Shown: piece after piece, positions 1 through 64,000 of the stretch
Numbering within the stretch: the stretch's first letter is position 1
Layout: each line of letters begins with the position of its first letter
NCBI GenBank assembly: GCA_902529885.1
Contig: CABZYC010000001.1
Coordinates: 156,177-220,176 of the forward strand
Direction of reading: 5' to 3'
Origin: an uncultured Candidatus Woesearchaeota archaeon
GTDB lineage: Archaea > Nanobdellota > Nanobdellia > Woesearchaeales > GW2011-AR9
Length of the DNA: 64,000 bases
The notes under the pieces: generated by a model
Database searches by the model: none
What the model saw: only the letters and a program-made list of their open reading frames with translations
What the model was told of the DNA's origin: nothing
Program-made: the position numbers and the translations under genes

Positions 1-1010
1 ATCAAAATACCGTCTATCCCACCAGCTATCCCACCAGTGACAGCAATCACTGTTATGAATGATGAAAGGTCTAACAAAACAAAAATTAGTGGTACCCCTA
101 ATGTTGCTAATAAAGCATATTTCCGTTTCCATTTAAAATCGTATTCGTACATCTCAGTTAACCCAACTGCAAGACCAATATAACTTGTAAACATTGCAAG
201 AACAGCAAAAATGTTAGCGAACGTTCCTAACACAGGGAAACTATGTTGAGCTAACGCAATAGTAGCAATCCTATCATTTGGCGACATAGCCTCAAAATTG
301 TCTAGGCCAACAACACCGATTACTGCAGCACTAAACAAAGTGTACAAAATTATTGGAACAATACTCCCAGTAATAAGAGCTTTCTTGTACAACTTCTTTT
401 TCTTGATTAATAACTCATGCATCTCCGGCACTGCAGCACTACTTATGAATGCAAAAATTATCACGCCCAAGGGCATTAAAACATTATCAATATTAAACTG
501 CATTAAGTATGATACATTCATCCCTGGTAAAATTGCCCCAATAATTATCCCAATCACAGCCAGCATAACTATTATGAATACAAGTTCTGCTGTCCCAGCA
601 CTTTTTACTCCACGCCATACAATAAAAGAAGTTATAGCAAAAAATAAAATTGTGTACATTAAAGGTGGTATTGAAAAAGGTAATAAGGCAGATAATGTTT
701 GCCCTTCGCCAATCAAATAAGCAATCAAAGCACCATAAATTCCTACTACCATAGAAAATGCCATTGCCAATTTTCCTTTCTGGCCAAGGTACCGTTCAAT
801 ATAACCTGAAAGTTGATGGATCTCTTTAGTACGAAGTACAATCTCACCCATATACAAATTCAAGAAAATGAAAGAAACGCCAACCACCACAATAATAATT
901 GTGCCCAAGATCCAACCACTTTGCGCAACAACGTAAGGTATACCTAAAACTCCCGCACCAATTATTATTCCAACCAAAGTTGCAACGGCTTTCCAATAAT
1001 CACCTATCAT
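1..1010 (-). CDS. Amino-acid permease, polytopic membrane protein; N-terminal part only, continues past the window start
   Basis: Reverse-strand reading from the ATG at 1010-1008 gives an uninterrupted hydrophobic protein (MIGDYWKAVATLVGIIIGAGVLGIPYVVAQSGW...). It looks like Trp/Tyr-type or APC-type amino-acid transporters. It is absent from the ORF track, probably because it is truncated by the window edge. Plus-strand ORF 298-720 is antisense to it. Confidence 0.6.
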   Translation of the reverse strand, partial: MIGDYWKAVATLVGIIIGAGVLGIPYVVAQSGWILGTIIIVVVGVSFIFLNLYMGEIVLRTKEIHQLSGYIERYLGQKGKLAMAFSMVVGIYGALIAYLIGEGQTLSALLPFSIPPLMYTILFFAITSFIVWRGVKSAGTAELVFIIVMLAVIGIIIGAILPGMNVSYLMQFNIDNVLMPLGVIIFAFISSAAVPEMHELLIKKKKLYKKALITGSIVPIILYTLFSAAVIGVVGLDNFEAMSPNDRIATIALAQHSFPVLGTFANIFAVLAMFTSYIGLAVGLTEMYEYDFKWKRKYALLATLGVPLIFVLLDLSSFITVIAVTGGIAGGIDGIL

Positions 1011-1031
1011 ACCAAAACAATTTTTTTTTCA

Positions 1032-1964
1032 TTATATAAATGCATCGAGTTGTTGCAAAAAGACAGTTGCATACACGCCCCGCGGCAAAAAAAAGTGAAG
1101 CTTAACAGTCTCTCGACGAACTTTGCACGACACAATATCTGCAGTCACTACTGTCTCACGATCACCAGCGGGTGCTTCAACACCGTACCAAGAAGGCAGA
1201 ATTAAATCTGTATAAGGAACCGTTTTTCTAGGAGTGTTACTTCGAAATGACCCATAACTATATTCAACAAGTCTACCTTTGCTTAAACCTGAAACCTTTC
1301 TATTCCAAAGGTATGCTTGGTACGCGCGTACTGCAAACTTTCTATCAATCAGAGGGATCTGTTGTAAAGATAATTTATGATCTGGTAATTTAGAAATAAC
1401 TTTCCGCACCCAATCCCTTTCAGGAAGTTTGCTTATTATGTTTACATCACCCCATTTCTTTTTAAGTTCTCTTCGTCGACGCGCAGCAACACCTATACCC
1501 CCATGAGTACACGCAGTTTTCACTGCCCGTTCAAAATCGCCAGACAAAATGTGATGAACAAAAAAACTGTTAACGCCTTCCAGAGGTGTCGCTGACCAAA
1601 ACCGTTGTTCACCAAAATAGTTCGTGAAACTATAAGTTTTTGGACATCGTTTATACCGTGAAACATTTAAATCACGAAGTACCACTTTAAACTCATTAGA
1701 AATAATGTCTGTTGACCTAATATGACGCGGGACTTTTTTAACAAAAACAAAATCTTCGTTTTGGATTATTTGTTCACTTGTCCCATACTGGACCGACACA
1801 GATTTACTATCTTTCATGCCAGCAAACCTGATATTAAATTTTCGTGCAAGAACAGAGCTTGACACATTACATTTTTTTACTTTGTACAAAAAATATTTGC
1901 CGCCAGATGGCATATCAATATGTTCAATAACACTGAAATCTTGTGCGGTCGTTTTAAGTTTCAT
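1032..1964 (-). CDS. truD: tRNA pseudouridine(13) synthase TruD
   Basis: Motif RFAGMKDSKSVSVQY matches the TruD catalytic signature (Y/F)AG(L/M)KD(K/R)xAxTxQ. The size (310 aa) is consistent with archaeal TruD. Confidence 0.6.
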   Translation of the reverse strand: MKLKTTAQDFSVIEHIDMPSGGKYFLYKVKKCNVSSSVLARKFNIRFAGMKDSKSVSVQYGTSEQIIQNEDFVFVKKVPRHIRSTDIISNEFKVVLRDLNVSRYKRCPKTYSFTNYFGEQRFWSATPLEGVNSFFVHHILSGDFERAVKTACTHGGIGVAARRRRELKKKWGDVNIISKLPERDWVRKVISKLPDHKLSLQQIPLIDRKFAVRAYQAYLWNRKVSGLSKGRLVEYSYGSFRSNTPRKTVPYTDLILPSWYGVEAPAGDRETVVTADIVSCKVRRETVKLHFFLPRGVYATVFLQQLDAFI

Positions 1965-1972
1965 TGGAAAAG

Positions 1973-2086
1973 TGGGGACGCTGGGATTCGAACCCAGATC
2001 TGCTGGTTACACCACAGCTAATCATCGTTGCCTCATCGCTCCACATTCTGGAGCCAGCTATTCTAACCAGGTTATACTACGCCCCC
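1973..2086 (-). tRNA. tRNA-Trp(CCA) with an intron of about 40 nt between positions 37 and 38
   Basis: Reverse complement reads GGGGGCG ... GCUGG CUCCAGA [intron AAUGUGGAGCGAUGAGGCAACGAUGAUUAGCUGUGGUGUA] ACCAGC AGAU CUGGG UUCGAAU CCCAG CGUCCCC A. Acceptor stem is 7 bp with one G-U. Anticodon stem is 5 bp (GCUGG/CCAGC) with loop CU-CCA-GA. T-arm is CUGGG-UUCGAAU-CCCAG. D-stem pairing is weak. No CCA is encoded. Confidence 0.65.
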
Positions 2087-2143
2087 TTAACTCCTCATTC
2101 GAACAAGAGGATATAAAAAGCTTTCGAGTAAAACAAAAATTGT

Positions 2144-2635
2144 ATGTGGGAAAAATATAATGCTAAATGGTTCATGTGTGATGAAGCCATTAAATATATT
2201 GTTAACTTATTCAAAAAAGAGAAGTATACCACTGTACTAGAGTATGGAACAAACGTTGGTTATCTCGCATCAAAACTAAGCGAATCGTTTAAAGTTACTT
2301 CTATTGAACGAGACGAACGATTCTTTGAAGAGGCTAAAAAAAATTGTCCTAACACCACACTTTACCAAGGAAAAATTGAAGCAATCGCACCAAAATTGAA
2401 TGAATTTGATGTAGTCATACTCGACGCAGAAAAATCGTTGTACATTAAACATTTTGAATTAGCATTAAACCATAACCCAAAAATGATTGTTGCAGATAAT
2501 GTTGTTAGTCACAAAAAAAAATTGAACACTTTCTTAGAACATATTGAGCCGTATAACCCCAAGATTATAACTGTGGGCGATGGATTAGCTATTATTCATC
2601 TTGAACATAGTCAGAACCATTCTTTAAACAAGTAA
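2144..2635 (+). CDS. Class I SAM-dependent methyltransferase (O-methyltransferase-like)
   Basis: Glycine-rich SAM-binding stretch (VLEYGTNVGYLASKL) is followed by an acidic residue (ILDAEK), the usual Rossmann-fold methyltransferase layout. The start codon is uncertain. Confidence 0.4.
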   Translation: MWEKYNAKWFMCDEAIKYIVNLFKKEKYTTVLEYGTNVGYLASKLSESFKVTSIERDERFFEEAKKNCPNTTLYQGKIEAIAPKLNEFDVVILDAEKSLYIKHFELALNHNPKMIVADNVVSHKKKLNTFLEHIEPYNPKIITVGDGLAIIHLEHSQNHSLNK

Positions 2636-2915
2636 ATGCTTTTTGTAATTCTTTACCTAAATATGCTGCATGGTCAAACCTACTGATTAAATTTTTTTCA
2701 ATCACCGTAAAATATACTTCTTGCGGTCGGCTACCTTTAATAACTATGTCAATCACCCCAACCTCTTTACAATGTGCTACCTCTAATAATCCTTCATTTA
2801 TACGAATTAAAAAGTAGCCAGAAGGGTCAAGTTTCCAATCAGCATAATCATTATAACTACCCATCAAAACAGGAACATCTTCTAACGCTGGATTTTTTAT
2901 TGGTTCTATCTTCAT
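2592..2915 (-). CDS. Conserved hypothetical protein
   Basis: 107-aa ORF coupled by a 4-nt stop/start overlap to the downstream RibL-like gene. No diagnostic motif recognised. Confidence 0.35.
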   Translation of the reverse strand: MKIEPIKNPALEDVPVLMGSYNDYADWKLDPSGYFLIRINEGLLEVAHCKEVGVIDIVIKGSRPQEVYFTVIEKNLISRFDHAAYLGKELQKAFTCLKNGSDYVQDE

Positions 2916-3301
2916 TTTAACAAGCTACTCTTAAAAAGTTCAGGCAGGTGAGCTTTACACCGTACAACTTTAATGTCCAATCCATTCTTTTCAATATACT
3001 GAACTAACTCTTTCTCATCAATCTTTTGATCATAACCTAAACAAATAATGTGTGGTTCTACCATTTGCAAAATTGAAAAAATGTCATTAGTATCATTCCC
3101 CTTAACAACCGTATCAACCATAGACAATACGCCTAATCCCCAACACCGTTCTTGCTGATTAAACTTTAAGCGTTTTTGAGAACGGTCGTCGTGGGCTACC
3201 ACAACTGAAAGATGGTCACCATATTGTTTAGCTTGCTCAAAAAAATGAAGGTGCCCTGGATGAACTATGTCGAATGTCCCTGCAACCATTACTTTCTTCA
3301 T
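2912..3301 (-). CDS. ribL: FAD synthase (FMN adenylyltransferase) RibL-type nucleotidyltransferase
   Basis: N-terminal AGTFDIVHPGHL is the (H/T)xGH nucleotidyltransferase motif. Length (129 aa) and overall pattern resemble archaeal RibL (MJ1179-like). Confidence 0.55.
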   Translation of the reverse strand: MKKVMVAGTFDIVHPGHLHFFEQAKQYGDHLSVVVAHDDRSQKRLKFNQQERCWGLGVLSMVDTVVKGNDTNDIFSILQMVEPHIICLGYDQKIDEKELVQYIEKNGLDIKVVRCKAHLPELFKSSLLK

Positions 3302-3352
3302 ACCCCCAAGGATGACGGAAACTTTATAAAGTATTTCATAGGATGCTCGTGT

Positions 3353-3517
3353 ATGACAGTATGTAACTCAACAAAAAGGTCTGTTTCAAATGATCAAGGC
3401 TCCGTACAATTTCCTTGCCCAAAATGTGGTAAGCAGACTATTGTACGAAGTAGTGAAGCGCGTAAAGCAGGATTAAAGTACACTTGTCCTTGCGGCGAAT
3501 TCACGGGGCCTAACTAA
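3353..3517 (+). CDS. Zn-ribbon protein (COG2888-like), conserved neighbour of aEF-1beta
   Basis: C-terminal CPKCG...CPCG zinc ribbon; the stop overlaps the EF-1beta start. The track ORF 3212-3517 extends upstream into the opposite-strand RibL gene, so I prefer the internal ATG at 3353. Confidence 0.45.
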   Translation: MTVCNSTKRSVSNDQGSVQFPCPKCGKQTIVRSSEARKAGLKYTCPCGEFTGPN

Positions 3518-3795
3518 TGGCAAAAGCAGTTGTAACCTTCAAACTTATGCCTGAAACTCCTGAAGTAGATTACGAAAATATTGCAACAAAGGCGTTAGAA
3601 ATCACTAAATCAGAAGGTGCAATAGGCGAACAGCGTAGCGAGATTGAACCAATCGCGTTCGGTTTAAAATGTGTTAAAGTGTTAGGAATGTTTGATGTTG
3701 ACAGTAACGATTTTGAGGCTATCAGTGCAAAACTTGCAGAACTTGAGGGTGTAACCACTGCAGAAGTTGCAAAGATGGACCTAGCTATGGGTTAA
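3517..3795 (+). CDS. ef1b: Elongation factor 1-beta (aEF-1beta)
   Basis: 92 aa. MAKAVVTFKLMPETPEVDYENI... matches the archaeal EF-1beta N-terminus (KIKVMPESPEVDLE). Confidence 0.85.
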   Translation: MAKAVVTFKLMPETPEVDYENIATKALEITKSEGAIGEQRSEIEPIAFGLKCVKVLGMFDVDSNDFEAISAKLAELEGVTTAEVAKMDLAMG

Positions 3796-4788
3796 TTCCC
3801 TTAACACATATTCTACATTACCTTTAATCACACGCTCACTAAAATGTGTTTGTGTTCCACCCATCTTTAACAAGTTTTTGAATGGAGGAACGTTACGGTG
3901 AAGTGAAGAGCATACTGCATAAACATCAACACCGCCAAACACGTCATTCTCAGATAATAACTTCTTTGCCCACTCATTATCAAGAGATTGCAAAAAATCT
4001 TTATCTTGTAATAATCCTGTATATAATGGGCCCAAAAACTGGCCCTCACCATAATTATATCTGCTTATAGTTAACTGATGATTGTGATATTGAGCATAAT
4101 GATGTTGGTCAAGCAACTTATCTACAGCTTTTTTTCCGTATTTAACACGGAAAAAAATCCGGTAATAATGGTCTTTACTATAGCTCATGATGGGTGTGAG
4201 CGCACGTTCTAATGATGCACCTTGTAATTGACAATAGCGTATCAAAATTCGTATACCTAACTCATGCATATGATTCGTACGAATATTTTTTGCCCAATAT
4301 TTTCGTCGTGCAACAGTAGGGTATGTTCCAGTGAGCGCAGCAGTGTCAGTTGCAGTAATAGCTAATATTGCACCATTACGCATGCTAGATATTGCAGCTT
4401 GGATGAACGGAGCAGGTGTTCCAAACGGGTCAAGATCTAAATAATCAAAATGTTTTACTGATTGCATGAAAACGTTTGCGTCCATATTATGAATTATAGG
4501 TAGATCACAATCATTAGCAGAAAATAAATGGTGGACTACATCCATAAAATTACTACGTTTATCATTAACATAAACCTCAGGGGCATACCCACACTCCTTC
4601 ATTATACGGACAGCACGAATCCCTGACCCAGACAATGGTAAACCTATACGAACAGGTTTAACTTTTTTGACTACTGCAACAGAAACGTCACGATGATGTT
4701 TCATGACCGGATTATAAAAAACATCCATCGATTTACACACGTCCCCTTGATGTTCTGGTAACGGTACAATTATGTTGCCTTCCTTCAT
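3781..4788 (-). CDS. trm1: tRNA (guanine26-N2)-dimethyltransferase Trm1
   Basis: DLDPFGTPAPF is the hallmark Trm1 SAM/catalytic motif. 335 aa. Confidence 0.8.
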   Translation of the reverse strand: MKEGNIIVPLPEHQGDVCKSMDVFYNPVMKHHRDVSVAVVKKVKPVRIGLPLSGSGIRAVRIMKECGYAPEVYVNDKRSNFMDVVHHLFSANDCDLPIIHNMDANVFMQSVKHFDYLDLDPFGTPAPFIQAAISSMRNGAILAITATDTAALTGTYPTVARRKYWAKNIRTNHMHELGIRILIRYCQLQGASLERALTPIMSYSKDHYYRIFFRVKYGKKAVDKLLDQHHYAQYHNHQLTISRYNYGEGQFLGPLYTGLLQDKDFLQSLDNEWAKKLLSENDVFGGVDVYAVCSSLHRNVPPFKNLLKMGGTQTHFSERVIKGNVEYVLRELTHS

Positions 4789-4831
4789 AAAGCTACAATC
4801 TACCTAAACCTTTAAAAAATATTGTGCAGCG

Positions 4832-6616
4832 TTGAGTGGTATGTTACGAAAAGTTCTCATCACGGTCGTTGGTCACGTTGACCATGGTAAAACCACTTTG
4901 TTAGATACCATCAGGACCACAACTGTTGCGAACGCAGAAGCTGGTGCAATCACGCAAGCAATCGGAGTATCGATTATACCTATTGAAACAATTAAACAAA
5001 TATGTGGGTCTCTGCTTGATGTTTTCAAAGATAACCTTAAAGTACCGGGATTATTAGCTATTGATACCCCGGGCCACGCAGCCTTCACTTCATTACGTAA
5101 ACGAGGCGGGTCTCTTGCAGACATTGCAATTTTGGTTGTTGATATTAATGAAGGGTTCAAACCGCAAACAATTGAAAGTATTGAAATCCTCAAAAAAAAT
5201 AAGGTCCCATTCATTATTGCTGCTAACAAAGTCGATTTAATACACGGATGGAACTTTGATGAAAAAAAGAGGTTATTACAAAATATTGCAGGGCTTGACG
5301 CTCGTGCACAACAAATGTTTGAAACGAAGTTGTACGAAGTTGTCGGGCAAGTGCATGAACATGCAGGCATGAACGCTGACAGGTTTGATCGTGTACAAGA
5401 TTATACTAACCAGATCGCAATTGTACCAGTAAGCGCTAAAAAAGGGCAAGGGATCCCTGAACTTTTAATGGTAATGACTGGCCTTGCACAAAAGTTTCTT
5501 GAAAAAAAATTAGAAGTGAACGTTGAAGGTGACGCGAAAGGTACGGTTTTAGAAGTAAAAGAAGTAAAAGGGTTGGGTGTCACATTAGATTGTATCATAT
5601 ACCAAGGCACACTTTCTGTCAATGACTACATTATTATCGGTGGGCTTGATAAACCAGTCACAAGCAAAATACGGGCGCTATTAGAACCAGATCAAAACCA
5701 AGAAATGAGAGTAAAAGGTAAATTTCATAATGTTGACTCTGTACAAGCCGCGACAGGTGTTAAAGTAGTAGCACCAAACATTGACGGGGTAATTGCAGGG
5801 ATGCCGTTACGTAGCAGTAAAAGTGATGTTGAGAAATATTACAATGATATTGTTAACGAGGTTGGAGAAGTACTTAATATTGATAATAGTGAGCATGGCG
5901 TAATAATAAAAGCTGATACTATAGGGGGCCTTGAAGCTTTACGAAACCTTCTTGACGAACGGTCCATCCCAATAGGTGCAGCAAGCATAGGTAACGTTTC
6001 AAAACGTGATCTTGCACTACTTGAAAGTATGAAAGAGGTTAATGAAGAATTTGCAGTCTTATTAGGTTTCAATATTGAAACACCAACAGACATTCAATCA
6101 CTTGCAAAAAATAAAAAATTGGCGGTTTATACCGACCCAGTAATTTATTCTATCATAGACAAGTATGAAACTTATGTTAAAGAGTATAAACAAATGTTAG
6201 AACAACAACAGTTGTCAGACGTTCAACGGCCGTTCAAGATTCATTTTATGCCCAGTTTTACTTTTAGACAATCTAACCCAGCAATTGGCGGTTTTGATAT
6301 TCTTAAAGGGACAGTGAAAGTTGGTGCAAGAGTAATAAACAATGAAGGAGAACGTTTGGGTACCATTAAAAGTATTAAGGAAGGTAAAGATAACGTTAGT
6401 AAAGCTGAACAAGGTGCACAAGTTCCGATCGCGGTAGACGGCCCAACCATAGGCCGTCAACTTAACGAGGACGACATTTTATATTCGGATATTAACGAAA
6501 CAGATTTTGTTAAACTTAAAGAATTCAAACATCTTTTATCAGGGGAAGAAAAAGAAGTACTCAGAGAAATCGCTGTTATAAAAAGAAATGTTAACCCGGT
6601 ATGGGGTATAGGTTAA
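4832..6616 (+). CDS. infB: Translation initiation factor aIF5B (IF-2 homologue)
   Basis: G1 VVGHVDHGKTTLLD, G3 DTPGH, G4 NKVD. 594 aa with the characteristic domain order. Confidence 0.9.
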   Translation: MSGMLRKVLITVVGHVDHGKTTLLDTIRTTTVANAEAGAITQAIGVSIIPIETIKQICGSLLDVFKDNLKVPGLLAIDTPGHAAFTSLRKRGGSLADIAILVVDINEGFKPQTIESIEILKKNKVPFIIAANKVDLIHGWNFDEKKRLLQNIAGLDARAQQMFETKLYEVVGQVHEHAGMNADRFDRVQDYTNQIAIVPVSAKKGQGIPELLMVMTGLAQKFLEKKLEVNVEGDAKGTVLEVKEVKGLGVTLDCIIYQGTLSVNDYIIIGGLDKPVTSKIRALLEPDQNQEMRVKGKFHNVDSVQAATGVKVVAPNIDGVIAGMPLRSSKSDVEKYYNDIVNEVGEVLNIDNSEHGVIIKADTIGGLEALRNLLDERSIPIGAASIGNVSKRDLALLESMKEVNEEFAVLLGFNIETPTDIQSLAKNKKLAVYTDPVIYSIIDKYETYVKEYKQMLEQQQLSDVQRPFKIHFMPSFTFRQSNPAIGGFDILKGTVKVGARVINNEGERLGTIKSIKEGKDNVSKAEQGAQVPIAVDGPTIGRQLNEDDILYSDINETDFVKLKEFKHLLSGEEKEVLREIAVIKRNVNPVWGIG

Positions 6617-7401
6617 TATACACCGTACCAAGATAATAATAATCTATCAACGGCCCGTACTAACTCCCACTCAGTACCAGACAATTTTACGCAAGTACCA
6701 GAAAGTTCAATAGAAGTTTCGTTAACATAAGATAACTCGATAAGTGGCAAATTATCCGGATTATTATCACAGCTTATAACTTGTCGATTATTACACAGTG
6801 TACTATTATCATTAACTGAACATGCACTCATTGTGGACAGATCATACACAGAGTTAAGATTCGTTGCAAGTTCTGATGCAGCCAAGGTTAAATATTTACT
6901 TTCAACTGTTGGATCAAACGAAATATAAATCTCGTTACCCATATAAAACTCCGTTGTTAAAGAACCGTCAATAGTAACATTCTCAAGTTCCTGAGGACCA
7001 AAACGTAAAGGGATACTAAACACATTATCTCCTACTTCCACTTCAGTGAACCATAATCCGTCAATGTTCAAAAAACTGTACCCATTGTACACATAAGCTT
7101 CCTCCTCAAGGTCTTCACCCATCAAATTATCAGTATGAAGCTCGCCAATATTTTTAATCTCTGGTGTCGCATAATGGTTGTATAATGCAAAGCTTACAAG
7201 TAGTACGGCAAATATACCTATTACTGTACCAATGACCAATAAATAATTTACAGGGTTATCCTCTGAACTCGCAGGGGTCACCGTTGGTTTATTATCTTCC
7301 ATAGTACTCTTCCCATCAATATTGTCCTTTTTATGCTTTTTGACTGAAATGTTTATCAAACAGTGCTTATTCACAATATTATGAAAGACTTGCTGGACCA
7401 A
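6613..7401 (-). CDS. Membrane-anchored hypothetical protein (single TM)
   Basis: One hydrophobic helix (LLVIGTVIGIFAVLLVSFALY) followed by a Ser/Thr/Asn-rich domain. The real start is probably the internal Met at about 7302 (MEDNKPTV). Confidence 0.4.
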   Translation of the reverse strand: MVQQVFHNIVNKHCLINISVKKHKKDNIDGKSTMEDNKPTVTPASSEDNPVNYLLVIGTVIGIFAVLLVSFALYNHYATPEIKNIGELHTDNLMGEDLEEEAYVYNGYSFLNIDGLWFTEVEVGDNVFSIPLRFGPQELENVTIDGSLTTEFYMGNEIYISFDPTVESKYLTLAASELATNLNSVYDLSTMSACSVNDNSTLCNNRQVISCDNNPDNLPLIELSYVNETSIELSGTCVKLSGTEWELVRAVDRLLLSWYGVY

Positions 7402-8370
7402 GCATCATCCGTGCACAACACCCATTTTGATGGGTCTGTACGTTTTGAACGAAGCATTTTCACTAATTGGACCTGTGCCATTGCTGACTGTAAATACTGT
7501 TATCTGTCAACAAAACCAAAGCATAGACCGGGAAACGAAACGACCGCGTTACGTTCTAAAGAAAGTATCTGGGCAGAGGCCTTATTATGTAAAAAGATGG
7601 GGTGGCACGTGAGTTATATCACAGGAGGCCTTAGAGTTGAACGTATTGAGCAGTTAATTCCAATCTTGGAAGGGTTAGAACAAGTGTTAGGGTACAAAGT
7701 GATGATGAACTATGGCCCTTTCGCCAAATCAGAGATACAAAAATTGGCGCCTTACATAACAGGCATGGGTAGCGCGATTGAAAGTTTCGACGAAAAGTTG
7801 CACAACGAAATCTGTCCTAGTAAACCGCTGCATACTTTAACAAGATACCTAGAAGTTGTACATGAAGAAGGCCTGAAAACTTTGATTACAATCATCTTAG
7901 GATTAGGAGAAACTAAAAACGACCTGGGTATGATCTGTGAAAATATTGAGAAGTATAACATTGACATTGTCCAACTTTGCTTTTTAAAACCGCAAGAAGG
8001 TACACCCTACGCCAACGTACCGTCACCAGACACTAAGTACATGGCATGGTGGGTAGCACAATTACGTGTTAAGTTTCCTACATTATACATTAAAGTGGCG
8101 TTGGTCCCTGAATGCACAGACAATTTTCATCTGCTTCTTGACGCTGGCGTGAACGCGTTCTCAAGGTTCATGATCTACAAACATTTTGGGACGGACCTTG
8201 CAAAAACGTTGGTTAAAGAATGTTCATCACGTAAACTAAAAGGCGAGTTCCTAAACGTGCCTGAGCTAGAGATTGGAGATTTACCTTTCGGTACTGAAAC
8301 GAACGAAAAAGTAGAAATAAAATTTTGGCAGTATGTTAAACGGTTACAACATAAACCGAGACGTAATTAA
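7363..8370 (+). CDS. Radical SAM-like enzyme (BioB/ThiH-like fold) with an atypical CX4CX2C cluster motif
   Basis: WTCAIADCKYCYL gives a three-cysteine cluster with spacing C-x4-C-x2-C, then a glycine-rich YITGG and TIM-barrel-like periodicity. Subfamily not assignable. Confidence 0.45.
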   Translation: MLIHNIMKDLLDQASSVHNTHFDGSVRFERSIFTNWTCAIADCKYCYLSTKPKHRPGNETTALRSKESIWAEALLCKKMGWHVSYITGGLRVERIEQLIPILEGLEQVLGYKVMMNYGPFAKSEIQKLAPYITGMGSAIESFDEKLHNEICPSKPLHTLTRYLEVVHEEGLKTLITIILGLGETKNDLGMICENIEKYNIDIVQLCFLKPQEGTPYANVPSPDTKYMAWWVAQLRVKFPTLYIKVALVPECTDNFHLLLDAGVNAFSRFMIYKHFGTDLAKTLVKECSSRKLKGEFLNVPELEIGDLPFGTETNEKVEIKFWQYVKRLQHKPRRN

Positions 8371-8982
8371 AAACTGTGATGATAATATCAATAACACTAT
8401 GAAAATAGCACCTGCGTTTAATTCGTACGCTTTACTCAAATTGTATAATTGGTAAACACACAAAATAATGAGTGCTCCTAAACTAACGAAAGGTATTATT
8501 TGTAATGACGAAATTATCAAAAATATTACTAAAGGGTACACTATCAAATTAAAAGTGTGAGAATACACAGCCTCCTTCTTAAACAATTTTATTACAACAT
8601 TTATGATGGCTGATAAAACCAATAAGGCCGGTATCCAGTATAACGATAACATCGTGGATACCCCTAAAGCAGCCAGCACTATACCAATACCATCATATAT
8701 ACTAGCCATAGAAGAACCAAAACCTTGTAACATGTATCTAAAAAATAATACTTGTATGATACTACTCAAAAAACTAAATATTAATACAAACATGATGGGT
8801 TTAAACACGTAATCCTCTTTCACTGCGTTCCCCACAAATTTTGATGGGTTATACAAATAAATCAACGGTGAAAAAAAAGAAGTCTGTTTGGTATCAACAT
8901 TCTGTTCGATTGCATCTAAACGTGCATCTACACTTGTTTCAACTGAATCTACAGGTTCTTGTGCCGAAATTTCGTTTTCCAT
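8344..8982 (-). CDS. Polytopic membrane protein (Yip1/DUF1282-like)
   Basis: Acidic N-terminal tail followed by 4-5 predicted TM helices. Confidence 0.4.
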   Translation of the reverse strand: MENEISAQEPVDSVETSVDARLDAIEQNVDTKQTSFFSPLIYLYNPSKFVGNAVKEDYVFKPIMFVLIFSFLSSIIQVLFFRYMLQGFGSSMASIYDGIGIVLAALGVSTMLSLYWIPALLVLSAIINVVIKLFKKEAVYSHTFNLIVYPLVIFLIISSLQIIPFVSLGALIILCVYQLYNLSKAYELNAGAIFIVLLILSSQFLITSRFML

Positions 8983-9084
8983 ATAGATACAACATTAAAA
9001 TAACTATAAAAAACACCCGTTATAGAAACTAGCTAATGTCAAAAATACCGTTATACATATATAATTTAACTTCACCTAGTAACT

Positions 9085-9912
9085 ATGAAAATTGAATCTT
9101 TTGATAGTACTAAAATTGATTATAATATTAAAAAAGGTAGTAAACCCTGTTTAATATTTGTCCATGGGTGGGCAAATAATAAAACTACATGGAAAAACGA
9201 GATTAAATTTTTTGAAAAGAAAGGATATTCCATAATTAGTTTAGACCTTAGAGGACACGGACAATCTGATAAGCCTGAAAATAAAGAGATGTATACAATT
9301 GAATCCTTTGCTAAAGATATTCATTGTATCATTAAAAAAGAAGAAGTAAAACAATGTGTTCTTATTGGTCACAGTATGGGGGGAATGATTTCTTTAATGT
9401 ATTACAAACTTTTTGAGTATGAGGATAAAGTTAAAGCATTAATCTTGTGTGATACAACATCAAATAATGTTCTTGAGCATAAAAAACTGAATGTGTTACT
9501 GCCCTTCACAAAACATGTATTAGATTTTATTATTGAGCATCAAACAATCTCCCAAAATCATTTTAAACATCTCAAAAATGTTGATTTGAGCACCTATACC
9601 ACTGCGTCTGATTACCGTGTTTTTTACGAGGGTTTACATAATACACCACTTAAATCAGTGTTTGCTTGTTTAGAATCAATGTTAGACCTTAACCTAAAAA
9701 GTATGTTGTCAAAAATTAATGTGCCAGTTCTAATCATTGAAGGTACAAATGATAAAATCCTACCTGAAATTGATTCAATAGAAATGTTCAACCAAATTAA
9801 AGATGCAGAGATCCATTATGTGCATAAAGGAAAACATTTCGTAAACATTGAGAATGTAAGTGAGATGAATAAATCTGTTCTGAATTTCCTTGTTAAACAT
9901 CAATTAGAATAA
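9085..9912 (+). CDS. Alpha/beta-fold hydrolase (esterase/lipase family)
   Basis: HGW oxyanion region and GHSMGG nucleophile elbow (GxSxG). 275 aa. Confidence 0.7.
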   Translation: MKIESFDSTKIDYNIKKGSKPCLIFVHGWANNKTTWKNEIKFFEKKGYSIISLDLRGHGQSDKPENKEMYTIESFAKDIHCIIKKEEVKQCVLIGHSMGGMISLMYYKLFEYEDKVKALILCDTTSNNVLEHKKLNVLLPFTKHVLDFIIEHQTISQNHFKHLKNVDLSTYTTASDYRVFYEGLHNTPLKSVFACLESMLDLNLKSMLSKINVPVLIIEGTNDKILPEIDSIEMFNQIKDAEIHYVHKGKHFVNIENVSEMNKSVLNFLVKHQLE

Positions 9913-9943
9913 TTAATATAAGCTGGAATTATCTTAATTAGTA

Positions 9944-10144
9944 ATGGTTCTATACATTAATAAAAAGGTCATTGAAAAAAATAAACTCTTCTTGTTTATT
10001 TTTGGAGTCATTAGCCTAATTATGGTACCATTTGGATTTTGGATTGAAAGTTTAATTATTATTTTAGTTGGTATACTTATTGCCCTACACATCTTATGGT
10101 TACTTATAATCCCTCTATTTTTGAAAGATGTCCAAGAATTATAA
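9944..10144 (+). CDS. Small hydrophobic protein (2 TM), possibly spurious
   Basis: 66-aa ORF with two hydrophobic segments in very AT-rich DNA. Confidence 0.2.
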   Translation: MVLYINKKVIEKNKLFLFIFGVISLIMVPFGFWIESLIIILVGILIALHILWLLIIPLFLKDVQEL

Positions 10145-10275
10145 ATCATCTTTTACCAATTATAACACATATGAACCGCTTTCCGCATGTTCATGGTACT
10201 GTAAAAGATAAGGCTCGTTGATCCCTTATTTAAGAAAAACATTAAATTTAAATCATACAAGATAATATATTTAAT

Positions 10276-11340
10276 ATGATATTTAATTTATTCAACTTAC
10301 TTCTTGGTAAAAAACATAAACAAACCCAAGAAAAAATCATCTCTAATTCTAAAAGATTTTTCCATATATTATCTAAAAATAAAAAATCTAGAAAAACGTC
10401 TTATGATATTGATCATCAAAAAACAAGGCTTGAAACAATTAGATGTTTTAAAGCTAATACTGACCTAGGTTTAAAAGAAGATAATTATATCTACCATATG
10501 CTTGAAAAAGAACTAAATGAGATACATAGGTTGAAAGCGAATTTATGTGATCTTAAAAAGATGTTCAATAAAGAAATAGATATATGTGATACAAAAAAAG
10601 ACTGTGCTAAATTACTTAAAAAAATGTTCTCTAAATCATTTAATAATATTAAACTTGAATTAGAAGAATTACTTTCATGCCATAAAAGGTCAAATATTCT
10701 GTTCGATTTAGACCGTCGTGTAAGGACATTAAAAATTATTGAAGATGCAGGAATAGTGTACGATGTTGATCCAAAAAAATTAAAAAATCAACATTACAAA
10801 AATCGTAATATCCAAAATCTTATTTTTATTCATCAAAAACTAAATGAGATGAGCTTTCTTTCAAAAATAAATAATTCGCTTTTAATGAAACATGCCAATA
10901 CTGCTGAAATAAATAGAGAGATTATTAAGTTTAAACAAGACCTACTTAAATTTGACTATAGGTTACAGTCCTGGAAATTTTATTTTATTTACTCTGTATC
11001 TAGGGGAAGACCTTCTAATGGGAGATTTACACTAGATGCTTATTTTAAGGATTCAGAATCAGTGATAAATCACTACATGGGAATAAATGGTGTCAATCAA
11101 GATAGATTATTAAAAAATATTAATGATAGAATAATCATAAGATATTTCAAAAAAAAGGGCGAAGTAAGCCTCCGGTCTATTCATGAGCCATATTATTTTG
11201 TTTCTGAAATAAATAAGCTTCTAAATCAGATTAAAACTATTGAAAATAGCATACTAGACATTGAAGGAGACTTAAAGAAAGTAATTCAGAATGATAAAAG
11301 ATTAAAAAAGGATTCTAGAAAGATCAAACAAAAAAAATGA
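10276..11340 (+). CDS. Lysine-rich hypothetical protein (ORFan) in an AT-rich island
   Basis: 354-aa uninterrupted ORF, K/N/I-rich, no recognisable motif. Local composition is visibly more AT-rich than the flanking housekeeping genes. Confidence 0.45.
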   Translation: MIFNLFNLLLGKKHKQTQEKIISNSKRFFHILSKNKKSRKTSYDIDHQKTRLETIRCFKANTDLGLKEDNYIYHMLEKELNEIHRLKANLCDLKKMFNKEIDICDTKKDCAKLLKKMFSKSFNNIKLELEELLSCHKRSNILFDLDRRVRTLKIIEDAGIVYDVDPKKLKNQHYKNRNIQNLIFIHQKLNEMSFLSKINNSLLMKHANTAEINREIIKFKQDLLKFDYRLQSWKFYFIYSVSRGRPSNGRFTLDAYFKDSESVINHYMGINGVNQDRLLKNINDRIIIRYFKKKGEVSLRSIHEPYYFVSEINKLLNQIKTIENSILDIEGDLKKVIQNDKRLKKDSRKIKQKK

Positions 11341-11526
11341 GATCATTATTTAATCATAGATTAGGAAGAAACAACTTCATCACCACTGTGTATTTACACA
11401 GTCAAAAGATTGTGAAGAAAGAGCCCCATTAGTGCCGATTATATCTAAAACAAAATCTTGAGTCAAATCAGTTTTAAGACTATATTTCGCAAGGATTTGA
11501 TCTATTTCTGCATGTAAACTTGAGAA

Positions 11527-11598
11527 AGCCTTTGGGGGGATTTGAACCCCCGACCTGCTGCTTACGAGGCAGCCGCTATACCGCTAAGCCACAAAGGC
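11527..11598 (-). tRNA. tRNA-Thr(CGU)
   Basis: Reverse complement reads GCCUUUG UG GCUU AGCGGUA UAGC G GCUGC CUCGUAA GCAGC AGGUC GGGGG UUCAAAU CCCCC CAAAGGC U. Acceptor is a perfect 7 bp, anticodon stem 5 bp, T-arm 5 bp, D-stem 3 bp, discriminator U. Confidence 0.7.
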
Positions 11599-11674
11599 AT
11601 GTCTCAATAATGATGGCCACTGTTTAAAAATATTATGACAAACAATTTATAAGGTAACATCCAAGGATAGTCAT

Positions 11675-13420
11675 ATGAAAAAGCGTATCGCAGTCATCCA
11701 TAAGGATAAGTGTAATCCGCAAGGGTGCGGTAATTACCTTTGTGCAAAATTATGTCCAGTTAATAGAACTGGTGAAGATTGTATTAAGGAAGGTGACGAA
11801 TATTCTAATAAAGCAGTCATCGACGAGATATTATGTACTGGGTGCGGTATTTGCCCAACACGTTGCCCATACGGTGCAATTGAAATTATTAATCTGCCTG
11901 CAGAACTTGAAAAAGAGCCTGTGCACAGGTTTGATAAAAACAGTTTTGCATTGTATTCCCTCCCTACACCTGTCAACGGAAAAATAACAGGGTTATTAGG
12001 CCGTAACGGTATGGGTAAAAGTACTGCGTTCAAAATTCTTGGTGGGTTACAAATGGCCAACCTTGGAAATTATGAAGAGAAAGCAGATGTACGAAAACTG
12101 TTTGAATATTTTAAAGGGACTCAGATGCTTGCACACCTTGAACGTTTAGAAAAAGGCGAAGTTACTTTATCATACAAACCGCAGCAAGTAGAATTTATCC
12201 CGCGCCAATTTGATGGGACAGTAAAAGAATTGTTCAAATCTGAAAGTGCGAAAGAAATGTTGAAACAACTAGATATTGAACATACATGGGACCGAGATGT
12301 GAAACATATTAGTGGCGGTGAATTACAACGTGTTGCGATTGCAGCAGCTGCCTTAAAAAAGGCAACATTAACATTGTATGATGAGCCGTCAAGTTACCTT
12401 GATATTAAACAGCGTATCAATGTATCAAAGTTTATCCGAGAACATAGTTCTGAAAATACTGCAACCATGGTTATTGAACACGATTTAATCATTTTAGATT
12501 ATATGACGGACGTACTGAACATTATGTACGGGCACCCTGGAGTCTACGGTATTGTATCCGGAGTGAAAAGTGTAAGGGAAGGTATCAACTCTTACCTTGA
12601 CGGTTACTTAAAAGAAGAAAATACCAGGATACGTACTGCACCCTTAAAGTTTGAACAGTCTGTTGAACGTGTGACAGCGTTCCCACAACCTGTATTAGAA
12701 TGGTCAGAACTACAATTTGCAGTTGGTGAATTCAACCTTTCAGTACATAAAGGCGCATTAAACAAAAATGAGATTATTGGTATATTAGGTGAAAACGGTA
12801 TTGGAAAAACTACGTTTGTTAAAATGTTAGCAGGCGAAGTTGAGTGTGACCTTGACCAACAATTAAATGTTGCGTACAAACCACAGTACCTTGACTATGC
12901 AAACAATGAAACTTTAGTTGCTGAATTTTTATCACGGGCCATTGAACACTATGAAGCTTCTATTGTGAAACCACTCAATCTAGAAACTTTGTACGGGCGC
13001 CAACTAAACCAATTGTCAGGCGGAGAACTGCAACGGGTTGTTATTGCAAAAACTTTGGCTGAAAATGCAGACTTGTTCTTATTAGATGAACCATCTGCAT
13101 ACCTTGATGTCGAACAAAGGATAGCCATTGGGAAAGTTATAAAACGGGTAGCTGCTGACCGCGAACTTACCATCATGGTGGTTGACCACGATTTAATGTT
13201 CATGGATTTTTTATCTGACAAAATCATGGTGTTTGAAGGTACACCTGGACAACATGGTGAAGCTACAGGGCCATGGGAAAAACAAGATGGGATGAACAAA
13301 TTTCTTGAAAACCTGAATATTACACTTCGTAGAGACATGCATTCTCACAGGCCACGAATCAATAAACAAAATAGTGTGAAAGATAGAGATCAGCGGTCAG
13401 CTAACAAGTGGTACTACTGA
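11675..13420 (+). CDS. abcE1: ABCE1 / RNase L inhibitor (ribosome recycling factor), Fe-S ABC ATPase
   Basis: N-terminal 4Fe-4S cysteine clusters (CNPQGCGNYLCAKLCP; CTGCGICPTRCPYG). Two ABC cassettes: Walker A GRNGMGKST and GENGIGKTT, signature LSGGELQR twice. C-terminal RPRINK..YY tail. Confidence 0.9.
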   Translation: MKKRIAVIHKDKCNPQGCGNYLCAKLCPVNRTGEDCIKEGDEYSNKAVIDEILCTGCGICPTRCPYGAIEIINLPAELEKEPVHRFDKNSFALYSLPTPVNGKITGLLGRNGMGKSTAFKILGGLQMANLGNYEEKADVRKLFEYFKGTQMLAHLERLEKGEVTLSYKPQQVEFIPRQFDGTVKELFKSESAKEMLKQLDIEHTWDRDVKHISGGELQRVAIAAAALKKATLTLYDEPSSYLDIKQRINVSKFIREHSSENTATMVIEHDLIILDYMTDVLNIMYGHPGVYGIVSGVKSVREGINSYLDGYLKEENTRIRTAPLKFEQSVERVTAFPQPVLEWSELQFAVGEFNLSVHKGALNKNEIIGILGENGIGKTTFVKMLAGEVECDLDQQLNVAYKPQYLDYANNETLVAEFLSRAIEHYEASIVKPLNLETLYGRQLNQLSGGELQRVVIAKTLAENADLFLLDEPSAYLDVEQRIAIGKVIKRVAADRELTIMVVDHDLMFMDFLSDKIMVFEGTPGQHGEATGPWEKQDGMNKFLENLNITLRRDMHSHRPRINKQNSVKDRDQRSANKWYY

Positions 13421-13723
13421 AATTTTTCCACGAAAATTGTAACCAGGCGTCAACGTATCATAATACACTAAATCTTCCCACACTTGAACTTCTATATCTT
13501 CGCCGGGATTTAGCCGATGGTCAAACGTGCCGTCATAATTTGTTATAGTGTGCACATAAGCATCATGATTCTTAAAACGAATATAAGACCCTTCATAAAC
13601 TTCTAAATCGGGTTGTTCAAAACCTAACATAGTTATGTCAATAACCATCTCTACAGGCCCTACAACTTCTACAGTAGGTGGTAAACAGCCCACTAATAAT
13701 AATAATATCATCCAATACCTCAT
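13397..13723 (-). CDS. Secreted lipobox protein (probable lipoprotein), small beta-rich domain
   Basis: N-terminus MRYWMILLLLVGC has a hydrophobic h-region followed by an L-V-G-C lipobox. Confidence 0.5.
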   Translation of the reverse strand: MRYWMILLLLVGCLPPTVEVVGPVEMVIDITMLGFEQPDLEVYEGSYIRFKNHDAYVHTITNYDGTFDHRLNPGEDIEVQVWEDLVYYDTLTPGYNFRGKISVVPLVS

Positions 13724-13764
13724 ATGTTGGTTATCAAGGTCACAAATATAAACATGCGTTATGT

Positions 13765-14133
13765 TTAATAGTTGTTTTCTAGTGGCGGCATTGGAAACAA
13801 TGTATCTAGTACATCAAGCTTCTTAGAGTATGGTACATGCACCTTACGCAATTTTCCTTGAAAAGCAGAAAATAATGATCTAAACCAGACGTACATAAAC
13901 ACAAGTATAGGTGCCATCATTATCCATGACCAACCAGTCAATAAAGCTATAGGTGCAAGAACTATTTGAGATATGACAACAACTAATAACAAAAATGTGA
14001 AAATGATTGATTGTTTTACATAAAAACGTACAAAAGTGTTTGGGTAAGCATACAAAATTATGCTAAAAAGACCCGTGCATAATGCAAGGACTGCAAGAAA
14101 ACGTTCACCGTGTAAGAAAACGTTTCCAATCAT
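13765..14133 (-). CDS. Small membrane protein (3 TM)
   Basis: Hydrophobic 122-aa ORF between lgt and the lipobox gene. Its start overlaps the end of lgt, so the true start may be further in. Confidence 0.35.
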   Translation of the reverse strand: MIGNVFLHGERFLAVLALCTGLFSIILYAYPNTFVRFYVKQSIIFTFLLLVVVISQIVLAPIALLTGWSWIMMAPILVFMYVWFRSLFSAFQGKLRKVHVPYSKKLDVLDTLFPMPPLENNY

Positions 14134-14887
14134 CTTTGTAATACCTCATAAACATATAACATGATACAACAACCATAAAAACACACATCCATTGTCCTTT
14201 ACTCAACCCATAATACATTATATCCTCTCGAAATACGTCTAGTATTAAACGAGTTATACCATCCCAAAATACAAAATTCCAAAATATGAAGCCAGCAGTC
14301 CATTGATGCACAATGGCCCTAACATTTAACCAAAATAACCAGCCAGTAATAAGAAACCGTTTCCCTGCCGCGTACAGAGTGGACGGGTGCCGGCACCCTT
14401 CAACACCATCGTATACAACGCACCAAGGCGCATCTGTTACACGGCCCAACAGTTCCCCATTAATAAAATTGGCAATACGGCCCAGAGCTAAGGATGCCAT
14501 CACTGGGGCAGCCCCATAATCTGCCATACGCCAAAAGTCCCACTTATACTTTCTGCACCAGAAGTAGTTTGCAACAACTATACCCACTAACCCACCATGA
14601 AAACTCATGCCACCCTTCCATATCTTGAAAATTTCTAAAGGGTTAGAAAAATAGTATGCTGGCTCCCATACATACATGAACAATCGTGCACCAATCACAA
14701 CGCCCATTATTAAAAAAAATGCATAATCTTCAATCTGCTTTTTTGTATAATCTACAAGTTCTCTTCTAGATAAATAACGAAGCCAATATATCACAAAAAA
14801 TACGCCGGCAATGTATGCTAAAGAGTACCAATAAATGTCTAAAGGGCCAATACTTAGGACGATTGGATCAAAATTATGAGTTATCAT
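14105..14887 (-). CDS. lgt: Prolipoprotein diacylglyceryl transferase Lgt
   Basis: N-terminal FDPIVLSIGPLDIYWYSL; Lgt signature GRIANFINGELLGR (compare E. coli GRIGNFINGELWGR); RHPSTLY (compare RHPSQLYE). 260 aa polytopic. Confidence 0.8.
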   Translation of the reverse strand: MITHNFDPIVLSIGPLDIYWYSLAYIAGVFFVIYWLRYLSRRELVDYTKKQIEDYAFFLIMGVVIGARLFMYVWEPAYYFSNPLEIFKIWKGGMSFHGGLVGIVVANYFWCRKYKWDFWRMADYGAAPVMASLALGRIANFINGELLGRVTDAPWCVVYDGVEGCRHPSTLYAAGKRFLITGWLFWLNVRAIVHQWTAGFIFWNFVFWDGITRLILDVFREDIMYYGLSKGQWMCVFMVVVSCYMFMRYYKDDWKRFLTR

Positions 14888-14948
14888 AAACTAAATTTAG
14901 TCGTGTTCACATAAAAGGTTTTTTATGTAGCCACCATTATTTTGTTGT

Positions 14949-15662
14949 ATGGCACGGTTTTGGACACACGTAAAACGAGTTATTCGCGATGCAGACATAC
15001 TCATAGAAGTATTAGACTCACGTCACGTCGAAGAATCACGTAACCGAGAAATTGAAGATAAAGTCCACGAAGCAGGTAAAAGACTCATCTACGTTATTAA
15101 CAAAGTTGATATGGCCGACCTTGACACGATTAAAGTGTATAAAAAATTTTTACACCCTTGCGTCTTTGTAAGTTCACGAGACAGATTAGGCACTACATTA
15201 TTACTTAAAAAGATCTTGGAAGTGAGTCGAGGGAAAGAATGCACAGTAGGTGTTTTAGGATACCCGAACGTTGGAAAAAGTAGTTTAATCAATGCATTGA
15301 GCGGGAAACATGCAGCGAGCACGTCGTCACGTTCAGGACACACAAAGGGACAACAAAAAGTTAGGTTGAACAACAAAATCATGTTGCTTGATTCACCAGG
15401 TGTGTACCCCTACAAAGATGGTAATGAAACAAAACATGCATTAATCAGTGCAGTGGATTATTCTCAATTAAGAGACCCTTACGAAGCCGTGTGCAGACTG
15501 CACGAAGAACACCCAGAATTCTTTTTTCAGTGGACACAGTACGCTGACGTTGACGATATTTTAGAAGATGTTGCAAAACAAAAAAACTTGTTGAAAAAAG
15601 GAGGCGGTATTGACGAAGACCGTGTCTGCAGATACATTGTTAAAGTGTGGCAGCAGGGTTAA
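14949..15662 (+). CDS. Circularly permuted GTPase (YlqF/RbgA-Nug1 family), ribosome-biogenesis type
   Basis: G4 (INKVD) comes before G1 (GYPNVGKSSLINAL) and G3 (DSPG), which is the cpGTPase order. Confidence 0.7.
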   Translation: MARFWTHVKRVIRDADILIEVLDSRHVEESRNREIEDKVHEAGKRLIYVINKVDMADLDTIKVYKKFLHPCVFVSSRDRLGTTLLLKKILEVSRGKECTVGVLGYPNVGKSSLINALSGKHAASTSSRSGHTKGQQKVRLNNKIMLLDSPGVYPYKDGNETKHALISAVDYSQLRDPYEAVCRLHEEHPEFFFQWTQYADVDDILEDVAKQKNLLKKGGGIDEDRVCRYIVKVWQQG

Positions 15663-16306
15663 ATATTGAACCAAGTGTGCCATTCACCCTTATGATTATA
15701 ATTTATAATTTGCCAATTAAAATGGTGTTGTGAAATATAATGGTAAGAAATTGAATTCATATGGCCCATATTCTTAACAACATCATTTGCTAACCTCGAT
15801 AAAAAAGTTTGATCTAAAATTCCGTGAACTACAGATATATGAGTGTAAGTATGTATTGATGCTAAAAAATGTTCAACATTAATATTAACCATGGCCCTTG
15901 AACGCTCAGCATTCTGTTTATATCCAACAATTGCAGACACTTTATTATCACCATAAAAATAACCAATTGGAATCTTTATTGACGCAACCTTTCTACACAC
16001 TAAATATCCAAAAGGGATAAAGATTTTTGCATGCTGATTAATTGAATGCCAATCACTACGATTAATAGAACTACTACCATGGTGTAAAAAGCAGTAATGT
16101 GAAGGATAAAATAACTGTAATGAGAATTCTGCACCTTGAGCATGATTATGTATATAATCTAATGCACGGCCATCACCAGAAGGATTGAAATGAGTGTTAA
16201 GATACAATTGAAAATTAGCAACTTCTTTGTTAACATGCATTTTAAAACCGGATATCTCTACACGATTTTCACGTGCCCCACCAAATAACCTGTTCCAAAA
16301 ACCCAT
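15659..16306 (-). CDS. His-rich hypothetical protein (possible metal-dependent cupin-like enzyme)
   Basis: 215 aa, numerous His residues, no diagnostic motif. Confidence 0.3.
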   Translation of the reverse strand: MGFWNRLFGGARENRVEISGFKMHVNKEVANFQLYLNTHFNPSGDGRALDYIHNHAQGAEFSLQLFYPSHYCFLHHGSSSINRSDWHSINQHAKIFIPFGYLVCRKVASIKIPIGYFYGDNKVSAIVGYKQNAERSRAMVNINVEHFLASIHTYTHISVVHGILDQTFLSRLANDVVKNMGHMNSISYHYISQHHFNWQIINYNHKGEWHTWFNI

Positions 16307-16334
16307 AAATTAACTAATACCATAACTACTTATA

Positions 16335-18521
16335 TTACTTTTCATAAGGTGACAAAGACACAATACGTATTTGGTCCACCGTTTTTTTCCCTATACCTGG
16401 CACAGACAACAATTCGCGTTCACTCGCTGTGACAATTCGCCATACACAACCAAAACGTTGTAATAATAATCGTGCGGCTTTCGGACCAATACCCGGAAAC
16501 GATTGTATGATATACTCCTGTTGTTCAATTAATGATTGTGGTTTTGACTGGTGTAACGATACTTCCCTCTTTACAGAGTTTTGACACCGTTTTGCAAGTG
16601 ATAATAACATCTCGCACGAGTCTCCGTAATCCTTTGAATGTAATATTGGCACTTGAAAGTCTATGGCTATACTTGCTAAAGCGCCACGGATCGCACCAGG
16701 ATGCACTTTACGCACAGAATACAAGTCGCCACCTTGCACTAACAAAACTATGTGCATCCCACAACTTTTTAGGGTGGACAACTGTTTCATGAGCCGACCA
16801 TCAAGTAAACTTCCCACAAAATCTTCTGCTTGTTTAAATTCTACTGCAATCTGCCCGTCAATAATATAATCTGCATACTCCAACTGTTCAACTTTGACAC
16901 GAACACCTTTATCCACTAACTTCTTCACAAGAATGTTATCCTTCTCACGGTGGTCCGCAATAATGGTGTGGTCAAGCTGAACATAATCAGACAAGGATTT
17001 TTGGGGCAAGACCAGATCATTCTTGAACGATTTCAAAACAGTCTGCATTTTGCTCTCGCGCCGTTTACTGATATACCTGTAAGCTTCGTCACGCGTACCC
17101 TTCATGAAAAGTACGTGTACATGCCCCGTATTATGGCGCCCCGTACGACCCCTACGCTGAATGTTCCTGATCGCAGAAGGGGTCGGCTCATAAAAAAAAA
17201 CATTGTCGACAGCTGGAATGTCTAACCCTTCTTCTGCAACAGATGTTGCCACTAAAATCTGGAACTCTTTCGCACGAAAACGGTCCAACATAACTTTTTG
17301 TTGTTTTTGTGAAAGGCCTAACCCTTTCTTTTTAGTTTGGCCAACGAACAAGTCAGCGGTGTAACCTTCTTCACGTAACCGTTCAATAATACGTGCGCCA
17401 GTATCACGGTAATTTGCAAAAAGTAATACTAGTCCTTTAACACCCTCAAGTTTTTGGCATAACACATCCAATTTAGGTTGATGATTCTCAAGGTTACCAG
17501 CCATCTTGATTGCACGCACAAATTCTACGTCTGCAATCAACCGTTTTACAGCTTTTACTTTTCCACGGCGTGCCTGGTCAACAACATCGTCAAGGTACGT
17601 TTTACAACTCATTACGCCCTGGCACTCCAACAGTTCAATTGAATATTCTACTTTGATTGCTTCAGCTACATAGCTTAGCCCTTGCCAAACAGTTTCATCT
17701 GCATCTTTAAGCCTGCCTTGCAATTTACGTTGTATTTTTAACAGGTCACCTTTACTACGCATTTGGTGCGTTGTACCAATTATGGATTGTAACTGTTTGA
17801 CACGTGCATCATACACTAATTTTAGTTGACGGTGTAAAGGTTTCCAATCACTTGGAAAGTTTACTGGTACCCAATCAATCTTGACATCTTGAACATACTG
17901 TTTAACGTCAGGGTCATCATAAGACCGAACGTCAACATGTTCAATAAAAAGGTTGTCGCACACTTCCTGGACATCTTCTTTAGTGCTTCCTGGTGATGCA
18001 GATAAGGCCAAAATGTGTGGTGACTGAGCTGTTTCCATATAACGTTTGGCCAGCCAACAATAAGAATAGTTCCCACGCGCATGATGCGCTTCGTCAAACA
18101 CTATTAAACTGACATCCTTAAAAGATATACGATTGTTCAATACATCGTTCTCTATTCCTTGCGGTGTTGAAATAATAATCTTGCTTGAATCCCACATAAT
18201 CTCGCGTTTTTCAGGTTTCACGCTTCCTGTTAACAAAGAAACCATATCGGTTGGTAACGTTAAATGTTCATTGAACGTTTTATGATGTTGTTGACATAAA
18301 GGTTTGGTTGGCGACATAACCAAAATTTTACCTTTTTTATGCCTGTGCACAGCCATCATAAGTGCTAATGCAGTTTTTCCAAGGCCAGTGGGTAACACTG
18401 CCAAAGTGTTTTGTTTCACAGCATTAGCATACATTGTTTGTTGGTACAATCGTGGCGTGAAATTGTGTAGCATTAAACACTGTACAAACCGTATACCTTT
18501 TATTCTTGTCGTTACATTCAT
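16335..18521 (-). CDS. hef: Hef helicase-nuclease (FANCM/XPF family)
   Basis: Helicase motifs LPTGLGKT, DEAH (VFDEAHHARG), QRRGRTGR. C-terminal XPF-type nuclease ERK motif (HREKDNILVKKLVDKG...) and an HhH2 tail. Confidence 0.85.
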   Translation of the reverse strand: MNVTTRIKGIRFVQCLMLHNFTPRLYQQTMYANAVKQNTLAVLPTGLGKTALALMMAVHRHKKGKILVMSPTKPLCQQHHKTFNEHLTLPTDMVSLLTGSVKPEKREIMWDSSKIIISTPQGIENDVLNNRISFKDVSLIVFDEAHHARGNYSYCWLAKRYMETAQSPHILALSASPGSTKEDVQEVCDNLFIEHVDVRSYDDPDVKQYVQDVKIDWVPVNFPSDWKPLHRQLKLVYDARVKQLQSIIGTTHQMRSKGDLLKIQRKLQGRLKDADETVWQGLSYVAEAIKVEYSIELLECQGVMSCKTYLDDVVDQARRGKVKAVKRLIADVEFVRAIKMAGNLENHQPKLDVLCQKLEGVKGLVLLFANYRDTGARIIERLREEGYTADLFVGQTKKKGLGLSQKQQKVMLDRFRAKEFQILVATSVAEEGLDIPAVDNVFFYEPTPSAIRNIQRRGRTGRHNTGHVHVLFMKGTRDEAYRYISKRRESKMQTVLKSFKNDLVLPQKSLSDYVQLDHTIIADHREKDNILVKKLVDKGVRVKVEQLEYADYIIDGQIAVEFKQAEDFVGSLLDGRLMKQLSTLKSCGMHIVLLVQGGDLYSVRKVHPGAIRGALASIAIDFQVPILHSKDYGDSCEMLLSLAKRCQNSVKREVSLHQSKPQSLIEQQEYIIQSFPGIGPKAARLLLQRFGCVWRIVTASERELLSVPGIGKKTVDQIRIVSLSPYEK

Positions 18522-18546
18522 ATAATAGTATTAGATTATATTATGT

Positions 18547-19578
18547 ATGCCGTTTAGATCGCACAGGTTTATTCAATCAATGTTGCACAATACTCAACAG
18601 CGTATGGTAGACATTTATAATAAGGATAAAACCTATTCAACATTAAAACAATACAAGATTTCACCAAAATTACTCAAACCGTCGAACGCAGCAGTTGAAT
18701 GGTGGTATTGGACAGGGCATTTGAATAATCGGTTCGGCTTTGAATTTTGTATGTTTAAACTTAACCCGCTAAAACAACGGTTAGGAATCGTGCCAATGTC
18801 CAGTGTACACCATAATGAATGGTACAGTTTACATGCAGCGATCACAGATGTTAAACAAAAAACGTTCATTGCAAAAAGTAGTGCATCATACTTCCATGAA
18901 CCAAAACCGTTACAGTCACCAAACGGAAAAATAACCAGTCTAAAAAAATTAGAATGTAATTTTAATAATCTTAAAATGGACTTATTAGTCGAACCACTTA
19001 CTAAGCTCTTATCACACAGTGAAACTGGTTATAACACTATAGGAGGTATACACAATTTATACTTGAGTTATCCTCGGTGCGATGTAACAGGTACAATCAC
19101 TTTAAACAATGAAACATTCAATGTTACAGGTGACGCTTGGTTCGACCACCAAAAAATGGCTGAGTCACACTTACCAAACATTAAAGGATGGGACTGGTTC
19201 TGTGCGCACATTGGCGATACAAACATTATGGTGTACCAATTACGAGAACATGCACACAATTCTGTAGCGGGGACAATACAAAATAAGCATACAGAGTTTG
19301 TTAAAGATATCATCTTTAAACCAACTAAATATTGGGTTAGTCCATCAACAAAAGCACGTTACCCAATTGAATGGGATATTACTATTAACAACATATTATA
19401 CAAGGTTAAAAGTAATGTTCAAAACCAAGAAATGAACCTTTTACATTCACCAATGGCATATTATGAAGGTTCTGTCTCGTGGTACAAGGGAAAAAAGAAG
19501 GTCGGCCATGGTTATATGGAGCTTGTAGGATACGATAAACGATTACGAACAAAACTTGTTGAAACAATAACGCGTTAA
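18547..19578 (+). CDS. AttH/CrtC-like lipocalin-fold protein (COG5621-like predicted hydrolase)
   Basis: VEWWYWTGHL resembles the conserved EWWY(F/Y)TG motif of the AttH/CrtC N-terminal domain. 343 aa. Confidence 0.4.
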   Translation: MPFRSHRFIQSMLHNTQQRMVDIYNKDKTYSTLKQYKISPKLLKPSNAAVEWWYWTGHLNNRFGFEFCMFKLNPLKQRLGIVPMSSVHHNEWYSLHAAITDVKQKTFIAKSSASYFHEPKPLQSPNGKITSLKKLECNFNNLKMDLLVEPLTKLLSHSETGYNTIGGIHNLYLSYPRCDVTGTITLNNETFNVTGDAWFDHQKMAESHLPNIKGWDWFCAHIGDTNIMVYQLREHAHNSVAGTIQNKHTEFVKDIIFKPTKYWVSPSTKARYPIEWDITINNILYKVKSNVQNQEMNLLHSPMAYYEGSVSWYKGKKKVGHGYMELVGYDKRLRTKLVETITR

Positions 19579-19874
19579 TTAAACGTTTGGTCGCCACTCA
19601 ACGTAACAATTCGGCGTGATTCATCAAAGTCAACGTCTAACCTTGTAAGATTATTAATTACAAGATCATTACCGTTCAAATAAAAACTCACGTTTGCAAG
19701 TTCGTGAAGACGAACCTTAACAACTTCGTCAAACTCAATACTTTTGAAAGGTACCCTTGCTTTTAAATGAGGATTGTTTTCGTCAAACAAAGCTACAATA
19801 CAGTTCCAAAGGCCATCAGCATCCTTACCAGGTTTACGTGAGACAACCACACTTTTTGTTTGAAATTGTAACAT
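19575..19874 (-). CDS. Hypothetical protein
   Basis: 99-aa ORF with codon usage consistent with its neighbours. No motif. Confidence 0.3.
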   Translation of the reverse strand: MLQFQTKSVVVSRKPGKDADGLWNCIVALFDENNPHLKARVPFKSIEFDEVVKVRLHELANVSFYLNGNDLVINNLTRLDVDFDESRRIVTLSGDQTFN

Positions 19875-19892
19875 AGTATAACTAGATAGCCG

Positions 19893-20231
19893 TCACTTTT
19901 TAAACCTTTGGAGTAGACCACGATAACCAAAATAATACCCTATGGTGTATAATGCAACATAAAAAATATATGCTTGGATGTTAAAATAAAGTAAAGGGAT
20001 ACCTAATAAGATAACAATTATACTAATAAAACTGTAAGGTGCACCGTACCATGCAGCCTCGGTACCGAGAATAAACCCTAATACCGCCATCAAAAATGCA
20101 CCTTTTGGAAAAATGTTTGAAACCATAAGTGCTAAACAAACAAGAGATAAAGTTAAACCTAAAAAGTATTCTAGCCAATGCTCTTCAAAGTTTAATGCCA
20201 TAATAATGCTACCACTGCAGTAAATGTACAA
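19893..20231 (-). CDS. Membrane protein (hypothetical)
   Basis: Three hydrophobic helices. Confidence 0.35.
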   Translation of the reverse strand: MYIYCSGSIIMALNFEEHWLEYFLGLTLSLVCLALMVSNIFPKGAFLMAVLGFILGTEAAWYGAPYSFISIIVILLGIPLLYFNIQAYIFYVALYTIGYYFGYRGLLQRFKK

Positions 20232-20902
20232 ATGACTACTGCCAAAATAGTTGTTAAAGTTGTAGGAATCAATATAGAAATAGATAAAATTGCCACAAAA
20301 AATAGTAAGAATGTGTACAGTGTCCTGCTACCAAAAAAAACTTGTAAACCTTCTAGCCAAGGCATTGGTAAAACTTGCATTATGCTTAACACTACTAAAA
20401 AAAATACTGCTTTCTCTAAAATGAACCAGTCAACATAAAGTGTGAAAACACGAAGTAATGTCGCAATTGATAATGTTAAAAGAGTAGTAAAACATACTAC
20501 TAAGGCATGCTCATAATAGTCGTGCCCATAAAAAAATTTGCCTAACCTTTGACGTTTTAAGAATGTTGTTTGGAAAGACCCAACCAAAGGCAAAAAAACG
20601 TAGCCAAACGTTAAAACACTCATAAAAGTCGTGAAGATTATTCCTTCCCAAAATGGTTTATAATGTAATGTGTAACCTTGCATCAAAGAAAAAATCTTTT
20701 GTGCACATAACCTGCCAACCAATAGTAATAACAAAAGGACGTATAAACCAATAAACGAAAACAGCCAAATAACAATACCTGTCCCTTCAGGAATATGAAA
20801 TAAGGATATAAATGTAAATATGAAAGTGAACACCGCTAAGCTCTGTATTTCATATAAGTCTATTTTAAAATAAGTCTTATATAATGTTCGCCAATCATCC
20901 AT
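20192..20902 (-). CDS. Polytopic membrane protein (hypothetical)
   Basis: Six or more predicted TM helices. Confidence 0.35.
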   Translation of the reverse strand: MDDWRTLYKTYFKIDLYEIQSLAVFTFIFTFISLFHIPEGTGIVIWLFSFIGLYVLLLLLLVGRLCAQKIFSLMQGYTLHYKPFWEGIIFTTFMSVLTFGYVFLPLVGSFQTTFLKRQRLGKFFYGHDYYEHALVVCFTTLLTLSIATLLRVFTLYVDWFILEKAVFFLVVLSIMQVLPMPWLEGLQVFFGSRTLYTFLLFFVAILSISILIPTTLTTILAVVICTFTAVVALLWH

Positions 20903-20934
20903 AGTTTTAAAAGGGCGTTTAAAGTATAAAAAAC

Positions 20935-21825
20935 CTACGACTTTACAAATGTGTAAAAATTATAAGCATGTTGACCACGTAAAAGTTGCTCGTTGTTCGT
21001 TACTTTAAACAAAGGGTGAGGATGCAAATAACATTGTGAACGGCAAAATATATTTATTATTGAACCCTTCTTAGCCAAAGAGAAATAATTGAAAATAGTG
21101 TCTAAACTTTTTTCATCGTTACGAGTCAAAAAAACAAGGTTACGTTGAGCAGGTTGTAATTTTTCTATCAAGTTTTTCCAATCGCCACCATGCACAATTA
21201 TTTTATCACGAATGTTAGCTAACCGAAGATGACGGTCCAAACTCCGGATAGTATTCAATTCTGGTTCATAAACGTGCTGTGTGCCATAATCCTCCTTATA
21301 ACGGTGCACTTGTTCAAATAATAACGCACCATCTTTTACACCATAAATCTGTAATCCTTCTAAACAAGGATCACTTTTTTGCACAATCATGAAAGCGAAG
21401 TCGCCCCGTAAACCTTGTTTATGCGCAAAAATTCGATAATCACGTTTTGACAAGTCTTTATCATGTAATTGTAAACAGAGGTAATCTTTTTCAGCACGAA
21501 CAACACGCAAAACAAAATCAGGTGTTTTATAATTAATCTTACGTTTTGCAAGGCCTGCAAGGTAAGGGTGAATCTCAGAACGTACTTCTTTTGGCACACC
21601 ACTAAATTCTATAGTTATACTACCTTCTTCCAAATGAGGAAATTTTTCTAAAGTTAAAAGGTTACCTTCTTGTAATACTTCACACATGAACCTGATACTT
21701 TGTAATGAAGGTAACAAACTTCTCACTGAATCATCACAAACAAACACTGTATCGTGTTGCTCATAGTTATATCCTTCCAGCTCCACTTTGGTTGCTTCTG
21801 GAACATCAGAAATGATAGTTATCAT
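20935..21825 (-). CDS. Hypothetical protein (possible THUMP-like RNA-binding N-terminal region)
   Basis: 296 aa, 4-nt overlap with gyrA. No confident motif. Confidence 0.3.
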
Positions 21826-24203
21826 TCAATTTTTGCGATCGCTGCTACACGATCACCCTCATTCAAACGCATTACACGGACACCTTGTGTTACTCTACCA
21901 ATCACATTTATTGAATCACAAGAAACACGTATCCCAATACCTTTCTCTGAAACCAAAAATAGATCCTCGGTCCCATCAACAAGCATAGAAGTTAACACAG
22001 GGCCTGTCTTATCAGATAACTTGAAATTGGTTACACCTTTCGTTGCACGGTGACAAAGTCGATACTCGTTTACTAACGTCCGTTTACCATATCCGTTCTC
22101 AGTGATAGTCAAAATGTGTTTTGTGTCATCAGCAATAATCATTGCAACAACTTCACTTCCACTTTTTATACCGGTCACACCTCGCGCAGTTCTTCCCATT
22201 GGACGAACTTCTGCTTCTAAAAAGCGTGTAGCCCTACCAGCTTTGTTAATCAACATAATCTGTTTTGTACCATCAGTCACACGGACATCAATCAAAGCAT
22301 CATTATCTAAATTTATAGCCCTAATTCCGCCTTTCCTTGGCCTACTAAACGCTTCAAGTGGCGTTTTTTTGACATAACCATTACGTGTTGCCATAAACAA
22401 AAAGCCTTCAGAGAAATCTTTTATTGGAATCACATTTGTGACTGTAGCATCACCTATATTTAACAAGTTTTTAACATGTGTACCCTTACTAGTTCTACTT
22501 GAATCAGGCAATTTCCATACTTTTGTCCAATGAACATTACCTGTATTAGTGAAAACTAATAAATGGTCATGGTTGTGAGCAACGTACACTTGAGCAATAT
22601 AATCATCTTCTTTGGTTTGTGCCGCACGGATACCTTTACCACCTCGGCCCTGACTTTGATAAGTATCTAATGTAACACGTTTTATGTATCCTTGTTTACT
22701 CACAGTTACTACTTGAGGAAGGTTTTCAATCATGTCTTCCATATCAATATCATTAACATCACCAAGACTCACCTTAGTACGGCGAGAATCACCGTAACGT
22801 TCAATGACTGAATCTAATTCAGTATGAATCAAAGTATCTACTCGGTGAGGGTTAGATAATATTGAACGCATATCGTCACAGAAGTCAAGTAGATCTTTGT
22901 GTTCAACACGGATCTTTTCTTGTTCTAATGAAGCTAATTTTTGAAGTTTCAAATCTAATATTGCTTTACTTTGTATGTCTGATAACGAATATTTTTCAAT
23001 CAACATAGATTGAGCAACTTGTGCACTTGCACTATTCTTTATAAGCGGTATTATCTCATCAATGTTGTTCAAGGCAATAAGTAATCCATCTAAAACATGC
23101 AACCTTTTTTCTGCTTTTTGAAGTTGATAGGTAGTACGTCTACGAATAACAACTCGCCTATGCTCAATATGGTGCACTAAAAAGTCTTTCAAACCCACTT
23201 TTTGAGGTTTATTATCTATCAATGCAAGCATGTTCATTGAAAAGTTGATCCGTAACCTACTATACTTGTATAATTGGTTCAATACAATTGTACCGTCAGC
23301 ATCACGTTTGAGATCAATAACAACACGTATACCTTCACGGTCACTTTCATCATTAATGTTACGTATACCTTCAACACGTTTATCTTTTACAAGGTCCGCT
23401 ATTTGTATAATTAAGTCGGCTTTATTAACTTGGTATGGAATCTCACTAATGATAATCCGTGTATCTTCAACAGTTGCAACACCCTGCAAAGTAACACTAC
23501 CGTGCCCTGTCTCGTAAGCATTGATTAATCGTGAACCCCTAAAACATTCTGCGCCAGTCGGAAAATCAGGGGCAGGTACAATCTCCATTAATTCACGAAC
23601 ACTGATATTTGAATCATCTAACACCTTCTTGGTTGCTTCACACACCTCTTTAACGTTATGAGGTGGAATACTTGTAGCCATACCAACTGCAATACCATTA
23701 CTACCATTTACTAACAATTGAGGTACGATGGTTGGCAACACAGAAGGTTCTTTTAAACTAGCATCAAAATTGTCAACAAAATCTACTGTGTCTTTATCGA
23801 TATCTTTCAATAAATCTTCTGCAAATTTTTGTAATTTTGCTTCAGTATATCTCATTGCTGCAGCATTATCGCCGTCTATACTACCAAAATTACCTTGTCC
23901 TTTAATCAATGGATAACGTAGACTGAACTCTTGCGCCATTCGCACTAATGAGTCGTAAACTGCAGTGTCCCCATGAGGGTGGTACTTACCTAACACTTCA
24001 CCAACTATACGTGCCGATTTTTTTGAAGATTTATTATGGAACATCCCCATATCATACATAGCATATAATATACGCCTGTGAACTGGTTTTAATCCATCAC
24101 GAATATCGGGCAATGCACGACCAACTATCACTGACATGGCGTAGGTTACATACGCGGTTGTCATCTCTTCTTTAATTGTACGTTCAACTACGTCTTGATT
24201 CAT
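21822..24203 (-). CDS. gyrA: DNA gyrase subunit A
   Basis: N-terminal [28 protein letters not shown] (active-site Tyr region), GyrA box-like C-terminal beta-pinwheel repeats. 793 aa. Confidence 0.9.
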
Positions 24204-24234
24204 AACAAAGTGCAGAGTGTACAGTATAAAAAGG

Positions 24235-24849
24235 TTATGACGTCTTTAACTGCATCATGGCCTTTTTTATTTCATCTTGCGTGTTTTTTTCATTTTTTAT
24301 TGAATCTTTAGTACGAATAAGCGTATCAATTTCACTGTCAATTTCATCAACATTGTCCTTTACTACACCAGGTATTTTATCTAAAAAAGCTTGTTTACTT
24401 GCATCACTTGGAAGATCAAAATATTTGAAAAAATGTTTTGTTAACACTAGTTTATAAGTTCGACCGAATGGATCTTTGCGAACAAAACCACGGTCAACAA
24501 GTTGGTGCATATGGTCATATGCAGAAGGGCCCCTTAATTTTACAACTTCAGATTGCACTACTGGATATTTCCAAGCAATTATTGCCAAAGTTTCCATTAC
24601 ATTTTGAGGTAATTCAATCGCGTGTACCACTGGCGCAACACAGTCTATAAACGTATCATGCACAGCCAATTTCCAAGAATTATCTTGTTCTAGAATAATA
24701 AGACTAGTACCTTCAATACGATCTTTTAATTTGGTTATGATAGAAGGTAATTCTTCTTCTTTACAACCAGTATATTTTGCTAATTCTTTCACGCTCACAA
24801 AACGGGCAGCAGCAAACAAAACAGATTCAACCTTGTTCAACTTACTCAT
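24235..24849 (-). CDS. scpB: Segregation and condensation protein B (ScpB)
   Basis: Tandem winged-helix pattern, N-terminal VESVLFAA-type stretch, 204 aa. Confidence 0.55.
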
Positions 24850-25418
24850 AGTAATTTGTACACCCCTTCCACCAACTCAATTTTTTTATCGTCCACCATT
24901 TTATCTAAATACATACCAAGTCTCTTCTCATCAACACCAGTCAATTTACTCAGGTTTTCAAGAGTACGCTTCTCCTGTGTGATTAAAACACGTAAAAAAT
25001 TGTACATGAGCAAATTCATGTTACGTTTCAAAAAAGTGTTTTCATTATGCACTTTTTTAGAAACCATGTCTACTTGGTGTAATCTACTTTGTAAGGTGTT
25101 AAGTAAGTGACTTAAAACTTCATGATTGAATTCAATCTTTTCAGGGTCAATTACTTCAATGTTACTTGGCATATACTCAAAACAAAGTTCTACCAAGGAA
25201 CTAGGATTCTTAACTAAAACTTCAAATTCGCCAAATGTACTCCATAAGCTCCCGCCTTCTTTAATACCATCTTCAATCTCCTTTACTTTAGCTAGATCTT
25301 TACTTCTGACAGTGTACCGCTCATCACCTGTCAGTTTGTCAGATAAATTCTGTAAAGTCTCTTCAACATGTAGTTGGGGCTTACCCAAAATCTCAAGCAT
25401 AATACGTACTGTAATCAT
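24846..25418 (-). CDS. Hypothetical protein with C-terminal winged helix (possibly a divergent kleisin/ScpA-like partner)
   Basis: 4-nt overlap with scpB. The C-terminal sequence [35 protein letters not shown] looks like a winged helix. No ScpA N-terminal motif. Confidence 0.3.
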   Translation of the reverse strand: MITVRIMLEILGKPQLHVEETLQNLSDKLTGDERYTVRSKDLAKVKEIEDGIKEGGSLWSTFGEFEVLVKNPSSLVELCFEYMPSNIEVIDPEKIEFNHEVLSHLLNTLQSRLHQVDMVSKKVHNENTFLKRNMNLLMYNFLRVLITQEKRTLENLSKLTGVDEKRLGMYLDKMVDDKKIELVEGVYKLL

Positions 25419-25488
25419 GAGAAAAATAGTGTAGACCCACTATAAAAAGATATTGTATTGGTTATTAACCATTATGTAGTACTCAATA

Positions 25489-26022
25489 ATGTTTTTAAGG
25501 GGTAAAAATAGTGTTTTGAAGATGGGATGGTTCAGTAAAAAGAAAAAACCTCTTCCTCGGCCTTCGCCGAGCTTGGTAGATGATTCACCGTTAAATTTTT
25601 CACCAGAAGATTTACATGCAGACGATTTGAAGGCTGCAGCAGGAGTACTTGATGATTTAAGCACACCACTTAACCCTGCACCAGAACCGATTGCTGAACC
25701 ATTTACTATGCCAGAAACTGAGCCAGAACCTCAACCAGTGATTGAACCAGAAAACATTAGCAGTGCACAAAGTGTATCACCTGCGCCTAGGCCAATGATA
25801 CCTACTCAAATTGCAGGAGAATTACATATGCATGTTGATGGCTACAAACTTATCCTTGGAAACATTGATGAAGGATCGTCTGGTATGACAGACCTACAAA
25901 AGTTGACTAAAAATCTTCTTGAATCAGAGTATAATGAACAAAAAAATTTTCATGCCTTAAAAAATAGTATGAAAGAGTTGCACGACAAATTATTGTCTGC
26001 AGACGAAATTATGTTTAGGTGA
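25489..26022 (+). CDS. Pro/Glu-rich hypothetical protein
   Basis: The start is probably the Met at about 25522 (MGWFSKKKKP). A low-complexity PEP-rich linker is followed by a helical C-terminal domain. Confidence 0.4.
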   Translation: MFLRGKNSVLKMGWFSKKKKPLPRPSPSLVDDSPLNFSPEDLHADDLKAAAGVLDDLSTPLNPAPEPIAEPFTMPETEPEPQPVIEPENISSAQSVSPAPRPMIPTQIAGELHMHVDGYKLILGNIDEGSSGMTDLQKLTKNLLESEYNEQKNFHALKNSMKELHDKLLSADEIMFR

Positions 26023-26028
26023 TATATT

Positions 26029-26256
26029 ATGGAAAAAGTACCAGTATACGTAAAAATTGATGAGTACCAAGATGTACTCGACATCATTCACACAGTCCAA
26101 TCAAAACTTGATGAGGCAAAACGAACGTTAGAAAAGATTAATGGTCTTAAAAGTGAAGAAGACACCCTGATTGACCAATGGCAAAAAAGTTTGACTGAAG
26201 TTGGAAAAAAAGTAGATTTCATAGATAGGACATTAAACGAACCAGAGCAATACTAA
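26029..26256 (+). CDS. Small coiled-coil protein
   Basis: 75 aa, begins 7 nt after the upstream stop. Confidence 0.4.
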   Translation: MEKVPVYVKIDEYQDVLDIIHTVQSKLDEAKRTLEKINGLKSEEDTLIDQWQKSLTEVGKKVDFIDRTLNEPEQY

Positions 26257-26651
26257 TGGCAAAACGTAACCGAGAAATTGAACCATCGTACATGGTTAGG
26301 GTACCAGACCCTACAACTGTCCGTAGAGACATTCTTGAATCGTTACGAGAAGTTATTTTGTTCATGCAGGCTTACGAACATTTTAACACGATACAAGAAG
26401 AGAAAAAGGCTATCATGAACGATGTTCGTGAACAAGTTAAAGAAATATCAAGAATCATTAACACTGATCTTAAATCTAAGTTACCACGTGGTAAACTTAA
26501 AGCATTACATGATAAATATAAGGCTCGAGAATCTTCGTCACCAAAAATTGTTAAACGGCCGACCACAAGAGACATTATGCCTTCAAACAGCCTTGATAAT
26601 CTTGAAAACCAATTAAGAGATATTGAAAGACAACTAAAAGATATTCAATAA
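26256..26651 (+). CDS. Small coiled-coil protein
   Basis: 131 aa, start overlaps the upstream stop. Confidence 0.4.
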   Translation: MAKRNREIEPSYMVRVPDPTTVRRDILESLREVILFMQAYEHFNTIQEEKKAIMNDVREQVKEISRIINTDLKSKLPRGKLKALHDKYKARESSSPKIVKRPTTRDIMPSNSLDNLENQLRDIERQLKDIQ

Positions 26652-26797
26652 TTTTTTATTTTATAATTTATCAAAAAAAGAGTGTTAAAATGACAAAAAT
26701 GTTTTATTAATAATAAGCTATAAAGCGAAGTTAGAAACATGGCGAGCCACACTTTATACTCAATACCTTTTTATAGTGACTGCATTCTCTAGAGATT

Positions 26798-28144
26798 ATG
26801 GTTTTAGAAGTAAAAACAATAGGGGGCTACTCTGAATGTGGTCGTAATTGTACGGCAATTAGAGTAGACGATGAAGTTATCCTCCTAGATATTGGGCTTG
26901 AGATGGAAAATTATGTTAAGTACCAACAAACAGACAGAGACAATTTACAACGTGTTACATATGATGAATTGTTAGAAGTAAACGCAGTACCAAACGTGCA
27001 TTTACTAGATGAATGGAAATCAATGGTAAAAGCTATTGTGCCTTCACACGGTCATTTAGACCATATTGGAGCTATACCTTTTACTGCACCATTGTTTCCC
27101 AACGCACCGATTATTAGTACCCCGTATACCATCGAAGTTATCAAGAGTATACTTCGTGATGAACGTATAAGGTTACACAATAGATTAATAGCACAAAATA
27201 GTAACACAACATATAAGATTAGTGATAAAATTAAGATTGAGTTTGTACATGTTACACACTCAATCCCACACACAGCAACAGTGGTTATCCATACACCTTA
27301 CGGAAGAATTGTGTATGCTAACGATTACAAATTTGACCTTAATCCATTATTAGGAAAAAAACCAAACTTTGCACGGCTTAAAGAATTAGGTGAAGAGGGC
27401 GTAGACCTGTTGTTAAGTGAGTGTTTATACGCACACGTTCCAATGCGGTCACCAAGTGAAGCAATAGCAAAACAAATGCTTAAAGACGTGCTTAATGGAA
27501 CAGATGTTGAAGGAAAAGCAATTATTTGTACTACCTTCGCTAGCCACATTGCACGCCTTAAAATATTGATTGAACTTGCTGAAAAAATGGGCAGAAAAGT
27601 TGTCCTTTTCGGTCGTTCACTTGGTAAATATATTGATGCCGCAGAACGTATCAAATTAGTCAATTTTAGTAAAAGAGTAGACATTGTTACAAGACGTAAA
27701 GCTATCGAACAGTATATGCGAAAAATTAACAAAGTAGGCGCGGACAAATATTTCATAATTTGTACTGGTCACCAAGGTGAGCCACGAGCAATTTTGTCTC
27801 GTATAGCTAATGGGGAATTACCTTTAAACTTAAAACAAGACGATATGGTTCTGTTTAGTGCATCAGTTATCCCAGTAGAAGTTAGTATTGCAAATCGTGC
27901 TGCTTTAGAAGCAAACTTACATAAAAGAGGAATCCGGTTCTTTACAGATTTACACGTTAGTGGACACGGGCATAGAGAGGATTATAGGGAAATGTTACAA
28001 ATTGTAAAACCTAAACATATCATCCCATGTCATGCAGGGCCAAGCTTTGCTGCAAACTTTAGTGATCTTGCACAACAACTAGGTTATAAAGAAGGAGAAA
28101 ACATCCATATTATGGAAAACGGGAAATCCTTCAAACTACAGTAG
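26798..28144 (+). CDS. rnj: Ribonuclease J (metallo-beta-lactamase/beta-CASP)
   Basis: HGHLDH (HxHxDH) motif, beta-CASP motifs, 448 aa typical of archaeal RNase J. Confidence 0.8.
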   Translation: MVLEVKTIGGYSECGRNCTAIRVDDEVILLDIGLEMENYVKYQQTDRDNLQRVTYDELLEVNAVPNVHLLDEWKSMVKAIVPSHGHLDHIGAIPFTAPLFPNAPIISTPYTIEVIKSILRDERIRLHNRLIAQNSNTTYKISDKIKIEFVHVTHSIPHTATVVIHTPYGRIVYANDYKFDLNPLLGKKPNFARLKELGEEGVDLLLSECLYAHVPMRSPSEAIAKQMLKDVLNGTDVEGKAIICTTFASHIARLKILIELAEKMGRKVVLFGRSLGKYIDAAERIKLVNFSKRVDIVTRRKAIEQYMRKINKVGADKYFIICTGHQGEPRAILSRIANGELPLNLKQDDMVLFSASVIPVEVSIANRAALEANLHKRGIRFFTDLHVSGHGHREDYREMLQIVKPKHIIPCHAGPSFAANFSDLAQQLGYKEGENIHIMENGKSFKLQ

Positions 28145-28181
28145 AACAATCTTTTTAAGGTATGGATACCACCAGTTTCGT

Positions 28182-28919
28182 ATGAAACTGGTATTATCTG
28201 ACCTCAAATTATTCAAAGACACTATTTCTATTGTTTCTGAATTGGTTAATGAAGTAACGTTTAATCTTAATGAAAACCGACTTGAATTAGTTGCTATTGA
28301 CGCAGGAAACGTGGCAATGGTCCAATTACGCTTATTATCTTCAAATTTTACTGAATGTGAAGTTGAAGGAGAAGAAAAAATAAGTTTGAATCTTAGTAGT
28401 TTAAAACAGATTCTTCGACGTGCAAAAAGTAGTGAGGTTTTAACTATGAGTACTAATGAAAGTCACCTTGAACTTGTGTTACAAGGTAAAACCAGAAAAT
28501 CGTTCACACTACCATTATTAGATGACGGTGAAGCACAAACTGTGCCACCATTAGAATTTCCAGTTAATGTGACATTACCAAGCAGTTTGTTGAGTGAAAG
28601 TATTGATGATATGAGCGTAGTTAGCGAAAGTATGTCTTTCATGCTTGGCGCAGATACCTTATCAGTCATGGCAAAAGGTGATTTAAGCGATGCACATGTT
28701 GACATCCCCCAAGATGAAGATGTCCGTATATCCTCAGACGGTACACCGCGAAAAAGTAAGTATGGTCTTGAATTTTTAAAAAAAATGGTTAATGGTTCAA
28801 AATTGTCTGATGTTGTTATCATGTCACTAGACACAAATTATCCGTTACGTTTAGACTACGGTGTTCCAGACAAGATCGCTTTAAGTTTTATCCTTGCACC
28901 ACGTGTTGACAACGATTAA
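28182..28919 (+). CDS. pcn: DNA polymerase sliding clamp PCNA
   Basis: 245 aa. N-terminal MKLVLSDLKLFKDTISIVSELVNEVTF matches the PCNA start, with an acidic PIP-binding region. Confidence 0.8.
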   Translation: MKLVLSDLKLFKDTISIVSELVNEVTFNLNENRLELVAIDAGNVAMVQLRLLSSNFTECEVEGEEKISLNLSSLKQILRRAKSSEVLTMSTNESHLELVLQGKTRKSFTLPLLDDGEAQTVPPLEFPVNVTLPSSLLSESIDDMSVVSESMSFMLGADTLSVMAKGDLSDAHVDIPQDEDVRISSDGTPRKSKYGLEFLKKMVNGSKLSDVVIMSLDTNYPLRLDYGVPDKIALSFILAPRVDND

Positions 28920-28970
28920 TATAACATAAATACCTTTAAATTTATAAAAAATGACTACTTTTTAGTAGTT

Positions 28971-31900
28971 ATGGGTGCAGAAAGGCCAAACCTAGAAAAA
29001 ATATTAGCAAATATTCCAGAATTATTTGTTAAACCAATAGCACCAATTGTAGAATATAATCCTCAAGATACCGTGGAAAAAGCATTAACAGAAGTAAAAC
29101 GGTTAGAAGCATTAGGTAAAGAATATCAAGAGTCGTATTATAATCATAAAAACGAAATCCAAAATCTATCAGTTAACAATATTGAACAAGTATTGCAGCA
29201 CATCCAACAATTACACACGGCAACCGCAAACATCGACATATTACGTGATCTAATCATGCATGCTAATGATAATGTGATTAATCTTACAAAAGAAGAGTAT
29301 GATGTTGACGGTTTTGAAGAAATAAGTGACATTCAAGATAAAATTTTCAAAGAACAAAACGCGTTAAGAAAACAATGGTTCGGCACATGGCGGTTCGCAA
29401 AACAAATCAAAGTATTATCTAAAAAAATGGAAAAAAGTTGGGAAGCCTGGAGCAATTTACAACGTTACCCTAAAGTACCGTCTACAACTACCCCTGTAAA
29501 CAGTATTGTCTCTGACTATATTAGCAACCATATTGTTGATATTATGCGGCACAGATGGGAATACATTATCAATGATATACCAGATTACCAAACAAATGCT
29601 GATTTGTCAAAAAAGCAGAACGAAGTTCTTGAAGATGCACACAAAATCTTTTGGAGAAATAAACAAATAGAACACATACATTCTGCTGCCGAAAATTTCA
29701 AACATGTCTCACAACTTGACCCAGACCTAAAATATGTAGAAGAAATAGGAAAATTCACACCAAGCATACGACAAGTCGATATGACTCAGTTCAGTTTTGA
29801 AGTATTTAAAAACTTACCAACCGAGATTAAAGCACCAATTCAAGACCTGGTACACAATGAGTTCACGTCACAGTTTTTGCTTACCCCAGAGCATACTAAC
29901 TCATCACAAATCTTGGGTGAAAAGATGATGGAATTTACAGATGAAAAATCTATATTGTATAACGCTGTGAATTTCTGGAGAGAAAGCGGCATGTCTGGCC
30001 AAAAACCATATATTAGACGAAATTACCATAGTGAAAAAACAGATGCACAAAATTATTTTGATAAACTCGAAACGCTAACGCACCCAGCGTTACAAACCCT
30101 TAAGAAAAATCTTTCTAACAATGATCACGATAGCGAAAATACACACGAAGCCGTAGCTCAATTAATCACTGAATTATTAGATGGTACGTCTGAAGAAACA
30201 TATTTCGCGCTTAATAGTATTGATGGTATTACCGTGCCTGACCACCTAGTTGAAAAGATTACTACAAAACTCGACCTATCTCCAGTACATAACAAAGAAC
30301 TTTTTCAAAAAACACTCGATAAAATTACTCGGAGAAACACAGATATCTCTACCTACAAGGAAGTTATAGATAACGTCATGGAATATGATCGTTCAGTTAC
30401 TAAGATCAAACAAAGTATGGATGACCCATCCAAGATTGATCGATTAATACATTCCGTATGTAGTGCCCAATATACTATTACTAATAAAGATAAACAATCA
30501 CAAAGCCTTGCAATCATGAACGTTGTTAAAGATACACCGTACGAATTATCCAGCAACGTTATATCAAAGATTCGCAACATCTTTTTTGCTGACCTCGCTA
30601 ATGTATCAGGGCATACTAGAAAAGCCTTAGACAATTTTTATGCTATAACTAAACTATCAAGCTTGTACAACCATCCTGAGTTACAAAGTATAATTGAAAA
30701 TAGTTCCTACACACACTTAATCGACGACCCAGACCAAATAGAATCATACATGAAAGTGATTACAAAACCAAAAATTGGAACTAAATTTGACCAATTATCT
30801 TCATCTCGGAGAGACATAATACGTCGAACAGCAGAGACTGCGTATAAAATAAATAAGGATTTCAGCGACCATTTCATTGAAAACATGGTGATGAAAGAGC
30901 GGTCAATGGCAAAAATGTGGTTATTAAACAGGTCATTAACATCAATTAGTAACCATAGTGGGTTAGAAAAACACATACTCAGTATAACACCTAATGAAGC
31001 GTATAAAACAGTAACACTTTTTGGACTTGTTCGACCCATCGTTGACAATAAATGTACGCAAGATTTACAGCAAATATTTGAGTCGAGTGACAACGTTGTA
31101 GACGAATACCACAGGTTGCGAGACATACAAAGTTCAGCGGTACGCAAAAAGACGTTACAAAAGCTTCAAAAGCATGTTGGACAAGCAGCAGTTTTCAAAA
31201 ATCAAAAAGGAGAAATCGCGAAAAAACGGTATGAACAACGTATATCATCAATTAATGCCACTTTAAACAGAGAACGTACTAATGCTGTCGAAACCGTGTT
31301 ACGTGACACCGTTAAACGGAACGTAGAAAAGATTGTGGGAAAACCGATTAACATTGATGTTAATGAAGATATCATCAACGCAACATTACTGTATAACGAT
31401 ATTACTAAAAATAAAACATTGTTAAGAGATATTATTGTATCATGCACAGACGGCACATATAAAGCATACTCTGATGATAAGAACATTGAATATCTTACAG
31501 ACCTTCGAAATACATCCATCAATGTTGATGCATGGATTGAAGGGGTCACACAAACGTATAAACCGCAGTTGGTACAAAACATCAAAGAAAAAATTCAGTC
31601 AGAAATACAACACCATAAAACTGAAGCTAAAAAAATATTGTGCAAGAATGGGATTGAATACAAAACCTTTGAAGAAGCATATAAAATGTTACAAAATATC
31701 AATCAAGACGATGCCCTTGACCTCAAGACACAAATTCAAGCAATCAAAGGGTTACAGACACGAGACGAATGCAACAGTTTTAGTGATGTTACCATCTACC
31801 TAGAACATGACCCACTCAAGATATTACAAATGGGTAATTATTCTACGAACAGTTGTCTTGGACTCGGAAAAGGTAACGCATGGTCAACCGTGGCAAACGC

Positions 31901-32156
31901 TTTGGACAGTAATAAACAAGTCTTATACGCAGTGATGAACGGAGAAATCATTGGTCGTAAACTGATCGCGATTAATAATAACAAGAAGATGGTACAATAC
32001 AGAACGTACAGTGACTATGTAGATTTAGATCTTGACAGTATGTTTAACACATACCTTGACACTTTTGCGGACATAACCAATATTGAACGGGATACGAAAG
32101 GTACAGTGAGCACCATACTTGCGCAACATTGGTATAACGACGGCATCTTAAGCTAA
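28971..32156 (+). CDS. Large hypothetical protein (1061 aa ORFan, predicted cytoplasmic, helical)
   Basis: Long uninterrupted ORF with its own TATA-like box upstream. No TM helix, signal peptide, P-loop or other recognisable motif. Confidence 0.5.
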   Translation: MGAERPNLEKILANIPELFVKPIAPIVEYNPQDTVEKALTEVKRLEALGKEYQESYYNHKNEIQNLSVNNIEQVLQHIQQLHTATANIDILRDLIMHANDNVINLTKEEYDVDGFEEISDIQDKIFKEQNALRKQWFGTWRFAKQIKVLSKKMEKSWEAWSNLQRYPKVPSTTTPVNSIVSDYISNHIVDIMRHRWEYIINDIPDYQTNADLSKKQNEVLEDAHKIFWRNKQIEHIHSAAENFKHVSQLDPDLKYVEEIGKFTPSIRQVDMTQFSFEVFKNLPTEIKAPIQDLVHNEFTSQFLLTPEHTNSSQILGEKMMEFTDEKSILYNAVNFWRESGMSGQKPYIRRNYHSEKTDAQNYFDKLETLTHPALQTLKKNLSNNDHDSENTHEAVAQLITELLDGTSEETYFALNSIDGITVPDHLVEKITTKLDLSPVHNKELFQKTLDKITRRNTDISTYKEVIDNVMEYDRSVTKIKQSMDDPSKIDRLIHSVCSAQYTITNKDKQSQSLAIMNVVKDTPYELSSNVISKIRNIFFADLANVSGHTRKALDNFYAITKLSSLYNHPELQSIIENSSYTHLIDDPDQIESYMKVITKPKIGTKFDQLSSSRRDIIRRTAETAYKINKDFSDHFIENMVMKERSMAKMWLLNRSLTSISNHSGLEKHILSITPNEAYKTVTLFGLVRPIVDNKCTQDLQQIFESSDNVVDEYHRLRDIQSSAVRKKTLQKLQKHVGQAAVFKNQKGEIAKKRYEQRISSINATLNRERTNAVETVLRDTVKRNVEKIVGKPINIDVNEDIINATLLYNDITKNKTLLRDIIVSCTDGTYKAYSDDKNIEYLTDLRNTSINVDAWIEGVTQTYKPQLVQNIKEKIQSEIQHHKTEAKKILCKNGIEYKTFEEAYKMLQNINQDDALDLKTQIQAIKGLQTRDECNSFSDVTIYLEHDPLKILQMGNYSTNSCLGLGKGNAWSTVANALDSNKQVLYAVMNGEIIGRKLIAINNNKKMVQYRTYSDYVDLDLDSMFNTYLDTFADITNIERDTKGTVSTILAQHWYNDGILS

Positions 32157-32188
32157 ACAGTAAATAATTTATATAGTTATAATATACC

Positions 32189-32395
32189 ATGGTTATGTAC
32201 CTTGAAACAATATTTTATTATCTTTTCGTGCTCGATTCAATAAGTTATTTAGCATTATGTTATACAAAACAATATCATACGAAACTTCACCATTGGACCA
32301 GCCAACACTTCCCATTAAACCACGTGTTTGGTTATGTTTATCTTGGGTTATTAATATGGCTTGGTTTCGCACTACGACGGTTAACCATCATTTAA
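32189..32395 (+). CDS. Small hydrophobic protein (2 TM), uncertain
   Basis: 68-aa ORF between the giant ORFan and the ligase. Confidence 0.2.
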   Translation: MVMYLETIFYYLFVLDSISYLALCYTKQYHTKLHHWTSQHFPLNHVFGYVYLGLLIWLGFALRRLTII

Positions 32396-32435
32396 TCTCG
32401 ATAAATTTTTAAATAGAAAGGTCGCCGCGGACTAT

Positions 32436-33803
32436 ATGGGAGCACAACTTACTGGAATTGCACAGACCTTAAGACAATGCCAAGATATGCACAAAGTTTA
32501 CATTTCAAAATATGAAGATTATATTCATAATCAACTTTCTAAAATTAAAATGTCACCTGAACCTTCTGGGCAAACATTTGGATTAGAAATAGAGCTGGTA
32601 GGTGTAAACAAAGATTACACGTTCAGAACATTCTCAGATAGACAATTTAGTAAGGAGTATGCACCAGAAATTATGACCACAAATGTCGAACTTGTAACTG
32701 AACCATTAAAGCACTCTTCTTTACAATGCATGATTGAACATATTGATACAATGAAAAAGGGAGTTAAAGGTCCGGCATTACAAATTGGGGGGCACCCTTA
32801 CTTTAATTTAGGATATGCCAAACAATTTCTAAATCCAAGACAACGATATCAACAATTGATAAATGTGTTAAAAGAATATAACACACAATTTTGTGTGCCA
32901 CAATATAACGGAACAGAATATTGTAGTAGCGGTGCTGAATGGGAAGGTATTGGGACTTCTTTCCAGTTTACAGTAAATACCCCCATCGAAGAGGTACCTT
33001 TCTTTTATAATGCTGCAAAAAAAATGGCACCAATAGCAATGTACGCAAGTGCAAGTTCACCATTCATTGATGGTGTTTTATCGAACGCCCTTAGTACAAG
33101 ATCTATTGTTATACCATCAGTTACATCTGGTGGACGGTCAAGATGGAGAGCACTTGAACCACTCACAGATGAATTTCGACCAGTAAACAATCAAGAAAAA
33201 AATATGTATGAAAGATTGTCTCAGTTTAATCCAAACGTTGCAAAATATTTTACAGAAAGTACAAGAGAAGGATGGCTTCTTCGAACAGTAGGAGACGAGC
33301 ACCAAGATATACAGCCCCCACCAACTTTTTGGCCAAGTGTTAAGTTGCAAGCACATATTATTAATCAAAAAGGAATCCCAGTAGAGGTCCGTACTGCTGA
33401 ACAATTAGCTAATACATATGATACTGCCCATTATATGTTAGGAATGTTATCTATGATCCAACAGGAATCGCTTAACTTGAAAAATAATGAATCTTATACA
33501 ACCACTGGACAGTTAGACGATAATAATGTTAAGCTAATTAATTTTTCACAGAACATTATTTGGAATAATAAAAGTGTCCACCCATTAGAAATTATTAGAA
33601 AATTTGTTCCAGGTATGACCAACCTTGAGAGATATGGTTATTCAATGTCAGATATTAAATCTGTCCAAGAATGGTGGAAAAATCGTGTGAACGATGCACA
33701 ACATATGAAACAAACAGCGTTACAAAACCAACCCGGACTTGTTAACGGCGACCAAGTTAAACCAGAAACATTAGAAAAAATGTTGTCAAAGCACTTGATT
33801 TAA
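32436..33803 (+). CDS. Carboxylate-amine ligase, glutamate-cysteine ligase family 2 (YbdK/GCS2-like)
   Basis: TFGLEIELVGV (compare YbdK TLGIELEMQVV), VELVTEP, QIGGHPYF (compare GGTHPF), PIAMYASASSPF (compare FIALSAASPY). TATA-like box about 22 nt upstream. Confidence 0.65.
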   Translation: MGAQLTGIAQTLRQCQDMHKVYISKYEDYIHNQLSKIKMSPEPSGQTFGLEIELVGVNKDYTFRTFSDRQFSKEYAPEIMTTNVELVTEPLKHSSLQCMIEHIDTMKKGVKGPALQIGGHPYFNLGYAKQFLNPRQRYQQLINVLKEYNTQFCVPQYNGTEYCSSGAEWEGIGTSFQFTVNTPIEEVPFFYNAAKKMAPIAMYASASSPFIDGVLSNALSTRSIVIPSVTSGGRSRWRALEPLTDEFRPVNNQEKNMYERLSQFNPNVAKYFTESTREGWLLRTVGDEHQDIQPPPTFWPSVKLQAHIINQKGIPVEVRTAEQLANTYDTAHYMLGMLSMIQQESLNLKNNESYTTTGQLDDNNVKLINFSQNIIWNNKSVHPLEIIRKFVPGMTNLERYGYSMSDIKSVQEWWKNRVNDAQHMKQTALQNQPGLVNGDQVKPETLEKMLSKHLI

Positions 33804-33828
33804 GTAAATATAAATAGTAATACGTATT

Positions 33829-34572
33829 TTGCAAAATATGAAAGAGGGAAACATTCTGAAATATTCTTTTAAAGAAATGTTTAAACATCCTGTTGTTTTT
33901 ACTCCTAACATCTTACTTTTTGTTTGGAATATAATAGCATTATTGTTCTATGGACAGATCACCGATTGGAATTTTTTGAATGGGACCTATTGGTGGCAAA
34001 CCCTTATTTATTTGGCAATTGTCTTATTAGTAGACAATTATATTGTATCTTGTAAATATGCCATCTTAAGAAAGTTGGTACAACGTAAAAAAATAACATT
34101 AAAAAATGTAATGGCATTTGCAGACAAACATTTTTTAGACATTTTAAAAGTTCACGCTTTAACATTTGCAATTATTACATTACCTTTCATTTTGTTAGTT
34201 AAACTTTCAGCGTTATCAAATACCCTTGCATTCATACTAAGTGTTTGTATTGTCACATACCTTGTTTTAATGAGTATAAGATTACTATTTATTTATCCAG
34301 AATTAGTATTCCATGAAAAAGGCGTTATGAAATCTATTACAAAAGAAATGCATTTTACTAAAACACACTCATTCCATACACACGTAGTCTGGATTACAAC
34401 ATTAAGTATTTTATTTCTTGTTGACATTGTACAATCTGTAATTAATAGTTTAGGTATGCTCATACTGTTTGGAACAATTATGATTATTGGGCTCGAAATA
34501 TTTGTTAGTGTCTGGGAACACATGTACATTTTTGCTGCATACTCTAAAACAAAATTAAATAAGCAAAAATAA
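33829..34572 (+). CDS. Polytopic membrane protein (hypothetical)
   Basis: Five or six hydrophobic helices. Confidence 0.4.
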   Translation: MQNMKEGNILKYSFKEMFKHPVVFTPNILLFVWNIIALLFYGQITDWNFLNGTYWWQTLIYLAIVLLVDNYIVSCKYAILRKLVQRKKITLKNVMAFADKHFLDILKVHALTFAIITLPFILLVKLSALSNTLAFILSVCIVTYLVLMSIRLLFIYPELVFHEKGVMKSITKEMHFTKTHSFHTHVVWITTLSILFLVDIVQSVINSLGMLILFGTIMIIGLEIFVSVWEHMYIFAAYSKTKLNKQK

Positions 34573-34640
34573 GAGTTCCAATTACTAACATTACATTACT
34601 AATTATTAAAACGTAATGGAAAGCATGTACAATCCATTCT

Positions 34641-35252
34641 TTACCCTCTAATTTTTTCTTTAACAAATTTGGTACGTGTAAACGCTTCACGTTCTTGCTC
34701 CGCTAATACTTGTTTTATTTGATTAAATTCATCTTGCATGGCAGGTATTTTAATATGCTCTAAACTATTAACACGCCTTCGGGTTCGTATTATTTCTTCA
34801 CTTAACCTGCTCAAGATTAATTCTAACTCAGAAAGACGTAATAATTCAGGTAACAACTCAGAAAACTTTTGCATACTATCACGAACATAGTAAGCAGTAC
34901 CAATTAAACTTGTGTTTACTGAACTTTTAATGGGTTTAACTGTTAACCTTGGAACTTGGACACCCATTATGCTTGCTTGCTCATTAACAATCTCCATTGT
35001 AGGTTGTGTTGCTAAGGCAATACCCATTACTCGCCCTGCACCACTCACTGCTGCTGCACGGGTTAAAACTTTGAAAGCTAACTCTTTACTATGTTTAACG
35101 TTGTTCTCACGTTTAACATATTCAAGCACATTCTCCATATATTTTTGCACCATACCGTCCAATTTACGTTTAAGTAAACTGTGTCCTTTTTCAGCTAGTT
35201 TTATACGGTTTTTGAGTTCTAATAACTCCATCCGTGTTGCTGGTCCACTCAT
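34641..35252 (-). CDS. atpD: A-type ATP synthase subunit D
   Basis: Last gene of the ahaHIKECFABD operon, 203 aa, coiled-coil central stalk. Confidence 0.8.
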
Positions 35253-36610
35253 TTTTGGTACACATCAATATGTTTCTGTTTCACTTTTTTAAGTTCTGAA
35301 CGTGGCAACTCTTTCAGGATGTTCCAACCTAAATCAAGTGTTTCTTCAATACTACGATTACTATCAAAACCTTGGTTAATAAACTCTTTCTCAAACCGTT
35401 CTGCAAATTTCAAGTATTGGCGGTCAACCTCGCTTAATGAAGATTCACCTATTACTGCCACTAATTGACGGAGTTCTAATGCATAAGCATATGAAGCATA
35501 CAATTGATCTGATACGCCACTATGGTCTTCACGAGTTTTATTCTCACCAATCCCAGATTTCATTAGCCGGCTTAACGAAGGTAAAGGGTTTAATGGGGGG
35601 TTGAACCCCCTTTTCTGTAATTTTGGATCAAGAACAATTTGACCTTCAGTAATGTACCCTGTTAGATCAGGAATTGGGTGTGTCTTGTCTCCAGCAGGCA
35701 TGGTTAAAATTGGTATCTGAGTGATTGTACCTTTACTCCCCATTATTGCTCCTGCACGCTCATAATTGTTTGCAAGATCAGTGTACAAATAGCCCGGGTA
35801 ACCACGACGGCCAGGGACCTCACTTCTTGCAGAAGATAATTCTCGTAAAGCATCACAATAGTTTGTGAAATCTGTTAACACTACTAATACATGCTTATCA
35901 TGCTCATAAGCAAAATATTCTGCAGTAGTCAAAGCTACACGGGGCGTCAAAATCCGTTCAATACTACTATCGTCTGCCAAATTCATGAAAACAATAGTGT
36001 TGTCTAAACTGCCACTCTTTTCAAATTCTGTACGGAAAAAACGTGCTTCTTCGTTAGTGATACCCATCGCTGCAAAAATAACTAAAAAATCTTCGCCTTC
36101 AATGTGTGCTTGCCGAACAATTTGTGCAGCTAATTCATTGTGTGGTTGCCCCGCACTACTGAAAATTGGTAACTTCTGACCACGTACCAAAGTAGTCATA
36201 CAATCTACTACAGAAACACCTGTCTGGATAAAATCGTGTGGGCTTTTACGCGAAGCAGGATTTATTGCTGAACCGTTCACATCGAGATATTTGTCAATCT
36301 TTAATTCAGAACCATCAAGAGGTTTACCAAGACCATTAAACATTTTACCAACCATCTCTGTGCTTACACCTATCCTAGCTGGTTCACCTTTAAAACGAAC
36401 TTGCGCTTTTTTGGTTAAGCCCATACTACTTTCAAAAAGTTGCACAACTACATGTTCATGACTTGTTTCTAAAACTTGTCCCAATAATTCGTCACCATCA
36501 TGACGAATTTCACAAATTTCACCATAACTTATCCCTGGCACATTTTCTACAATTAATAGTGGGCCTCGGACTGATTTAACTGTTTTAAACCATTTTTTTG
36601 CATTTGCCAT
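35249..36610 (-). CDS. atpB: A-type ATP synthase subunit B (regulatory)
   Basis: 453 aa with typical B-subunit sequence. No intact P-loop, as expected for subunit B. Confidence 0.9.
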
Positions 36611-38355
36611 TATTCTTTCCTCCGTACAGAATCTATGCTTTTCTGAAATAATTTTGTAAATGTGTCAACATGTTTGTCAACATTGTCACTAGCATAACCC
36701 TCGTTCGATTCATATTTTAATTGAGCAAAAGTAGTACACGCTTCCGATTGACGAAGTGCAGCCCAATCAATTTGGTCACAACTTTTGTATAGTAAGTCCC
36801 CAACTTGTTTTAAGGATCTCATCATTACCCTCATTTTAGAGTTTGGACAAAAAGTATCATTTTCATGAAATGCATTTTGTTGTAAAAAATCTTCTCGGAT
36901 CATACGTGCAATAAACAAAGTGGCACGGTCCTTAGCAGGTAATGTATCACTCCCCACTATTTGTACAATCTCCATTAATTCTGATTCTTCCTGTAACAAT
37001 TTTGTCATCCAAGACCGTACCGAACTCCAGTCTGGGTCACAATTAGAATCAAACCATGCATCAGTGGTAGGTGTATACAAACTATAACTTTTCAACCAAT
37101 TAATACTAGGAAAATGACGTTTATCGGCTAGACTACTGTCTAACGCCCAAAAACATTTTGCCATACGTAATGTCGCTTGAGTCACAGGCTCAGAAAAATC
37201 TCCCCCTGCAGGACTTACAGCGCCAACAACAGTTATGCTTGCATCTTCATTATTTAACGTTTTCACACTCCCAGCACGTTCATAAAACTCTGCTAACCTT
37301 TTACTTAAGTACGCAGGATACCCTTCTTCACCAGGCATCTCTTCTAATCGCCCAGATATCTCACGCATTGCTTCAGCCCACCGGCTTGTACTGTCAGCCA
37401 TCAAAGCTACATTGTACCCTTGGTCACGATAATATTCTGCAATAGTGATCCCAGTATAAACTGAAGCTTCACGAGCAGCAACAGGCATGTTTGAAGTGTT
37501 AGCAATTAAAATTGTTCTGTCCATTAAAGGATTACCAGTTTTTGGGTCTTTTAGTCCAGGGAATTCTTCTAATACTTCAGTCATTTCATTACCGCGTTCC
37601 CCACAGCCAATGTAAACAATAACTTCTGCGTCACACCACCTAGCTAATTGTTGTTGGGTTACAGTTTTACCTGCACCAAAAGGGCCAGGGATCGCTGCAA
37701 CACCACCTTTTGTTACAGGGTACATAAAATCTAGTACTCTTTGGCCACTTAACAAAGGTTCACTTAGACCAGATCGTTCACTGTATGGTCTAGCTCTACG
37801 TACCGGCCAATACTGTAACATTGAAACTTCTGTTCCTCCAATCTTTGCAATTGGGTCAGATATCTTGAATGAGCCAGTTTCAATTGATTCTATCTTACCT
37901 TCAACACCTGGCGGACATAATATCTTATGAGTTATTAGAGATGTTTCAGGTACCTCACCTATAACCATCCCAGGTGAAACACTATCTCCTTTTTTAACAT
38001 TAGGTTTGAATGCCCAGGTCTTTTTTATGTCTAATGGAGGCACTTCTACACCTTTAGGTAAATATGCACCATGGGCATCACGGATTATGTCTAATGGGCG
38101 TTGTGTTCCATCAAACACTTGACCCAATAAGCCAGGTGCTAACGCAACCGATAATGGCCGACCTGTATTTTTAACTGTGTCACCAGGACCAACCCCGGTT
38201 GTATCTTCGTACACCTGTACAACTGTACTCTCTTTACGAAGTTCAATTATTTCACCTAATAATTTATGTTCTCCAACGTGCACTAAATCGTTTACTGCAC
38301 CGTCAACGTCCGTGAAAACCACTGGACCACTTACTTTCAATACTTGACCTTTCAT
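36610..38355 (-). CDS. atpA: A-type ATP synthase subunit A (catalytic)
   Basis: P-loop GPFGAGKT, 581 aa, no intein. Confidence 0.9.
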
Positions 38356-38642
38356 TGTAATCGTTCTCTTAATTCTGATAATGTTAATCCCAAAATCTCT
38401 TTTGTCATTTTATCCAAATGTTCATTCTCGTTTGCACCAGGAATCCGAACACATAATGCAGTAGTTTTAACGTGCATTCGATAAATATTTTCTGATACTA
38501 GTACTATATCGGATTTAGAGTATTTTGAGATTAGTTCGGTTACTTCCTCCTTGGAAACATCATGTGGCACAATATGTGCATCATTTATGCCCCCAAGCCC
38601 AAACCCCATCACTTCATCTTCATTACCTATTATGACTATCAT
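38352..38642 (-). CDS. atpF: A-type ATP synthase subunit F
   Basis: 96 aa, canonical position between C and A. Confidence 0.7.
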   Translation of the reverse strand: MIVIIGNEDEVMGFGLGGINDAHIVPHDVSKEEVTELISKYSKSDIVLVSENIYRMHVKTTALCVRIPGANENEHLDKMTKEILGLTLSELRERLQ

Positions 38643-39646
38643 AATACTAACACCTCTCGTATAGACTCCTTGTCAATATTTTGACTTTTTAATTTTAACA
38701 AAATGTTCGCGTTCCTTGCACTAGTACGACTTTGGATTATGTAACCAACTAATGGTGCATCACTCAAAGGATCTTTACTAAAACATGCAATCCCAAAATC
38801 GTATAACAATTTCTCTGCGCTACGCTCAATCTCAGCAGGGGTAACACCTTCGAGATGATAACCATGATCTCTCCCAATTTTAATTACATCTTTATTAAAC
38901 GCATTTAATGGGATAACTCCCCCTGGGATTTTAGGATCTTCGTCTTTTAATACTAATGAAATATTTTGAATGTCAATCATTTTTTTTACATACGAACGAG
39001 TTAACTTTGTTGTTGCACTACCCAATAACTTCTGGAAATAATAAAGGTCTAATTCTTCTTCTAATTCCCTATATTGTTTCTTTTTGATTGAATCTGAATG
39101 TTTCTCAAGAATAGAATAATATCTTGTTCGTTTTAATTCAGTTATCAGTGATTCAAAACTAAAATCGTTCCGGCCAATATAATCTTCACTAAAAACTTCC
39201 GTTATGCTCATGATATCTCGTTTAGATGCATCATGGAATGACGATGACCTAATTATACTTTCAATCATTAAAATGTCATATTTTCTTAATAATGCAGAAA
39301 CAAATGGTTTTACTTCAGGTGGACTAAAACGTTGTAGACGTAATAGATCCTGTACTACTTTAGTTCGTAATGCACTGTCCACTGCAGCATAACTTGTATC
39401 AGGACCAAAAAGAGCCCTTAATCCAGGAAACACTTTCTTATCTAGTCTATATACTATATCATTATAATCTGCATCTAATAATCGTTCAAAATCTTCTGCA
39501 CGTAACAATTTTTTACGCATAACACGTAATCTTGCTTGCACACTTGCATAGGGGTATTTTTGTGAAACTACTTTAAACACAGGTATCATCACAACAATAC
39601 TTAACACTAATAATGAAGCTAACAAAATTAATATTTGTTCAATCAT
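38639..39646 (-). CDS. atpC: A-type ATP synthase subunit C
   Basis: 335 aa, operon position. Confidence 0.7.
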   Translation of the reverse strand: MIEQILILLASLLVLSIVVMIPVFKVVSQKYPYASVQARLRVMRKKLLRAEDFERLLDADYNDIVYRLDKKVFPGLRALFGPDTSYAAVDSALRTKVVQDLLRLQRFSPPEVKPFVSALLRKYDILMIESIIRSSSFHDASKRDIMSITEVFSEDYIGRNDFSFESLITELKRTRYYSILEKHSDSIKKKQYRELEEELDLYYFQKLLGSATTKLTRSYVKKMIDIQNISLVLKDEDPKIPGGVIPLNAFNKDVIKIGRDHGYHLEGVTPAEIERSAEKLLYDFGIACFSKDPLSDAPLVGYIIQSRTSARNANILLKLKSQNIDKESIREVLVL

Positions 39647-40173
39647 TGTCGGACCTCTTTAATAAATTCAGTATTAAACCAATCAACAAGACTGTATTCA
39701 TAAACGGTCGTTTTGGTTTCTGCTTGAACTAATGGGTTGGTTAAGGTACAATCAACTGTTTTCAAATTAACTTTGTTCCATGCACTAATTGTGCAATCTT
39801 TTAACAAAACACCATCTTTCTTTACTTGAACTTTTAGCTTTTCTACAAATGATTCAAACAAGGAATCTAATCTGCTAGAAGATTCAAGATGGCTTAAAAA
39901 AACTTGATACGTCTCTTTTTGTAATGCACTTATTGCTTGAGCATAAATTGTATCTGCATGCAATTTAGCTTGTGCTATTTTTTCTGCACGCTCATTCATC
40001 AATCTTGATTCAACATTACGTGTAAAAAGTTCTGCCTCAGACTTGACTTGGTCCAAAATAAGCTTGCGGGCACCATCGCATGCACTCTTAATGTCGGAGT
40101 CCAATTTAGCTAAACGTTCGTCGTACACATGGTGTACATACTGTTCAAACTCTTTACACGTTAAATCACTCAT
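39643..40173 (-). CDS. atpE: A-type ATP synthase subunit E
   Basis: 176 aa, peripheral-stalk coiled-coil. Confidence 0.7.
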   Translation of the reverse strand: MSDLTCKEFEQYVHHVYDERLAKLDSDIKSACDGARKLILDQVKSEAELFTRNVESRLMNERAEKIAQAKLHADTIYAQAISALQKETYQVFLSHLESSSRLDSLFESFVEKLKVQVKKDGVLLKDCTISAWNKVNLKTVDCTLTNPLVQAETKTTVYEYSLVDWFNTEFIKEVRQ

Positions 40174-40397
40174 TGCCCAAACACAAAGAGTAATAATATT
40201 GAGATTACGAAACCATAAATTGCTTGTGTCTCAGGTAACACTGCGAAAACAAGCATTTTTGCTAGTAAACTTTCATTCTCTGCGGTTGCACCTGCTGCAG
40301 CACTCGCAGCAATACCTTGTCCAATACCACTCCCTAATGCAGCAAATCCAATTGCGATCCCTGCACCTATTCCAATTAATCCTGTTGCTAATTCCAT
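40170..40397 (-). CDS. atpK: A-type ATP synthase proteolipid subunit K (c), single hairpin
   Basis: 75 aa with two TM helices and the ion-binding motif PETQAIYG. Confidence 0.85.
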   Translation of the reverse strand: MELATGLIGIGAGIAIGFAALGSGIGQGIAASAAAGATAENESLLAKMLVFAVLPETQAIYGFVISILLLFVFGQ

Positions 40398-40399
40398 TT

Positions 40400-42154
40400 T
40401 TATTCCTTTATTTTTGTTTTAATCTTAAAGGGCGTAAACGCAGTCCCACCTTCCTTGAAAAAAAGACCGAATTGTTCCACATAATGAAGCCGCGCACTGT
40501 GTATTACACAAGCAATCATATTCAATATAAAATTGAAAGTGTGCCCTAGCACCAATATTGTCACCCATAAAATTGGTCCAATCAATGTGAACCCTGCCGC
40601 TTTATCAGCAATAATGTTTATTGCTAAAGCGACACCCGCCGTTGCCAGACTCAGTGCCAGCAGGCGAGCGTAACTAAACCATATCCCAAAGAAACCAGTG
40701 ATATGGGTTAACCCTAATATACCCCTACGTAATAATAAAATAATAGTAGCAATAATCAGGCTACTATAAATCATCCAAGGTTGATTGAACAATAAACCCA
40801 TAATTATTGCCTGTAAAAAATATAAATGACTCACATCGAATAAGGCTGGGAGAAACTCTTTACGTAAATGACCTTGGTATAAAGCCAATAATACCCCTAT
40901 ATTAATGTGAATAAGCCCGATTATCAAAGCCAATTGTAAAATCTCAAAACTAGCTGTGAATGAGTCTTTATACAAAGGAGTAACATGAACTAAATTTCCA
41001 AAAAAGCCACCAAATATTAATCCGAAAATTATACTACTCACTGCACTCAGCCCAAAAATCCACAATAGTGGTTTGACCTCAGGACCAAAATGCCATCTTA
41101 AAAATGCAAGTACTACCATCATCATTAACCCGTAACCAATGTCGCTTAACATAAAACCGAAAAAGAAAGGATAAAATATCGCCATGATTAAAGAAGGGTC
41201 TACACTATTATATTGTGGGACCCCATACATATTAATTAAATGTTCAAAATGTTTTACTATCCCTTTATTTTCTAATAAAGTTGGGGCTTCTTCAACTTGG
41301 CCAAATGTCATTGACAAGTTTTCTACTGATTTAATTTTTTCAATAGACTCAACATCACCATACCCTTGAACTACAAAAAAAAGTTCTGTCCGTCCAAAAC
41401 GTTGGCTTATCGCACCTTGTTCATAATAATTTTCAAGTGTGCTTATCAACCATTTCAATGTACTTTGTTTCCCATTAATCTTTTTGAAGAGTTTACTGTC
41501 AATCTGACTTGTTTTTTCAATACTGCTTTCTAATAATTTTGTTGATTCTTTTAACGTAAGATCACTATCTTTTTTTACAAATGATAAATCAATCTGTTTC
41601 AATGAATTGTTTTTTACAAAAGTTATAATCTCGTCTTCTTTTTGATAGGGGCCACTTGCATAATAATATACTCCATTCTTCCCTTGCACTACTTCTACTG
41701 ACCCAGGAGATTTTAACAGCTTTCTTGAAAAGTATACTTGATTATATCCCGTCTTCACAACATAAATTTTAGGTAATTGAGATAATATCCTAATATGACT
41801 TTCATACTTCTTTTGTAATCTTAATTGTTCTTTTTTTTGTACATCTAAAGCTTTAACACCTTCAAGTACACTATTAAGAAATTCAGTTGAACGTTTTAAT
41901 ACCTTTTCATAATTAGGTAGTCCGTCTAATACAAAATTGATTTTCACCCCAGTCTTCTCAGCAATATACCTTAATTTTAATATTTGGTCACTGATTAAGT
42001 TCGTATTTTGCCCTGGTACATCACGATCTAAAAAATCACTTTTATCTATCTCAGAAATATGCATTACACCTAAATGATGAAGTTTGTTAATGATAGTCTC
42101 TTTCTCATCTTGTTTCCCCATTAAAGTTATTTTTACAAGAGGTTTTGTTTTCAT
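40400..42154 (-). CDS. atpI: A-type ATP synthase subunit I (a)
   Basis: 584 aa: soluble N-terminal half plus a C-terminal polytopic membrane domain. Confidence 0.8.
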   Translation of the reverse strand: MKTKPLVKITLMGKQDEKETIINKLHHLGVMHISEIDKSDFLDRDVPGQNTNLISDQILKLRYIAEKTGVKINFVLDGLPNYEKVLKRSTEFLNSVLEGVKALDVQKKEQLRLQKKYESHIRILSQLPKIYVVKTGYNQVYFSRKLLKSPGSVEVVQGKNGVYYYASGPYQKEDEIITFVKNNSLKQIDLSFVKKDSDLTLKESTKLLESSIEKTSQIDSKLFKKINGKQSTLKWLISTLENYYEQGAISQRFGRTELFFVVQGYGDVESIEKIKSVENLSMTFGQVEEAPTLLENKGIVKHFEHLINMYGVPQYNSVDPSLIMAIFYPFFFGFMLSDIGYGLMMMVVLAFLRWHFGPEVKPLLWIFGLSAVSSIIFGLIFGGFFGNLVHVTPLYKDSFTASFEILQLALIIGLIHINIGVLLALYQGHLRKEFLPALFDVSHLYFLQAIIMGLLFNQPWMIYSSLIIATIILLLRRGILGLTHITGFFGIWFSYARLLALSLATAGVALAINIIADKAAGFTLIGPILWVTILVLGHTFNFILNMIACVIHSARLHYVEQFGLFFKEGGTAFTPFKIKTKIKE

Positions 42155-42450
42155 TTCATCACCTTCTTCATTATTTTTAATGCTACTTTACTTACATCTA
42201 ATGCATCTAATGTCTCAATATTATTTTGTAATTTTGAATCTATTTGTTTTAATTCAGACTCAATCTGTGTTCGAACTTCTTCTGCTCGACCATCCATTTT
42301 TTTCTGGGCTTCTTTAAACAAAGATAACGATTCATCGTGCGCAGATTCCTGAGAAATACGAATTCGCTCAATACGAGACAATTCTAGTTCAGCAAACTTC
42401 TCACTAAACGTCTTTTCTGTGCGAAGAACCGTCATAAAATGGTCGTCCAT
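42151..42450 (-). CDS. atpH: A-type ATP synthase subunit H
   Basis: 99 aa, charged coiled-coil, first gene of the operon. Confidence 0.6.
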   Translation of the reverse strand: MDDHFMTVLRTEKTFSEKFAELELSRIERIRISQESAHDESLSLFKEAQKKMDGRAEEVRTQIESELKQIDSKLQNNIETLDALDVSKVALKIMKKVMK

Positions 42451-42475
42451 ACTATCTCACCATGACAACTAGTTT

Positions 42476-44524
42476 TTAAGTCTTGTCATTCAAATCAGCG
42501 TCCAGTATCTCTAAATAATGTGTATGTTTGTCAATTGAATGTATCTTTGAATTAGTTAAACTAATTTTTTTATTGAATAAAGGGCAATCTAATACTAATG
42601 TTTCAAATTCTCCACCTTCACCTGCAACATGTAAACCATTAACCTTTTCTAACTTGCTTAGTTCCCTATAATCTTTATTAGTTATTATCCTTGCGAGCCA
42701 AGAGCTGTCAAGACCGTCTGCTGCAACCAAGGTCATAATGAACTTGAAATCTGCACGAAACAGTTCGTTCATTTGGTCATGCTGCCCTTTGTTCCAACAA
42801 GGTGCAAATACTTTTAAGCCAACTTGATCACATAACATTTCTACACGGTCGCGCTGATATGTGCTTGAAAGTGCACCTACTATAACACCTTCAGCACCCA
42901 TTAGTTGTACCTTTAACAGCCCTTCTTTCAAGTCCTTAAGCTCAACTTCTTTCTCGCCCATGGTGTTCACCTTAACGTGTGGTATGCCCATTGACTCACA
43001 TTGTAAGGAAGTTAGTTCAATGCCATGATGTTGAAACATGTACGAAAATTGGTTTTCAGTCATTATTGTTAAAGCTGAATGTATAAGGTATTTCTGTTGT
43101 GACATAATGTATGCAGAATATAAACTATCTTTGCCACCACTTAATAGAATAGATAAGCGAGGCATTCGACCATTAAAATGTTTGAACAACCATTCACTTT
43201 TTTTGTAACCTTTTGTAACGCGCCTTAATGCATCAGACACCCTGCTACCGTATTGAGCAGCTTTTTTTGGTCTGAAAGCGACTAATTTAATTAAACCATT
43301 GTCATACATTGATTCACGAAAAATATCTTTCCCTAGCGTGTGCATCTTATATTTTACAGGAATCCGTAATGCATAAGATACTAATTCATGATCTAAAAAA
43401 GGTAACCGTACTTCTACACCGGCTTGCATTGAAACAATATCGTCCCTAACAAGATCTCGTTCATACATCTTACGTAAACCTGATAAACACTCCCTTGAAA
43501 TATCTGCACTTTTTTTATGGCGATCATATCCCGCAAAAATTTCTTCGCTACCAAGCCCAGAAAAAACAACTTTTGCACCTAACTTTCTTGCTTGTAAACA
43601 AGCAGCGTAAAGTGTTACTCCTACTTCTGTTTTAACAACATTACAATCATTTATCATGTTAGAAACAGTCACCGCATACTCTTTTACAGTATCATCATCT
43701 AATTCTACTACTTCTAAATCCCACCCATAATGGCCACACACATTGATGCTTGCTTCAAGATCAGAACTATTTGAACCATTTGTGCAAGCAACTGTTACAC
43801 AAGTAAATGGGACATTCAATTTATCTAATAATAATGCAATTGCTGTGCTGTCAACACCGCCACTAAAAAGGACGGCTATCTTTTTGGTCGGGATACGTTT
43901 TTTTACTGCAGACAAAAATAAGTTGTACACATTACTTTTTATAAGTTGAATATTATCCTCTAATACAGGAGATGTATCAAAAAAAGATCTTTCCTTCTTC
44001 AACATAACTTGGTCATACACATATATTAATCTTGGATGAACTTCAATGGGGTTTTTTAACACATTAGGTTCTGATGCAAAAAAAAAACCATCTGTCAAAT
44101 CATAATATAACGGTTTTACCCCTAAAACATCTCTAAACAAGGTGTACACACCATCTTTCAAGTATACACCGGCATAAACACCATCTAATTCATCTATCCC
44201 TTCAATCCCTTTAAGATCCAATAAAGCACAAACTAATTCTGCATCATTAGAAACTTTTAAAGAATATTTTTGTGCTAATACTTCCCAATTATAAATCTCA
44301 CAATTGATAACAAGTGCGCCATCTCGTTTTATAGGTTGTTTCACATTGCCAACTACACTGTGCAAAAAATGTAATAAGTATTCGTTACCATCTTTAACAT
44401 TAGAACAAAGCTTATTATCAATTAATAAAGTGCTACCATCTCTTCCTCTGTGGCTTAATCCATTAAAAGAGCGAGCAGCATACTCACTTAGAAAATTGCC
44501 TTTCCCTCCTGATATCCCACACAT
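42476..44524 (-). CDS. Fusion protein: asparagine-synthetase-like glutamine amidotransferase plus C-terminal Dph6-type (diphthine-ammonia ligase/MJ0570 family) ATP pyrophosphatase
   Basis: N-terminal MCGI (Ntn nucleophile Cys2) and HRGRDG. AsnB PP-loop LFSGGVDST. The C-terminal roughly 220 aa carries a second PP-loop LLSGGKDSLY and GEGGEFETLVLDCPLF, diagnostic of the Dph6/PF01902 family. Confidence 0.65.
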   Translation of the reverse strand: MCGISGGKGNFLSEYAARSFNGLSHRGRDGSTLLIDNKLCSNVKDGNEYLLHFLHSVVGNVKQPIKRDGALVINCEIYNWEVLAQKYSLKVSNDAELVCALLDLKGIEGIDELDGVYAGVYLKDGVYTLFRDVLGVKPLYYDLTDGFFFASEPNVLKNPIEVHPRLIYVYDQVMLKKERSFFDTSPVLEDNIQLIKSNVYNLFLSAVKKRIPTKKIAVLFSGGVDSTAIALLLDKLNVPFTCVTVACTNGSNSSDLEASINVCGHYGWDLEVVELDDDTVKEYAVTVSNMINDCNVVKTEVGVTLYAACLQARKLGAKVVFSGLGSEEIFAGYDRHKKSADISRECLSGLRKMYERDLVRDDIVSMQAGVEVRLPFLDHELVSYALRIPVKYKMHTLGKDIFRESMYDNGLIKLVAFRPKKAAQYGSRVSDALRRVTKGYKKSEWLFKHFNGRMPRLSILLSGGKDSLYSAYIMSQQKYLIHSALTIMTENQFSYMFQHHGIELTSLQCESMGIPHVKVNTMGEKEVELKDLKEGLLKVQLMGAEGVIVGALSSTYQRDRVEMLCDQVGLKVFAPCWNKGQHDQMNELFRADFKFIMTLVAADGLDSSWLARIITNKDYRELSKLEKVNGLHVAGEGGEFETLVLDCPLFNKKISLTNSKIHSIDKHTHYLEILDADLNDKT

Positions 44525-44556
44525 AGTTGTTTGAAAAAAGGTTGTACACTATAAAA

Positions 44557-45651
44557 TTAGCGTATATGAATCTCTAAAATGTCGCCGTCCATCAATTGAT
44601 GGTGTAACATTAAACGTTGCCCTGGAAACTTTGCTGATTTCCCCCACACTCTTGCAAAACGGAACTTTTTAACAAAGTCTTTATGCAACTTGTTACAAAC
44701 ATCTCCAATAGTACTACCCACTTGAATAATGAATGGTTCGTCCATGTCAGCAGGTTTTCGTGGTTCTTTCATATACAATCTCATAAATTCAAGTTTATCA
44801 AAAATTGATTCTCTTAAAGAGTCAATGTTAAGGCCAGTATGTGCACTTATCCCTAAATCAAAAGGAATTTGATCTTTTACTTTTTGAAGTTGTTCACTTG
44901 TAACTAAATCACATTTTGTTACAACTGTTAATGCCGGGACATACTTCTTATTGTTTTCAATACAATCAATCATCTGATCTGCATTTATTGGTGAACGTAT
45001 AAGTACGTCTGCATTCATTAATTTAAACTCTTGAAGAATGCGTGCATACACTTTTTTAGGTAAAGGTAAAGGGACAGTCGTATGAACATCTATTCCCCCA
45101 AAACCTTTTTTTGTAATATAAACATCAGGTTTACGTTCATTAATTCGGATATTAGCGTCTCTTACTTCTTTTAAAATTGAATTATATTGTTGTGGTTGTA
45201 ATGCGTCAACCACAATTAAAACTAAATCTGCATTGTGTACTACACTCAATATTTCTCGACCACGGCCTTTTCCTCGAGCAGCACCTTCTATAATACCTGG
45301 TACATCCAATATCTGTATTTTTGCTTGACGATGATAAAGCATCCCTGGTACAACAGATAAAGTAGTGAATGCGTAAGCCCCAACTTCACTATCAGCGCCA
45401 GTCAATGTGTTTAATAATGTACTTTTCCCGGTACTTGGAAACCCCAACAATAATACAGTCCCATCACCACTCTTACGTACACTAAACCCTTCTTTAGCCC
45501 CACCTTTACTGGATTGACGCTGTTGTTCTTTATCTTTTAATAAAGCAATTTTAGCTTTAAGTATTCCAATATGGCCTTGCGTAGCTTTATTATACTTAGT
45601 TTTCCTAATTTCATCTTCAAGATCTTTAATACGCTGTTTATTATCGGCCAC
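44557..45651 (-). CDS. DRG-family GTPase (Obg-like), with TGS domain
   Basis: N-terminal KNKATQGHIGILKAKIALL (DRG signature), G1 GFPSTGKST, C-terminal TGS domain. Confidence 0.8.
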   Translation of the reverse strand: MADNKQRIKDLEDEIRKTKYNKATQGHIGILKAKIALLKDKEQQRQSSKGGAKEGFSVRKSGDGTVLLLGFPSTGKSTLLNTLTGADSEVGAYAFTTLSVVPGMLYHRQAKIQILDVPGIIEGAARGKGRGREILSVVHNADLVLIVVDALQPQQYNSILKEVRDANIRINERKPDVYITKKGFGGIDVHTTVPLPLPKKVYARILQEFKLMNADVLIRSPINADQMIDCIENNKKYVPALTVVTKCDLVTSEQLQKVKDQIPFDLGISAHTGLNIDSLRESIFDKLEFMRLYMKEPRKPADMDEPFIIQVGSTIGDVCNKLHKDFVKKFRFARVWGKSAKFPGQRLMLHHQLMDGDILEIHIR

Positions 45652-45728
45652 AGGTGTTGTAGAAGTCCCTTATTTAAAAAAGGTATCGTGGACACAAACA
45701 TTAAAAGGGTGTACTGTTTTATGTTTAT

Positions 45729-46916
45729 GTGGATGTTAACTCAATAAGTTTGCTAACAATAGGAGTCATACTTTTTGTAGGGTATTTTGCAGAGTTTGTT
45801 TTTAAAAGATTTCAAGTACCAGATACACTTTTTTTAATCGCGCTAGGAATTATATTAGGGCCGTTCATACTAAACGTTGTTTCTCCTACAAAATTAACCT
45901 TGTTCGCACCAGTATTTACCACGTTCACTTTGATATTTTTATTATTTGAAGGATCATTTAGTATTAATCTTCGTGGACTTATAATGGGTGCTAATGAAGG
46001 AATCAAACTTACCTTGTTCAACTTTGTATTAAGTTCAGTAATTATCACAATTATTTGTTGGATGTTTGGCCTTGAAATAATAACTAGCTTATTTACGGGT
46101 TTTGCACTTGGTGGAGTGAGCAGCGCTTTTGTAATACCTATGTTACAAGGCTTAAACATTAAATCTAACCTCTACAGTATACTTACACTCGAGAGTGCAT
46201 TAACAGACGTTTTTTGTATTGTTTTCGCTTTAACAACAATAGAAGTGTATAGGCTTGGGGGCCTTGCATTACAAACTTTGATTAGCCAAATATTTGCACT
46301 TTTCGCAGTAGCGGCAGCACTAGGTATTATTGCTGCATATTTATGGATCAATCTGCAAAAACATGTTTTCAAAGAACAAAATTATATGGTGACTATTGCG
46401 TACCTTTGTATACTCTATGTTGTGACCGAATTTGTACAAGGAAGTGGCGCAATAAGCGCATTATTTTTCGGGTTAACCCTTAATAATACAAAACGTTTAC
46501 AAAATATTGTTAGTAGCATAACTAATACTCATAAAAAAGCTAAAAAGGCTGTCTCAAGAAATGAAGAATTTTTCTATAAACAGATTAGTTTTTTATTGAA
46601 AACTTTGTTTTTTGTATACATTGGAATTCTGATCAACTTTTCTAATACAAAAGCAATCATAATCGGCTTAATTATAAGTGTGGTTTTACTAGGTGTTAGA
46701 CGATTTAGTCATTATGTCACCAAAAAAAATGTGGACTTAGTAAACAATATTTTTGCCAGGGGTTTAGCAGCAGCAGCAGTTGGACAAGTCGCAATTAATC
46801 ATGGGCTTCCAAACGCTACTTTTGCCTTAGAAATTGTACACGTAGTAATTACTGGCACGATTATCTTAAGCAGTGTGATGATATTTATCGGGAGAAAAAA
46901 TTATGTTAACAATTAA
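45729..46916 (+). CDS. Na+/H+ (cation:proton) antiporter, CPA family
   Basis: About 11 TM helices; N-terminus resembles NhaP/Kef exchangers. Confidence 0.6.
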   Translation: MDVNSISLLTIGVILFVGYFAEFVFKRFQVPDTLFLIALGIILGPFILNVVSPTKLTLFAPVFTTFTLIFLLFEGSFSINLRGLIMGANEGIKLTLFNFVLSSVIITIICWMFGLEIITSLFTGFALGGVSSAFVIPMLQGLNIKSNLYSILTLESALTDVFCIVFALTTIEVYRLGGLALQTLISQIFALFAVAAALGIIAAYLWINLQKHVFKEQNYMVTIAYLCILYVVTEFVQGSGAISALFFGLTLNNTKRLQNIVSSITNTHKKAKKAVSRNEEFFYKQISFLLKTLFFVYIGILINFSNTKAIIIGLIISVVLLGVRRFSHYVTKKNVDLVNNIFARGLAAAAVGQVAINHGLPNATFALEIVHVVITGTIILSSVMIFIGRKNYVNN

Positions 46917-47346
46917 TACAATTATATCTTACATAATAATTATAATGGTTTGTTTTAGCCTTGCACGGTTTTTACACAAAATCTTAAAACGGGTTTTTCA
47001 AGATCTTCAACTTAAAACTGTTTCCAAATTAGTACCCATCATTATTGAAAATTCAATTTATATAATTACAGTTTCATACATTATTATTGACTTAGGAATA
47101 CACAATGTTGTGTTTAATATTATTCTTTGGTTTATTCTAACCCTTGTTCTAATTAATACAATCACTTTTTTGTATAATAATATTCCTAATTTGTTACATA
47201 GACCAAAACTTAAAATTGGAAAACAAAAATGGACCCATGTAGAGATAAAACATAGTAAAACCGAAAAAATATTGGTGCCTAATAGAATTATTGGTTCAAC
47301 ATTTCCAATTGAGAAATTAAATCCCAAATCTCAGCTTGAATCATAA
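46903..47346 (+). CDS. Membrane protein (hypothetical, 3 TM)
   Basis: Hydrophobic 147-aa ORF. Confidence 0.3.
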   Translation: MLTINTIISYIIIIMVCFSLARFLHKILKRVFQDLQLKTVSKLVPIIIENSIYIITVSYIIIDLGIHNVVFNIILWFILTLVLINTITFLYNNIPNLLHRPKLKIGKQKWTHVEIKHSKTEKILVPNRIIGSTFPIEKLNPKSQLES

Positions 47347-47515
47347 ATTCATCATCAACTTCTTCAAGTGCTAATATTGCTTTCTCAACACACATCTCAG
47401 ACTCTTTTGATAAAATTTCTATTACATGCTGTAATTTATCTTTGGTTCTTCGATTTATATCATTCTCAGACAAAATATTTTGTATTGACTCAATCACTGG
47501 TAAAATCTCAACCAT
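47288..47515 (-). CDS. UPF0147-like small protein
   Basis: 75 aa, helical, C-terminal IWDLISQLE resembles the conserved UPF0147 ending. Confidence 0.35.
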   Translation of the reverse strand: MVEILPVIESIQNILSENDINRRTKDKLQHVIEILSKESEMCVEKAILALEEVDDEFMIQAEIWDLISQLEMLNQ

Positions 47516-47771
47516 CTATTCCCTCTTTAATCATTGTTTCAAATTCAGAGCATTGTTTTTCAAGAACAGATATTCTAACAGTGGTTAATTCTAACTCTTT
47601 CTTTAATTCAAGTTTGAGTTTGTTAACATCTTTTTTAACTAAAATTTTACCGATTAAACGATAAGCAGGCCCTTCACCAAGATGTTGTAAAGCAGAACTT
47701 AACTCTTGCGCTTTATACTTCGCAGAAAGAAGTTCTGATTTAATATGATGAAGGTTTGGATCTTCATCCAT
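47508..47771 (-). CDS. pfdB: Prefoldin beta-like subunit (short)
   Basis: Coiled coil, beta-hairpin AYRLIGKILVKKDV, coiled coil. 1-nt overlap with rpoP. Sits in the conserved L37ae-RpoP-PfdB neighbourhood. Confidence 0.5.
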   Translation of the reverse strand: MDEDPNLHHIKSELLSAKYKAQELSSALQHLGEGPAYRLIGKILVKKDVNKLKLELKKELELTTVRISVLEKQCSEFETMIKEGIDG

Positions 47772-47905
47772 TATCGTGCTTTAACAGTCACAGAATCTGA
47801 CCTTGTTTTTAATAATAATTTGTTTCCACAATATGGGCATCTTACACGAATACGCGTATACTCTTCACCAACTTCAGCTTTACATGAAAAACAGATGTAT
47901 GCCAT
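47771..47905 (-). CDS. rpoP: DNA-directed RNA polymerase subunit P (Rpo12/RPC10)
   Basis: 44-aa zinc-ribbon protein MAYICFSCKAEVGEEYTRIRVRCPYCGNKLLLKTRSDSVTVKAR (CxxC...CxxCG). Its ATG overlaps the L37ae stop (TAATG). Below the ORF-track length cutoff. Confidence 0.7.
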   Translation of the reverse strand: MAYICFSCKAEVGEEYTRIRVRCPYCGNKLLLKTRSDSVTVKAR

Positions 47906-48096
47906 TATAACGTGTACGCACCACCAGTGAATGTCATTTGACAACTTCTACAGTTCCAAATACCTACTGCTACTCGTTTCACAGACTCTTTATTACAATA
48001 CGGACATTTATGTTTAGCCCGTGCTGACCTCTCAAAACGGTCAACTTGTTTTCGTACTCTTCGGCCGTAACGTGGGCCATATTGTTTTGCTGGCAT
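47905..48096 (-). CDS. rpl37ae: 50S ribosomal protein L37Ae (eL43)
   Basis: 63 aa. YGPRYGRRVRKQV...CPYCNK...AVGIWNCRSC zinc ribbon, which is the L37ae signature. Confidence 0.85.
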   Translation of the reverse strand: MPAKQYGPRYGRRVRKQVDRFERSARAKHKCPYCNKESVKRVAVGIWNCRSCQMTFTGGAYTL

Positions 48097-48120
48097 GATG
48101 ATTATCTCCTTATTTAAATA

Positions 48121-48207
48121 TGAGGCTGCCCGGATTTTCGTTGATTTTCGAACCGGGGTTATACCGTCCCAAACGGTAAGTGATGGACCAGGCTACACTA
48201 CAGCCTC
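48121..48207 (-). tRNA. tRNA-Pro(UGG) with a 12-nt insertion (probable non-canonical intron) in the T-loop
   Basis: Reverse complement reads GAGGCUG UA GUGU AGCCUGGUCCA UCAC U UACCG UUUGGGA CGGUA UAAC CCCGG UUCGAA[AAUCAACGAAAA]U CCGGG CAGCCUC A. Acceptor is a perfect 7 bp, anticodon stem 5 bp with U33 and G37, T-stem a perfect 5 bp. Removing the bracketed 12 nt restores a canonical UUCGAAU loop. Confidence 0.6.
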
Positions 48208-48242
48208 ACAGATAAGAATTGGAACGACTCACTTTAAAAGGT

Positions 48243-49229
48243 TTACGGTTTAAACAAGGGTCGAAGTTCTTTTGAATGGTTCGTTAATACTCTTATTTCA
48301 CCATCATAATAAAGCGTATCTTCAATCCTAAGACCATAATCTTGGTAATATAACCCTGGTTCAATAGTGAAAATGTCCCCTAATTGAACAACATCATTAC
48401 TCCTTTTACTAACACGCGGCGATTCATGAACTTCAATACCCACCCCGTGTCCTAAAGAATGAGTAAAAAAGTCTGCGTCATCACCTAAAGAGCGAACTAC
48501 ATAATTATGTAATTCCTTATAAGGTACATCTTTTTTAACCATCCTAATGGTATGATTTTGAATACCCAATAAATAAGCATACTTCTTTTTTTGATCAAGA
48601 TCCATACCATTATCATACATACGAGTCATATCACTACAATAACCGTTATACCTAGCACCTGCATCAATTAATACTGGGCCACTATTTAGTTCAGTGGTTG
48701 GCGTATGATGTGGAATCCCAGAATTTTTTCCTGATGCAACAATTACAGGATAAGCGGGTTCCATCCCCCGAAGATATATTTCTCGTTCAATCCATAATCT
48801 AGCATCAAGCTCAGATTCAATTGTTCCCTTGGGTAATAAACAAAAACGTTGTAATATTAAATCTGTACAACGAGCTGCTTTTTCAACACAATTTGCTTGT
48901 TCAATTGTTTTGTGACGACGAAAATCACGTATTTTATTAGAAACGTCAATTACTGTAAACTTTTTTGATAAATCAATATATGTTTTTGTATTTAATGCAG
49001 ACAAGTTTAGTCCTATCTTAGGAGGTAATTTCATCTCTCTCCAACCTTTAAAAAGTGATTCTTTGTCTAATTTATCAAGTTTTGTTGCATATACAGTAAT
49101 GTTACCTTTAAACAAAACACAAACCGCATAAGAATATTTTCTTCCAGTTAAAAATTCTATAGTGGGATCAGGCGTTTCAAGAACGATACAATCTTCTGTA
49201 TACATAGTATTAACAAAATTTCTTGTCAA
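48243..49229 (-). CDS. M24-family metallopeptidase (Xaa-Pro aminopeptidase/PepQ-like)
   Basis: Pita-bread metal ligands: D in VLIDAGARYNGYCSDMTR, H in HSLGHGVGIEVHE, plus E residues. Confidence 0.7.
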   Translation of the reverse strand: MTRNFVNTMYTEDCIVLETPDPTIEFLTGRKYSYAVCVLFKGNITVYATKLDKLDKESLFKGWREMKLPPKIGLNLSALNTKTYIDLSKKFTVIDVSNKIRDFRRHKTIEQANCVEKAARCTDLILQRFCLLPKGTIESELDARLWIEREIYLRGMEPAYPVIVASGKNSGIPHHTPTTELNSGPVLIDAGARYNGYCSDMTRMYDNGMDLDQKKKYAYLLGIQNHTIRMVKKDVPYKELHNYVVRSLGDDADFFTHSLGHGVGIEVHESPRVSKRSNDVVQLGDIFTIEPGLYYQDYGLRIEDTLYYDGEIRVLTNHSKELRPLFKP

Positions 49230-49275
49230 TTAAAGGTTTCGAAATGATTATATACCTTAAAATCTGTGTTTTAAT

Positions 49276-50403
49276 ATGAAGGTTCACAATCTCCGTTCTG
49301 GCCTTACAATACACCATCAACCCTCACCATTCCCATCTACTGCCATCCATATTAAAGTTTGTTCAGGAAGTGTGAACGATGTTATAGCAGGAACTGCGCA
49401 TATATTAGAACATACCTTGTTTGAGGGTACTAAAACGTTCAAAAATAGTAAAAAGTTAACCTCTTTTATTGAAGATCTTGGTGGAGAACTTAATGCATAT
49501 ACTGGGTTGGACAGCAGTAATTATTATTGTATTATTCCTAATAAACACCTCAATAAAGCAGTAAAAGTGTTACAAAGTATGTTTAACGAACCTTTATTAA
49601 GAAAAAAGGATGTGTTAAGAGAAATAAAAGTAATTAAAGAAGAAATTTTGTCTCAAAAAGATGATTTTATGCAAGAGTTAGGTAATAAATTATTCAAAAC
49701 AGTATACAAAAATACGCCAGTTGCAACACCTGCGTCTGGTACTTTACAATCTATTAAAAAAATAAAAATTTCACATGTAAAAAACTATTACAAAAAACAT
49801 TATAATAAAAAAAATATTATTATCACTGTAGTTGGAAAAATGCCAACTGGCCTTGAAAAAATAGGTCTTTCTAAAGGACAACGAACAAAACATATTTTTT
49901 ACAATGGGAAGTTTGGCGGTAATAAAACGTTACAACGTAAAGTTGGATCGTGTTACCATGCACAAGCTTACGCAATCACTTCTTTACCTGTGTTTGATAT
50001 ACTAGAAAATATCTTTGATAAAGGGCAATCAGGAGTTCTTTTTCATTATTTACGCACTAAACATCATGCAGCATATGACGTAGGCGCAGAAATTATACAA
50101 AGTCAAAATCAGAAATTAATATTATTTTATGGTGTTGGAAGCAAATTGAACGTGATTAAATCAGCTATGCAAGAAGCTCTTGAATCAGATATTAATGAAA
50201 ACATGTTAAAAATTGCTAAAGAAAGCGTTATTGGAAATATTGCAATACAAAAAAGTTCAATACACAATTATATGGAACTTTTAACAAAGTATCCTAATTT
50301 AAAAGAATATGAAAAAAAAATAATTGATATTAAAATGCAAGATTTAGAAAATACGCTTACTAAAGCTACAGAAATTAATCTTATACCTCAAAAGAAGAAC
50401 TAA
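49276..50403 (+). CDS. M16-family (insulinase/pitrilysin-like) zinc peptidase
   Basis: Inverted zinc motif HILEH (HxxEH) near the N-terminus. 375 aa, single M16 half. Confidence 0.6.
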   Translation: MKVHNLRSGLTIHHQPSPFPSTAIHIKVCSGSVNDVIAGTAHILEHTLFEGTKTFKNSKKLTSFIEDLGGELNAYTGLDSSNYYCIIPNKHLNKAVKVLQSMFNEPLLRKKDVLREIKVIKEEILSQKDDFMQELGNKLFKTVYKNTPVATPASGTLQSIKKIKISHVKNYYKKHYNKKNIIITVVGKMPTGLEKIGLSKGQRTKHIFYNGKFGGNKTLQRKVGSCYHAQAYAITSLPVFDILENIFDKGQSGVLFHYLRTKHHAAYDVGAEIIQSQNQKLILFYGVGSKLNVIKSAMQEALESDINENMLKIAKESVIGNIAIQKSSIHNYMELLTKYPNLKEYEKKIIDIKMQDLENTLTKATEINLIPQKKN

Positions 50404-51385
50404 GTTCAGAAAGTAATTCTTTTCCAGGTAGTTTCATTAAAAGTTCTGATACATATTTTGCTACAGTATTTTTTACATCTAAAGGATGAATTGTGTTTTC
50501 TACTACTGCTTTTTCAAGTTGAACATAATTTGAAAAAGAGACATTACCCCCAAATTTTTCTGGACGTTCAATCACAAACTCTTTCTTATCATCTTCAAGC
50601 CACGGAAATAAAACATACTTAGTTATCCCCATTATACCATTATCTGTATCACCTTGCACAAAATCTGCTTTTTTCATTTTAGATTTAACAGAATCAATAT
50701 CATCTAACAAGTCTATCTTACTCCTACCATCACTCGCAGACATTTTCTTACCAATAAGCCCAGGTATGATTGGAGTCATTATTTCAATTCGGGCTTTATA
50801 CCCTAACTTTGGTAACACTTCACGTGCAAGAACTAATATTTTTCTTTGGTCCATCCCACCATATTGAATGTCTACACCTAAATACTCTTCATCGAGACAC
50901 TGCATTAAAGGATACATTAAACCACCTAATTTGGGGCTATCATGTTGTTTTACTACTTCTGAACCTGCTTTTTGTGCATCGTGTATACTAACAAGGGTAG
51001 ATAAGCGTAACAAATCTTTTGTATATTTTGGTGTTAATTGAAAATCACTACCTTTAACAAACTGTAATTTGTCTAAAGCTACACCAAAAGATTGCAACAT
51101 ACCTTGTACAGCAATAACATAATATTCGTACCTTTTTTCTAACACATCAATTGACGTGTTTTCTAACATACCGTGTATATCAGCTAATAACACTTTTACT
51201 GTAAGTCCCGCATTCAAAAAATCTGCTACTTTTCGTACCCACATATAATATCCCACGTGAGGTCGACCAGTTATAGCAGTACCTATGTATACCACTGGAG
51301 ATTCTTTTTCGATTAAAAGTGCCTTTAGTTCATTTTCACTAATTATTTCTTGCGTGTTACGTGTAATAAGCGCATATTTATCCAT
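50381..51385 (-). CDS. tyrS: Tyrosyl-tRNA synthetase (archaeal type)
   Basis: MDKYALITRNTQEIISENELKALL aligns with M. jannaschii TyrRS MDEFEMIKRNTSEIISEEELREVL. KMSAS (KMSKS-class) and RPEKFGG conserved. The track ORF start at 51493 is over-extended; I use the ATG at 51385. Confidence 0.85.
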   Translation of the reverse strand: MDKYALITRNTQEIISENELKALLIEKESPVVYIGTAITGRPHVGYYMWVRKVADFLNAGLTVKVLLADIHGMLENTSIDVLEKRYEYYVIAVQGMLQSFGVALDKLQFVKGSDFQLTPKYTKDLLRLSTLVSIHDAQKAGSEVVKQHDSPKLGGLMYPLMQCLDEEYLGVDIQYGGMDQRKILVLAREVLPKLGYKARIEIMTPIIPGLIGKKMSASDGRSKIDLLDDIDSVKSKMKKADFVQGDTDNGIMGITKYVLFPWLEDDKKEFVIERPEKFGGNVSFSNYVQLEKAVVENTIHPLDVKNTVAKYVSELLMKLPGKELLSELSSSFEV

Positions 51386-51457
51386 GGTTAAGATAGAACG
51401 TGTATAATATATAAAATTAACAGTGAAATATATAAGAAACCACAGAATACACTTTGT

Positions 51458-52348
51458 ATGAAAATTACTTTCCTTGGTACTACTTGTACTCAACCTACAC
51501 CTTCACGTAATCATTCAGGTATACTTATTGAAATTGATGGTGACGCAATCTTGCTCGATTGTGGAGAAGGGATACAACGACAATTACGTGTTGCTAAAAA
51601 ACGTATTACTAAAATTAAACATATCTGTGTAAGCCATTGGCACGGTGACCATTGTTTAGGGTTACCTGGATTATTAAGTAGTATGGCAAGTGACCAAATT
51701 TCTCACAAAGTACAAATTTACGGGCCTGAAAAAAGTAAACTATTTTTAAGCCATATGTTGCAAGGATTTTATAGTCACGGTGTTTGTGAACATGATTGTA
51801 GTGAACATGAACAAGGCACATTATTCAAATCAAGGATGTATAGTGTCTCTGCCCATAAACTAGTACACAGTGTACCTTCTATTGGTTTTAAAATTACTGT
51901 CTATAAACAAAGGAAAATCATAAAAGATTTATTAGAATCTAAACGTGTACCAACAACCTTATGGGGTAAACTTCAACAAGGAGAAACTGTTAAATTTGAC
52001 GGGAAAATGTACCGACCTGAACAGTACACTGTACAAGATGATCCTTTAATTTTATGTTATATTGCTGATACCATTATGGGTGACCATTTGTATACTTTTT
52101 GTGAAGATGCAGACATTATTATTAGTGAATCAACATTTTTACATGAACATGTTGAAAAAGCTAAAGAGGTGTATCATATGACCTCTCAACAAGCAGCAAT
52201 GGTTGCACATCATGTTAACGCAAAACGCTTAATTTTAACACACCCTAGTTTACGGTACAAAAATACTAAACGTCTACTTGAAGAAGCACAAGTCATTTTT
52301 CCTAATACTATGTTTGCAGAAGATTTTACAGAGGTAAACATTGAATAG
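51458..52348 (+). CDS. rnz: Ribonuclease Z (tRNA 3' endonuclease)
   Basis: MKITFLGT, HxHxDH motif (SHWHGDHCLG), 296 aa. Confidence 0.85.
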   Translation: MKITFLGTTCTQPTPSRNHSGILIEIDGDAILLDCGEGIQRQLRVAKKRITKIKHICVSHWHGDHCLGLPGLLSSMASDQISHKVQIYGPEKSKLFLSHMLQGFYSHGVCEHDCSEHEQGTLFKSRMYSVSAHKLVHSVPSIGFKITVYKQRKIIKDLLESKRVPTTLWGKLQQGETVKFDGKMYRPEQYTVQDDPLILCYIADTIMGDHLYTFCEDADIIISESTFLHEHVEKAKEVYHMTSQQAAMVAHHVNAKRLILTHPSLRYKNTKRLLEEAQVIFPNTMFAEDFTEVNIE

Positions 52349-52736
52349 AAAGGCTAAAGGAACACGGGCTGAACGGGACTTAATTCATAAGTTTAATGCT
52401 AATGGATGGGTAGCAATACGAACTGCTGGGTCAGGATCTTCACAATTTCCTGCACCTGACATTATGGCAGGTAACGCCATTAGAAAAGTGGCAATAGAAT
52501 GTAAAACAAGTAAAAGTACAAATAAGTATATTCCTGTAGAAGATATTAAACAAATTCAGTTTTTTGCTAATAAGTTTGGATCAGAATCATGGGTTGCATT
52601 AAAGTTTGACGGAAAACCATGGTACTTTATGATGATTGAAGACTTGCGTTTGACTGGAAAAAATTATGCTGCAAACCTTTCTTTGTGTGAGCTTAAAGGC
52701 CTTACTTTTTCTGAGTTTATTGATAGAAACCTTTAA
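52341..52736 (+). CDS. hjc: Holliday junction resolvase Hjc
   Basis: KGTRAERDLIHKFNANGWVAIRTAGSGSS matches the Hjc N-terminal catalytic region. 131 aa, 8-nt overlap with rnz. Confidence 0.85.
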   Translation: MNRKAKGTRAERDLIHKFNANGWVAIRTAGSGSSQFPAPDIMAGNAIRKVAIECKTSKSTNKYIPVEDIKQIQFFANKFGSESWVALKFDGKPWYFMMIEDLRLTGKNYAANLSLCELKGLTFSEFIDRNL

Positions 52737-52761
52737 ATGTGCATTTTAACAAGGTTCTTAA

Positions 52762-53274
52762 ATGAAGTTAACACAAAAACGTATTAAAAACGTTATTACA
52801 CGCATTCTTGGTTCAGATGGTATGGATTTATACAGTTTATTGAAAGAAAAAGATAACCGATCTGAATTTGAAATTGCTGAAGTGTTAGATATTGATATTA
52901 AATTAGTACGACGAAATTTGTATAAATTGTATAATAATAATTTAGTATCTTTTAATAGGAAAAAAGACAAAACTAAAGGATGGTACATTTACTATTGGAC
53001 TTTACGTAAAGAAAATATTAAACATGCTTATGTTAAACGTTTAAAAATACAACTTGATAAACTTGAAGAGCTTCGTGATAATGAGACAGGTCAATTGTTT
53101 TATAGTTGTAATCAAGAAGATTGTGGTTTTGTAAGACTTGACTTTGATACCGCAATGGAATACGAGTTCCATTGCCCAGAATGTGGTATTTTGTTAGATC
53201 AAGAAGATACAGAAACACGTGTTATCCAGTTAGAAAAAAAGATTGAAGAAATTAAATTAGAATTAAGTAAATAA
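52762..53274 (+). CDS. tfe: Transcription factor E (TFIIE alpha homologue)
   Basis: N-terminal winged helix and C-terminal zinc ribbon (CNQEDCGF...HCPECG). 170 aa. Confidence 0.8.
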   Translation: MKLTQKRIKNVITRILGSDGMDLYSLLKEKDNRSEFEIAEVLDIDIKLVRRNLYKLYNNNLVSFNRKKDKTKGWYIYYWTLRKENIKHAYVKRLKIQLDKLEELRDNETGQLFYSCNQEDCGFVRLDFDTAMEYEFHCPECGILLDQEDTETRVIQLEKKIEEIKLELSK

Positions 53275-53277
53275 AAA

Positions 53278-53514
53278 TTATTTTTTCTTAGTTTTCCGAG
53301 TAGATTTTTTGGTTGTTTTTCGAGTAGACTTTTTACTCAATTTTCCAAGTATCATATCTTCTTCTTTAAGTATTTTCAAAGACATTCTTTGAATGTTTAA
53401 TTCCATACTCATTATACGTCGTTCTAAAATTGTCAATACTCGCAACGAATATATTATTGCAAATAACGCAGCAGTAATCACTGCAAGGGTTAATTCTGAT
53501 ATTGTAGGTCCCAT
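53278..53514 (-). CDS. Small membrane protein with lysine-rich C-terminal tail
   Basis: 78 aa, one TM, tail SKKSTRKTTKKSTRKTKKK. Confidence 0.3.
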   Translation of the reverse strand: MGPTISELTLAVITAALFAIIYSLRVLTILERRIMSMELNIQRMSLKILKEEDMILGKLSKKSTRKTTKKSTRKTKKK

Positions 53515-53602
53515 CTTATCACCTACTAGAATAAGAATATTAGAATATATAAATATAACCCATACCTAAACCTTTTTAAATAAGCGATTTTGTACATAGT
53601 AT

Positions 53603-54007
53603 ATGGCGTACGAGGACCTTTTAGACAAAGCATTGGAAGAACTTCCAAAACGGTTCAGTGAACATGAACGGTTCACTATTGAAAAAGTTAAAGGACACCT
53701 TGAAGGTAATAAAACAATTGTTATCAACCTTAAACAAATTGCAAAACATATTAATAGAGAAGATAAGCATTTATTGAAATATTTGTTAAGAGAGACAGCG
53801 AGTGCAGGAAAATTTCTTGGACCAAGAGCTGTTTTTAACACTAAAATTTCTGCGAAATTGTTGAATAAAAAAATAACAAAGTATGTTAGTGAATTTGTAT
53901 ATTGTAGTGAATGTAATAGTCCAGACACTAAACTTAGTGTAGAAGTTGGTGTTGCATATTTGCGTTGTCAAGCTTGCGGTAGTAAAAAACCGGTGAAAAA
54001 TTTATGA
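53603..54007 (+). CDS. eif2b: Translation initiation factor 2 subunit beta (aIF2beta)
   Basis: 134 aa. C-terminal zinc ribbon YCSECNSPDT...CQACG typical of aIF2beta. TATA-like box (ttttaaata) upstream. Confidence 0.85.
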   Translation: MAYEDLLDKALEELPKRFSEHERFTIEKVKGHLEGNKTIVINLKQIAKHINREDKHLLKYLLRETASAGKFLGPRAVFNTKISAKLLNKKITKYVSEFVYCSECNSPDTKLSVEVGVAYLRCQACGSKKPVKNL

Positions 54008-54285
54008 TTGTTAAAGAAATTGAGTCACCACAAGGCATCATCTTAGTACTAACTGACGATGTTTTATTAAACAAAAAATTTGTTGAAAATAAAAAAATGT
54101 TGAATTTTACTGTTCAATTTTATCAAGGTGAAAAAAAAGAAGTCAGTAAAGAAATGTTGAATGGTTGCCATATTATTCATGCTAGCGGTGATAAATCAAT
54201 CCAATTTTTAATTGATAATGGTGTTTGTAATGAACAAAATGTGAAAATCATTGCAGGTATTAAACATATTGAAATAATTCAATAA
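54004..54285 (+). CDS. DUF424/COG2412-like conserved hypothetical (usual neighbour of aIF2beta)
   Basis: 93 aa, 4-nt overlap with the aIF2beta stop. Confidence 0.4.
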   Translation: MIVKEIESPQGIILVLTDDVLLNKKFVENKKMLNFTVQFYQGEKKEVSKEMLNGCHIIHASGDKSIQFLIDNGVCNEQNVKIIAGIKHIEIIQ

Positions 54286-57200
54286 AATTGTGTTAAACCA
54301 GTTTGTTTTTCTTTCTCTCGACCAAATACTGCTTCCATATTACGTTCTAAAGTATGGATTGTCTCCTTAAGATAAGAACTAAATTCATATTCATCCACTA
54401 AACCTAAAGAAGTACCTAAATATTTTATAACACTACCGTGACTTATTGTAAAGATAATATTACTTCTAGTACATTCAGTGCATAAACCAGTTAATGGCGG
54501 ACGCCTATACTTTGTATTACAACTTGTACAACGAAAACCTTGCATACTAAATTTACGAAGGTTTCCTTTCATATCAGCTAACAAATGACGTTGTATTACT
54601 AATTGTGCAACATGACCCATATTAACAGCATCAATCTTTCGTGCAATCTCCATTTGACCTTGCAACTTTTCTTTCATGCTAGGTAATGTTTTGTATGCAC
54701 TGCACACAACTGCATTATTTAAATTTTCAACTTTGTGTGTATACCCAAAATCTTTGTATTGTAATGGTGTGTTCAAACGGTGGTTTAACTGCGTTATTTT
54801 TACTTCCCAAGGTTTTTTCAGGGAGTTTGCTGATTGATAAAATATGTGTGGGTATGACCATTCTACATCCATTCCTAACACTTGATCATCAACTTCTGAA
54901 GGATAAACTACACTAGTTAAAACCAAACAAGCATCCATCGTAGACCCTCTACTTGAAGGTAAAAAAGATTTACTGAAATTTAATAAGCCGTCCATTAATA
55001 ACATTATACAGGCTTCATCACCATCACAATCACGCCGTAAAGCTGCATGAAACATTGGGTGTGCAAGAAAACCTTGGGTTTTACTAAATCCTATTATCCT
55101 ACCTACTGTCCCTGCAGAGATGTGTGGTGCCAACCCAATAATTAATTCGCCTACTAAACCTTTGAAATTTATAGCGTTATAAAATGGTTCAGTATCATAT
55201 AAATAATTTAATTCGTCATCACAAAATTTTGAAATACGTGTTAATACATCACATGCACCTTCTTCAAGTTCAGTGTTGTTCGGAACAATAATATCTTGAG
55301 GGTAAATCTCTAATAATTGGTTCTCATTCTCAAGTTCTTTCCCATCAACATCTTTAGTATAACCTAACTCTCTCAGTTTTTCTATAGATGTCCCAATCTC
55401 TACTGGTTTAAAATGAGTTATTGGTAATTCAGTACAATCATACCTTGTAGTACCATCTTTATTAACAAAAATTTTATGTTTTGAACGTAAAAATGATTTT
55501 AAAAGGTGTTCTGGTATTTTGTTCCTACTACGAAGTTTTTCTACACCTTTTATTTTCTCATTCCAATCTCGTGTACCTAACATCTTTTTACAATCAGAAA
55601 AATACTGTTCAATATCAATATCAACACCATATTTTTGTGGGGTTGCATATTTATTTTCTAATGCCCATTCTTCGCTTAAAGGTAAACGTAACATTTTATG
55701 TTCTAACGCTTTGTTTAAAAATTTTAATTTCCCACCGTATCCAGCAATTGGAAATAGGCCATGTGGTGTACCCGCTAAACTTCTCATTTTAGCTTTTTCT
55801 GGTCGACCCATTCTTGCACCAATAAAAGTTCCTGCAAGATCTTTGAAAATTCCAGGTTTATTTAATTCTAATACATCTAACGCAGTACCGTCACACCATT
55901 TTTGTATTAATGAGAATGTGTATTGTAACACAGCATTTGTTTCAGTATCAACTTCGTAATCTTTTGTGTGTGGAATACCTAATTTTTCAGCTATATTTTT
56001 TACTTTAGCATTAAATTTTCCTTTACTAAAATTATTTTTGAAATATTTTAATTCTTCTGAAGAAATTAACCTCCAAAAAAAAGAATATTTTGGGTGCATT
56101 GGTAACCCGTTCAATGTGTGTAATAAAGCTTCTTTAAAAGATCCAGGTGACACTTTATTTGTTTGAGCTTCCCATTCTTCACATGTGTACCCACAAGGAA
56201 CAAGCATTGAACCATTTTCACTAAAATCACCATAATTAAACAAAATGTCACCAAGATATAATATTCTGTCCACTTCTTTTTTTATTTTGAGTGCAGCTTC
56301 ACGTGTTTGTAAAGATACTACAGAACCATTTTTAAGTAAAACTATAGGTCCATCTATTGTTTCACAACAAGTTATAGTTGCAGCTTTTCCTGGACGTTCA
56401 ACTTTTAATTGGGTTCCTATGGCAATAAAATTTTCCAACACTTCTAAAGTTGCAGGGTGTACAGCTGCTGCACTAAAACCTGATAATCTTGTACGACCAT
56501 AACGTAATCTAAAACCACCCACTGCTAAAGGATGTGTTAATACAGGCCTTCCTGCAACTATATCTGCAATAAATGTATCATTAGCTTTAACTGTATCACC
56601 ATCATCATTTTTTTTACTGTTTGCAGAATGAATTTTTTCTTTTAATTTTAAAAAATCACCCATAAAATTCCATTCTAAATCAAAATCGTTCCCCCATTTA
56701 TTAAGCCGTTTCCATAATTTTGGCGCTTTTTGACATAAACCTTCAGCTAAAACTAAAGCAACACCACCCCTAATTAAGTTTGTCTCAACACGTGGTAAGT
56801 CTTTGTAATTACTTACTTCTATACGTTCTGTAGAATCACCTGCTACTTCTATGGGTAAATTTTTTAACATAAAACTTAATTCATCATCACTAGGCCTATA
56901 CTGTAAATTTGTAACACGTTCATGGTAATCATTAACTTCTGTTACATACCTGTTAATTTCTTTTTCTGAAGGGTCCCATGAATGATAACCCATTTTGGTT
57001 CTAACATAATCTGCTAAAATTACTGATGTTGATGACGCAGTACCACCTGCACCACGTATTGGACCTGCATAACGTACCGCTAAATATTCCTTACCATCTT
57101 TACGTTTTTTAATGTCTATCCCAATAAAACCTTCTAATGGTGCAGCCACTATTCCTAACGTTAAATAGGCAAAACCTGTTCGTATGCCTACTTCAATAGC

Positions 57201-57518
57201 TTCTTTTTTATCTTTAAAAGTACAAAATTCTTGTTTAGCAACCGCTTCCGCAATCTTAAATCCTACACGCCAATCTAAAATACCATATTGTTCTTCATAC
57301 TCTTTTATTTTTTCAGGTACACCTGTTTCTAATAACTGTGGTGCAACAACACTTATCAGACCAAGTACACGGTCAACCATTGTTTCAGCAAGCATTATTT
57401 CTACTTTTGGTTCTGGATCAAGATTTTTACTTCGGGCTTTTTCTGCGACTACATAAGCTTGTTTAACTTTAGATTTAATACTTTTAAAATACAAATCCAT
57501 ATTATTATCTTCGCTCAT
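54279..57518 (-). CDS. polC: DNA polymerase II (PolD) large subunit DP2
   Basis: 1079 aa. Characteristic DP2 segments and C-terminal cysteine clusters (CTSC...CTECT). No intein. Confidence 0.85.
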   Translation of the reverse strand: MSEDNNMDLYFKSIKSKVKQAYVVAEKARSKNLDPEPKVEIMLAETMVDRVLGLISVVAPQLLETGVPEKIKEYEEQYGILDWRVGFKIAEAVAKQEFCTFKDKKEAIEVGIRTGFAYLTLGIVAAPLEGFIGIDIKKRKDGKEYLAVRYAGPIRGAGGTASSTSVILADYVRTKMGYHSWDPSEKEINRYVTEVNDYHERVTNLQYRPSDDELSFMLKNLPIEVAGDSTERIEVSNYKDLPRVETNLIRGGVALVLAEGLCQKAPKLWKRLNKWGNDFDLEWNFMGDFLKLKEKIHSANSKKNDDGDTVKANDTFIADIVAGRPVLTHPLAVGGFRLRYGRTRLSGFSAAAVHPATLEVLENFIAIGTQLKVERPGKAATITCCETIDGPIVLLKNGSVVSLQTREAALKIKKEVDRILYLGDILFNYGDFSENGSMLVPCGYTCEEWEAQTNKVSPGSFKEALLHTLNGLPMHPKYSFFWRLISSEELKYFKNNFSKGKFNAKVKNIAEKLGIPHTKDYEVDTETNAVLQYTFSLIQKWCDGTALDVLELNKPGIFKDLAGTFIGARMGRPEKAKMRSLAGTPHGLFPIAGYGGKLKFLNKALEHKMLRLPLSEEWALENKYATPQKYGVDIDIEQYFSDCKKMLGTRDWNEKIKGVEKLRSRNKIPEHLLKSFLRSKHKIFVNKDGTTRYDCTELPITHFKPVEIGTSIEKLRELGYTKDVDGKELENENQLLEIYPQDIIVPNNTELEEGACDVLTRISKFCDDELNYLYDTEPFYNAINFKGLVGELIIGLAPHISAGTVGRIIGFSKTQGFLAHPMFHAALRRDCDGDEACIMLLMDGLLNFSKSFLPSSRGSTMDACLVLTSVVYPSEVDDQVLGMDVEWSYPHIFYQSANSLKKPWEVKITQLNHRLNTPLQYKDFGYTHKVENLNNAVVCSAYKTLPSMKEKLQGQMEIARKIDAVNMGHVAQLVIQRHLLADMKGNLRKFSMQGFRCTSCNTKYRRPPLTGLCTECTRSNIIFTISHGSVIKYLGTSLGLVDEYEFSSYLKETIHTLERNMEAVFGREKEKQTGLTQFY

Positions 57519-58942
57519 GAAAAATCCATTACTGTTACTTCCCTTGTTTTTAAATTAACAACTGGCACCATACAAGGTTCAGGTTCATGCCCTAATTTTT
57601 CTTGAAATTTAGTACATGCTTGCCAGCAGCTCCCACTCATTACTGTTACACCTTTATAATTTGCAACTTTTGAATAATGTATATGCCCTGTGATCATGAT
57701 ATCAGGTATAACTTTAATTAACAATGGGTCTTCTTCATAAGCAGGAAGGTAAGGTGTACTTTTGAATGCTGGAGCTAAATGACGTCGTTTTAACAAAAAT
57801 TGTTGAATTAAATCTGCACGTTTATACCCTCCATTATTCCTTATACTGTCTATATTAGCAACATAATAATCAAAACTGTAACCATGATACATTAATACGT
57901 TAATACCATCAAAATCTTTTGTTTTACCTACTTTAATCATACTTGGATTACTTACTAAATGAACATTTTCTATATCATGTAAAGATTGTGTATATTCCTT
58001 AAAAAAAACAGGTTGAGGCTCAGCTAAATGAACTACATCATGGTTTCCCGGACAAATAAAAATTTGAATATGGGATGGTATTTGTTTAAGGTAAGAAGCA
58101 AAAGCTTCATATTGACCCACAATTGTATCAATAGTAAGTTCTTTTTGTTGGTTTGGATAAATACCAATTCCATCAACACAATCACCAGCAATAAACAAAT
58201 ATCTCACATTCTGAGCTGTTTGTTTTTGAAGTGCACCACCATATTCTCCTTTTAACCATTTAATAAAATTCAAAAATTCTTTTTCCATAAAATTATCTGA
58301 ACCAACATGAACATCACTTATGAACACTGCATGTTCTTCAATTGGAGACATTTTTATTGACCTGTTATGTGGAATGTCTGGCCATATTATCTCATTAACA
58401 AATATTACACCATCACTACCTGTTCCAACAACACCTATCACCTCATCAAATATTATATCTTTTGCATCAACAAAAATGTCTTTATCTTTCATAATTATTG
58501 CTTTACAATTTGATTGTGGGTCTTCTAAAGTTATGATTAAATTCCCATTTTTTGATTCCTTTACATCTGAAACCATCCCTATTATAGAAACATGTTCTCT
58601 ATCTTTTTTACGTTTTAAACGTTGAATTGAAATTATATTTTTCATTGATTTATGAGTACGTATTAAATCATGCAAAAATTTATATCTTGAAGTGAATACC
58701 CGTTGAAAATCTTGAACATTATACTTATATCCTTCATTCTCAAAATTGATAACTATTTCGTGATTTAAAGATAATATTTTAACATTTTTATCATCTTGTA
58801 CAATGTTAACATCATCAATCTCTGCTAATAGTTTCTCATCAAGACCTTCTTCAATCATTTCTTTTGTTACAAATATGCCTTTATCAAACAATTTTTGTAT
58901 TAAATCACTTTTATTCATTGTGTATCTGTAATGATTTCTCAA
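57515..58942 (-). CDS. polB: DNA polymerase II (PolD) small subunit DP1 (Mre11-like phosphoesterase)
   Basis: Calcineurin-like phosphoesterase motifs (GDxHG-like ISDVHVGS, GDCVDG, GNHD). 475 aa, 4-nt overlap with DP2. Confidence 0.8.
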   Translation of the reverse strand: MRNHYRYTMNKSDLIQKLFDKGIFVTKEMIEEGLDEKLLAEIDDVNIVQDDKNVKILSLNHEIVINFENEGYKYNVQDFQRVFTSRYKFLHDLIRTHKSMKNIISIQRLKRKKDREHVSIIGMVSDVKESKNGNLIITLEDPQSNCKAIIMKDKDIFVDAKDIIFDEVIGVVGTGSDGVIFVNEIIWPDIPHNRSIKMSPIEEHAVFISDVHVGSDNFMEKEFLNFIKWLKGEYGGALQKQTAQNVRYLFIAGDCVDGIGIYPNQQKELTIDTIVGQYEAFASYLKQIPSHIQIFICPGNHDVVHLAEPQPVFFKEYTQSLHDIENVHLVSNPSMIKVGKTKDFDGINVLMYHGYSFDYYVANIDSIRNNGGYKRADLIQQFLLKRRHLAPAFKSTPYLPAYEEDPLLIKVIPDIMITGHIHYSKVANYKGVTVMSGSCWQACTKFQEKLGHEPEPCMVPVVNLKTREVTVMDFS

Positions 58943-60116
58943 TCAATTCTTTTAATTTCACCAATAATTTACCGTCAAGACCTAATGAAATTTCTCTTGT
59001 ACGCCCATACCTACCTTTACTGATTATTTTAGCATTAATTATTCCAAGCATATCAAATTCTGCTAACATATCACTAATACGTCTTTGAGTAAGTACATTG
59101 AAATTAACTTGTTTACATAATTTTTGATATATATCATATATCTCCCCAGTAAACATTACTGTGTTTTGAGGATGTAATACAAGTATACTATACAATACTA
59201 GTTGGAATTGTTTAGGTTGTGTTGTAACTGCATGAATTATTTTATCAGTTTCAATTTTACTTTCAGCTTCATCAAGATGATTTACTGTAACATGTTCAGA
59301 CCCATATCGTTCTGCAAGCTCGCCAGCAACACGTAATAAATCAATCGCCCTTCTTGCATCACCATGCTCACGGGCAGCATAAGCCGCACATTTTTCTATC
59401 ACACCTACTTCTACAACATTTTCTCTAAAAGCACGATCACTCCTTTTACGTAAAATATCTTGTATCTGTAAAGCGTTATATGAAGGAAAAATTATCTCTT
59501 CTTCAGATAAACTGCTTCTTACCCTCGGATCCAAATTTTCTGCGAAAATCAAATTGTTACTTATTCCTACTAAAGCAATTTGTGCATTTTTTAATTCGGC
59601 ATTAATACGTGTTAAATTATAAAGAATTAAATCACCAACCTTACTTGTTAATTGATCAATTTCATCAAGTGCTAATAGAATTATTTGTTTTTTATTATCA
59701 ATAAGTGTATAAAATATGTTATATACTTCATCTGTTGGTAACCCAGTTGGAGGAACATCCTTACCTAACTCTTTAATTAACTGTGCAATAAGCCTATATT
59801 CTGTATCAGCTATACGTTTAAGTTTACAATTAACATATATTGTTTTCAAAGGAACACTATTATCTGCAGCAATACGTTCTATACTTTTCAGAACATATTT
59901 TATGCTTAAAGTTTTACCTGTACCTGTTTTTCCATATACAAGTAAACTACTTGGTCTTTCAACCCGTAAACTTGGTGCAAGAATATTTGCAACATCTTGG
60001 ATTAAATTTTCACGATACATTATTTCTTCTGGTGCATAACTAGATAATAATAAACTCTTATCAAGAAATATGCTATCTTTTGTCAGATAATTCTGGAAAA
60101 AATTGTTTACATTCAT
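58911..60116 (-). CDS. cdc6: Orc1/Cdc6 replication initiator
   Basis: Walker A GKTGTGKT, Walker B LDEID, C-terminal winged helix. Start set at the internal ATG at 60116 (MNVNNFF). The longer track ORF would run through an ORB element. Confidence 0.85.
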   Translation of the reverse strand: MNVNNFFQNYLTKDSIFLDKSLLLSSYAPEEIMYRENLIQDVANILAPSLRVERPSSLLVYGKTGTGKTLSIKYVLKSIERIAADNSVPLKTIYVNCKLKRIADTEYRLIAQLIKELGKDVPPTGLPTDEVYNIFYTLIDNKKQIILLALDEIDQLTSKVGDLILYNLTRINAELKNAQIALVGISNNLIFAENLDPRVRSSLSEEEIIFPSYNALQIQDILRKRSDRAFRENVVEVGVIEKCAAYAAREHGDARRAIDLLRVAGELAERYGSEHVTVNHLDEAESKIETDKIIHAVTTQPKQFQLVLYSILVLHPQNTVMFTGEIYDIYQKLCKQVNFNVLTQRRISDMLAEFDMLGIINAKIISKGRYGRTREISLGLDGKLLVKLKELIEKSLQIHNE

Positions 60117-60480
60117 ATAACACTCGCCCCTCAATTTCTTATGGAGAATTGCTTTGCTTAAATAAATTTGGTTATTTTGCCATATATTCATCATTAAAAT
60201 CAATATTATAACTACAAAACAACATACATAACAACAAATTGTCGTCAATAAACAACTAAAAACATTTTATTTATTCTTTATCTCTATACTTATATATATA
60301 TATCTATATTGTAAATAATAATAATAATAATAAGAAAATAAGTTAAATGCAATTATTATGTCTATTTGTGTGTATGTTTACCCTCTCTATTTTTTATTTT
60401 TTGAAAATGAAATTATGTTCCATAGGAAATGAGGGGGTAGGTGACGTAAATTTATAAGTGATAAATATATTCTTTATGAT
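60117..60480. promoter_or_regulatory. Putative chromosomal replication origin (oriC): two inverted ORB elements flanking an AT-rich unwinding region
   Basis: ORB-like elements at 60125-60148 (minus orientation: TTCTCCATAAGAAATTGAGGGGCG) and 60418-60442 (plus: GTTCCATAGGAAATGAGGGGGTAGG). Each has the TCCA-N-GGAA dyad plus a G-string. Between them lies about 270 bp that is mostly A+T, with (TA)7 and (TAA)6 tracts. The region is directly upstream of cdc6 and near mcm and polD. Confidence 0.7.
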
Positions 60481-61329
60481 ATGGTTTTAGAATCAATGTT
60501 GAATCCTTTAAAGATAAGAGAGCATCCTTTAGAGTTTTCATTGATTGGTTTTGTGACAACTATCATTTCATTTTATTTGTCTTTTCTTGTTTTTCTTGAT
60601 GGTGCACCTTTTTTAGCATTAATATTGATTATGTTTGGAGCATTACCAACATTGTATGTTGGATTACAAAATGAGCATGCAATGGAACTTTATTTGAAAA
60701 GTGAATGGGGCATTCTAAAAAAACATGGGCAATACATTACAATGATTGGATCATATTTTTTAGGTGTTTTTTTAGCGTTTGCCTTACTTGTTGTAATTAA
60801 CCCAGTTTCAGTGAATGAAGTTATGTTTGAACCACAAGTAAAAGCTGTGAATAGTTTAAATAGTCATGTTAATGGTCAAATTACTAGCGAACAAAAAACA
60901 TCTTTCATTTTATTAAATAACATGAGAGTATTACTTTTTACGATATGTTTTAGTTTTTTGTATGGTGCGGGTGCAATATTTATTATTACATGGAATATAA
61001 GCACGGTTGGAATGGCTACAGGTGCAGCCTTATTAAAAAATATAGCCATATTTAATTCGGTTGGGTTATCAGCATCTAACCTACCTTTAATGGTTGGCGC
61101 TATAACACACCCTTTTTTAAGGTATATGGTGCATGGTGTACCTGAGTTATTAGGATACTTTGTAGGTGGTCTTGCTGGTGCATTAATTAGCAAAGCCGTA
61201 ATTCATGATACACTGAATAATAAAGAAACTTTATTAGACATATTTAATGTAGTTGCATTAGCAGTAGTAATTATTTTTGTAAGTGCTTTTATTGAGGTTT
61301 ATGTGTCACAAAGACTATTTATGTTATAA
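60481..61329 (+). CDS. Polytopic membrane protein (SpoIIM/DUF95-like)
   Basis: Six predicted TM helices, 282 aa. Confidence 0.35.
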   Translation: MVLESMLNPLKIREHPLEFSLIGFVTTIISFYLSFLVFLDGAPFLALILIMFGALPTLYVGLQNEHAMELYLKSEWGILKKHGQYITMIGSYFLGVFLAFALLVVINPVSVNEVMFEPQVKAVNSLNSHVNGQITSEQKTSFILLNNMRVLLFTICFSFLYGAGAIFIITWNISTVGMATGAALLKNIAIFNSVGLSASNLPLMVGAITHPFLRYMVHGVPELLGYFVGGLAGALISKAVIHDTLNNKETLLDIFNVVALAVVIIFVSAFIEVYVSQRLFML

Positions 61330-61905
61330 TATTTTGACTTTACCAGGCATATTTTGATATAAAATACCGTGTTTTAGAAAATGTTCAATTATATTTTCAA
61401 CATTACCATACTCTTTAATTATTTCTGATATAAGAACACCACTTCCTTTATCATTATTTTGAATAAATCTTACTATTACCTCTGAATTGATCGATTTTTG
61501 TTTTTTTTCATTAACCTTTTTTTTAACAGGTTCAATTTTGATAGTTTTATGTGCCGACAACCATTTTTTGTCACATTCCTTAATTATCTCTGGAACAATG
61601 TAAACTTGTTCTTTATATGCACGAATTTTACCTATCACCCTGACTGTGTTTCCAGCAGAGATTTCTTTAATTAAAGGGAACTCTTCAAAGATACGTAATA
61701 AAATGCTTGCACTACCATCATCAATAACTATGTTTGCTGTAGTTCCAACTTGTTGTATACGTAAGATTGTGCCGATAATGTGCACTCTAACTATTTTTGA
61801 TTCGTTAAGTAGAAGTACATGGTTTGGTGTTGTATTATTTCCAATAACATATTTCCCTTTTTGAAGGTCAATAATACGTATTTTGCATGCAGGGTAGCGG
61901 TTCAT
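61324..61905 (-). CDS. OB-fold plus winged-helix protein (RPA32-like), co-transcribed with MCM
   Basis: Beta-rich N-terminal segment (VRVHIIGTILRIQQ...NTVRVIGKIRAY) consistent with an OB fold, and a helical C-terminal domain. 4-nt overlap with the mcm stop. Confidence 0.35.
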   Translation of the reverse strand: MNRYPACKIRIIDLQKGKYVIGNNTTPNHVLLLNESKIVRVHIIGTILRIQQVGTTANIVIDDGSASILLRIFEEFPLIKEISAGNTVRVIGKIRAYKEQVYIVPEIIKECDKKWLSAHKTIKIEPVKKKVNEKKQKSINSEVIVRFIQNNDKGSGVLISEIIKEYGNVENIIEHFLKHGILYQNMPGKVKIL

Positions 61906-63917
61906 AATCGTTGTATAAAACCTCGTTTAGGCTCAAATATGTCTCCCATCCGACTTAATTTAGTAATAACTTCTTCAGCTTCATCTTTAGATACACCTTT
62001 TTTTTCAGCTTCAATAAGTAATGATTCAACAGAAATTTGTTTACTATCTTTTTCAAGGTGGGCAATCAATTCTTTAATAAAACTTATTTTGCTTCGTTGT
62101 GTAGCAGTAATTTTACTACTAATTCTATCAATGTCAAGCAGACCAGTTTTATGGTCTTTCGCAATTTGATTCAAACTATAATTTAAAAGTTCAATGGCAA
62201 CTTCTGCATCTCGTTTACCCACGCTTCTTGCTAACCTTAATTTTGCATGTGCTTCAGATAAACGTACTAATGCTTCAAGTTGACGTGCAGTTATAGGTAT
62301 ACTTTTTACACCATGCTCATCTTCATTACCAGTATTACGCATTTGAACATAATATTCTTTTATTTTTTCAATAGCAGCATCTGTTAATGGCGGCTTACTT
62401 TTACTTCTAATATACATGAAATATTTTCTTAACAAATCACTTTCTATTGGAGCAGTAGCTTTTTCAGGAGTTTTATGTAATGATAATACAAAACCAGCTA
62501 ATTTAGCATCTGTCTCCTTATTAGGATTATCTTTAACTGCAAAAATTAAATCAAAACGGTTAATTAAAGTTGGCGGAAGATTAATTTGGTTAGCTACTAA
62601 ATCGAAAGGATCAAAACGCCCATATTTTGGGTTTGCAGCAGCAAGCAAAGTTGTTTCACATCGTAACGTTGCTTGGATGTTAGCTTTACTAACACTCACT
62701 GTCTGTTGTTCCATTGCTTCGTGTAATGCGGACCTGTCTTCTTTGGTCATTTTGTCCATCTCGTCAATGATAGCAAACCCTTGATTTGCAAGTACTAATG
62801 TACCAGCTTCTAAACTCCATCCACCTAAAAATTCATCTTTAACAACACTTGCAGTAAGCCCTGCAGCACTTGCACCTTTACCACTTGTGAACCGTGCTTT
62901 AGGTGCAACTTTACTCATACGCTTTAACAATTGACTTTTACCAGCACCGGGGTCACCAATTAATAAAATGTGCATGTCTCCACGTGTAACCACTCCATCC
63001 GGACGAGCTTTTTTACAGCCTCCTGCAAGTTGTAACACTAACGCTTTTTTAATCATTTCATGCCCATAAATACTTGGTGCTAAACTTTCCTTGACATCTT
63101 TAAGTACGGTTGACCTTTTAGCAATTTCTTTGATACGTTTTAATTGTTCAGGTTCAATGTTAAGTTCGTTAGGATCATCATCTACAGGCTCAATAAAGTT
63201 TGCTTCTAATACTAAATCGTAACGAGTACTTCTCCCACCTGAACGTAGTTCAATAGGAACTTCACTTATCCACCCATACAATCTAACTTTGCTACCTGGT
63301 GAACATTTACGTTCAGTGATAGGACTCACTAAATCACCTTTTAAAAAAACGTTTATCCGCTTAGGTTGTGAACCATCAAGATTGTCAGGAGATTCTTCTA
63401 AAACGAGACGTTGACCATCAACCATTTCTTTATTAATCTCTTTAAATTTACCTTTACGCCCACAACTACAACGTGAAGGTTCTTTGAACTTTTGATCAAG
63501 CTGTAATACACTTATCATGTTTCCACATGATGGACACTCGAACTTTGCACGGCTAACATGCGGTCGTACATCAGACTTTTGTCTTACAATACCTGTACAC
63601 CACAAAAATTTACCAAGATGATGTGATCGTACTGCGTTAATATCGACATGTAAACTTGTGGGCAAATTAAAAAATCGTACATGAAAATTGTCAACCTTTT
63701 TAGGAAGGTCAAACTCTTTAATGGCATATTCTGCAGCTTTAAGAGCATCTTCAGGTCGTTCAACTAAATCTTCAGCAAGTTCTGTGTTGATTGCAACTAA
63801 TAAAGTAAAATCACAAGATATACTTTCATAGCCTTTCCTAACACCTTCAAGTAGTTCTGCATAATAATTATGTTCTATAAATTCTCGGAACCCTTGAATT
63901 TGTTCGTCAACATTCAT
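61902..63917 (-). CDS. mcm: MCM replicative helicase
   Basis: N-terminal zinc finger (CPSCGN...CSCG), Walker A GDPGAGKSQLL, Walker B IIDEMDKM, arginine finger, C-terminal winged helix. 671 aa, no intein. Confidence 0.9.
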   Translation of the reverse strand: MNVDEQIQGFREFIEHNYYAELLEGVRKGYESISCDFTLLVAINTELAEDLVERPEDALKAAEYAIKEFDLPKKVDNFHVRFFNLPTSLHVDINAVRSHHLGKFLWCTGIVRQKSDVRPHVSRAKFECPSCGNMISVLQLDQKFKEPSRCSCGRKGKFKEINKEMVDGQRLVLEESPDNLDGSQPKRINVFLKGDLVSPITERKCSPGSKVRLYGWISEVPIELRSGGRSTRYDLVLEANFIEPVDDDPNELNIEPEQLKRIKEIAKRSTVLKDVKESLAPSIYGHEMIKKALVLQLAGGCKKARPDGVVTRGDMHILLIGDPGAGKSQLLKRMSKVAPKARFTSGKGASAAGLTASVVKDEFLGGWSLEAGTLVLANQGFAIIDEMDKMTKEDRSALHEAMEQQTVSVSKANIQATLRCETTLLAAANPKYGRFDPFDLVANQINLPPTLINRFDLIFAVKDNPNKETDAKLAGFVLSLHKTPEKATAPIESDLLRKYFMYIRSKSKPPLTDAAIEKIKEYYVQMRNTGNEDEHGVKSIPITARQLEALVRLSEAHAKLRLARSVGKRDAEVAIELLNYSLNQIAKDHKTGLLDIDRISSKITATQRSKISFIKELIAHLEKDSKQISVESLLIEAEKKGVSKDEAEEVITKLSRMGDIFEPKRGFIQRL

Positions 63918-64000
63918 TTATTTAACATTTTTTCGAGATTTTCAATTAATTTATCAGTAGCATCATGAACTTCTTGTTCAGTACGTGTTCCCGTACAAAC
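63918..64000 (-). CDS. 3' end of an upstream gene translationally coupled to mcm (possibly a GINS-type subunit)
   Basis: Open minus-strand frame ends ...LIENLEKMLNK*, with its stop overlapping the mcm ATG (ATGA). Only about 27 codons lie inside the window. Confidence 0.25.

Follow-up and report, generated by a model that had tools for sequence, protein, structure and literature searches.

We lean towards reading the DNA between the radical-SAM gene, which ends at position 8370, and the 3' end of the tRNA-Thr gene at position 11527 as a strain-variable hot spot of the flexible genome. The host population is a Woesearchaeota/Nanoarchaeota-like (DPANN) archaeon, and the hot spot is an ordinary one and not a recognisable virus or plasmid. 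All positions refer to the window, by which we mean the whole stretch of 64,000 nucleotides that was analysed; the features of the locus are collected in Table 1.

Table 1. Features of the variable locus and of its immediate surroundings, in window positions.
Feature	Position	Strand	Basis or remark
Yip1-like multi-pass membrane protein, 212 aa	8344..8982	-	Pfam match below cut-off
Alpha/beta-fold hydrolase, 275 aa	9085..9912	+	PF00561, E 3.4e-32
Segment differing between alleles A and B	9939..11522		blastn: no similarity inside the segment
tm66, two-TM protein, 66 aa	9944..10144	+	Hydropathy: two hydrophobic spans
ORFan module, about 1.3 kb, window only	10222..11522		blastn, alignments with L079
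TATA-like box TTTAAA	10247..10252	+	29 nt upstream of the ORFan ATG
Lysine-rich basic ORFan, 354 aa	10276..11340	+	Open frame far longer than in shuffles
Perfect 8-bp palindrome with 2-nt spacer, ACTGTGTA-TT-TACACAGT	11385..11402		45 nt past the ORFan stop codon
tRNA-Thr(CGT)	11527..11598	-	ARAGORN; Rfam 71.4 bits

The comparison set comprised ten metagenome contigs from the same population, found by exact-protein look-ups, with flanks that are 94-98.6% identical. Allele A is that of the window itself and has been seen in one assembly only. Allele B is carried by six contigs (L001-L005 and L081) whose flanks are 97-98.6% identical to the window; in place of positions 9939-11522, these contigs possess 937 bp of unrelated DNA with a 183-aa ORF and an 82-aa two-TM ORF. 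Allele C (L079, L082 on its left side only, and a JGI 3300072015 contig) has kept tm66, which it thereby has in common with allele A, and is missing the Yip1-like gene. When the window was compared with L079 by blastn, positions 9045-10219 were aligned and the next alignment covered positions 11523-11579; between the region downstream of tm66 and the tRNA gene, allele C has 46 bp of unrelated sequence in place of the ORFan module. This 46-bp arrangement was seen in two contigs; for the JGI contig, the spacing is evident from its gene table. On the left side of the locus, the module at 8385-9044 with the Yip1-like gene is carried by the window and the B-type contigs and absent from the C-type contigs; in L079 and L082 the radical-SAM gene directly adjoins the hydrolase gene. 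All right-hand breakpoints are located at most 4 nt from the tRNA 3' end (11522/11523), and the tRNA-Thr(CGT) gene, which is also found in L001-L005, forms the right edge of every allele whose contig reaches that far. In all close relatives covering it, the segment 9939-11522 is replaced or largely missing.

Alleles A and B are alike in their GC content (about 0.26), and no homology was detected between their cassette proteins; the window encodes no paralogues of them. The gene for the 183-aa protein of allele B was also present in L080, where it resides in another genomic context with 77% nucleotide identity; the similarity is confined to the ORF plus 3-6 nt per side. For tm66, we found a relative (P0013) that is 91% identical at the protein level. 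The density of SNPs beside the slot rises only slightly, so that no clear recombination tracts stand out. A gain of the ORFan in A and its loss in C would be equally parsimonious.

The restriction of allele A to a single NCBI contig, with no metagenome contig carrying it, would also be found if the 1.3-kb module had been misjoined into a metagenome-assembled contig. We regard such an assembly artefact as extremely unlikely: the sequence on either side of the module is colinear with independent assemblies and 94-98.6% identical to them, the module itself consists of a complete gene whose promoter and codon usage are of the host type, and chimeric joins do not usually take the form of clean internal insertions.

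The hydrolase gene is core to the population and lies outside of the variable segment. An earlier note on this DNA had counted it as part of the latter, with an edge at 9.0 kb; this position is not a structural boundary, and the hydrolase is found in every population contig at 92-97% identity (97% in L001-L005 and 92-94% in L079). The protein matches PF00561 over residues 22-257 with 112.5 bits, well above the cut-off of 25.8 bits, and its translation contains the GHSMGG nucleophile elbow (G-x-S-x-G); no equivalog cut-off was reached in NCBIfam. In the Yip1-like protein, the match to the Yip1 domain (PF04893) spans positions 4-162 of the 173-position model and scores 23.9 bits vs. a cut-off of 28.6 bits; the gene has a TATA-like box at -28.

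If the locus is a hot spot of the flexible genome, its slot would be assembled from single-gene modules, each preceded by a separate TATA box some 28 nt ahead of the start codon. The Yip1-like gene, which is present in some alleles and absent in others, would be such a module, and the hydrolase gene is the constant element; tm66 is exchanged in some strains for the unrelated pair of genes encoding the 183-aa and 82-aa proteins, and the 1.3-kb ORFan module was seen in this genome only. We infer that the alleles pass between co-occurring strains via homologous recombination in the conserved flanks, which would be the hydrolase gene on the left and the tRNA and ABCE1 genes on the right. The modules may have originated through illegitimate insertion or through a site-specific insertion whose traces were erased long ago, and their donors were probably of similar composition; i.e., related DPANN cells or the unsampled mobile elements of such cells.

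The observation of an A+T-rich, ORFan-bearing region beside tRNA-Thr, from which the earlier note had started, is confirmed. The A+T-rich stretch from about 9.0 kb to the tRNA gene is real: positions 9001-11500 are the lowest-GC 2.5 kb in the 64-kb window (GC 0.274 vs. a mean of 0.347, sd 0.028, z about -2.6), with the runner-up at 58.5-61 kb (GC 0.282). Measured in 300-nt windows, the GC content amounts to 0.25-0.31 from about 8950 to 11350 vs. 0.37-0.42 on either flank. The gene content was also described correctly, with an alpha/beta hydrolase, a small two-TM ORF of 66 aa, the 354-aa ORFan, and tRNA-Thr. In the ORFan, GC values of 0.338, 0.225, and 0.208 were obtained for the first, second, and third codon positions, respectively (GC3 mean 0.261, sd 0.055); the low GC content is thus mainly a matter of positions 1 and 2 and reflects the amino-acid composition. 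Some housekeeping genes in the same window are just as A+T-rich (TFE-alpha 0.277, DUF424 0.259). The codon-usage comparison that had been proposed as a check yielded genome-typical, host-like synonymous codon usage, with z values of -0.42 for the ORFan and -0.27 for the hydrolase in a set of three values that also includes -0.88. Since housekeeping genes are equally A+T-rich, and codon usage and promoters are native, neither low GC content nor ORFan status is a signal of foreign DNA in this genome.

The ORFan protein is rich in lysine (15%), leucine (11%), isoleucine (10.5%), and asparagine (9%) and has a pI of 9.8. Its open frame is real; it extends over 362 codons vs. 67 +/- 15 (maximum 156) across 2000 shuffles. 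Searches that covered about 15 billion proteins yielded no homologue; both a search of 5.8 billion clusters and a full HMMER search against 1.84 billion representatives returned the self-match only. Likewise, no match was obtained in Pfam, PHROG, PADLOC, NCBIfam, or PDB, and the search of viral, phage, and plasmid databases (IMG/VR, INPHARED, PLSDB), which had been suggested as a further check, revealed no relative. Neither the ORFan nor the hydrolase gave a match in a metagenome contig collection from which the relevant samples are evidently missing. The ORFan protein is predicted to be mostly helical and to be devoid of a TM span. AF2 modelling gave a pLDDT of 41 for the full-length protein and of 56 for its C-terminal 159 aa, with long helices only; these models were not good enough to support a fold search, and structure-based annotation was therefore set aside. 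A defence system was dismissed as well, since PADLOC finds nothing among the cassette proteins. TATA-like matches before the ORFs of the window peak at -29 to -27 (27 matches vs. 0-6 in the other 3-nt bins), and the predicted promoter geometry of the ORFan matches this host-type, leaderless arrangement. Most likely, the ORFan would be a basic, largely helical accessory protein that is expressed and resides in the cytoplasm; it may bind nucleic acids or take part in conflicts with viruses or with the host cell.

It is improbable that the ORFan is a young gene that was not imported and either arose de novo in this lineage or diverged there until it was no longer recognisable. Host-like synonymous codon usage, a canonical promoter, a low-complexity K/N/I-rich sequence, and a low-confidence structure would all be in keeping with such an origin, as would the missing homologues among about 15 billion proteins, exhaustive HMMER search included; these missing homologues are weak evidence, however, because DPANN genomes are sparsely sampled. 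Moreover, neither allele B nor allele C has a non-coding stretch corresponding to the 1.3 kb, out of which the gene could have emerged, and a frame of 354 codons in DNA of 26% GC is so far beyond chance that an origin in a single step is unlikely.

The interpretation of the region as an acquired or integrated element is partly supported. The tRNA-Thr gene is located on the minus strand, so that its 3' end faces the ORFan; the segment directly downstream of this end is accessory and is largely absent or replaced in relatives, but no integrase, att site, or gene with viral or plasmid relatives was found with it. The alternative to a hot spot is a remnant of a virus or plasmid that would have entered by a tyrosine-recombinase crossover in the 3' part of tRNA-Thr and would then have lost its integrase and distal att site, with the ORFan and tm66 as the surviving cargo. 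We consider this possible but doubtful. The tRNA 3' end points toward the island, the cassettes are A+T-rich ORFans, and both allele comparisons break at most 4 nt from the tRNA end, a pattern that integrase-mediated insertion leaves as well. In L079, the motif GGGATATGAACCC, located 8-20 nt from the tRNA, matches the tRNA T-arm at 12 of 13 positions, a score reached by one of 300 shuffles; this motif could be an old att remnant. Archaeal integrases of the SSV type have their own gene split upon integration, with decay to follow (PMC8371274), and a 66-codon frame in the window runs from inside the tRNA gene to position 11383. This tRNA-spanning frame, however, has no match in Pfam, PHROG, or any fetched locus, and we rejected it as an SSV-type split integrase.

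Further evidence speaks against a remnant. There are no integrase or transposase Pfam matches among the genes of the syntenic contig L001 (20.8 kb, with a third of the genes devoid of any Pfam record), and a recombinase scan of plausible ORFs of at least 40 aa in 8.3-11.7 kb disclosed no integrase. A direct repeat of the tRNA-Thr 3' end, which the earlier note had proposed to look for near 9.0 kb, occurs neither there nor elsewhere in the window: exact tRNA repeats of at least 11 nt are absent from it, and when the tRNA was aligned locally with positions 9913-11526, the top score was 16, as compared to 15.9 +/- 2.0 in shuffles. No terminal repeats were found that flank the variable segment. 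None of the genes tested has viral, phage, or plasmid relatives, codon usage and promoter are host-like, and each module is a single gene of 0.3-1.3 kb, far smaller than known archaeal integrative elements. The palindrome between the ORFan and the tRNA gene exists as had been described, albeit at the position given in Table 1 instead of 11383-11401. Perfect 8-bp inverted repeats with loops of 0-6 nt are found 15 times in the window vs. 13.2 +/- 4.6 times in shuffles; with this chance-level frequency, and no T-run after it, the palindrome was rejected both as a terminator and as an att core. An Rfam scan for RNA elements detected the tRNA only.

Integron gene-cassette arrays are bacterial; archaeal ones were reported in 2022. 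Like these arrays, the locus studied here has units of one gene each that lie close to a promoter and differ from strain to strain. Unlike in integrons, a separate TATA box precedes every gene, one of the genes is encoded on the other strand, and no IntI-like gene is found among the Pfam matches in the 20.8 kb of the syntenic contig L001. No attC site stands out in the spacers (31, 131, and 186 bp) in a repeat scan of 8300-11700 and by eye; the local hairpins seen by eye in these spacers have 6-8 bp only. It is very unlikely, in our estimate, that the locus represents an integrase-free exchange of cassettes at the tRNA-Thr 3' end by an undescribed mechanism, in which single genes would travel with their own leaderless promoters and the ORFan, lineage-born or extremely fast-evolving, would serve in virus conflict or host-cell interaction.

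A flexible-genome hot spot of the kind that we favor has counterparts in the additive flexible genomic islands at tRNA genes of Alteromonas and other marine bacteria (PMC4898812). Like those islands, the locus has a fixed chromosomal site beside a tRNA gene in all strains, and strains differ in their combinations of small cassettes that encode mostly hypothetical proteins (PMC4898812); here, different cassettes occupy one locus in near-identical strains (94-98.6%), with the tRNA gene at the site. A further likeness may be that one cassette gene recurs in another background (L080); in the few genomes compared, the cassette content also seems uncoupled from core similarity, with tm66 being present in A and the more distant C and not in the closer B. 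Unlike those islands, this one resides in an archaeal (DPANN) host, is very small, with one or two genes in 0.4-1.6 kb, and carries population-restricted ORFans instead of recognisable adaptive functions; the 'tell-tale' partial tRNA repeat and the integrase were not found. With tRNA-integrated elements of the SSV and pNOB8 types (PMC8371274), it has in common the location at a tRNA 3' end, the presence/absence polymorphism, the A+T-richness, and the filling with ORFans. It differs from them in possessing no integrase or integrase fragment, att repeat, or viral or plasmid gene, in its host-like codon usage, and in a size that is smaller by one to two orders of magnitude (PMC8371274).

The locus reveals no new system. 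It provides a clean case, resolved to the base pair, in which an uncultured DPANN population shows microdiversity of its gene content, a stretch of 3 kb being represented by three or four alleles; it advises caution in the use of island callers and offers a marker locus for strain tracking.

We also inspected the gene order in family-level relatives, whose ABCE1 proteins are 55-62% identical. The hydrolase is not at the syntenic site in these genomes, and none of the four genes of the region is found at this position. The flanking order is kept: aIF2, hyp262, radical SAM, ABCE1, and LGT follow each other in the same way. In the window, the tRNA-Thr(CGT) gene is divergent from ABCE1 (11675-13420), and in several of the family-level relatives ARAGORN detects, immediately upstream of ABCE1, a tRNA whose anticodon is of the CGT type. 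The gap before ABCE1 measures 0.6-3 kb in these relatives and is filled with unrelated contents.

The GC content lies between 0.25 and 0.31 across about 8950-11350, as opposed to 0.37-0.42 on either side, and the segment 9001-11500 (GC 0.274) is the minimum among the 2.5-kb windows of the 64 kb (mean 0.347, sd 0.028). This bears out the AT-rich island next to tRNA-Thr described in the earlier note, and the features named there (a hydrolase, a two-TM ORF, a 354-aa ORF, and the tRNA-Thr gene) are all present. Since the tRNA-Thr(CGT) gene is located on the minus strand, its 3' end faces the lysine-rich 354-aa ORF, referred to here as the ORFan. The palindrome between them exists as well, at a position slightly different from the 11383-11401 of the earlier note; 8-bp inverted repeats of this kind occur 15 times in the window versus 13.2 ± 4.6 times in shuffled sequences, and the palindrome is thus uninformative.

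Features of the A+T-rich region next to tRNA-Thr(CGT)
Feature	Position	Remark
alpha/beta hydrolase	9085-9912	PF00561, E 3.4e-32
tm66, 66-aa two-TM ORF	9944-10144	
TATA-like box of the ORFan, TTTAAA	10247-10252	position -29
ORFan, 354-aa lysine-rich ORF	10276-11340	
palindrome, 8-bp inverted repeat	11385-11402	
tRNA-Thr(CGT)	11527-11598	minus strand

In the slot adjacent to the tRNA, single-gene modules vary among strains of one population. Contigs of this population were traced via the 90%-identity cluster of the hydrolase (nine members), yielding ten contigs from independent metagenomes that represent three alleles of the stretch between the radical-SAM gene and the tRNA. Allele A is that of the window and was found nowhere else. 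Allele B (L001-L005 and L081) is 97-98.6% identical to the window over 1-9938 and 11523-20793, and an unrelated segment of 937 bp, with ORFs for a 183-aa protein and a two-TM protein of 82 aa, stands for window positions 9939-11522 (1584 bp). Allele C (L079, a contig of JGI 3300072015 represented by its gene table only, and L082, left side only) shares 94-96% identity with the window. The Yip1-like module (8385-9044) is missing from it; L079, L082, and JGI 3300072015 all lack the Yip1-like gene, and the hydrolase directly follows the radical-SAM gene at a distance of 52 bp. On the right side, allele C retains tm66 and the 77 bp after it, followed by 46 unrelated bp and the tRNA, so that the ORFan module (10222-11522) constitutes an indel relative to C. 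The A/B and A/C alignments both resume at 11523, 4 nt from the tRNA 3' end. We regard a misassembly as improbable. On the tree ((A,B),C), gain of the ORFan module in the window lineage and its loss in C require one extra event each. The hydrolase, which had been counted as a member of the acquired island, is found in every population contig and hence is core to the population and lies outside the variable segment.

In contig L006, similarity to the window ends inside the hydrolase at 9821 and is followed by 136 unrelated bp up to the contig end (L006 10738-10873), reflecting a fourth allele or, alternatively, a chimeric end of the contig. An unrelated peptide (…HTIAAMHAVFSGTYGTRTG…) is encoded in this terminal stretch and, to our eye, is reminiscent of sulfatase/phosphodiesterase-type motifs. 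At the junction of the Yip1-like deletion in allele C, 'ATA' is the only microhomology visible by eye, and in all B-type contigs the Yip1-like gene is separated from the hydrolase by about 80 extra bp (L001 9855-9933 versus window 9018-9026). A second strain-variable slot is present at 15673-16265 (gene 15659-16306, minus strand): the window codes there for a 215-aa protein without a Pfam match, L001 and L005 carry an unrelated 359 bp with a 137-aa ORF, and the flanks are 97.5-98.5% identical.

The tRNA-adjacent slot of the window fits what has been described as additive flexible genomic islands, integration hot spots situated mostly at tRNA genes that harbor strain-specific cassette combinations uncoupled from the core phylogeny (PMC4898812). 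Homologous recombination in the conserved flanks would pass the alleles among co-occurring cells, and the modules might have originated by illegitimate insertion, or by a site-specific insertion since erased, from donors of presumably similar composition. SNP density rises next to the slot, too slightly to prove recombination tracts. A cluster of mismatches with L001 (16 in the 150 bp of 8100-8249, the 3' part of the radical-SAM gene, versus 0-5 in adjacent bins) may be such a tract. The locus is a small, ordinary case of known genome plasticity, in a poorly studied archaeal group.

A horizontally acquired or degraded integrated element, as proposed in the earlier note, is favored mainly by breakpoints that are flush with the tRNA 3' end, at which the slot indeed varies among strains; it is disfavored by the lack of an att site, an integrase, and viral or plasmid relatives. 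The direct repeat of the tRNA-Thr 3' end expected as an att site was not found in the window: exact repeats of the tRNA of at least 11 nt are absent throughout it, local alignment of the tRNA with 9913-11526 scores at best the shuffle mean, and neither direct nor inverted terminal repeats flank the modules. The sole att hint stems from L079, where GGGATATGAACCC, 8-20 nt from the tRNA end, matches the T-arm at 12 of 13 positions; this score was reached by 1 of 300 shuffles and is marginal, given that six comparisons were made. We detected no integrase among the ORFs of the region or in the precomputed Pfam hits of a 20.8-kb syntenic contig. Neither the 183-aa protein, the hydrolase, nor the Yip1-like protein has viral or plasmid relatives, and the search suggested for the ORFan likewise gave none in IMG/VR, the INPHARED phages, and the PLSDB plasmids; a metagenome contig collection contained no relative of it either. 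On balance, the proposal of the earlier note is supported in part, and we consider a decayed integrated element possible but rather doubtful. Split SSV-type integrases provide a model for a reading frame that runs out of a tRNA gene (PMC8371274); the 66-codon frame that does so here matches nothing.

Base composition and codon usage, proposed as a further check, gave a divided answer. The low GC content of the region is significant but concentrated in codon positions 1 and 2 (ORFan: GC1 0.338, GC2 0.225, GC3 0.208; window GC3: mean 0.261, sd 0.055), and equally A+T-rich housekeeping genes exist in the window (TFE-alpha, 0.277; DUF424, 0.259). Synonymous codon choice, assessed for 62 ORFs by a likelihood score corrected for amino-acid content, is not deviant (z = -0.42 for the ORFan, -0.27 for the hydrolase, and -0.88 for the Yip1-like gene). 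Among the same number of ORFs, a TATA-like pattern (TTTAWA/TTTATA) peaks 27-29 nt before the ATG (27 matches versus 0-6 in other 3-nt bins), which indicates that the mRNAs of this organism are, as predicted from sequence, mostly leaderless. This box occupies the peak position in front of the ORFan, tm66, the hydrolase, and the Yip1-like gene alike. Between 1-46000 and 46000-64000 of the window, GC3 of the genes falls from about 0.27-0.33 to about 0.16-0.21 and overall GC from about 0.36 to about 0.32, a long-range shift in composition.

The open frame of the ORFan spans 362 codons and therefore represents a real ORF, since shuffling these 1.3 kb 2000 times gave frames of 67 ± 15 codons (at most 156). 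Searches of 5.8 billion protein clusters and, by exhaustive HMMER, of 1.84 billion representatives returned only the self-match. We consider a de novo origin of the ORFan unlikely. Pfam, PHROG, PADLOC, NCBIfam, and PDB contained no match, in keeping with the reported absence of a recognizable domain. AlphaFold2 run without an alignment gave a pLDDT of 41 for the full-length protein and of 56 for its C-terminal 159 residues, with long helices as the sole confident element. The protein is basic (pI 9.8, 15% Lys) and lacks a hydrophobic span. All that its sequence permits us to say is that it is putatively soluble, strongly basic, and for the most part helical, is preceded by a promoter of native type, and appears dispensable in the population. 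Family, structure, and gene neighborhood offer no handle on its function; our best guess, tentative as it is, would be a nucleic-acid-binding or conflict-related accessory protein.

The window is of archaeal origin, with genes for aIF2, ABCE1, aS21, EF-1beta, TruD, and Trm1 (judged from ORFs and from the Pfam labels of syntenic contigs). Nothing in the species-representative genome set exceeds 62% identity to its ABCE1, and the closest matches come from MAGs that bear the label Nanoarchaeota, Woesearchaeota, or just 'archaeon'; the source is therefore probably a DPANN (Woesearchaeales-like) archaeon. In about 15 relatives at the family level (ABCE1 55-62% identical), aIF2, hyp262, and radical SAM, followed by ABCE1 and LGT, retain their order. 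The hydrolase, the Yip1-like gene, tm66, and the ORFan are missing from the pre-ABCE1 position in all of them. The interval before ABCE1 measures 0.6-3 kb in these relatives and holds unrelated genes (one that by eye resembles pyrF, a pair of AbrB/PIN-like genes, and various hypotheticals); hence, the tRNA neighborhood is plastic at every sampled depth. In several of them, ARAGORN places a tRNA immediately upstream of ABCE1, usually of 84-93 nt and with the anticodon out of register, which is probably an intron-containing tRNA-Thr(CGT); outright tRNA-Thr calls are confined to L012, L024, and L032, whose copies lie farther away. Odd anticodon calls at this position (cgta, tcgt, 'Arg tcg') occur in L016, L019, L023, L052, L058, and L064. 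Candidate AbrB/MazE-like and PIN-like pairs, VapBC-type by eye, lie just upstream of ABCE1 in L016 (7347-7924), L022 (7334-7944), and L015 (7314-7924); the pair of L016 sits between the tRNA and ABCE1, a further accessory insertion on the opposite side of the tRNA.

A single additional relative, P0017 (78% identical), was found for the 183-aa gene of allele B. It adjoins a NOG1-type GTPase in contig L080, and the nucleotide similarity extends beyond the ORF by just 6 nt on the upstream and 3 nt on the downstream side. This different context shows that cassette genes of the slot occur elsewhere in related genomes. On the same contig (L080 4442-5136), a LAGLIDADG-type ORF adjoins and overlaps a 94-nt tRNA-Ala(GGC) call.

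What the first reader, a model, noticed from the sequence alone, without database searches (positions are those of the whole stretch)
13397..14887. Bacterial-type lipoprotein module (lgt plus lipobox protein) in an archaeal genome
ORF 14105-14887 carries the Lgt signatures GRIANFINGELLGR and RHPSTLY and the Lgt-type N-terminus. Lgt is the first enzyme of bacterial lipoprotein maturation and is generally considered absent from archaea. It sits in an operon-like minus-strand array with a small membrane protein and a secreted protein whose N-terminus ends in a textbook lipobox (LLLLVGC). Its neighbours (ABCE1, Hef, aIF5B and others) are unambiguously archaeal. This suggests horizontal acquisition of a functional lipidation system and a cognate substrate.
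Basis: partly seen in the sequence, partly recalled or inferred. Interest (0 to 1): 0.6.

Follow-up and report, generated by a model that had tools for sequence, protein, structure and literature searches.

The report
Bacterial-type Lgt module native to Woesearchaeota
A DPANN (Woesearchaeota-like) archaeal genome encodes a complete Lgt, the enzyme that starts lipoprotein anchoring in bacteria, in a conserved gene trio with a small membrane protein and a lipobox-bearing cupredoxin; it is inherited across the lineage, although papers from 2025 and 2026 state that archaea have no Lgt.

Summary
ORF 14105-14887 (-) is a full-length Lgt: Pfam PF01790 scores 201 bits, TIGR00544 scores 173 bits against a cut-off of 119, and the AF2 model matches only E. 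coli Lgt 5AZB (TM 0.71). All six residues essential in E. coli are present. It overlaps a 122-aa membrane protein gene by 29 nt. A 108-aa protein with the N-terminus MRYWMILLLLVG|C follows, and its model has a cupredoxin fold.

This is not a local or recent transfer, and it is not contamination. GC and codon use match the neighbouring ABCE1, GTPase and Hef genes. The order Hef - GTPase - lgt - membrane protein - lipobox cupredoxin - ABCE1 recurs in independent contigs whose Lgt is only 47-53% identical. At least 120 protein clusters, those with names being Woesearchaeota, Nanoarchaeota or 'archaeon', form a clade separated from the sampled bacteria in 100/100 NJ bootstraps.

The link to a substrate holds: the only lipobox protein found in about 190 flanking ORFs is the gene downstream of lgt. 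Most relatives of that protein are lipobox blue-copper proteins, like halocyanin. The window copy has lost its copper ligands. The clade has a remodelled glycerol pocket (E202A, Y235E/D, E243D). The lipid donor and the presence of Lsp remain unknown.

The parts
14105..14887 (-). lgt: prolipoprotein lipid (diacylglyceryl-type) transferase, 260 aa, predicted 7-TM protein
   Evidence: PF01790 scores 201.5 bits over the full length. TIGR00544 scores 173.3 bits against a cut-off of 118.9. The AF2 model has pLDDT 88.5, and its only significant PDB match is E. coli Lgt 5azb at TM 0.71.
14444..14482 (-). Lgt signature motif GRIANFINGELLG (residues 136-148), equivalent to E. coli G142-G154 and containing R143, N146, E151 and G154
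   Evidence: Sequence. Residue mapping and conservation (122-125 of 125 clade members).
14372..14392 (-). RHPSTLY motif (residues 166-172, equivalent to E. coli H196-P197...Y201). It lies just after the short head loop that carries the clade-specific Cys pair (C155, C165).
   Evidence: The Cys pair is present in 125/125 clade members and in 7/77 sampled bacteria.
14911..14917 (-). TATA-like element CTTTTAT about 27 nt upstream of the lgt ATG. This is a candidate archaeal promoter for a leaderless mRNA (pattern only).
   Evidence: Read directly. In an AT-rich genome this could be chance.
13765..14133 (-). Small 3-TM membrane protein (122 aa), DUF4870/MamF_MmsF-like. Its start overlaps the lgt stop by 29 nt. 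It is a conserved partner of lgt.
   Evidence: Orthologues follow lgt in L001, L002, L003, L085, L088, L084 and L095. PF09685 is recorded for the L001 and L095 copies. The window copy itself has no Pfam hit above threshold.
13397..13723 (-). Lipobox pre-protein with a cupredoxin fold (108 aa). The copper ligands Cys, His and Met have been lost.
   Evidence: Alignment to lipobox cupredoxins. AF2 pLDDT 86. Foldseek matches amicyanin and plastocyanin at TM 0.63-0.66 with probability 1.0. PF13473 matches 6/7 members of alignment A2 (the window protein, a 75%-identical relative and five positional orthologues); the window copy is the one that misses.
13685..13723 (-). Signal peptide MRYWMILLLLVG plus the lipobox Cys13 (codon 13685-13687)
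   Evidence: The Cys is at least 90% conserved in the 42-sequence alignment A3.
13746..13752 (-). TATA-like TTTATAT about 26 nt upstream of the ATG at 13723. It is conserved in the 87%-related contig L084 and supports MRYW as the true start.
   Evidence: pattern-based inference.

Best explanation
The window comes from a Woesearchaeota-like DPANN archaeon. Its lgt is a native gene inherited across the lineage, not a recent import.

Inferred mechanism: the Lgt sits in the cytoplasmic membrane with its active site facing outward. It takes the glyceryl-lipid moiety of a phosphatidylglycerol-type lipid and joins it by a thioether bond to the lipobox cysteine of exported pre-proteins. The conserved client is the cupredoxin encoded two genes downstream. 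In most relatives that client is a lipid-anchored type-1 blue-copper electron carrier, analogous to halocyanin. In this genome it is a copper-less derivative.

The small DUF4870-like membrane protein is probably co-translated with Lgt, and its role is unknown.

Shown here: family membership, fold, conservation of catalytic residues, synteny, lipobox conservation and native composition.

Inferred, not shown: catalytic activity, the identity of the lipid donor (archaeal ether lipid or bacterial-type or host-derived diacyl PG), signal-peptide cleavage, and an ancient bacterial origin for the gene.
For: Family and fold.

Catalytic residues: Y26, H103, R143, N146, G154 and R239, all essential in E. 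coli, plus D129, E151, H196 and R246, are conserved in the window and in 122-125 of 125 clade members.

Native status:
- lgt has GC 0.395, GC3 0.363 and a CAI-like value of 0.617. ABCE1 has 0.392/0.319/0.632, the GTPase 0.406/0.369/0.602 and Hef 0.410/0.362/0.594.
- The order Hef - GTPase - lgt - membrane protein - cupredoxin - ABCE1 is found in L001, L002, L085, L088, L095 and L091, and with insertions in L003. Lgt identity in L001, L002, L003, L085 and L088 is 47-53%.

Lineage breadth: the best 120 clusters are 46-54% identical (apart from one at 88%), and all the named ones are Woesearchaeota, Nanoarchaeota or 'archaeon'. Clade A separates from the 77 bacteria-labelled genome sequences plus E. 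coli in 100/100 NJ bootstraps. Further archaeal sub-clades sit in other archaeal contexts.

Substrate link:
- The only lipobox ORFs in the window and in five syntenic loci are the gene downstream of lgt: 6 of 6 at that position and 0 of about 182 elsewhere.
- 68 of the top 80 cupredoxin relatives carry a strict lipobox and 67 of 80 carry a C..H..M copper site.
- Ten Lgt hits and ten cupredoxin hits share identical longest-contig lengths, including contigs of 2063, 2416 and 4955 nt.
Against: - No biochemical evidence exists for activity.
- Y235, which H-bonds the glycerol C3-OH of the donor and cannot be replaced by F, L or S in E. coli, is Asp in the window and Glu or Asp in 122 of 125 clade members. 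Activity or substrate may therefore differ.
- No Lsp or Lnt was seen in the window or in about 10 flanking loci. Whole genomes could not be scanned.
- The window's signal peptide is unusually short at 12 aa.
- The window's cupredoxin has lost its copper ligands. A 68% relative reads LLLLVGR instead of LLLLVGC, though it comes from a frameshift-prone long-read contig.
- At least one clade-A genome (L096) has lgt without the partner genes.
Confidence: 0.72

Rival explanations
1. Recent horizontal transfer from bacteria into this genome, or a chimeric or contaminated contig at this point. This is.
For: Lgt is a hallmark bacterial enzyme, and two recent papers report it absent from archaea. Woesearchaeota are known to carry many bacterial-type systems.
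Against: Composition is indistinguishable from the adjacent archaeal core genes. The same gene order appears in several independent assemblies from different samples (ENA, JGI, Logan) at about 50% Lgt identity. The nearest sampled bacterial Lgts are only 34-43% identical, against 46-54% for more than 119 archaeal clusters. Clade A is monophyletic in 100/100 bootstraps.
Confidence: 0.03
2. The protein is an Lgt-family paralogue with a changed job. It might transfer a different group, act on a non-lipobox acceptor, or be catalytically weak, like the second Lgt of M. smegmatis. In that case the adjacent lipobox protein would be processed by another system such as AliA/AliB.
For: Three positions of the conserved H-bond network around the donor's glycerol differ throughout clade A: E202 to A, Y235 to E/D and E243 to D. 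Y235 and E243 substitutions abolish complementation in E. coli. Archaea have an unrelated lipidation system, AliA/AliB, which is also present in part of DPANN.
Against: All six residues absolutely required in E. coli are retained. The three changes look like a correlated charge relocation (the acid moves from position 202 to 235) rather than decay, and they are fixed in 106-124 of 124 sequences under evident purifying selection. The conserved adjacency to a lipobox protein argues for a lipoprotein function.
Confidence: 0.15
3. The adjacency of lgt and the lipobox protein is coincidental. Small secreted proteins with a Cys after a hydrophobic stretch are common, and the 108-aa ORF may be a decaying gene or not a lipoprotein at all.
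For: The signal peptide is only 12 aa. The copper ligands are lost. No Pfam hit was found for the window copy itself. One relative lacks the Cys. One clade-A locus lacks the partner genes.
Against: A lipobox cupredoxin occupies this position in every syntenic locus whose DNA was inspected, except the error-prone L091 (LVGR), while none of about 182 other flanking ORFs has a lipobox. The Cys is at least 90% conserved in 42 aligned family members. The window protein is 99%, 75% and 69% identical to relatives in other samples, so it is maintained. It folds confidently as a cupredoxin.
Confidence: 0.04

Closest known systems
Bacterial Lgt (phosphatidylglycerol:prolipoprotein diacylglyceryl transferase, PF01790/TIGR00544; E. 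coli structures 5AZB/5AZC)
   Same: The profile match is full length. The model has the same 7-TM fold (TM 0.71). The HGGL motif and the GRxxNFxNGELxG signature are present. All six residues essential in E. coli are present, along with R246, H196 and P197. The head domain is small, as in many non-enterobacterial Lgts.
   Different: The host is an archaeon. Identity to the sampled bacterial Lgts is 29-43%. Clade-wide substitutions occur in the donor-glycerol pocket (E202A, Y235E/D, E243D), and the head loop carries an invariant Cys pair (125/125 against 7/77 bacteria). The gene is embedded among archaeal information-processing genes rather than in bacterial contexts such as the lgt-methyltransferase-pgeF arrangement seen in L006. 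No Lsp or Lnt partner has been identified. The lipid donor is unknown.
AliA/AliB (arCOG02177), the archaeal lipoprotein lipidation proteins of Haloferax volcanii (Nat Commun 2025, PMC12462473)
   Same: The presumed biological outcome is the same: a thioether-linked lipid on the lipobox Cys of archaeal surface proteins. Two arginines are proposed to be functionally analogous to Lgt R143 and R239.
Halocyanin of Natronomonas pharaonis (Mattar et al. 1994, cited in PMC12462473 and PMC13631571)
   Same: It is a small cupredoxin exported with a lipobox and anchored by a lipid on the N-terminal Cys of an archaeon. Most relatives of the window's 108-aa protein are the same kind of protein, a lipobox plus a type-1 copper site.
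   Different: Halocyanin belongs to haloarchaea, which have no Lgt and use AliA/AliB. The window copy has lost the Cys, His and Met copper ligands, so it cannot be a blue-copper redox protein.
PF09685 (MamF_MmsF / DUF4870) small membrane proteins
   Same: The orthologues in L001 and L095 hit this family. The proteins share the 3-TM layout and the F(Y/H)xKQS motif.
   Different: The window copy does not reach any Pfam threshold. No link between this family and lipoprotein maturation is known to me.

Membership tests
Lgt (PF01790 / TIGR00544) | Full-length profile match above the curated cut-offs | tested here: met
   PF01790 scores 201.5 bits against a cut-off of 24.9, over profile positions 1-239 of 240. 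The TIGR00544 equivalog scores 173.3 bits against 118.9.
Lgt (PF01790 / TIGR00544) | Signature motif G142-R-L-G-N-F-I-N-G-E-L-W-G154 and the H103GGL motif | tested here: met
   GRIANFINGELLG is residues 136-148 and H97GGL is present.
Lgt (PF01790 / TIGR00544) | The six residues absolutely required in E. coli (Y26, H103, R143, N146, G154, R239; mBio 2026) | tested here: met
   The window has Y21, H97, R137, N140, G148 and R213. These are conserved in 124-125 of 125 clade members.
Lgt (PF01790 / TIGR00544) | Buried H-bond network residues Y235, E243 and R246, which do not tolerate substitution in E. coli (Mao 2016) | tested here: not met
   R246 is kept (R220). Y235 is replaced by D209 in the window (E or D in 122/125 clade members), E243 by D217 (125/125), and E202 by A173. 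All 77 sampled bacteria have Y235 and E243.
Lgt (PF01790 / TIGR00544) | 7-TM Lgt fold with a central cavity | tested here: met
   The AF2 model has pLDDT 88.5 and pTM 0.85. Foldseek against the PDB gives 5azb at E 1.7e-12 and TM 0.71/0.66, and the next hit has E 0.88.
Lgt (PF01790 / TIGR00544) | Catalysis: transfer of the diacylglyceryl group of PG to the lipobox Cys | not testable with these tools
   This needs an enzyme assay or complementation.
Bacterial lipoprotein maturation pathway (Lgt-Lsp-Lnt) | Presence of signal peptidase II (Lsp, PF01252) in the same genome | tested here: inconclusive
No Peptidase_A8 appears among the Pfam-annotated genes flanking lgt in the archaeal loci with gene tables. 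Whole genomes could not be scanned.
Lipobox (SPase II-type) pre-lipoprotein | [LVI][ASTVI][GAS]C after a positively charged n-region and an uncharged hydrophobic h-region | tested here: met
   M-R-YWMILLLLV-G-C has the lipobox L-V-G-C with Cys at position 13.
Lipobox (SPase II-type) pre-lipoprotein | Signal peptide of typical length (from my own knowledge, the PROSITE PS51257 rule puts the Cys at positions 15-35) | tested here: not met
   The Cys is at position 13 and the window has no upstream in-frame ATG, GTG or TTG. Relatives have Cys at positions 19-38. No SignalP-type predictor was available.
Lipobox (SPase II-type) pre-lipoprotein | Lipobox Cys conserved among orthologues | tested here: met
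   The Cys is at least 90% conserved in A3. Of the top 80 relatives, 68 pass the strict regex, and several of the failures are visibly N-terminally truncated or have near-miss boxes.
Cupredoxin / type-1 blue copper protein (PF13473, PF00127) | Cupredoxin beta-sandwich fold | tested here: met
   AF2 pLDDT is 86.1. Foldseek matches amicyanin 1sfd and plastocyanin 1baw at TM 0.62-0.66 with probability 1.0.
Cupredoxin / type-1 blue copper protein (PF13473, PF00127) | Copper ligands His ... Cys-x(n)-His-x(n)-Met | tested here: not met
   Only the first His (VHTIT) is kept in the window. Cys is replaced by Asp, His by Thr and Met by Tyr (YYDTLTPGY against YFCxxHPGM). Of the top 80 relatives, 67 keep the motif.
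PF09685 MamF_MmsF / DUF4870 (small membrane protein) | Profile match | tested here: inconclusive
   The window copy has no hit above threshold, only a sub-threshold MASE6 match. The orthologues in L001 and L095 carry precomputed PF09685 hits. Homology across the loci is shown by alignment A4.
AliA/AliB (arCOG02177) | Sequence or profile similarity to HVO_2859 | not tested
   No AliA sequence or model was available in the tools. The paper's supplements are not held.

The most novel reading that the evidence does not exclude
Woesearchaeota-type DPANN archaea run a second route to archaeal lipoproteins that is bacterial in origin and independent of AliA/AliB. In this reading the clade-A Lgt has re-engineered its donor-glycerol pocket (E202A, Y235E/D, E243D, plus a disulfide-stabilised head loop). 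The change would let it use archaeal ether lipids of opposite glycerol stereochemistry, or lipids scavenged from a host. The enzyme would serve a dedicated halocyanin-like cupredoxin encoded in the same module, with the DUF4870-like membrane protein as a new accessory factor.
Probability: 0.3. Interest if true: 0.8.

Novelty: new member of a known kind. Interest (0 to 1): 0.62.

Why it matters
[quoted passage not shown] The second paper used this to argue that archaeal lipids require different enzymes, AliA and AliB.

A large clade of canonical Lgt genes, natively encoded and syntenically fixed in DPANN archaea, qualifies that statement. Public databases already label these proteins automatically, but I found no paper that discusses them.

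The finding offers a natural experiment on the 'lipid divide'. One can ask which lipid an Lgt transfers in an archaeal cell, whether three pocket substitutions switch donor specificity, and whether Lgt and AliA are alternative or coexisting systems.

The conserved Lgt-cupredoxin pairing also gives a ready-made enzyme and substrate pair for in vitro work. It suggests that membrane-anchored blue-copper carriers matter to these poorly understood organisms.

Tried and rejected
- Exact look-up of the window Lgt in the contig index: not on record.
- Single-sequence homologue search with the 108-aa protein: only one hit, at 99% identity. A profile of positional orthologues was needed.
- Metagenome scan with the window Lgt: only 7 loci.
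It is therefore neither a census nor a fair sample of possible bacterial donors.
- L006, labelled Rhodospirillaceae and 43% identical: I suspected a mis-binned archaeal contig. Its context (lgt, Methyltransf_28, Cu-oxidase_4) contains no archaeal marker gene and looks bacterial from my own knowledge, so it was kept as bacterial.
- L007, labelled Methanosarcinales: the context is uninformative. It carries the bacterial-like Y235/E243 signature and resembles sub-clade C of Woesearchaeota, so I made no claim about Methanosarcinales.
The test is weak and covers only the window and flanks.
- Sigma-70 promoter and intrinsic terminator scan: at shuffle expectation (7 found against 7.2 expected), and not appropriate for archaea.
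- Supplementary tables of the AliA paper, wanted for DPANN phyletic patterns: not held.
- Deep NJ topology, one archaeal Lgt clade against several: unresolved at 54/100. No maximum-likelihood tool was available.
- Candidate replication origin next to cdc6: only weak repeats, dropped.
- Idea that the DUF4870-like protein replaces Lsp: nothing in the alignment supports it (no invariant acidic residue; the invariant columns are F36, Q40 and G92), so I do not claim it.


Full report
**1. The observation**

- lgt, 14105-14887 (260 aa).
- A 122-aa ORF, 13765-14133, whose ATG lies 29 nt inside the end of lgt.
- A 108-aa ORF, 13397-13723, beginning MRYWMILLLLVGC.

The Lgt assignment is secure.
- Pfam PF01790 matches end to end (201.5 bits, E 1.7e-59).
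- The NCBIfam equivalog TIGR00544 scores 173.3 bits against a cut-off of 118.9.
- The only PDB relative by sequence is E. coli Lgt 5azb/5azc (E 3e-33).
- An AlphaFold2 model built on 30 homologues (pLDDT 88.5, pTM 0.85) has one significant Foldseek match in the PDB, 5azb (E 1.7e-12, TM 0.71). The next hit has E 0.88.

The surrounding window is archaeal. Pfam searches identify ABCE1, Hef, a YlqF-like GTPase and Orc1/Cdc6. By eye (N-terminal sequences, not family-searched) the ORF list also shows aIF5B, GyrA, an A-type ATPase operon, PolD and MCM.

**2. Not a recent import, not a chimera**

GC content across 13-15 kb equals that of the flanks. Per gene, lgt is indistinguishable from its archaeal neighbours:

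| Gene | GC | GC3 | CAI-like |
|---|---|---|---|
| lgt | 0.395 | 0.363 | 0.617 |
| ABCE1 | 0.392 | 0.319 | 0.632 |
| GTPase | 0.406 | 0.369 | 0.602 |
| Hef | 0.410 | 0.362 | 0.594 |

The best 120 homologous clusters (at 90% identity) are one at 88% and then 119 at 46-54% identity. Every cluster that a source names is 'Candidatus Woesearchaeota archaeon', 'Nanoarchaeota archaeon' or 'archaeon'.

Gene contexts retrieved for several of these show the same order as the window: Hef, GTPase, lgt, a roughly 120-aa membrane protein, a small secreted protein, then ABCE1 and aIF5B.
- This holds in L001 (Lgt 48% identical), L002 (51%), L085 (53%) and L088 (47%), and L095.
- The colinear close relatives L084, L086 and L091 show it too.
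- L003 has the same order with extra genes inserted.

Independent assemblies from ENA, JGI and Logan agree, which excludes a chimeric join. The conservation of order at about 50% protein identity indicates long vertical inheritance.

An ancient bacterial origin remains the simplest explanation for a gene otherwise reported as universal in bacteria and absent from RefSeq archaea. I could not resolve a donor.

**3. Breadth and structure of the archaeal Lgt radiation**

I aligned 125 clade-A sequences with 77 bacteria-labelled Lgts fetched from GTDB genomes. Clade A averages 62% internal identity and 35% identity to the bacteria. In a later tree with a 23-sequence subsample of clade A, it separates from every bacteria-labelled sequence in 100/100 NJ bootstraps.

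An exhaustive HMMER search of 1.84 billion representatives found 335 proteins at E <= 1e-30. Seven representatives carry the full clade-A signature.

Other close representatives fall into further sub-clades of archaeal provenance:
- Sub-clade B keeps Y235 but has D243 and the Cys pair. It sits next to triose-phosphate isomerase among archaeal ribosomal protein genes (L092, L093, and also L004). One member is named Nanoarchaeota and another Woesearchaeota.
- Sub-clade C has the bacterial-like Y235/E243 and no Cys pair. It occurs on a Woesearchaeota genome next to RNase P p30 and NAC, and its protein also occurs on a contig of 910 kb.

Whether A, B and C form one clade relative to bacteria is unresolved (54/100).

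**4. Catalytic competence and what is unusual**

I mapped the window protein on E. coli Lgt.

Every residue reported as absolutely required is present in the window: Y26, H103, R143, N146, G154 and R239 (mBio 2026). So are D129, E151, H196, P197 and R246. All are conserved in 122-125 of 125 clade members.

Three positions of the buried H-bond network differ across the whole clade:

| E. coli residue | Clade A | 77 sampled bacteria |
|---|---|---|
| Y235 | E or D in 122/125 (Asp209 in the window) | Y in 77/77 |
| E243 | D in 125/125 | E in 77/77 |
| E202 | A in 106/124 | E or Q in 76/77 |

In the crystal structure the Y235 hydroxyl H-bonds the C3 hydroxyl of the donor's glycerol backbone. The substitutions Y235F/L/S and E243A/Q/R do not complement (Mao 2016).

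The pattern looks like a relocation of the acidic group from position 202 to 235 rather than decay. It is fixed under purifying selection. It could still mark a change in how the lipid donor's glycerol is held.

The short head loop also carries an invariant Cys pair (125/125, against 7/77 bacteria). I infer that this is a disulfide on the outer face of the membrane.

**5. The partner genes**

*The 108-aa protein.* It has no Pfam hit itself and only one word-based homologue. It does align with the positional orthologues downstream of lgt in the other loci. Of the seven aligned sequences (the window protein, a 75%-identical relative and five positional orthologues), six hit Cupredoxin_1 PF13473; the window copy is the one that does not.

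Its AF2 model (pLDDT 86) is a cupredoxin. The best PDB matches are amicyanin and plastocyanin, at TM 0.62-0.66 and probability 1.0.

A profile search found 519 relatives. Of the best 80, 68 pass a strict lipobox test and 67 have a C..H..M type-1 copper motif. Of the next 40, which are ordinary periplasmic-type plastocyanins, only 6 have a lipobox. The family next to lgt therefore consists of lipobox-anchored blue-copper proteins, the same kind of protein as halocyanin, the classic chemically characterised archaeal lipoprotein (references).

The window copy keeps only the first His ligand. Cys is replaced by Asp, His by Thr and Met by Tyr, so it is not a redox copper protein.

*Linkage to lgt.* With one regex applied to all ORFs, the only lipobox protein among the 69 window ORFs is this gene. 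Among the 119 ORFs of seven archaeal loci, all five lipobox proteins are the gene downstream of lgt. In addition, ten Lgt hits and ten cupredoxin hits have identical longest-contig lengths, including contigs of 2063, 2416 and 4955 nt. I take these to be the same contigs.

*Exceptions.* L096 has lgt next to ABCE1 without the partner genes. L005 has a truncated lgt. P0205 reads LVGR instead of LVGC, on a long-read contig with obvious frameshifts.

*The 122-aa membrane protein.* It is homologous across the loci, with conserved F(Y/H)xKQS and GKEKxLPxIG motifs. The L001 and L095 copies carry PF09685 (MamF_MmsF/DUF4870) hits. Its function is unknown. Nothing suggests it is a protease.

*Transcription.* TATA-like elements lie 26-27 nt upstream of the lgt ATG and of the cupredoxin ATG. 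The latter is conserved in L084. This suggests leaderless transcripts and supports MRYW as the true, unusually short (12 aa) signal peptide. The inference rests on sequence pattern only, in an AT-rich genome.

**6. Mechanism**

Most likely (about 0.7), the pre-cupredoxin is exported. The lipobox Cys then receives a glyceryl-lipid from a PG-type phospholipid through Lgt, and the protein stays anchored on the outer face of the membrane.

The donor is not known. Woesearchaeota variously encode archaeal-lipid genes, bacterial-type glycerol-3-phosphate dehydrogenase and fatty-acid genes, and they may live on bacterial or archaeal hosts (Castelle 2021). The donor could therefore be archaetidylglycerol, self-made diacyl-PG or host-derived PG.

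Signal-peptide removal is also unexplained. No Lsp was seen in the window or in the flanks of the archaeal loci examined, but whole genomes could not be searched (and the locus gene tables).

**7. Comparison with the literature, and novelty**

[quoted passage not shown] Full-text searches found no paper that links Woesearchaeota or DPANN with Lgt. Two DPANN genome papers that were checked do not mention it.

Public databases already name these proteins 'prolipoprotein diacylglyceryl transferase [Candidatus Woesearchaeota archaeon]'. The gene's existence is therefore not a discovery. As far as I could see, the following are not described:
- that the genes are truly archaeal;
- that they are vertically inherited and locked into a module with a lipobox cupredoxin;
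- that they are remodelled in the donor pocket.

I class this as a new member of a known kind, with above-average interest.

**8. Verdict**

Interest is 0.62. The most novel reading that the evidence does not exclude is a bacterial-derived Lgt adapted to archaeal or scavenged lipids, providing a second archaeal lipoprotein pathway with a dedicated cupredoxin client. I give it a probability of about 0.3 and an interest of 0.8 if true.

Noticed in passing
L095:7769-8893 and L003:12661-13695: A DAGK_cat (diacylglycerol/lipid kinase catalytic domain) gene directly follows the lgt - membrane protein - cupredoxin module in two relatives. The window has none at that position. This may hint at diacylglycerol-type lipid metabolism linked to the module.
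   Followed up: no
L092:7688-7996 and L094:6799-7959: In the other archaeal Lgt sub-clades, the gene immediately upstream of lgt is a thioredoxin (L092) or a membrane-anchored GILT-family thiol reductase (L094). Together with the invariant Cys pair in the Lgt head loop, this suggests a thiol-redox connection.
   Followed up: no
window 60249-60480: An AT-rich intergenic region (a block with GC about 0.26) lies directly beside Orc1/Cdc6 (58911-60248) and the PolD genes. It is a candidate replication origin. Only weak short repeats were found.
   Followed up: partly
window 9000-11400: A low-GC block (0.26-0.28) contains a lysine-rich 354-aa ORF (10276-11340) with no Pfam family. It lies just upstream of ABCE1 and may be an inserted or fast-evolving element.
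   Followed up: no
window 18547-19578: A CrtC/AttH-like two-lipocalin-domain protein (PF07143 plus PF17186) sits next to Hef. The same arrangement is present in the colinear relative L091. This is a lipid- or carotenoid-binding family more usual in bacteria.
   Followed up: no
L091:10001-10330 (P0205): A 68% relative of the window's cupredoxin reads LLLLVGR in place of the lipobox LLLLVGC. The contig is a polished long-read assembly in which ABCE1 and the small membrane gene are frameshifted, so this could be a sequencing error or a real loss.
   Followed up: partly
L007 (CAZTTX010000014.1, labelled Methanosarcinales archaeon): This contig carries an Lgt 34% identical to the window protein, with the bacterial-like Y235/E243 signature, next to a Peptidase_M50 gene. 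The same head loop occurs in representative P0291, and a similar M50-lgt neighbourhood occurs in a Woesearchaeota genome (L094). The bin label may be wrong.
   Followed up: partly
window 15659-16306: A 215-aa ORF between the GTPase and Hef has no Pfam or NCBIfam family. It is absent from this interval in L001, L002 and L095; L001 instead has a HAD hydrolase between the GTPase and lgt.
   Followed up: no
window 21822-24203: A bacterial-type DNA gyrase A subunit (793 aa), followed by genes I read as ScpB- and ScpA-like (not family-searched), lies in this DPANN genome. GyrA is also present in L091. This is one more bacterial-type system alongside Lgt.
   Followed up: no

Follow-up and report, generated by a model that had tools for sequence, protein, structure and literature searches.

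A glutaminase, AsnB-like and Dph6 fusion protein of a Woesearchaeota archaeon, and a candidate PP-loop partner for archaeal Dph6

An open reading frame (ORF) of 682 aa in a Woesearchaeota genome encodes a member of an already described fusion family, in which a class-II glutamine amidotransferase (G), an AsnB-like PP-loop domain (M) and a Dph6 domain (D) follow one another in a single chain. The relations between M, G and Dph6 described below are new here. M, and not the glutaminase, is most likely the evolutionary partner of Dph6. Taken as a whole, the protein is best explained, with a probability of roughly one half, as two PP-loop amidoligase modules in which M is the partner of Dph6 and G is an optional add-on.

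The fusion protein and its relatives

The features of the protein are given below by their positions in the window, i.e. the whole stretch of 64,000 nucleotides that was analysed.

42476..44524 (-): whole ORF, 682 aa, G (glutaminase) + M (AsnB-like PP-loop) + D (Dph6)
43970..44524 (-): G domain, residues 1-185, class-II (Ntn) glutamine amidotransferase (Pfam GATase_7/GATase_6, conservation)
44519-44521 (-): Cys2, nucleophile of G (conserved in sets of 121 and 77 proteins)
44297-44305 (-): N74-C75-E76 of G (conserved in the same two sets)
44114..44116 (-): Lys137, equivalent of the Arg-142 tunnel gate of human ASNS (alignment)
43163..43969 (-): M domain, residues 186-454, AsnB-type adenylating PP-loop domain (Pfam Asn_synthase, alignments, Foldseek)
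43847-43864 (-): SGGVDS PP-loop of M
43553-43555 (-): Leu324, in place of the catalytic Glu348 (alignment to human ASNS and E. coli AsnB)
42476..43162 (-): D domain, residues 455-682, Dph6 / diphthine-ammonia ligase (PF01902, TIGR03679, fold)
43124-43141 (-): SGGKDS PP-loop of D
42821..42862 (-): helix 555-568 of D, candidate interdomain contact beside the active-site residues Y556/Q557 (class-specific conservation)
42602-42619 (-): EGGEFE of D

The ORF starts with ATG and has no internal stops, and all the motifs quoted in the initial annotation were located (MCGI at residues 1-4, HRGRDG at 25-30, SGGVDS at 221-226, SGGKDS at 462-467 and GEGGEFETLVLDCP at 635-648). Its division into three domains, with their boundaries, was borne out by Pfam matches to GATase_7 (residues 62-157, E 1e-13), Asn_synthase (from residue 200, E 8e-40) and Diphthami_syn_2 (PF01902; residues 458-669, E 4e-54). 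An AlphaFold2 model of the full protein is compact (pLDDT 93.3, pTM 0.90). A survey for the same fusion found the G-M-D architecture in at least 120 homologues (protein clusters) of 670-716 aa, whose hosts are Woesearchaeota/Nanoarchaeota and Methanosarcinaceae. The architecture is frequent among the tiny DPANN archaea. Its relatives span at least 514 GTDB species genomes, of which the 80 examined were all fused; at each of the 80 loci fetched from species genomes the fusion is one ORF without interruption, 656-751 aa long from stop to stop. An exact look-up found no sequence on record identical to the window protein, but a 99%-identical cluster exists: one 682-aa protein at 99% identity is on record (P0001), and five other contigs bear a 682-aa protein at the same level of identity. 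Apart from this one cluster, the window protein, which comes from a DPANN-type genome, is ~45% identical to its nearest relatives.

A frameshift or a chimeric contig might, in principle, have joined two neighbouring genes, and split forms are indeed known in some lineages (L089, L174). This reading has a negligible probability and is refuted by the unbroken ORF in the homologue clusters and in 80/80 independent loci, complete Methanolobus genomes included, and by the recurrence of the 99%-identical protein on the five other contigs. No second Dph6 or AsnB-like copy was found in the window or within 10 kb of the 80 homologous loci, and none of dph2, dph5 and EF-2 was found among the window's 30 largest ORFs, which were the set scanned. 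DPANN archaea generally have Dph1/2, Dph5 and Dph6 genes (PMC6143161).

The initial annotation did not recognise this architecture as characterised. It had, however, been described as a GAT-II + AsnB PP-loop + DUF71 fusion in Methanohalophilus (mahii), Methanosalsum (zhilinae) and Ca. Nanosalinarum (de Crécy-Lagard et al., 2012; Biol Direct 7:32; PMC3541065), and NCBI names the fusion proteins diphthine--ammonia ligase. The window protein shares its three domains, and their order, with the AsnB-DUF71 fusions of 2012; no such fusion was recorded for Methanosarcina in that survey. One DUF71 homologue is listed for each of M. mahii and M. zhilinae, and the listed accessions may not be those of the fused proteins. 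An orthologue in Methanolobus (L079) is 40% identical to the window protein over residues 1-681. The use of glutamine-derived ammonia was already proposed in 2012, and a reviewer of that paper asked which of the two PP-loop domains would use the ammonia (PMC3541065).

Residues kept and replaced in the two PP-loop domains

As initially called, the C-terminal domain is a genuine Dph6. In addition to the Pfam match (183.8 bits against a curated cutoff of 23.2 for PF01902), it exceeds the cutoff of the NCBIfam model TIGR03679 Dph6_archaeal (229.9 against 197.3), and its predicted structure superimposes on 3rk1_A with a target-normalised TM-score of 0.95 and an rmsd of 1.4 Å, and on 2d13 with scores of 0.94-0.96. 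Besides the SGGKDS loop, it contains the E-GGE-[FY]-E-[ST] motif at residues 636-642, and the conservation of G464, K465, D466, S467, E636, G637, G638, E639 and E641 is 90% or higher in fused proteins, in MD proteins and in stand-alone Dph6. Residues S44, Y45, E78, Y103, Q104, E183, E186 and E188 of PF0828, whose contacts with EF-2 come from a published docking model (PMC3541065), correspond to S494, Y495, E528, Y556, Q557, E636, E639 and E641. All of these are invariant in D except Y495, which is the family consensus and is conserved at less than 90%. The C-terminal 228 aa are thus alike in sequence, motifs and fold to known Dph6 proteins (yeast YLR143W; archaeal PF0828, PH1257 and MJ0570). 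Stand-alone archaeal Dph6 has ~225 aa, to which the window protein adds an N-terminal glutaminase and a second PP-loop domain, whereas the additions of yeast Dph6 are C-terminal RidA-like domains (PMC3541065). The activity of archaeal Dph6 is regarded as putative (PMC8305020).

The initial description of the middle part as an AsnB-type synthetase domain stands as far as PP-loop, fold and Pfam match are concerned. The protein shares with AsnB (E. coli 1CT9; human ASNS 6GQ3) the two-domain fold, the Cys nucleophile, the oxyanion Asn, the PP-loop, the Lys449 loop (K420 and the AAQYGS loop are retained) and equivalents of the tunnel and gate residues. The predicted G-M structure aligned with 1ct9_A over 481 columns, with an rmsd of 3.0 and a target-normalised TM-score of 0.78 (Foldseek). 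M is shorter than AsnB, since it stops after the K449-equivalent loop, and the C-terminal ~90 residues of E. coli AsnB are without counterpart. The description does not hold in the sense of a true asparagine synthetase. Glu348 of the SGEGSDE motif is replaced in all 77 aligned proteins (L in 72, S in four, I in one; E or D in none), with Leu in the window protein and Ser in the Methanosarcinaceae fusions. The motifs NCEIYNW and SG[LS]G[SA][ED]E mark the family of M. In human ASNS, the E364A/Q variants of the equivalent residue are inactive (PMC6748925). The changes relative to AsnB further include T321/T322/R324 to V/K/G(E), by which the TTxR motif is altered, K376 to Gly and, in the glutaminase, R49 to Leu. 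The curated asparagine synthetase cutoffs were also missed (TIGR01536, 198.0 against 267.1; NF006949, 149.8 against 499). Going by its sequence, M differs from canonical asparagine synthetases, and the label 'asparagine synthetase' is unsupported because Glu348 is replaced and the cutoffs are missed.

These same observations bear on the reading that M is a divergent but genuine asparagine synthetase, of a function unrelated to that of Dph6 and joined to it in a polypeptide or operon only for co-expression in a small genome. The equivalents of the aspartate ligands are partly kept in M (D351 as E/D, E352, D384 and R387), and an expressed 'asnB' has been annotated in Woesearchaeota, which may not belong to the M family (PMC11606122). 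The loss of the essential Glu348, the changes at TTxR and K376 and the missed equivalog cutoffs all speak against such an enzyme, as does the genetic linkage described below, and we consider this reading quite unlikely. A degenerate pseudo-enzyme was also considered for M and rejected: in no architecture class, M-only proteins included, does the conservation of the ATP-site residues fall below 90%, and S221, G222, G223, D225, S226, K399 and K420 are conserved across all classes.

The glutaminase, the tunnel and the linkage of M to Dph6

In the G domain, the counterparts of the Cys nucleophile, the oxyanion Asn74 and Asp98 of AsnB (C2, N74 and D94) are invariant in 121/121 proteins; the Cys, N74, E76, R30 and the counterpart of D98 are invariant in both alignments. 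Arg49 binds the alpha-carboxylate of glutamine in class-II amidotransferases. The position of E. coli R49 is occupied by Leu54 in the window protein, followed by His, and it is Leu in 120/121 and 76/77 proteins of the two sets. The specificity of the glutaminase is uncertain because this Arg is replaced by Leu.

The ammonia tunnel of human ASNS is gated by Arg-142, Asp-405 and Glu-414 (PMC10245805). Equivalents of these residues are retained as K137, D362 and E371, and D362 and E371, the predicted partners of Lys137, belong to M. In M, the conservation of seven residues (I291, K298, Y359, D362, M366, E371 and R373) is restricted to proteins that contain G, while the G-dependent conserved set in D comprised nothing beyond five positions.

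Among the best 150 representatives, 52 have the GMD architecture, 74 are GM, 22 are M-only and two are MD. Fusions of the MD type were found in P0225 and at seven metagenome loci. In other genomes the two are separate neighbours: M precedes D with a 4-bp overlap at L089/L090, and four further pairs (L115, L134, L140 and L147) comprise M with D 6 bp downstream, D followed by M, and two divergent pairs. In Methanohalobium, D lies downstream of GM and overlaps it by 14 nt. Thus, six different gene arrangements, from DPANN and Methanosarcinaceae together, place M beside Dph6 or in one chain with it, some with G and some without, and no GAT matches were found within 4 kb of the G-less M-Dph6 loci. 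The M-only proteins were judged not to be fragments produced by mis-calling, as their upstream gaps are 43-219 bp and GAT matches are absent within the same 4 kb.

The linkage is far from universal. The gene dph6 does not adjoin M in 30/35 M-only loci, and many GM genes are likewise unlinked, as co-expression of unrelated enzymes would allow. However, dph6 lies within ~1 kb at ~14% of unfused M loci, against ~0.3% by chance (a rough estimate for a 1-Mb genome), and its recurrence in six arrangements and in two groups of archaea speaks against co-expression alone. Neither of the two stand-alone DPANN Dph6 genes checked has a neighbouring M or GM gene (0/2). Neighbour joining of the M domains gave a star-like tree, which does not show how many times the fusions arose.

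We infer that G feeds M and that M is the partner of Dph6, since the tunnel residues track G and the linkage of M to Dph6 is found with or without it. The initial annotation had proposed that the glutaminase was fused to feed Dph6, which is insufficient because M stays linked to Dph6 in lineages without a glutaminase and the tunnel residues follow the glutaminase within M, not within Dph6. In its fuller form, shared with the 2012 model, glutaminase-derived ammonia is channelled to the Dph6 site, with M as a scaffold or conduit for the Ntn glutaminase. The hypothesis is already in print (PMC3541065), and the very wide distribution of the fusion, the compact predicted model and the replacement of Glu348 at the tunnel exit by a hydrophobic Leu are all in its favour. 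So is a helix face beside the active site of D (R558, E562 and D566), which is conserved in fused proteins and not in stand-alone DPANN Dph6 and is a candidate interdomain contact. However, M-only proteins without a glutaminase keep the full ATP-binding and catalytic set, none of which a passive conduit needs, M is fused to or adjoins Dph6 in lineages with no GAT match within 4 kb, and D lacks a G-dependent conserved set beyond the five positions. Channelling through a passive M is thus unlikely. A tight union of the M and D active sites is not demonstrated by the present comparisons either, because fusion to D goes with specific conservation at only two positions of M (P212 and E355) and the interdomain covariation is weak (mutual information, z about 5 at Neff 136) and is not trusted.

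Proposed mechanism and related enzymes

Under the preferred explanation, with M as the partner of Dph6, one chain would hold two complete PP-loop amidoligase modules. The D module would be the cell's Dph6, which adenylates and then amidates the diphthine carboxylate of EF-2. G and M would together form a self-contained AsnB-type glutamine amidotransferase, in which glutamine is hydrolysed at Cys2 and the ammonia passes through a gated AsnB-type tunnel to the ATP/adenylation site of M. M is predicted to be catalytically competent, with an acceptor pocket remodelled by the Glu348 to Leu change and the altered TTxR motif. M and Dph6 most likely act side by side on EF-2 or within one complex. The optional G would make the M step, and possibly also the neighbouring Dph6 step, dependent on glutamine. 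Of this scheme, the identities of the domains, the residues kept or replaced, the modular architectures and the linkage of M to Dph6 genes are observed, whereas catalysis by M, a target shared by M and Dph6 and any transfer of ammonia into the active site of Dph6 are inferred.

Against this scheme, diphthamide synthesis is known to include just a single amidation, which would leave a second amidoligase directed at EF-2 with no known substrate. It is rather doubtful, though conceivable, that M is an unrecognised Dph6-associated amidoligase with a substrate of its own, and that M instead of Dph6 is served by the glutaminase. If so, DPANN and some Methanosarcinaceae would carry out a second ATP-dependent amidation of EF-2 or of another translation component, or, alternatively, diphthine amidation would require two cooperating PP-loop enzymes; M would then be a fourth archaeal 'Dph' protein.

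The family bears on which compound donates nitrogen in vivo to the final reaction of diphthamide synthesis, and on the role of lineage-specific additions to Dph6, which are RidA-like in eukaryotes and AsnB-like in GMD proteins. Cultured methanogens (Methanolobus, Methanohalophilus and Methanohalobium) have the family in fused and split forms, so that the dependence on glutamine and the function of the additional PP-loop domain are testable. In DPANN metabolic reconstructions such genes are read as 'asnB', and the missing catalytic Glu argues against scoring them as asparagine biosynthesis.

Glutamine- and ammonia-dependent NAD synthetases offer a possible analogy, with no homology claimed, in that a PP-loop amidoligase occurs with or without a glutaminase, as in M and GM or MD and GMD; they differ in having a nitrilase-like glutaminase and one PP-loop domain. 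The AsnB fold also serves other enzymes whose acceptor pockets are altered, namely beta-lactam synthetase (1JGT/1M1Z), carbapenam synthetase (1Q15) and TsnB9 (7YLZ), which match the window protein with target-normalised TM-scores of ~0.7 and identities of 15-18% (Foldseek). The nucleophile of the glutaminase is gone from beta-lactam synthetase and carbapenam synthetase, whereas the GMD family has kept it.

The fusion protein and its family

The window is DPANN-like archaeal DNA with a G+C content of about 35%, and it also encodes aIF5B, PolD, Cdc6, MCM, PCNA, ABCE1, a Hef-like helicase-nuclease and an A-type ATPase operon. The gene of interest, termed GMD for its glutaminase (G), AsnB-type PP-loop (M) and Dph6 (D) domains, lies on the same strand as its neighbours:

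42476-44524, minus strand: GMD ORF, 682 aa, ATG start, no internal stop (G, residues 1-185; M, 186-454; D, 455-682)
44557-45651, minus strand: DRG/TGS-type GTPase gene, upstream of the GMD ORF after a 32-nt gap
34641-42450, minus strand: complete A-type ATPase operon, downstream of the GMD ORF after a 25-nt gap

In the neighbourhoods of the loci compared, the DRG gene is found again near homologues in L002 and L084/L085, as are prefoldin, UPF0147 and L37ae in L002 and/or L083; the ATPase operon is not found again.

Several other window features were observed. A 114-nt Rfam tRNA match at 1973-2086 (minus; 46 bits), not reported by ARAGORN, is probably an archaeal tRNA with an intron. A homologue of Lgt (prolipoprotein diacylglyceryl transferase), a bacterial-type lipoprotein enzyme, is encoded on this DPANN-like contig at 14105-14887 (minus; Pfam E 2e-59). 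Large ORFs without a Pfam match at E ≤ 1e-5 lie at 28971-32156, 32436-33803, 33829-34572 and 10276-11340 (plus) and 20192-21825 (minus); lengths given for such ORFs are 1061, 455, 247, 354, 236 and 296 aa.

The initial annotation described a single three-domain ORF, and all of the motifs it quoted are present (MCGI at residues 1-4, HRGRDG at 25-30, SGGVDS at 221-226, SGGKDS at 462-467 and GEGGEFETLVLDCP at 635-648). Pfam assigns residues 62-157 to GATase_7 (E 1e-13), the stretch from residue 200 to Asn_synthase (E 8e-40) and residues 458-669 to Diphthami_syn_2 (E 4e-54). Membership of the C-terminal domain in the Dph6 family was further borne out by NCBIfam TIGR03679 (Dph6_archaeal; 229.9 bits, above the cutoff of 197.3).

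The architecture, which that annotation did not recognize as characterized, was already in print. De Crécy-Lagard and colleagues reported it in 2012 in Methanohalophilus mahii, Methanosalsum zhilinae and Ca. Nanosalinarum as GAT-II, an AsnB-type PP-loop domain and DUF71, and proposed glutamine hydrolysis as the source of ammonia (PMC3541065). The reviewer L. Aravind asked which PP-loop domain would be the user of the ammonia and what the AsnB-like domain catalyses (PMC3541065). Table S1 of that paper has one DUF71 homologue each for M. mahii and M. zhilinae; if these accessions are the fused proteins, the fusion is the sole Dph6 of both species. Our literature search found no paper after 2012 that tests the fusion, and a 2021 review has archaeal dph6 still assigned by bioinformatics only (PMC8305020). 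The window ORF adds a new, divergent member to a family for which architecture and headline hypothesis have been in print since 2012.

The databases contain a 682-aa protein that is 99% identical, in a cluster with four more full-length (682-aa) members from other contigs. The best 120 database matches (670-716 aa, about 45% identical) are all of GMD architecture and are annotated at source as diphthine--ammonia ligase of Woesearchaeota or Nanoarchaeota. When one genome per GTDB species was scanned with the family-specific peptides NCEIYNW and GSEEIFAG, at least 514 species genomes proved to contain relatives. In each of the best 80, from DPANN MAGs and complete Methanolobus genomes, the match spans residues 1 to about 681 of a single uninterrupted ORF. 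A further search showed that Methanomethylovorans and many cultured species of Methanolobus have the fusion too. The near-identical record, the 120 matches of the same architecture and the 80 unbroken ORFs rule out an artefact, including the frameshift or merging of two genes considered in the initial annotation; nor is the fusion rare.

Domain D and the modular G-M unit

Domain D aligns over its full length with PH1257 and PF0828, and its model matches PF0828 with a TM-score of 0.95 (1.4 Å). The PP-loop and EGGEFE motif are invariant across fused, MD and stand-alone forms, as are S494, E528, Y556, Q557, E636, E639 and E641, the equivalents of residues proposed to face EF-2; Y495, equivalent to Y45, is the consensus residue. 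With the profile scores, the alignment, the model and these residues identify D as a bona fide Dph6. Stand-alone Dph6 proteins, about 228 aa long, also occur commonly in the same phyla.

We searched 1.84 billion representatives exhaustively with HMMER, using G+M as the query, and obtained 275 matches at E ≤ 1e-30. Sorted by query domains, the best 150, some fragmentary GM and GMD entries among them, comprise 52 GMD, 74 GM, 22 M-only and two MD proteins. Many GM proteins are complete, starting with MCG and ending directly behind the helix that, in fused forms, comes before D. The M-only proteins (260-307 aa), annotated at source as asparagine synthase of Woesearchaeota and Diapherotrites, are real, since the gaps upstream of their genes are 43-219 bp and no GAT match lies within 4 kb in the loci examined. 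This modularity (GMD, GM, MD and M-only) is the main new result.

The ATP/adenylation residues of M (S221, G222, G223, D225, S226, D255, G323, G325, Y333, R335, K399, R403, Q424, Y425 and S427) show conservation of at least 90% whether the protein is GMD, GM or M-only; I291, K298, Y359, D362, M366, E371 and R373, in the region lining and gating the tunnel of human ASNS, are conserved only where G is present. Together, these patterns suggest that M is an independent enzyme that uses ATP, and that the glutaminase is wired to it. Plain channelling with M as a conduit has to accommodate the ATP site kept even in M-only proteins, and appears unlikely.

From 120 homologues, AlphaFold2 gave a compact model of the window protein with high confidence (pLDDT 93.3, pTM 0.90); the G-M part of the model superposes at 3.0 Å on 481 columns of E. 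coli AsnB. Sets of 121 and 77 family members keep the AsnB Cys nucleophile, R30, N74, E76 and D98 in G and the AsnB PP-loop, Y357, D384, R387, K429 and K449 in M. By alignment, the tunnel-gate network of human ASNS (Arg-142, Asp-405 and Glu-414; PMC10245805) is kept as K137, D362 and E371. In contrast, AsnB Glu348 is Leu in 72, Ser in four and Ile in one of 77 family members, and acidic in none; its human counterpart Glu364 lies at the tunnel exit (PMC10245805), and the Ala and Gln variants are inactive (PMC6748925). Similarly, AsnB T321/T322/R324 are V/K/G and K376 is Gly in the GMD family, from which the roughly 90-residue C-terminal region after the K449 loop is absent. AsnB R49, which binds the glutamine carboxylate, is Leu.

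The N-terminal part also falls under the NCBIfam asparagine-synthetase equivalog cutoffs (TIGR01536, 198 against 267; NF006949, 150 against 499). The AsnB-type PP-loop domain of the initial annotation is borne out, but the cutoffs and the replaced Glu348 do not support a canonical asparagine synthetase. A true asparagine synthetase unrelated to Dph6 is improbable; G-M is better described as AsnB-like in fold.

Residues 52-58 (nt 44351-44371) read H-F-L-H-S-V-V at the class-II H-x-R-L-S-I motif (family consensus HxLHAVV). Nearly all family members have Leu for the glutamine-carboxylate Arg, yet the Cys nucleophile is invariant. A distant AsnB-like group of about 455-513 aa (P0214, P0215, P0219, P0237, P0239, P0253, P0254, P0260, P0263, P0265 and P0269) carries Gln in place of Glu348 (SGQGADE), with NGEIYN-type motifs in most.

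Linkage of M to dph6 and a proposed reaction scheme

Whether or not the glutaminase is present, M and Dph6 are linked; the six arrangements are the GMD fusion and the following (L, loci; P, database protein):

GM then D: L174 8001-10179, Methanohalobium MAG; 496-aa GM gene, 14-nt overlap, 233-aa Dph6 gene
MD fusions without G: P0225; L095, L105, L130, L135, L137, L146, L159
M then D: L089/L090 (4-bp ATGA overlap); L115 (D after 6 bp); L099 (D about 1 kb downstream)
D then M: L134
Divergent M/D pairs: L140, L147

The Methanohalobium genes are split, whereas the sister genera Methanolobus and Methanomethylovorans have the fused gene. In four DPANN loci a G-less M gene lies directly beside a stand-alone Dph6 gene (L089 6001-7532, L134 1-1588, L140 1083-2700 and L147 3238-4792), in three different orders or orientations. 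An M-only profile retrieved 80 metagenome loci. Of the 35 M-only genes among them, five have dph6 no more than about 1 kb away, in lineages that are not independent; by our rough estimate, a single-copy gene would lie that near by chance in about 0.3% of cases in a 1-Mb genome. The other unfused M and GM genes in the loci examined show no linkage to dph6, and neither of two stand-alone DPANN dph6 genes examined is linked to M or GM.

We favour, at a probability of about one half, a pair of coupled amidoligases in which G feeds M. Glutamine would be hydrolysed at Cys2 of G, and the ammonia would pass through an AsnB-type tunnel to the adenylation site of M, which may adenylate and amidate a carboxylate not handled like Asp in AsnB. 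D would amidate diphthine on EF-2, and M and D may share one target or form a complex. Glutamine-derived ammonia may also get to the D site: a helix face (R558, E562 and D566) adjoining Y556/Q557 of the D active site, and E355, adjoining D357/R360 of M, are conserved specifically in fused proteins, but covariation is weak.

The results sharpen two questions, what the substrate of the AsnB-like domain is and why M, rather than the glutaminase, tracks Dph6. The answer would bear on how archaea complete diphthamide, and also on DPANN metabolic reconstructions that count 'asnB' as asparagine biosynthesis (PMC11606122), assuming that the gene in that study is kin to the GMD family.

At L089 7495-8595 (minus), an ORF of 366 aa that contains an SCGKDS motif resembling a PP-loop is convergent with the Dph6 gene and overlaps its 3' end.

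Follow-up and report, generated by a model that had tools for sequence, protein, structure and literature searches.

A proline tRNA gene with a 12-nucleotide intron in its T-loop in a Woesearchaeota-like archaeon

The minus strand from position 48207 to position 48121 of the window, that is, the whole 64,000-nt stretch of DNA analysed here, is a real proline tRNA gene with a 12-nt intron inside its T-loop. The reading that we favour, with a probability of about 0.9, is that the gene is a functional tRNA-Pro(UGG) gene of an AT-rich marine archaeon in the DPANN group, with affinity to Woesearchaeota/Nanoarchaeota, and that its insert is a protein-spliced intron of the bulge-helix-bulge (BHB) type located between positions 59 and 60. 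The 87-nt sequence reads, from 48207 onward, GAGGCUG UA GUGU AGCCUGGUCCA UCAC U UACCG UUUGGGA CGGUA and then, down to 48121, UAAC CCCGG UUCGAAAAUCAACGAAAAU CCGGG CAGCCUC A; the complete minus-strand cloverleaf of a preliminary description of this DNA is found in it, with the perfect 7-bp acceptor stem, the 5-bp anticodon stem and its loop UUUGGGA, the perfect 5-bp T-stem CCCGG/CCGGG, and the T-loop of 19 nt. The D-stem has a single mismatch (U13.U22), the variable region is 4 nt long, and CCA is not encoded. Upon removal of the 12 nt, U8, A14, G18G19, G37, G53-C61, U54U55C56, and A73 are all in place, and the gene has the characters of an archaeal elongator tRNA-Pro(UGG), namely the anticodon UGG followed by G37, a cloverleaf of 7/4/5/5 bp, G18G19, U54U55C56, and A73. 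The features of the gene are collected in Table 1. As a separate observation, the acceptor stem (GAGGCUG; window 48201-48207 and 48122-48128, minus strand) contains an A2-U71 pair that is common to the two close relatives L007 and L008, and G2-C71 stands there in almost every other orthologous tRNA-Pro gene that was examined.

Table 1. Features of the tRNA-Pro(UGG) gene, positions being those of the window.
Feature	Positions	Strand	Basis
Probable archaeal promoter AAACCTTTTAAA	48233..48244	-	Putative function; 100% conserved in L007/L008
Pre-tRNA-Pro(UGG), 87 nt, G1 (48207) to discriminator A73 (48121)	48121..48207	-	Sequence, cloverleaf minimum-energy fold, ARAGORN call after intron removal
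5' exon, tRNA positions 1-59, end ...CCCGG UUCGAA	48147..48207	-	BHB geometry and empty-site alignment
Anticodon UGG, positions 34-36, then G37	48169..48171	-	Sequence and ARAGORN
T-stem 5' strand CCCGG, positions 49-53 (outer helix h of the motif)	48153..48157	-	Sequence and fold
Exon strand of the central 4-bp BHB helix, U54 U55 C56 G57	48149..48152	-	Pairs with intron CGAA in the fold; covaries among orthologs
12-nt intron AAUCAACGAAAA at 59/60	48135..48146	-	Deletion gives the 7-nt T-loop UUCGAAU; L127/L129 without insert; one loop base changed in L007/L008
Intron strand of the central helix, CGAA	48137..48140	-	Fold and covariation
3-nt bulge A-A-U60, predicted 3' splice site (cut after the second A)	48134..48136	-	Fold; BHB rule and empty-site alignment
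3' exon, positions 60-73, U CCGGG CAGCCUC A	48121..48134	-	Sequence, ARAGORN, empty-site alignment
T-stem 3' strand CCGGG, positions 61-65	48129..48133	-	Sequence and fold

The gene escapes the standard tRNA finders. Across the window, ARAGORN calls a tRNA-Thr only, and the Rfam tRNA model detects the same tRNA-Thr and an intron-containing tRNA at 1973-2086, while the unspliced proline gene gives no tRNA match with either the ARAGORN intron and pseudogene options or Rfam at E<=10. Conversely, the deletion of AATCAACGAAAA (48146-48135) leads ARAGORN to call a 75-nt tRNA-Pro(tgg), in keeping with the earlier proposal that the loss of 12 nt yields the loop UUCGAAU. Chance does not account for this restoration: when 163,452 variants of 12 intergenic regions of the window were made by deleting 8-60 nt, a tRNA across the deletion point was called at the three real tRNA sites only. 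On the unspliced region, Rfam returned chance matches below threshold to DUF2815 RNA, TLS-PK2, and the sR9 C/D RNA; the last one coincides in part with the conserved upstream stretch, and the idea of a C/D guide RNA there was discarded, since the match has no proper C/D boxes and scores 17.6 against a gathering threshold of 36. For annotation, a gene that is missed by both ARAGORN and the Rfam tRNA model means that a bin of this lineage would seem to be devoid of tRNA-Pro(UGG), and incomplete tRNA sets in DPANN have been taken to point to undetected disrupted genes (Kaneta et al. 2018, PMC5829648). The window holds a further interrupted gene at 1973-2086 (minus strand), a tRNA-Trp(CCA) with a 40-nt anticodon-loop intron that Rfam detects and default ARAGORN misses; when modelled by hand, the central BHB helix of its intron has 3/4 pairs, which is also a hint that the endonuclease may be tolerant.

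Folded at minimum energy (-31.4 kcal/mol, z = -2.8), the 87-nt precursor adopts a cloverleaf with an hBH T-arm. Above the 5-bp T-stem of this arm come the 4-bp helix UUCG/CGAA and a loop of 8 nt, with the three unpaired bases AAU bulging out of the 3' strand between the T-stem and the helix; the T-arm folded alone gives the identical motif. Specifically, in the minimum-energy folds, a 4-bp helix between exon and intron is stacked on the exon helix, and a 3-nt bulge lies at the predicted 3' splice site. The preliminary description had seen a possible BHB-like substrate in the hairpin CCGG..UUCG..CGAA..CCGG and had proposed to model it; the hairpin does fold in this way, in the relaxed hBH form. 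The strict hBHBh' architecture (3-4-3) is absent: no pair is able to form beside the 5' site, where a second 3-nt bulge and an outer helix h' would be required, and the eight bases AAAAUCAA stay as loop. As modelled, the motif belongs to the relaxed hBH/BHL form because no outer helix closes its 5' side, and this lack of an outer helix would therefore demand an endonuclease of broad specificity. Strict alpha4 and alpha'2 endonucleases are not known to accept a substrate with the 5' splice site in a loop. Judging from the letters of the gene, a 12-nt deletion that starts after position 57, 58, or 59 gives the identical product, owing to the flanking A residues, and only the modelled BHB geometry fixes the intron at 59/60. 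By the established rule, reported by Marck & Grosjean (2003) and Xue et al. (2006), the splicing endonuclease cleaves each 3-nt bulge behind its second base; it would therefore cut after A59 and before U60, releasing the intron AAUCAACGAAAA and leaving the mature loop UUCGAAU.

The comparison with orthologous loci supplies empty sites. In an unbiased sample of 20 loci, picked by similarity to the L37ae of the window only and mostly 50-60% identical to it, an intron-less tRNA-Pro(UGG) lies directly upstream of L37ae in six (L127, L128, L129, L133, L137, L144), a T-loop intron is present in eleven (L126, L130/131, L132, L134, L135/136, L138, L140, L141/142), and no tRNA is found upstream in three (L139, L143, L145). 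The sister lineages L126 and L127-L129 share the promoter and have nearly the same tRNA, and the 14-nt insert of L126 falls exactly between GTTCGAA and TCTGGG; these two blocks are uninterrupted in L127 and L129, and the window has its 12-nt insert at the same place. Presence and absence with such precise boundaries confirm, by alignment, the borders of the intron and the mature loop UUCGAAU. Moreover, the central helix is kept while the rest of the intron varies, albeit in a small sample. In an alignment of the BHB core of ten sequences, 98.9% of cells pair, as opposed to <=67% when the partners are slid. The T-loops with A57 (UUCAAA) face the intron strand UGAA in six lineages and CGAA in one, and those with G57 face CGAA; the pair between position 57 and the intron (n=10) is A:U in 6, G:C in 3, and unpaired in 1, so that, among the ten sequences, a single pair varies and supplies the covariation, and L135/L136, with A57 opposite C, depart from it. 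The non-canonical intron at 59/60 put forward in the preliminary description is thus borne out by ortholog introns of differing length and sequence at the site, by the empty sites, and by the covariation of position 57.

Three other explanations of the insert have to be weighed. That an assembly or sequencing artefact inserted 12 bases is scarcely conceivable, as the low complexity of the A-rich insert is the one point in its favour. Against it, the exact L37ae protein is carried by 15 metagenome contigs, and the six that were fetched, which derive from different samples and assemblers (JGI, ENA, Logan), are 100% identical across the tRNA region (6/6); exact-protein look-ups of the M24 peptidase (TTG start) and of RNase Z returned no match. 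Moreover, two diverged relatives (L007 and L008, M24 64% identical) retain the gene and the 12-nt insert, with an unpaired loop base as the sole change in the intron, from AAUCAACGAAAA to AAUCUACGAAAA. The same relatives argue against a decaying tRNA pseudogene, whose T-loop would have been damaged by a short duplication that left the repeat CGAAAAU..CGAAAAU as its trace: gene and promoter are conserved, with neighbouring proteins 36% different, and a change in the anticodon stem of L008 is compensatory (C30-G40 to G30-C40). Rejection by the standard tRNA finders and the direct repeat of neighbouring T-loop bases inside the insert would both suit a pseudogene, yet all the other features of the tRNA are intact, no other tRNA-Pro was found in the window by ARAGORN, Rfam, or the deletion scan, and the repeat is a requirement of the BHB helix because UUCGAA is self-complementary. 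On this evidence, we regard decay as highly improbable. A simple tandem duplication was also tried as the origin of the insert and rejected, since undoing a duplication of the flanking bases never yields a 7-nt loop.

The insert might instead never be removed, the tRNA working, or serving a role other than decoding, with a 19-nt T-loop or an extended T-arm hairpin. This is very unlikely, notwithstanding that the extended hairpin is stable on its own (-9.9 kcal/mol) and that no endonuclease gene was found in the window, where neither EndA nor RtcB was detected by Pfam on 28 ORFs or by a motif search with a regular expression for the catalytic KFG motif. Contacts between T-loop and D-loop form the elbow of tRNAs, and they would be prevented in the extended hairpin, in which U54, U55, and C56 are paired with the insert. 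Furthermore, the inserts of the orthologs range from 12 to 36 nt, are unrelated in sequence, and keep only the parts of the splice motif, and some orthologs have no insert; such a pattern is what a removable intron would give, rather than a functional extension of the loop. An insert of the same type has been excised in vitro in the case of ARMAN-2 (PMC3239211).

Under the favoured reading of a spliced intron, the gene, its fold and conservation, the empty sites, and the covariation are observed, and we infer two cuts, a ligation, and the identity of the enzymes. In the precursor, U54-G57 would pair with the intron bases CGAA to form a 4-bp central helix stacked on the T-stem, while the last two intron bases and U60 would form the 3-nt bulge that contains the 3' splice site. 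The place of the 5' bulge would be taken by A58, A59, and the first base of the intron, but inside the 8-nt loop, because the intron is too short for an outer helix. A broad-specificity splicing endonuclease (EndA) would then free the intron by one cut behind A59 and another behind the final base of the intron, and a ligase of the RtcB type would join the exons; the product, 75 nt long and with the canonical loop UUCGAAU, would then receive its CCA. Among other tRNA-processing genes, the window has those of the TruD pseudouridine synthase, beside tRNA-Trp, of RNase Z, and of a Trm1-like methyltransferase recognized by eye only (coordinates listed: 1032-1964 (-), 3781-4788 (-), and 51458-52348 (+)).

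The neighbours of the gene are an M24 peptidase, L37ae, a 44-aa RpoP, prefoldin beta, a DRG GTPase, TyrRS, and RNase Z. Beyond the two close relatives, the homologs of the M24 peptidase are <=39% identical, and those with a named source are labelled Woesearchaeota, Nanoarchaeota, or GW2011_AR9/AR15; the order M16-M24-tRNA-L37ae-RpoP recurs in Woesearchaeota genomes, and the host is therefore taken to be a divergent Woesearchaeota-like DPANN archaeon. The 12-mer of the probable promoter also precedes the orthologous tRNA in L126, L127, and L129. A TATA-like element TTTTAAAG is located at -32 to -25 from G1 and overlaps the stop codon of the M24 peptidase; it belongs to a stretch of 38 nt before the tRNA that does not vary in L007/L008, although the third-codon positions of L37ae have diverged. 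Downstream, the order tRNA-Pro(UGG), L37ae, RpoP, prefoldin beta (window 47771-48244, minus strand) is kept in ~30 species genomes of Woese-/Nanoarchaeota; in the window, the 3' end of the tRNA is separated from the ATG of L37ae by 24 nt only, including a GGAG ribosome-binding site, and the start ATG of RpoP overlaps the L37ae stop. The short distance from the tRNA to L37ae and the conserved gene order suggest that L37ae and RpoP may be co-transcribed from the putative tRNA promoter AAACCTTTTAAA.

To follow the intron more widely, species-representative genomes were scanned for the T-arm with its intron by the pattern CCCGGTTCGAA-N(2-32)-CGAANN-TCCGGG, which matched 117 stretches; the pattern contains the helix, and the resulting set shows the spread of the intron and is not independent support for the helix. 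A tRNA was scored as clean when ARAGORN called it after excision of the predicted intron with the 3' end exactly where expected. Clean tRNAs, mostly tRNA-Pro(UGG), were obtained for 25/47 of the DPANN-labelled matches, 10/22 of those in third-party annotation (TPA) bins labelled "uncultured Methanosarcinales", 5/8 of the TACK matches, and 0/27 of the bacterial ones. The L37ae-RpoP pair adjoins the match in 31 loci. In 28 of these 31, manual delimitation gave a tRNA-Pro(UGG) immediately before L37ae, the arrangement of the window, with 59/60 introns of 13-36 nt, the 12 nt of the window being the shortest; the number of Woesearchaeota/Nanoarchaeota genomes with this gene and intron is at least 28. 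The longer introns of L013, L117, L109, L054, and L011 form the helix h' of the strict hBHBh' motif upon folding, and the short ones form hBH plus a loop; over the range of 12-36 nt, the ortholog introns keep only the 3' YGAA-NN part and the rest varies. The preliminary description had T-loop introns as known from a minority of archaeal lineages only; in the clade of the host they are not rare, the scan having found them in dozens of species of Woesearchaeota/Nanoarchaeota.

Further introns were found in 13/28 of the delimited loci. These orthologs with two or three introns are L036, L034, L086, L105, L048, L053, L054, L062, L064, L091, L109, L077, and L090; besides 59/60, their sites are the D-loop (about position 20) and 37/38, and the insert of L077/L090, of ~48 nt in the 5' acceptor strand, has a position that is ambiguous between 3/4 and 6/7. 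For the orthologs with a second intron, the ARAGORN intron option proposed types such as Phe, Arg, and Ser, which were set aside in favour of tRNA-Pro(UGG) after L37ae synteny and manual delimitation. Two side observations concern the labels and the reach of the matches. The label of the 22 matching TPA bins titled "uncultured Methanosarcinales archaeon" (L016, L020, L024, L026, L041, L053, L106, and 15 more loci) looks wrong; one of them, L106, has the M16-M24-tRNA-L37ae-RpoP order of the window, with an M24 peptidase 39% identical to that of the window. In Nitrososphaera/Thaumarchaeota (L040, L051, L071, L119), both tRNA-Pro(UGG) and tRNA-Pro(CGG) have a 13-nt T-loop intron, ATTTCAACGAAAA, at the same site, almost identical to the AATCAACGAAAA of the window despite the phylogenetic distance, and both a convergence imposed by the motif and a common origin are possible.

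Being widespread and variably present across Woesearchaeota/Nanoarchaeota, the 59/60 intron of tRNA-Pro(UGG) offers a convenient test substrate for their splicing endonucleases. More tentatively, and with rather less than even confidence, the tRNA-Pro(UGG) genes upstream of L37ae could be regarded as a natural series for one intron site, from the empty site to the strict hBHBh' motif of 19-36 nt and the minimal hBH-loop of 12-14 nt, often together with D-loop, anticodon-loop, and acceptor-stem introns, with corollaries for the enzyme, the history of the intron, and the operon. If these lineages had only an EndA of the alpha4 type, the 12-nt form of the window would demonstrate that an outer helix is dispensable for cleavage by such an enzyme. 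The series, if true, would record either the progressive shortening of an ancient intron or recurrent gain at a hot spot that stems from the self-complementary UUCGAA. Lastly, the tight and conserved tRNA-L37ae-RpoP linkage could mean that processing of the tRNA frees the mRNA of a ribosomal-protein/RNA-polymerase operon.

Archaeal T-loop introns are already known, 59/60 being a listed site of non-canonical introns (PMC4090602), and the gene of the window is a tidy example that involves no new mechanism. In the T-arm, 59/60 is the counterpart of 37/38, with identical geometry. As in the canonical 37/38 hBHBh' intron, a 5-bp stem is followed by a 4-bp helix between the first four of the 7 loop bases and the intron, and the predicted cut comes after the sixth loop base, the seventh being the third base of the 3' bulge; in contrast to the canonical case, the intron sits in the T-arm rather than the anticodon arm and, for want of an outer helix h', its 5' cut site lies in a loop. 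Short T-arm inserts are also known from nucleomorph and Cyanidioschyzon merolae nuclear tRNAs, where they are removed from the precursor, although hosts and enzymes are eukaryotic there and some inserts are of 3 nt only, with no clear BHB (PMC4090602). Crenarchaeota/Thermoproteales and Nanoarchaeota have non-canonical and multiple tRNA introns (Marck & Grosjean 2003; Sugahara et al. 2008; reviewed in PMC4090602 and PMC4033280), which resemble the present one in that they depend on a BHB, occupy sites other than 37/38, and include relaxed motifs processed by broad-specificity endonucleases, and their multiplicity is matched by the orthologs with two or three introns. Their hosts employ an (alpha-beta)2 EndA with the crenarchaeal loop, whereas for Woese-/Pacearchaeota the literature suggests an alpha4 enzyme with an "L3" insert (PMC5829648); the DPANN alpha4 enzymes with the L3 insert accompany more disrupted tRNA genes (Kaneta et al. 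2018, PMC5829648), and a broad specificity has been suggested for them (PMC5829648). The closest parallel is found in ARMAN-2 (Ca. Micrarchaeum acidiphilum), whose tRNA-Pro(GGG) has introns at 53/54 and 59/60 (PMC3239211), and whose pre-tRNA-Cys(GCA) contains a 13-nt hBH (BHL) intron at 59/60 that is cut in vitro by the epsilon2 EndA (Fujishima et al. 2011, PMC3239211). The two cases differ in the tRNA concerned, in the lineage (Micrarchaeota versus Woesearchaeota-like), and in that biochemical proof and a known enzyme type are available for ARMAN-2 and the gene of the window is known from its sequence; they share the 59/60 site, a nearly equal length (13 versus 12 nt), a relaxed motif without the outer helix, and a DPANN host.
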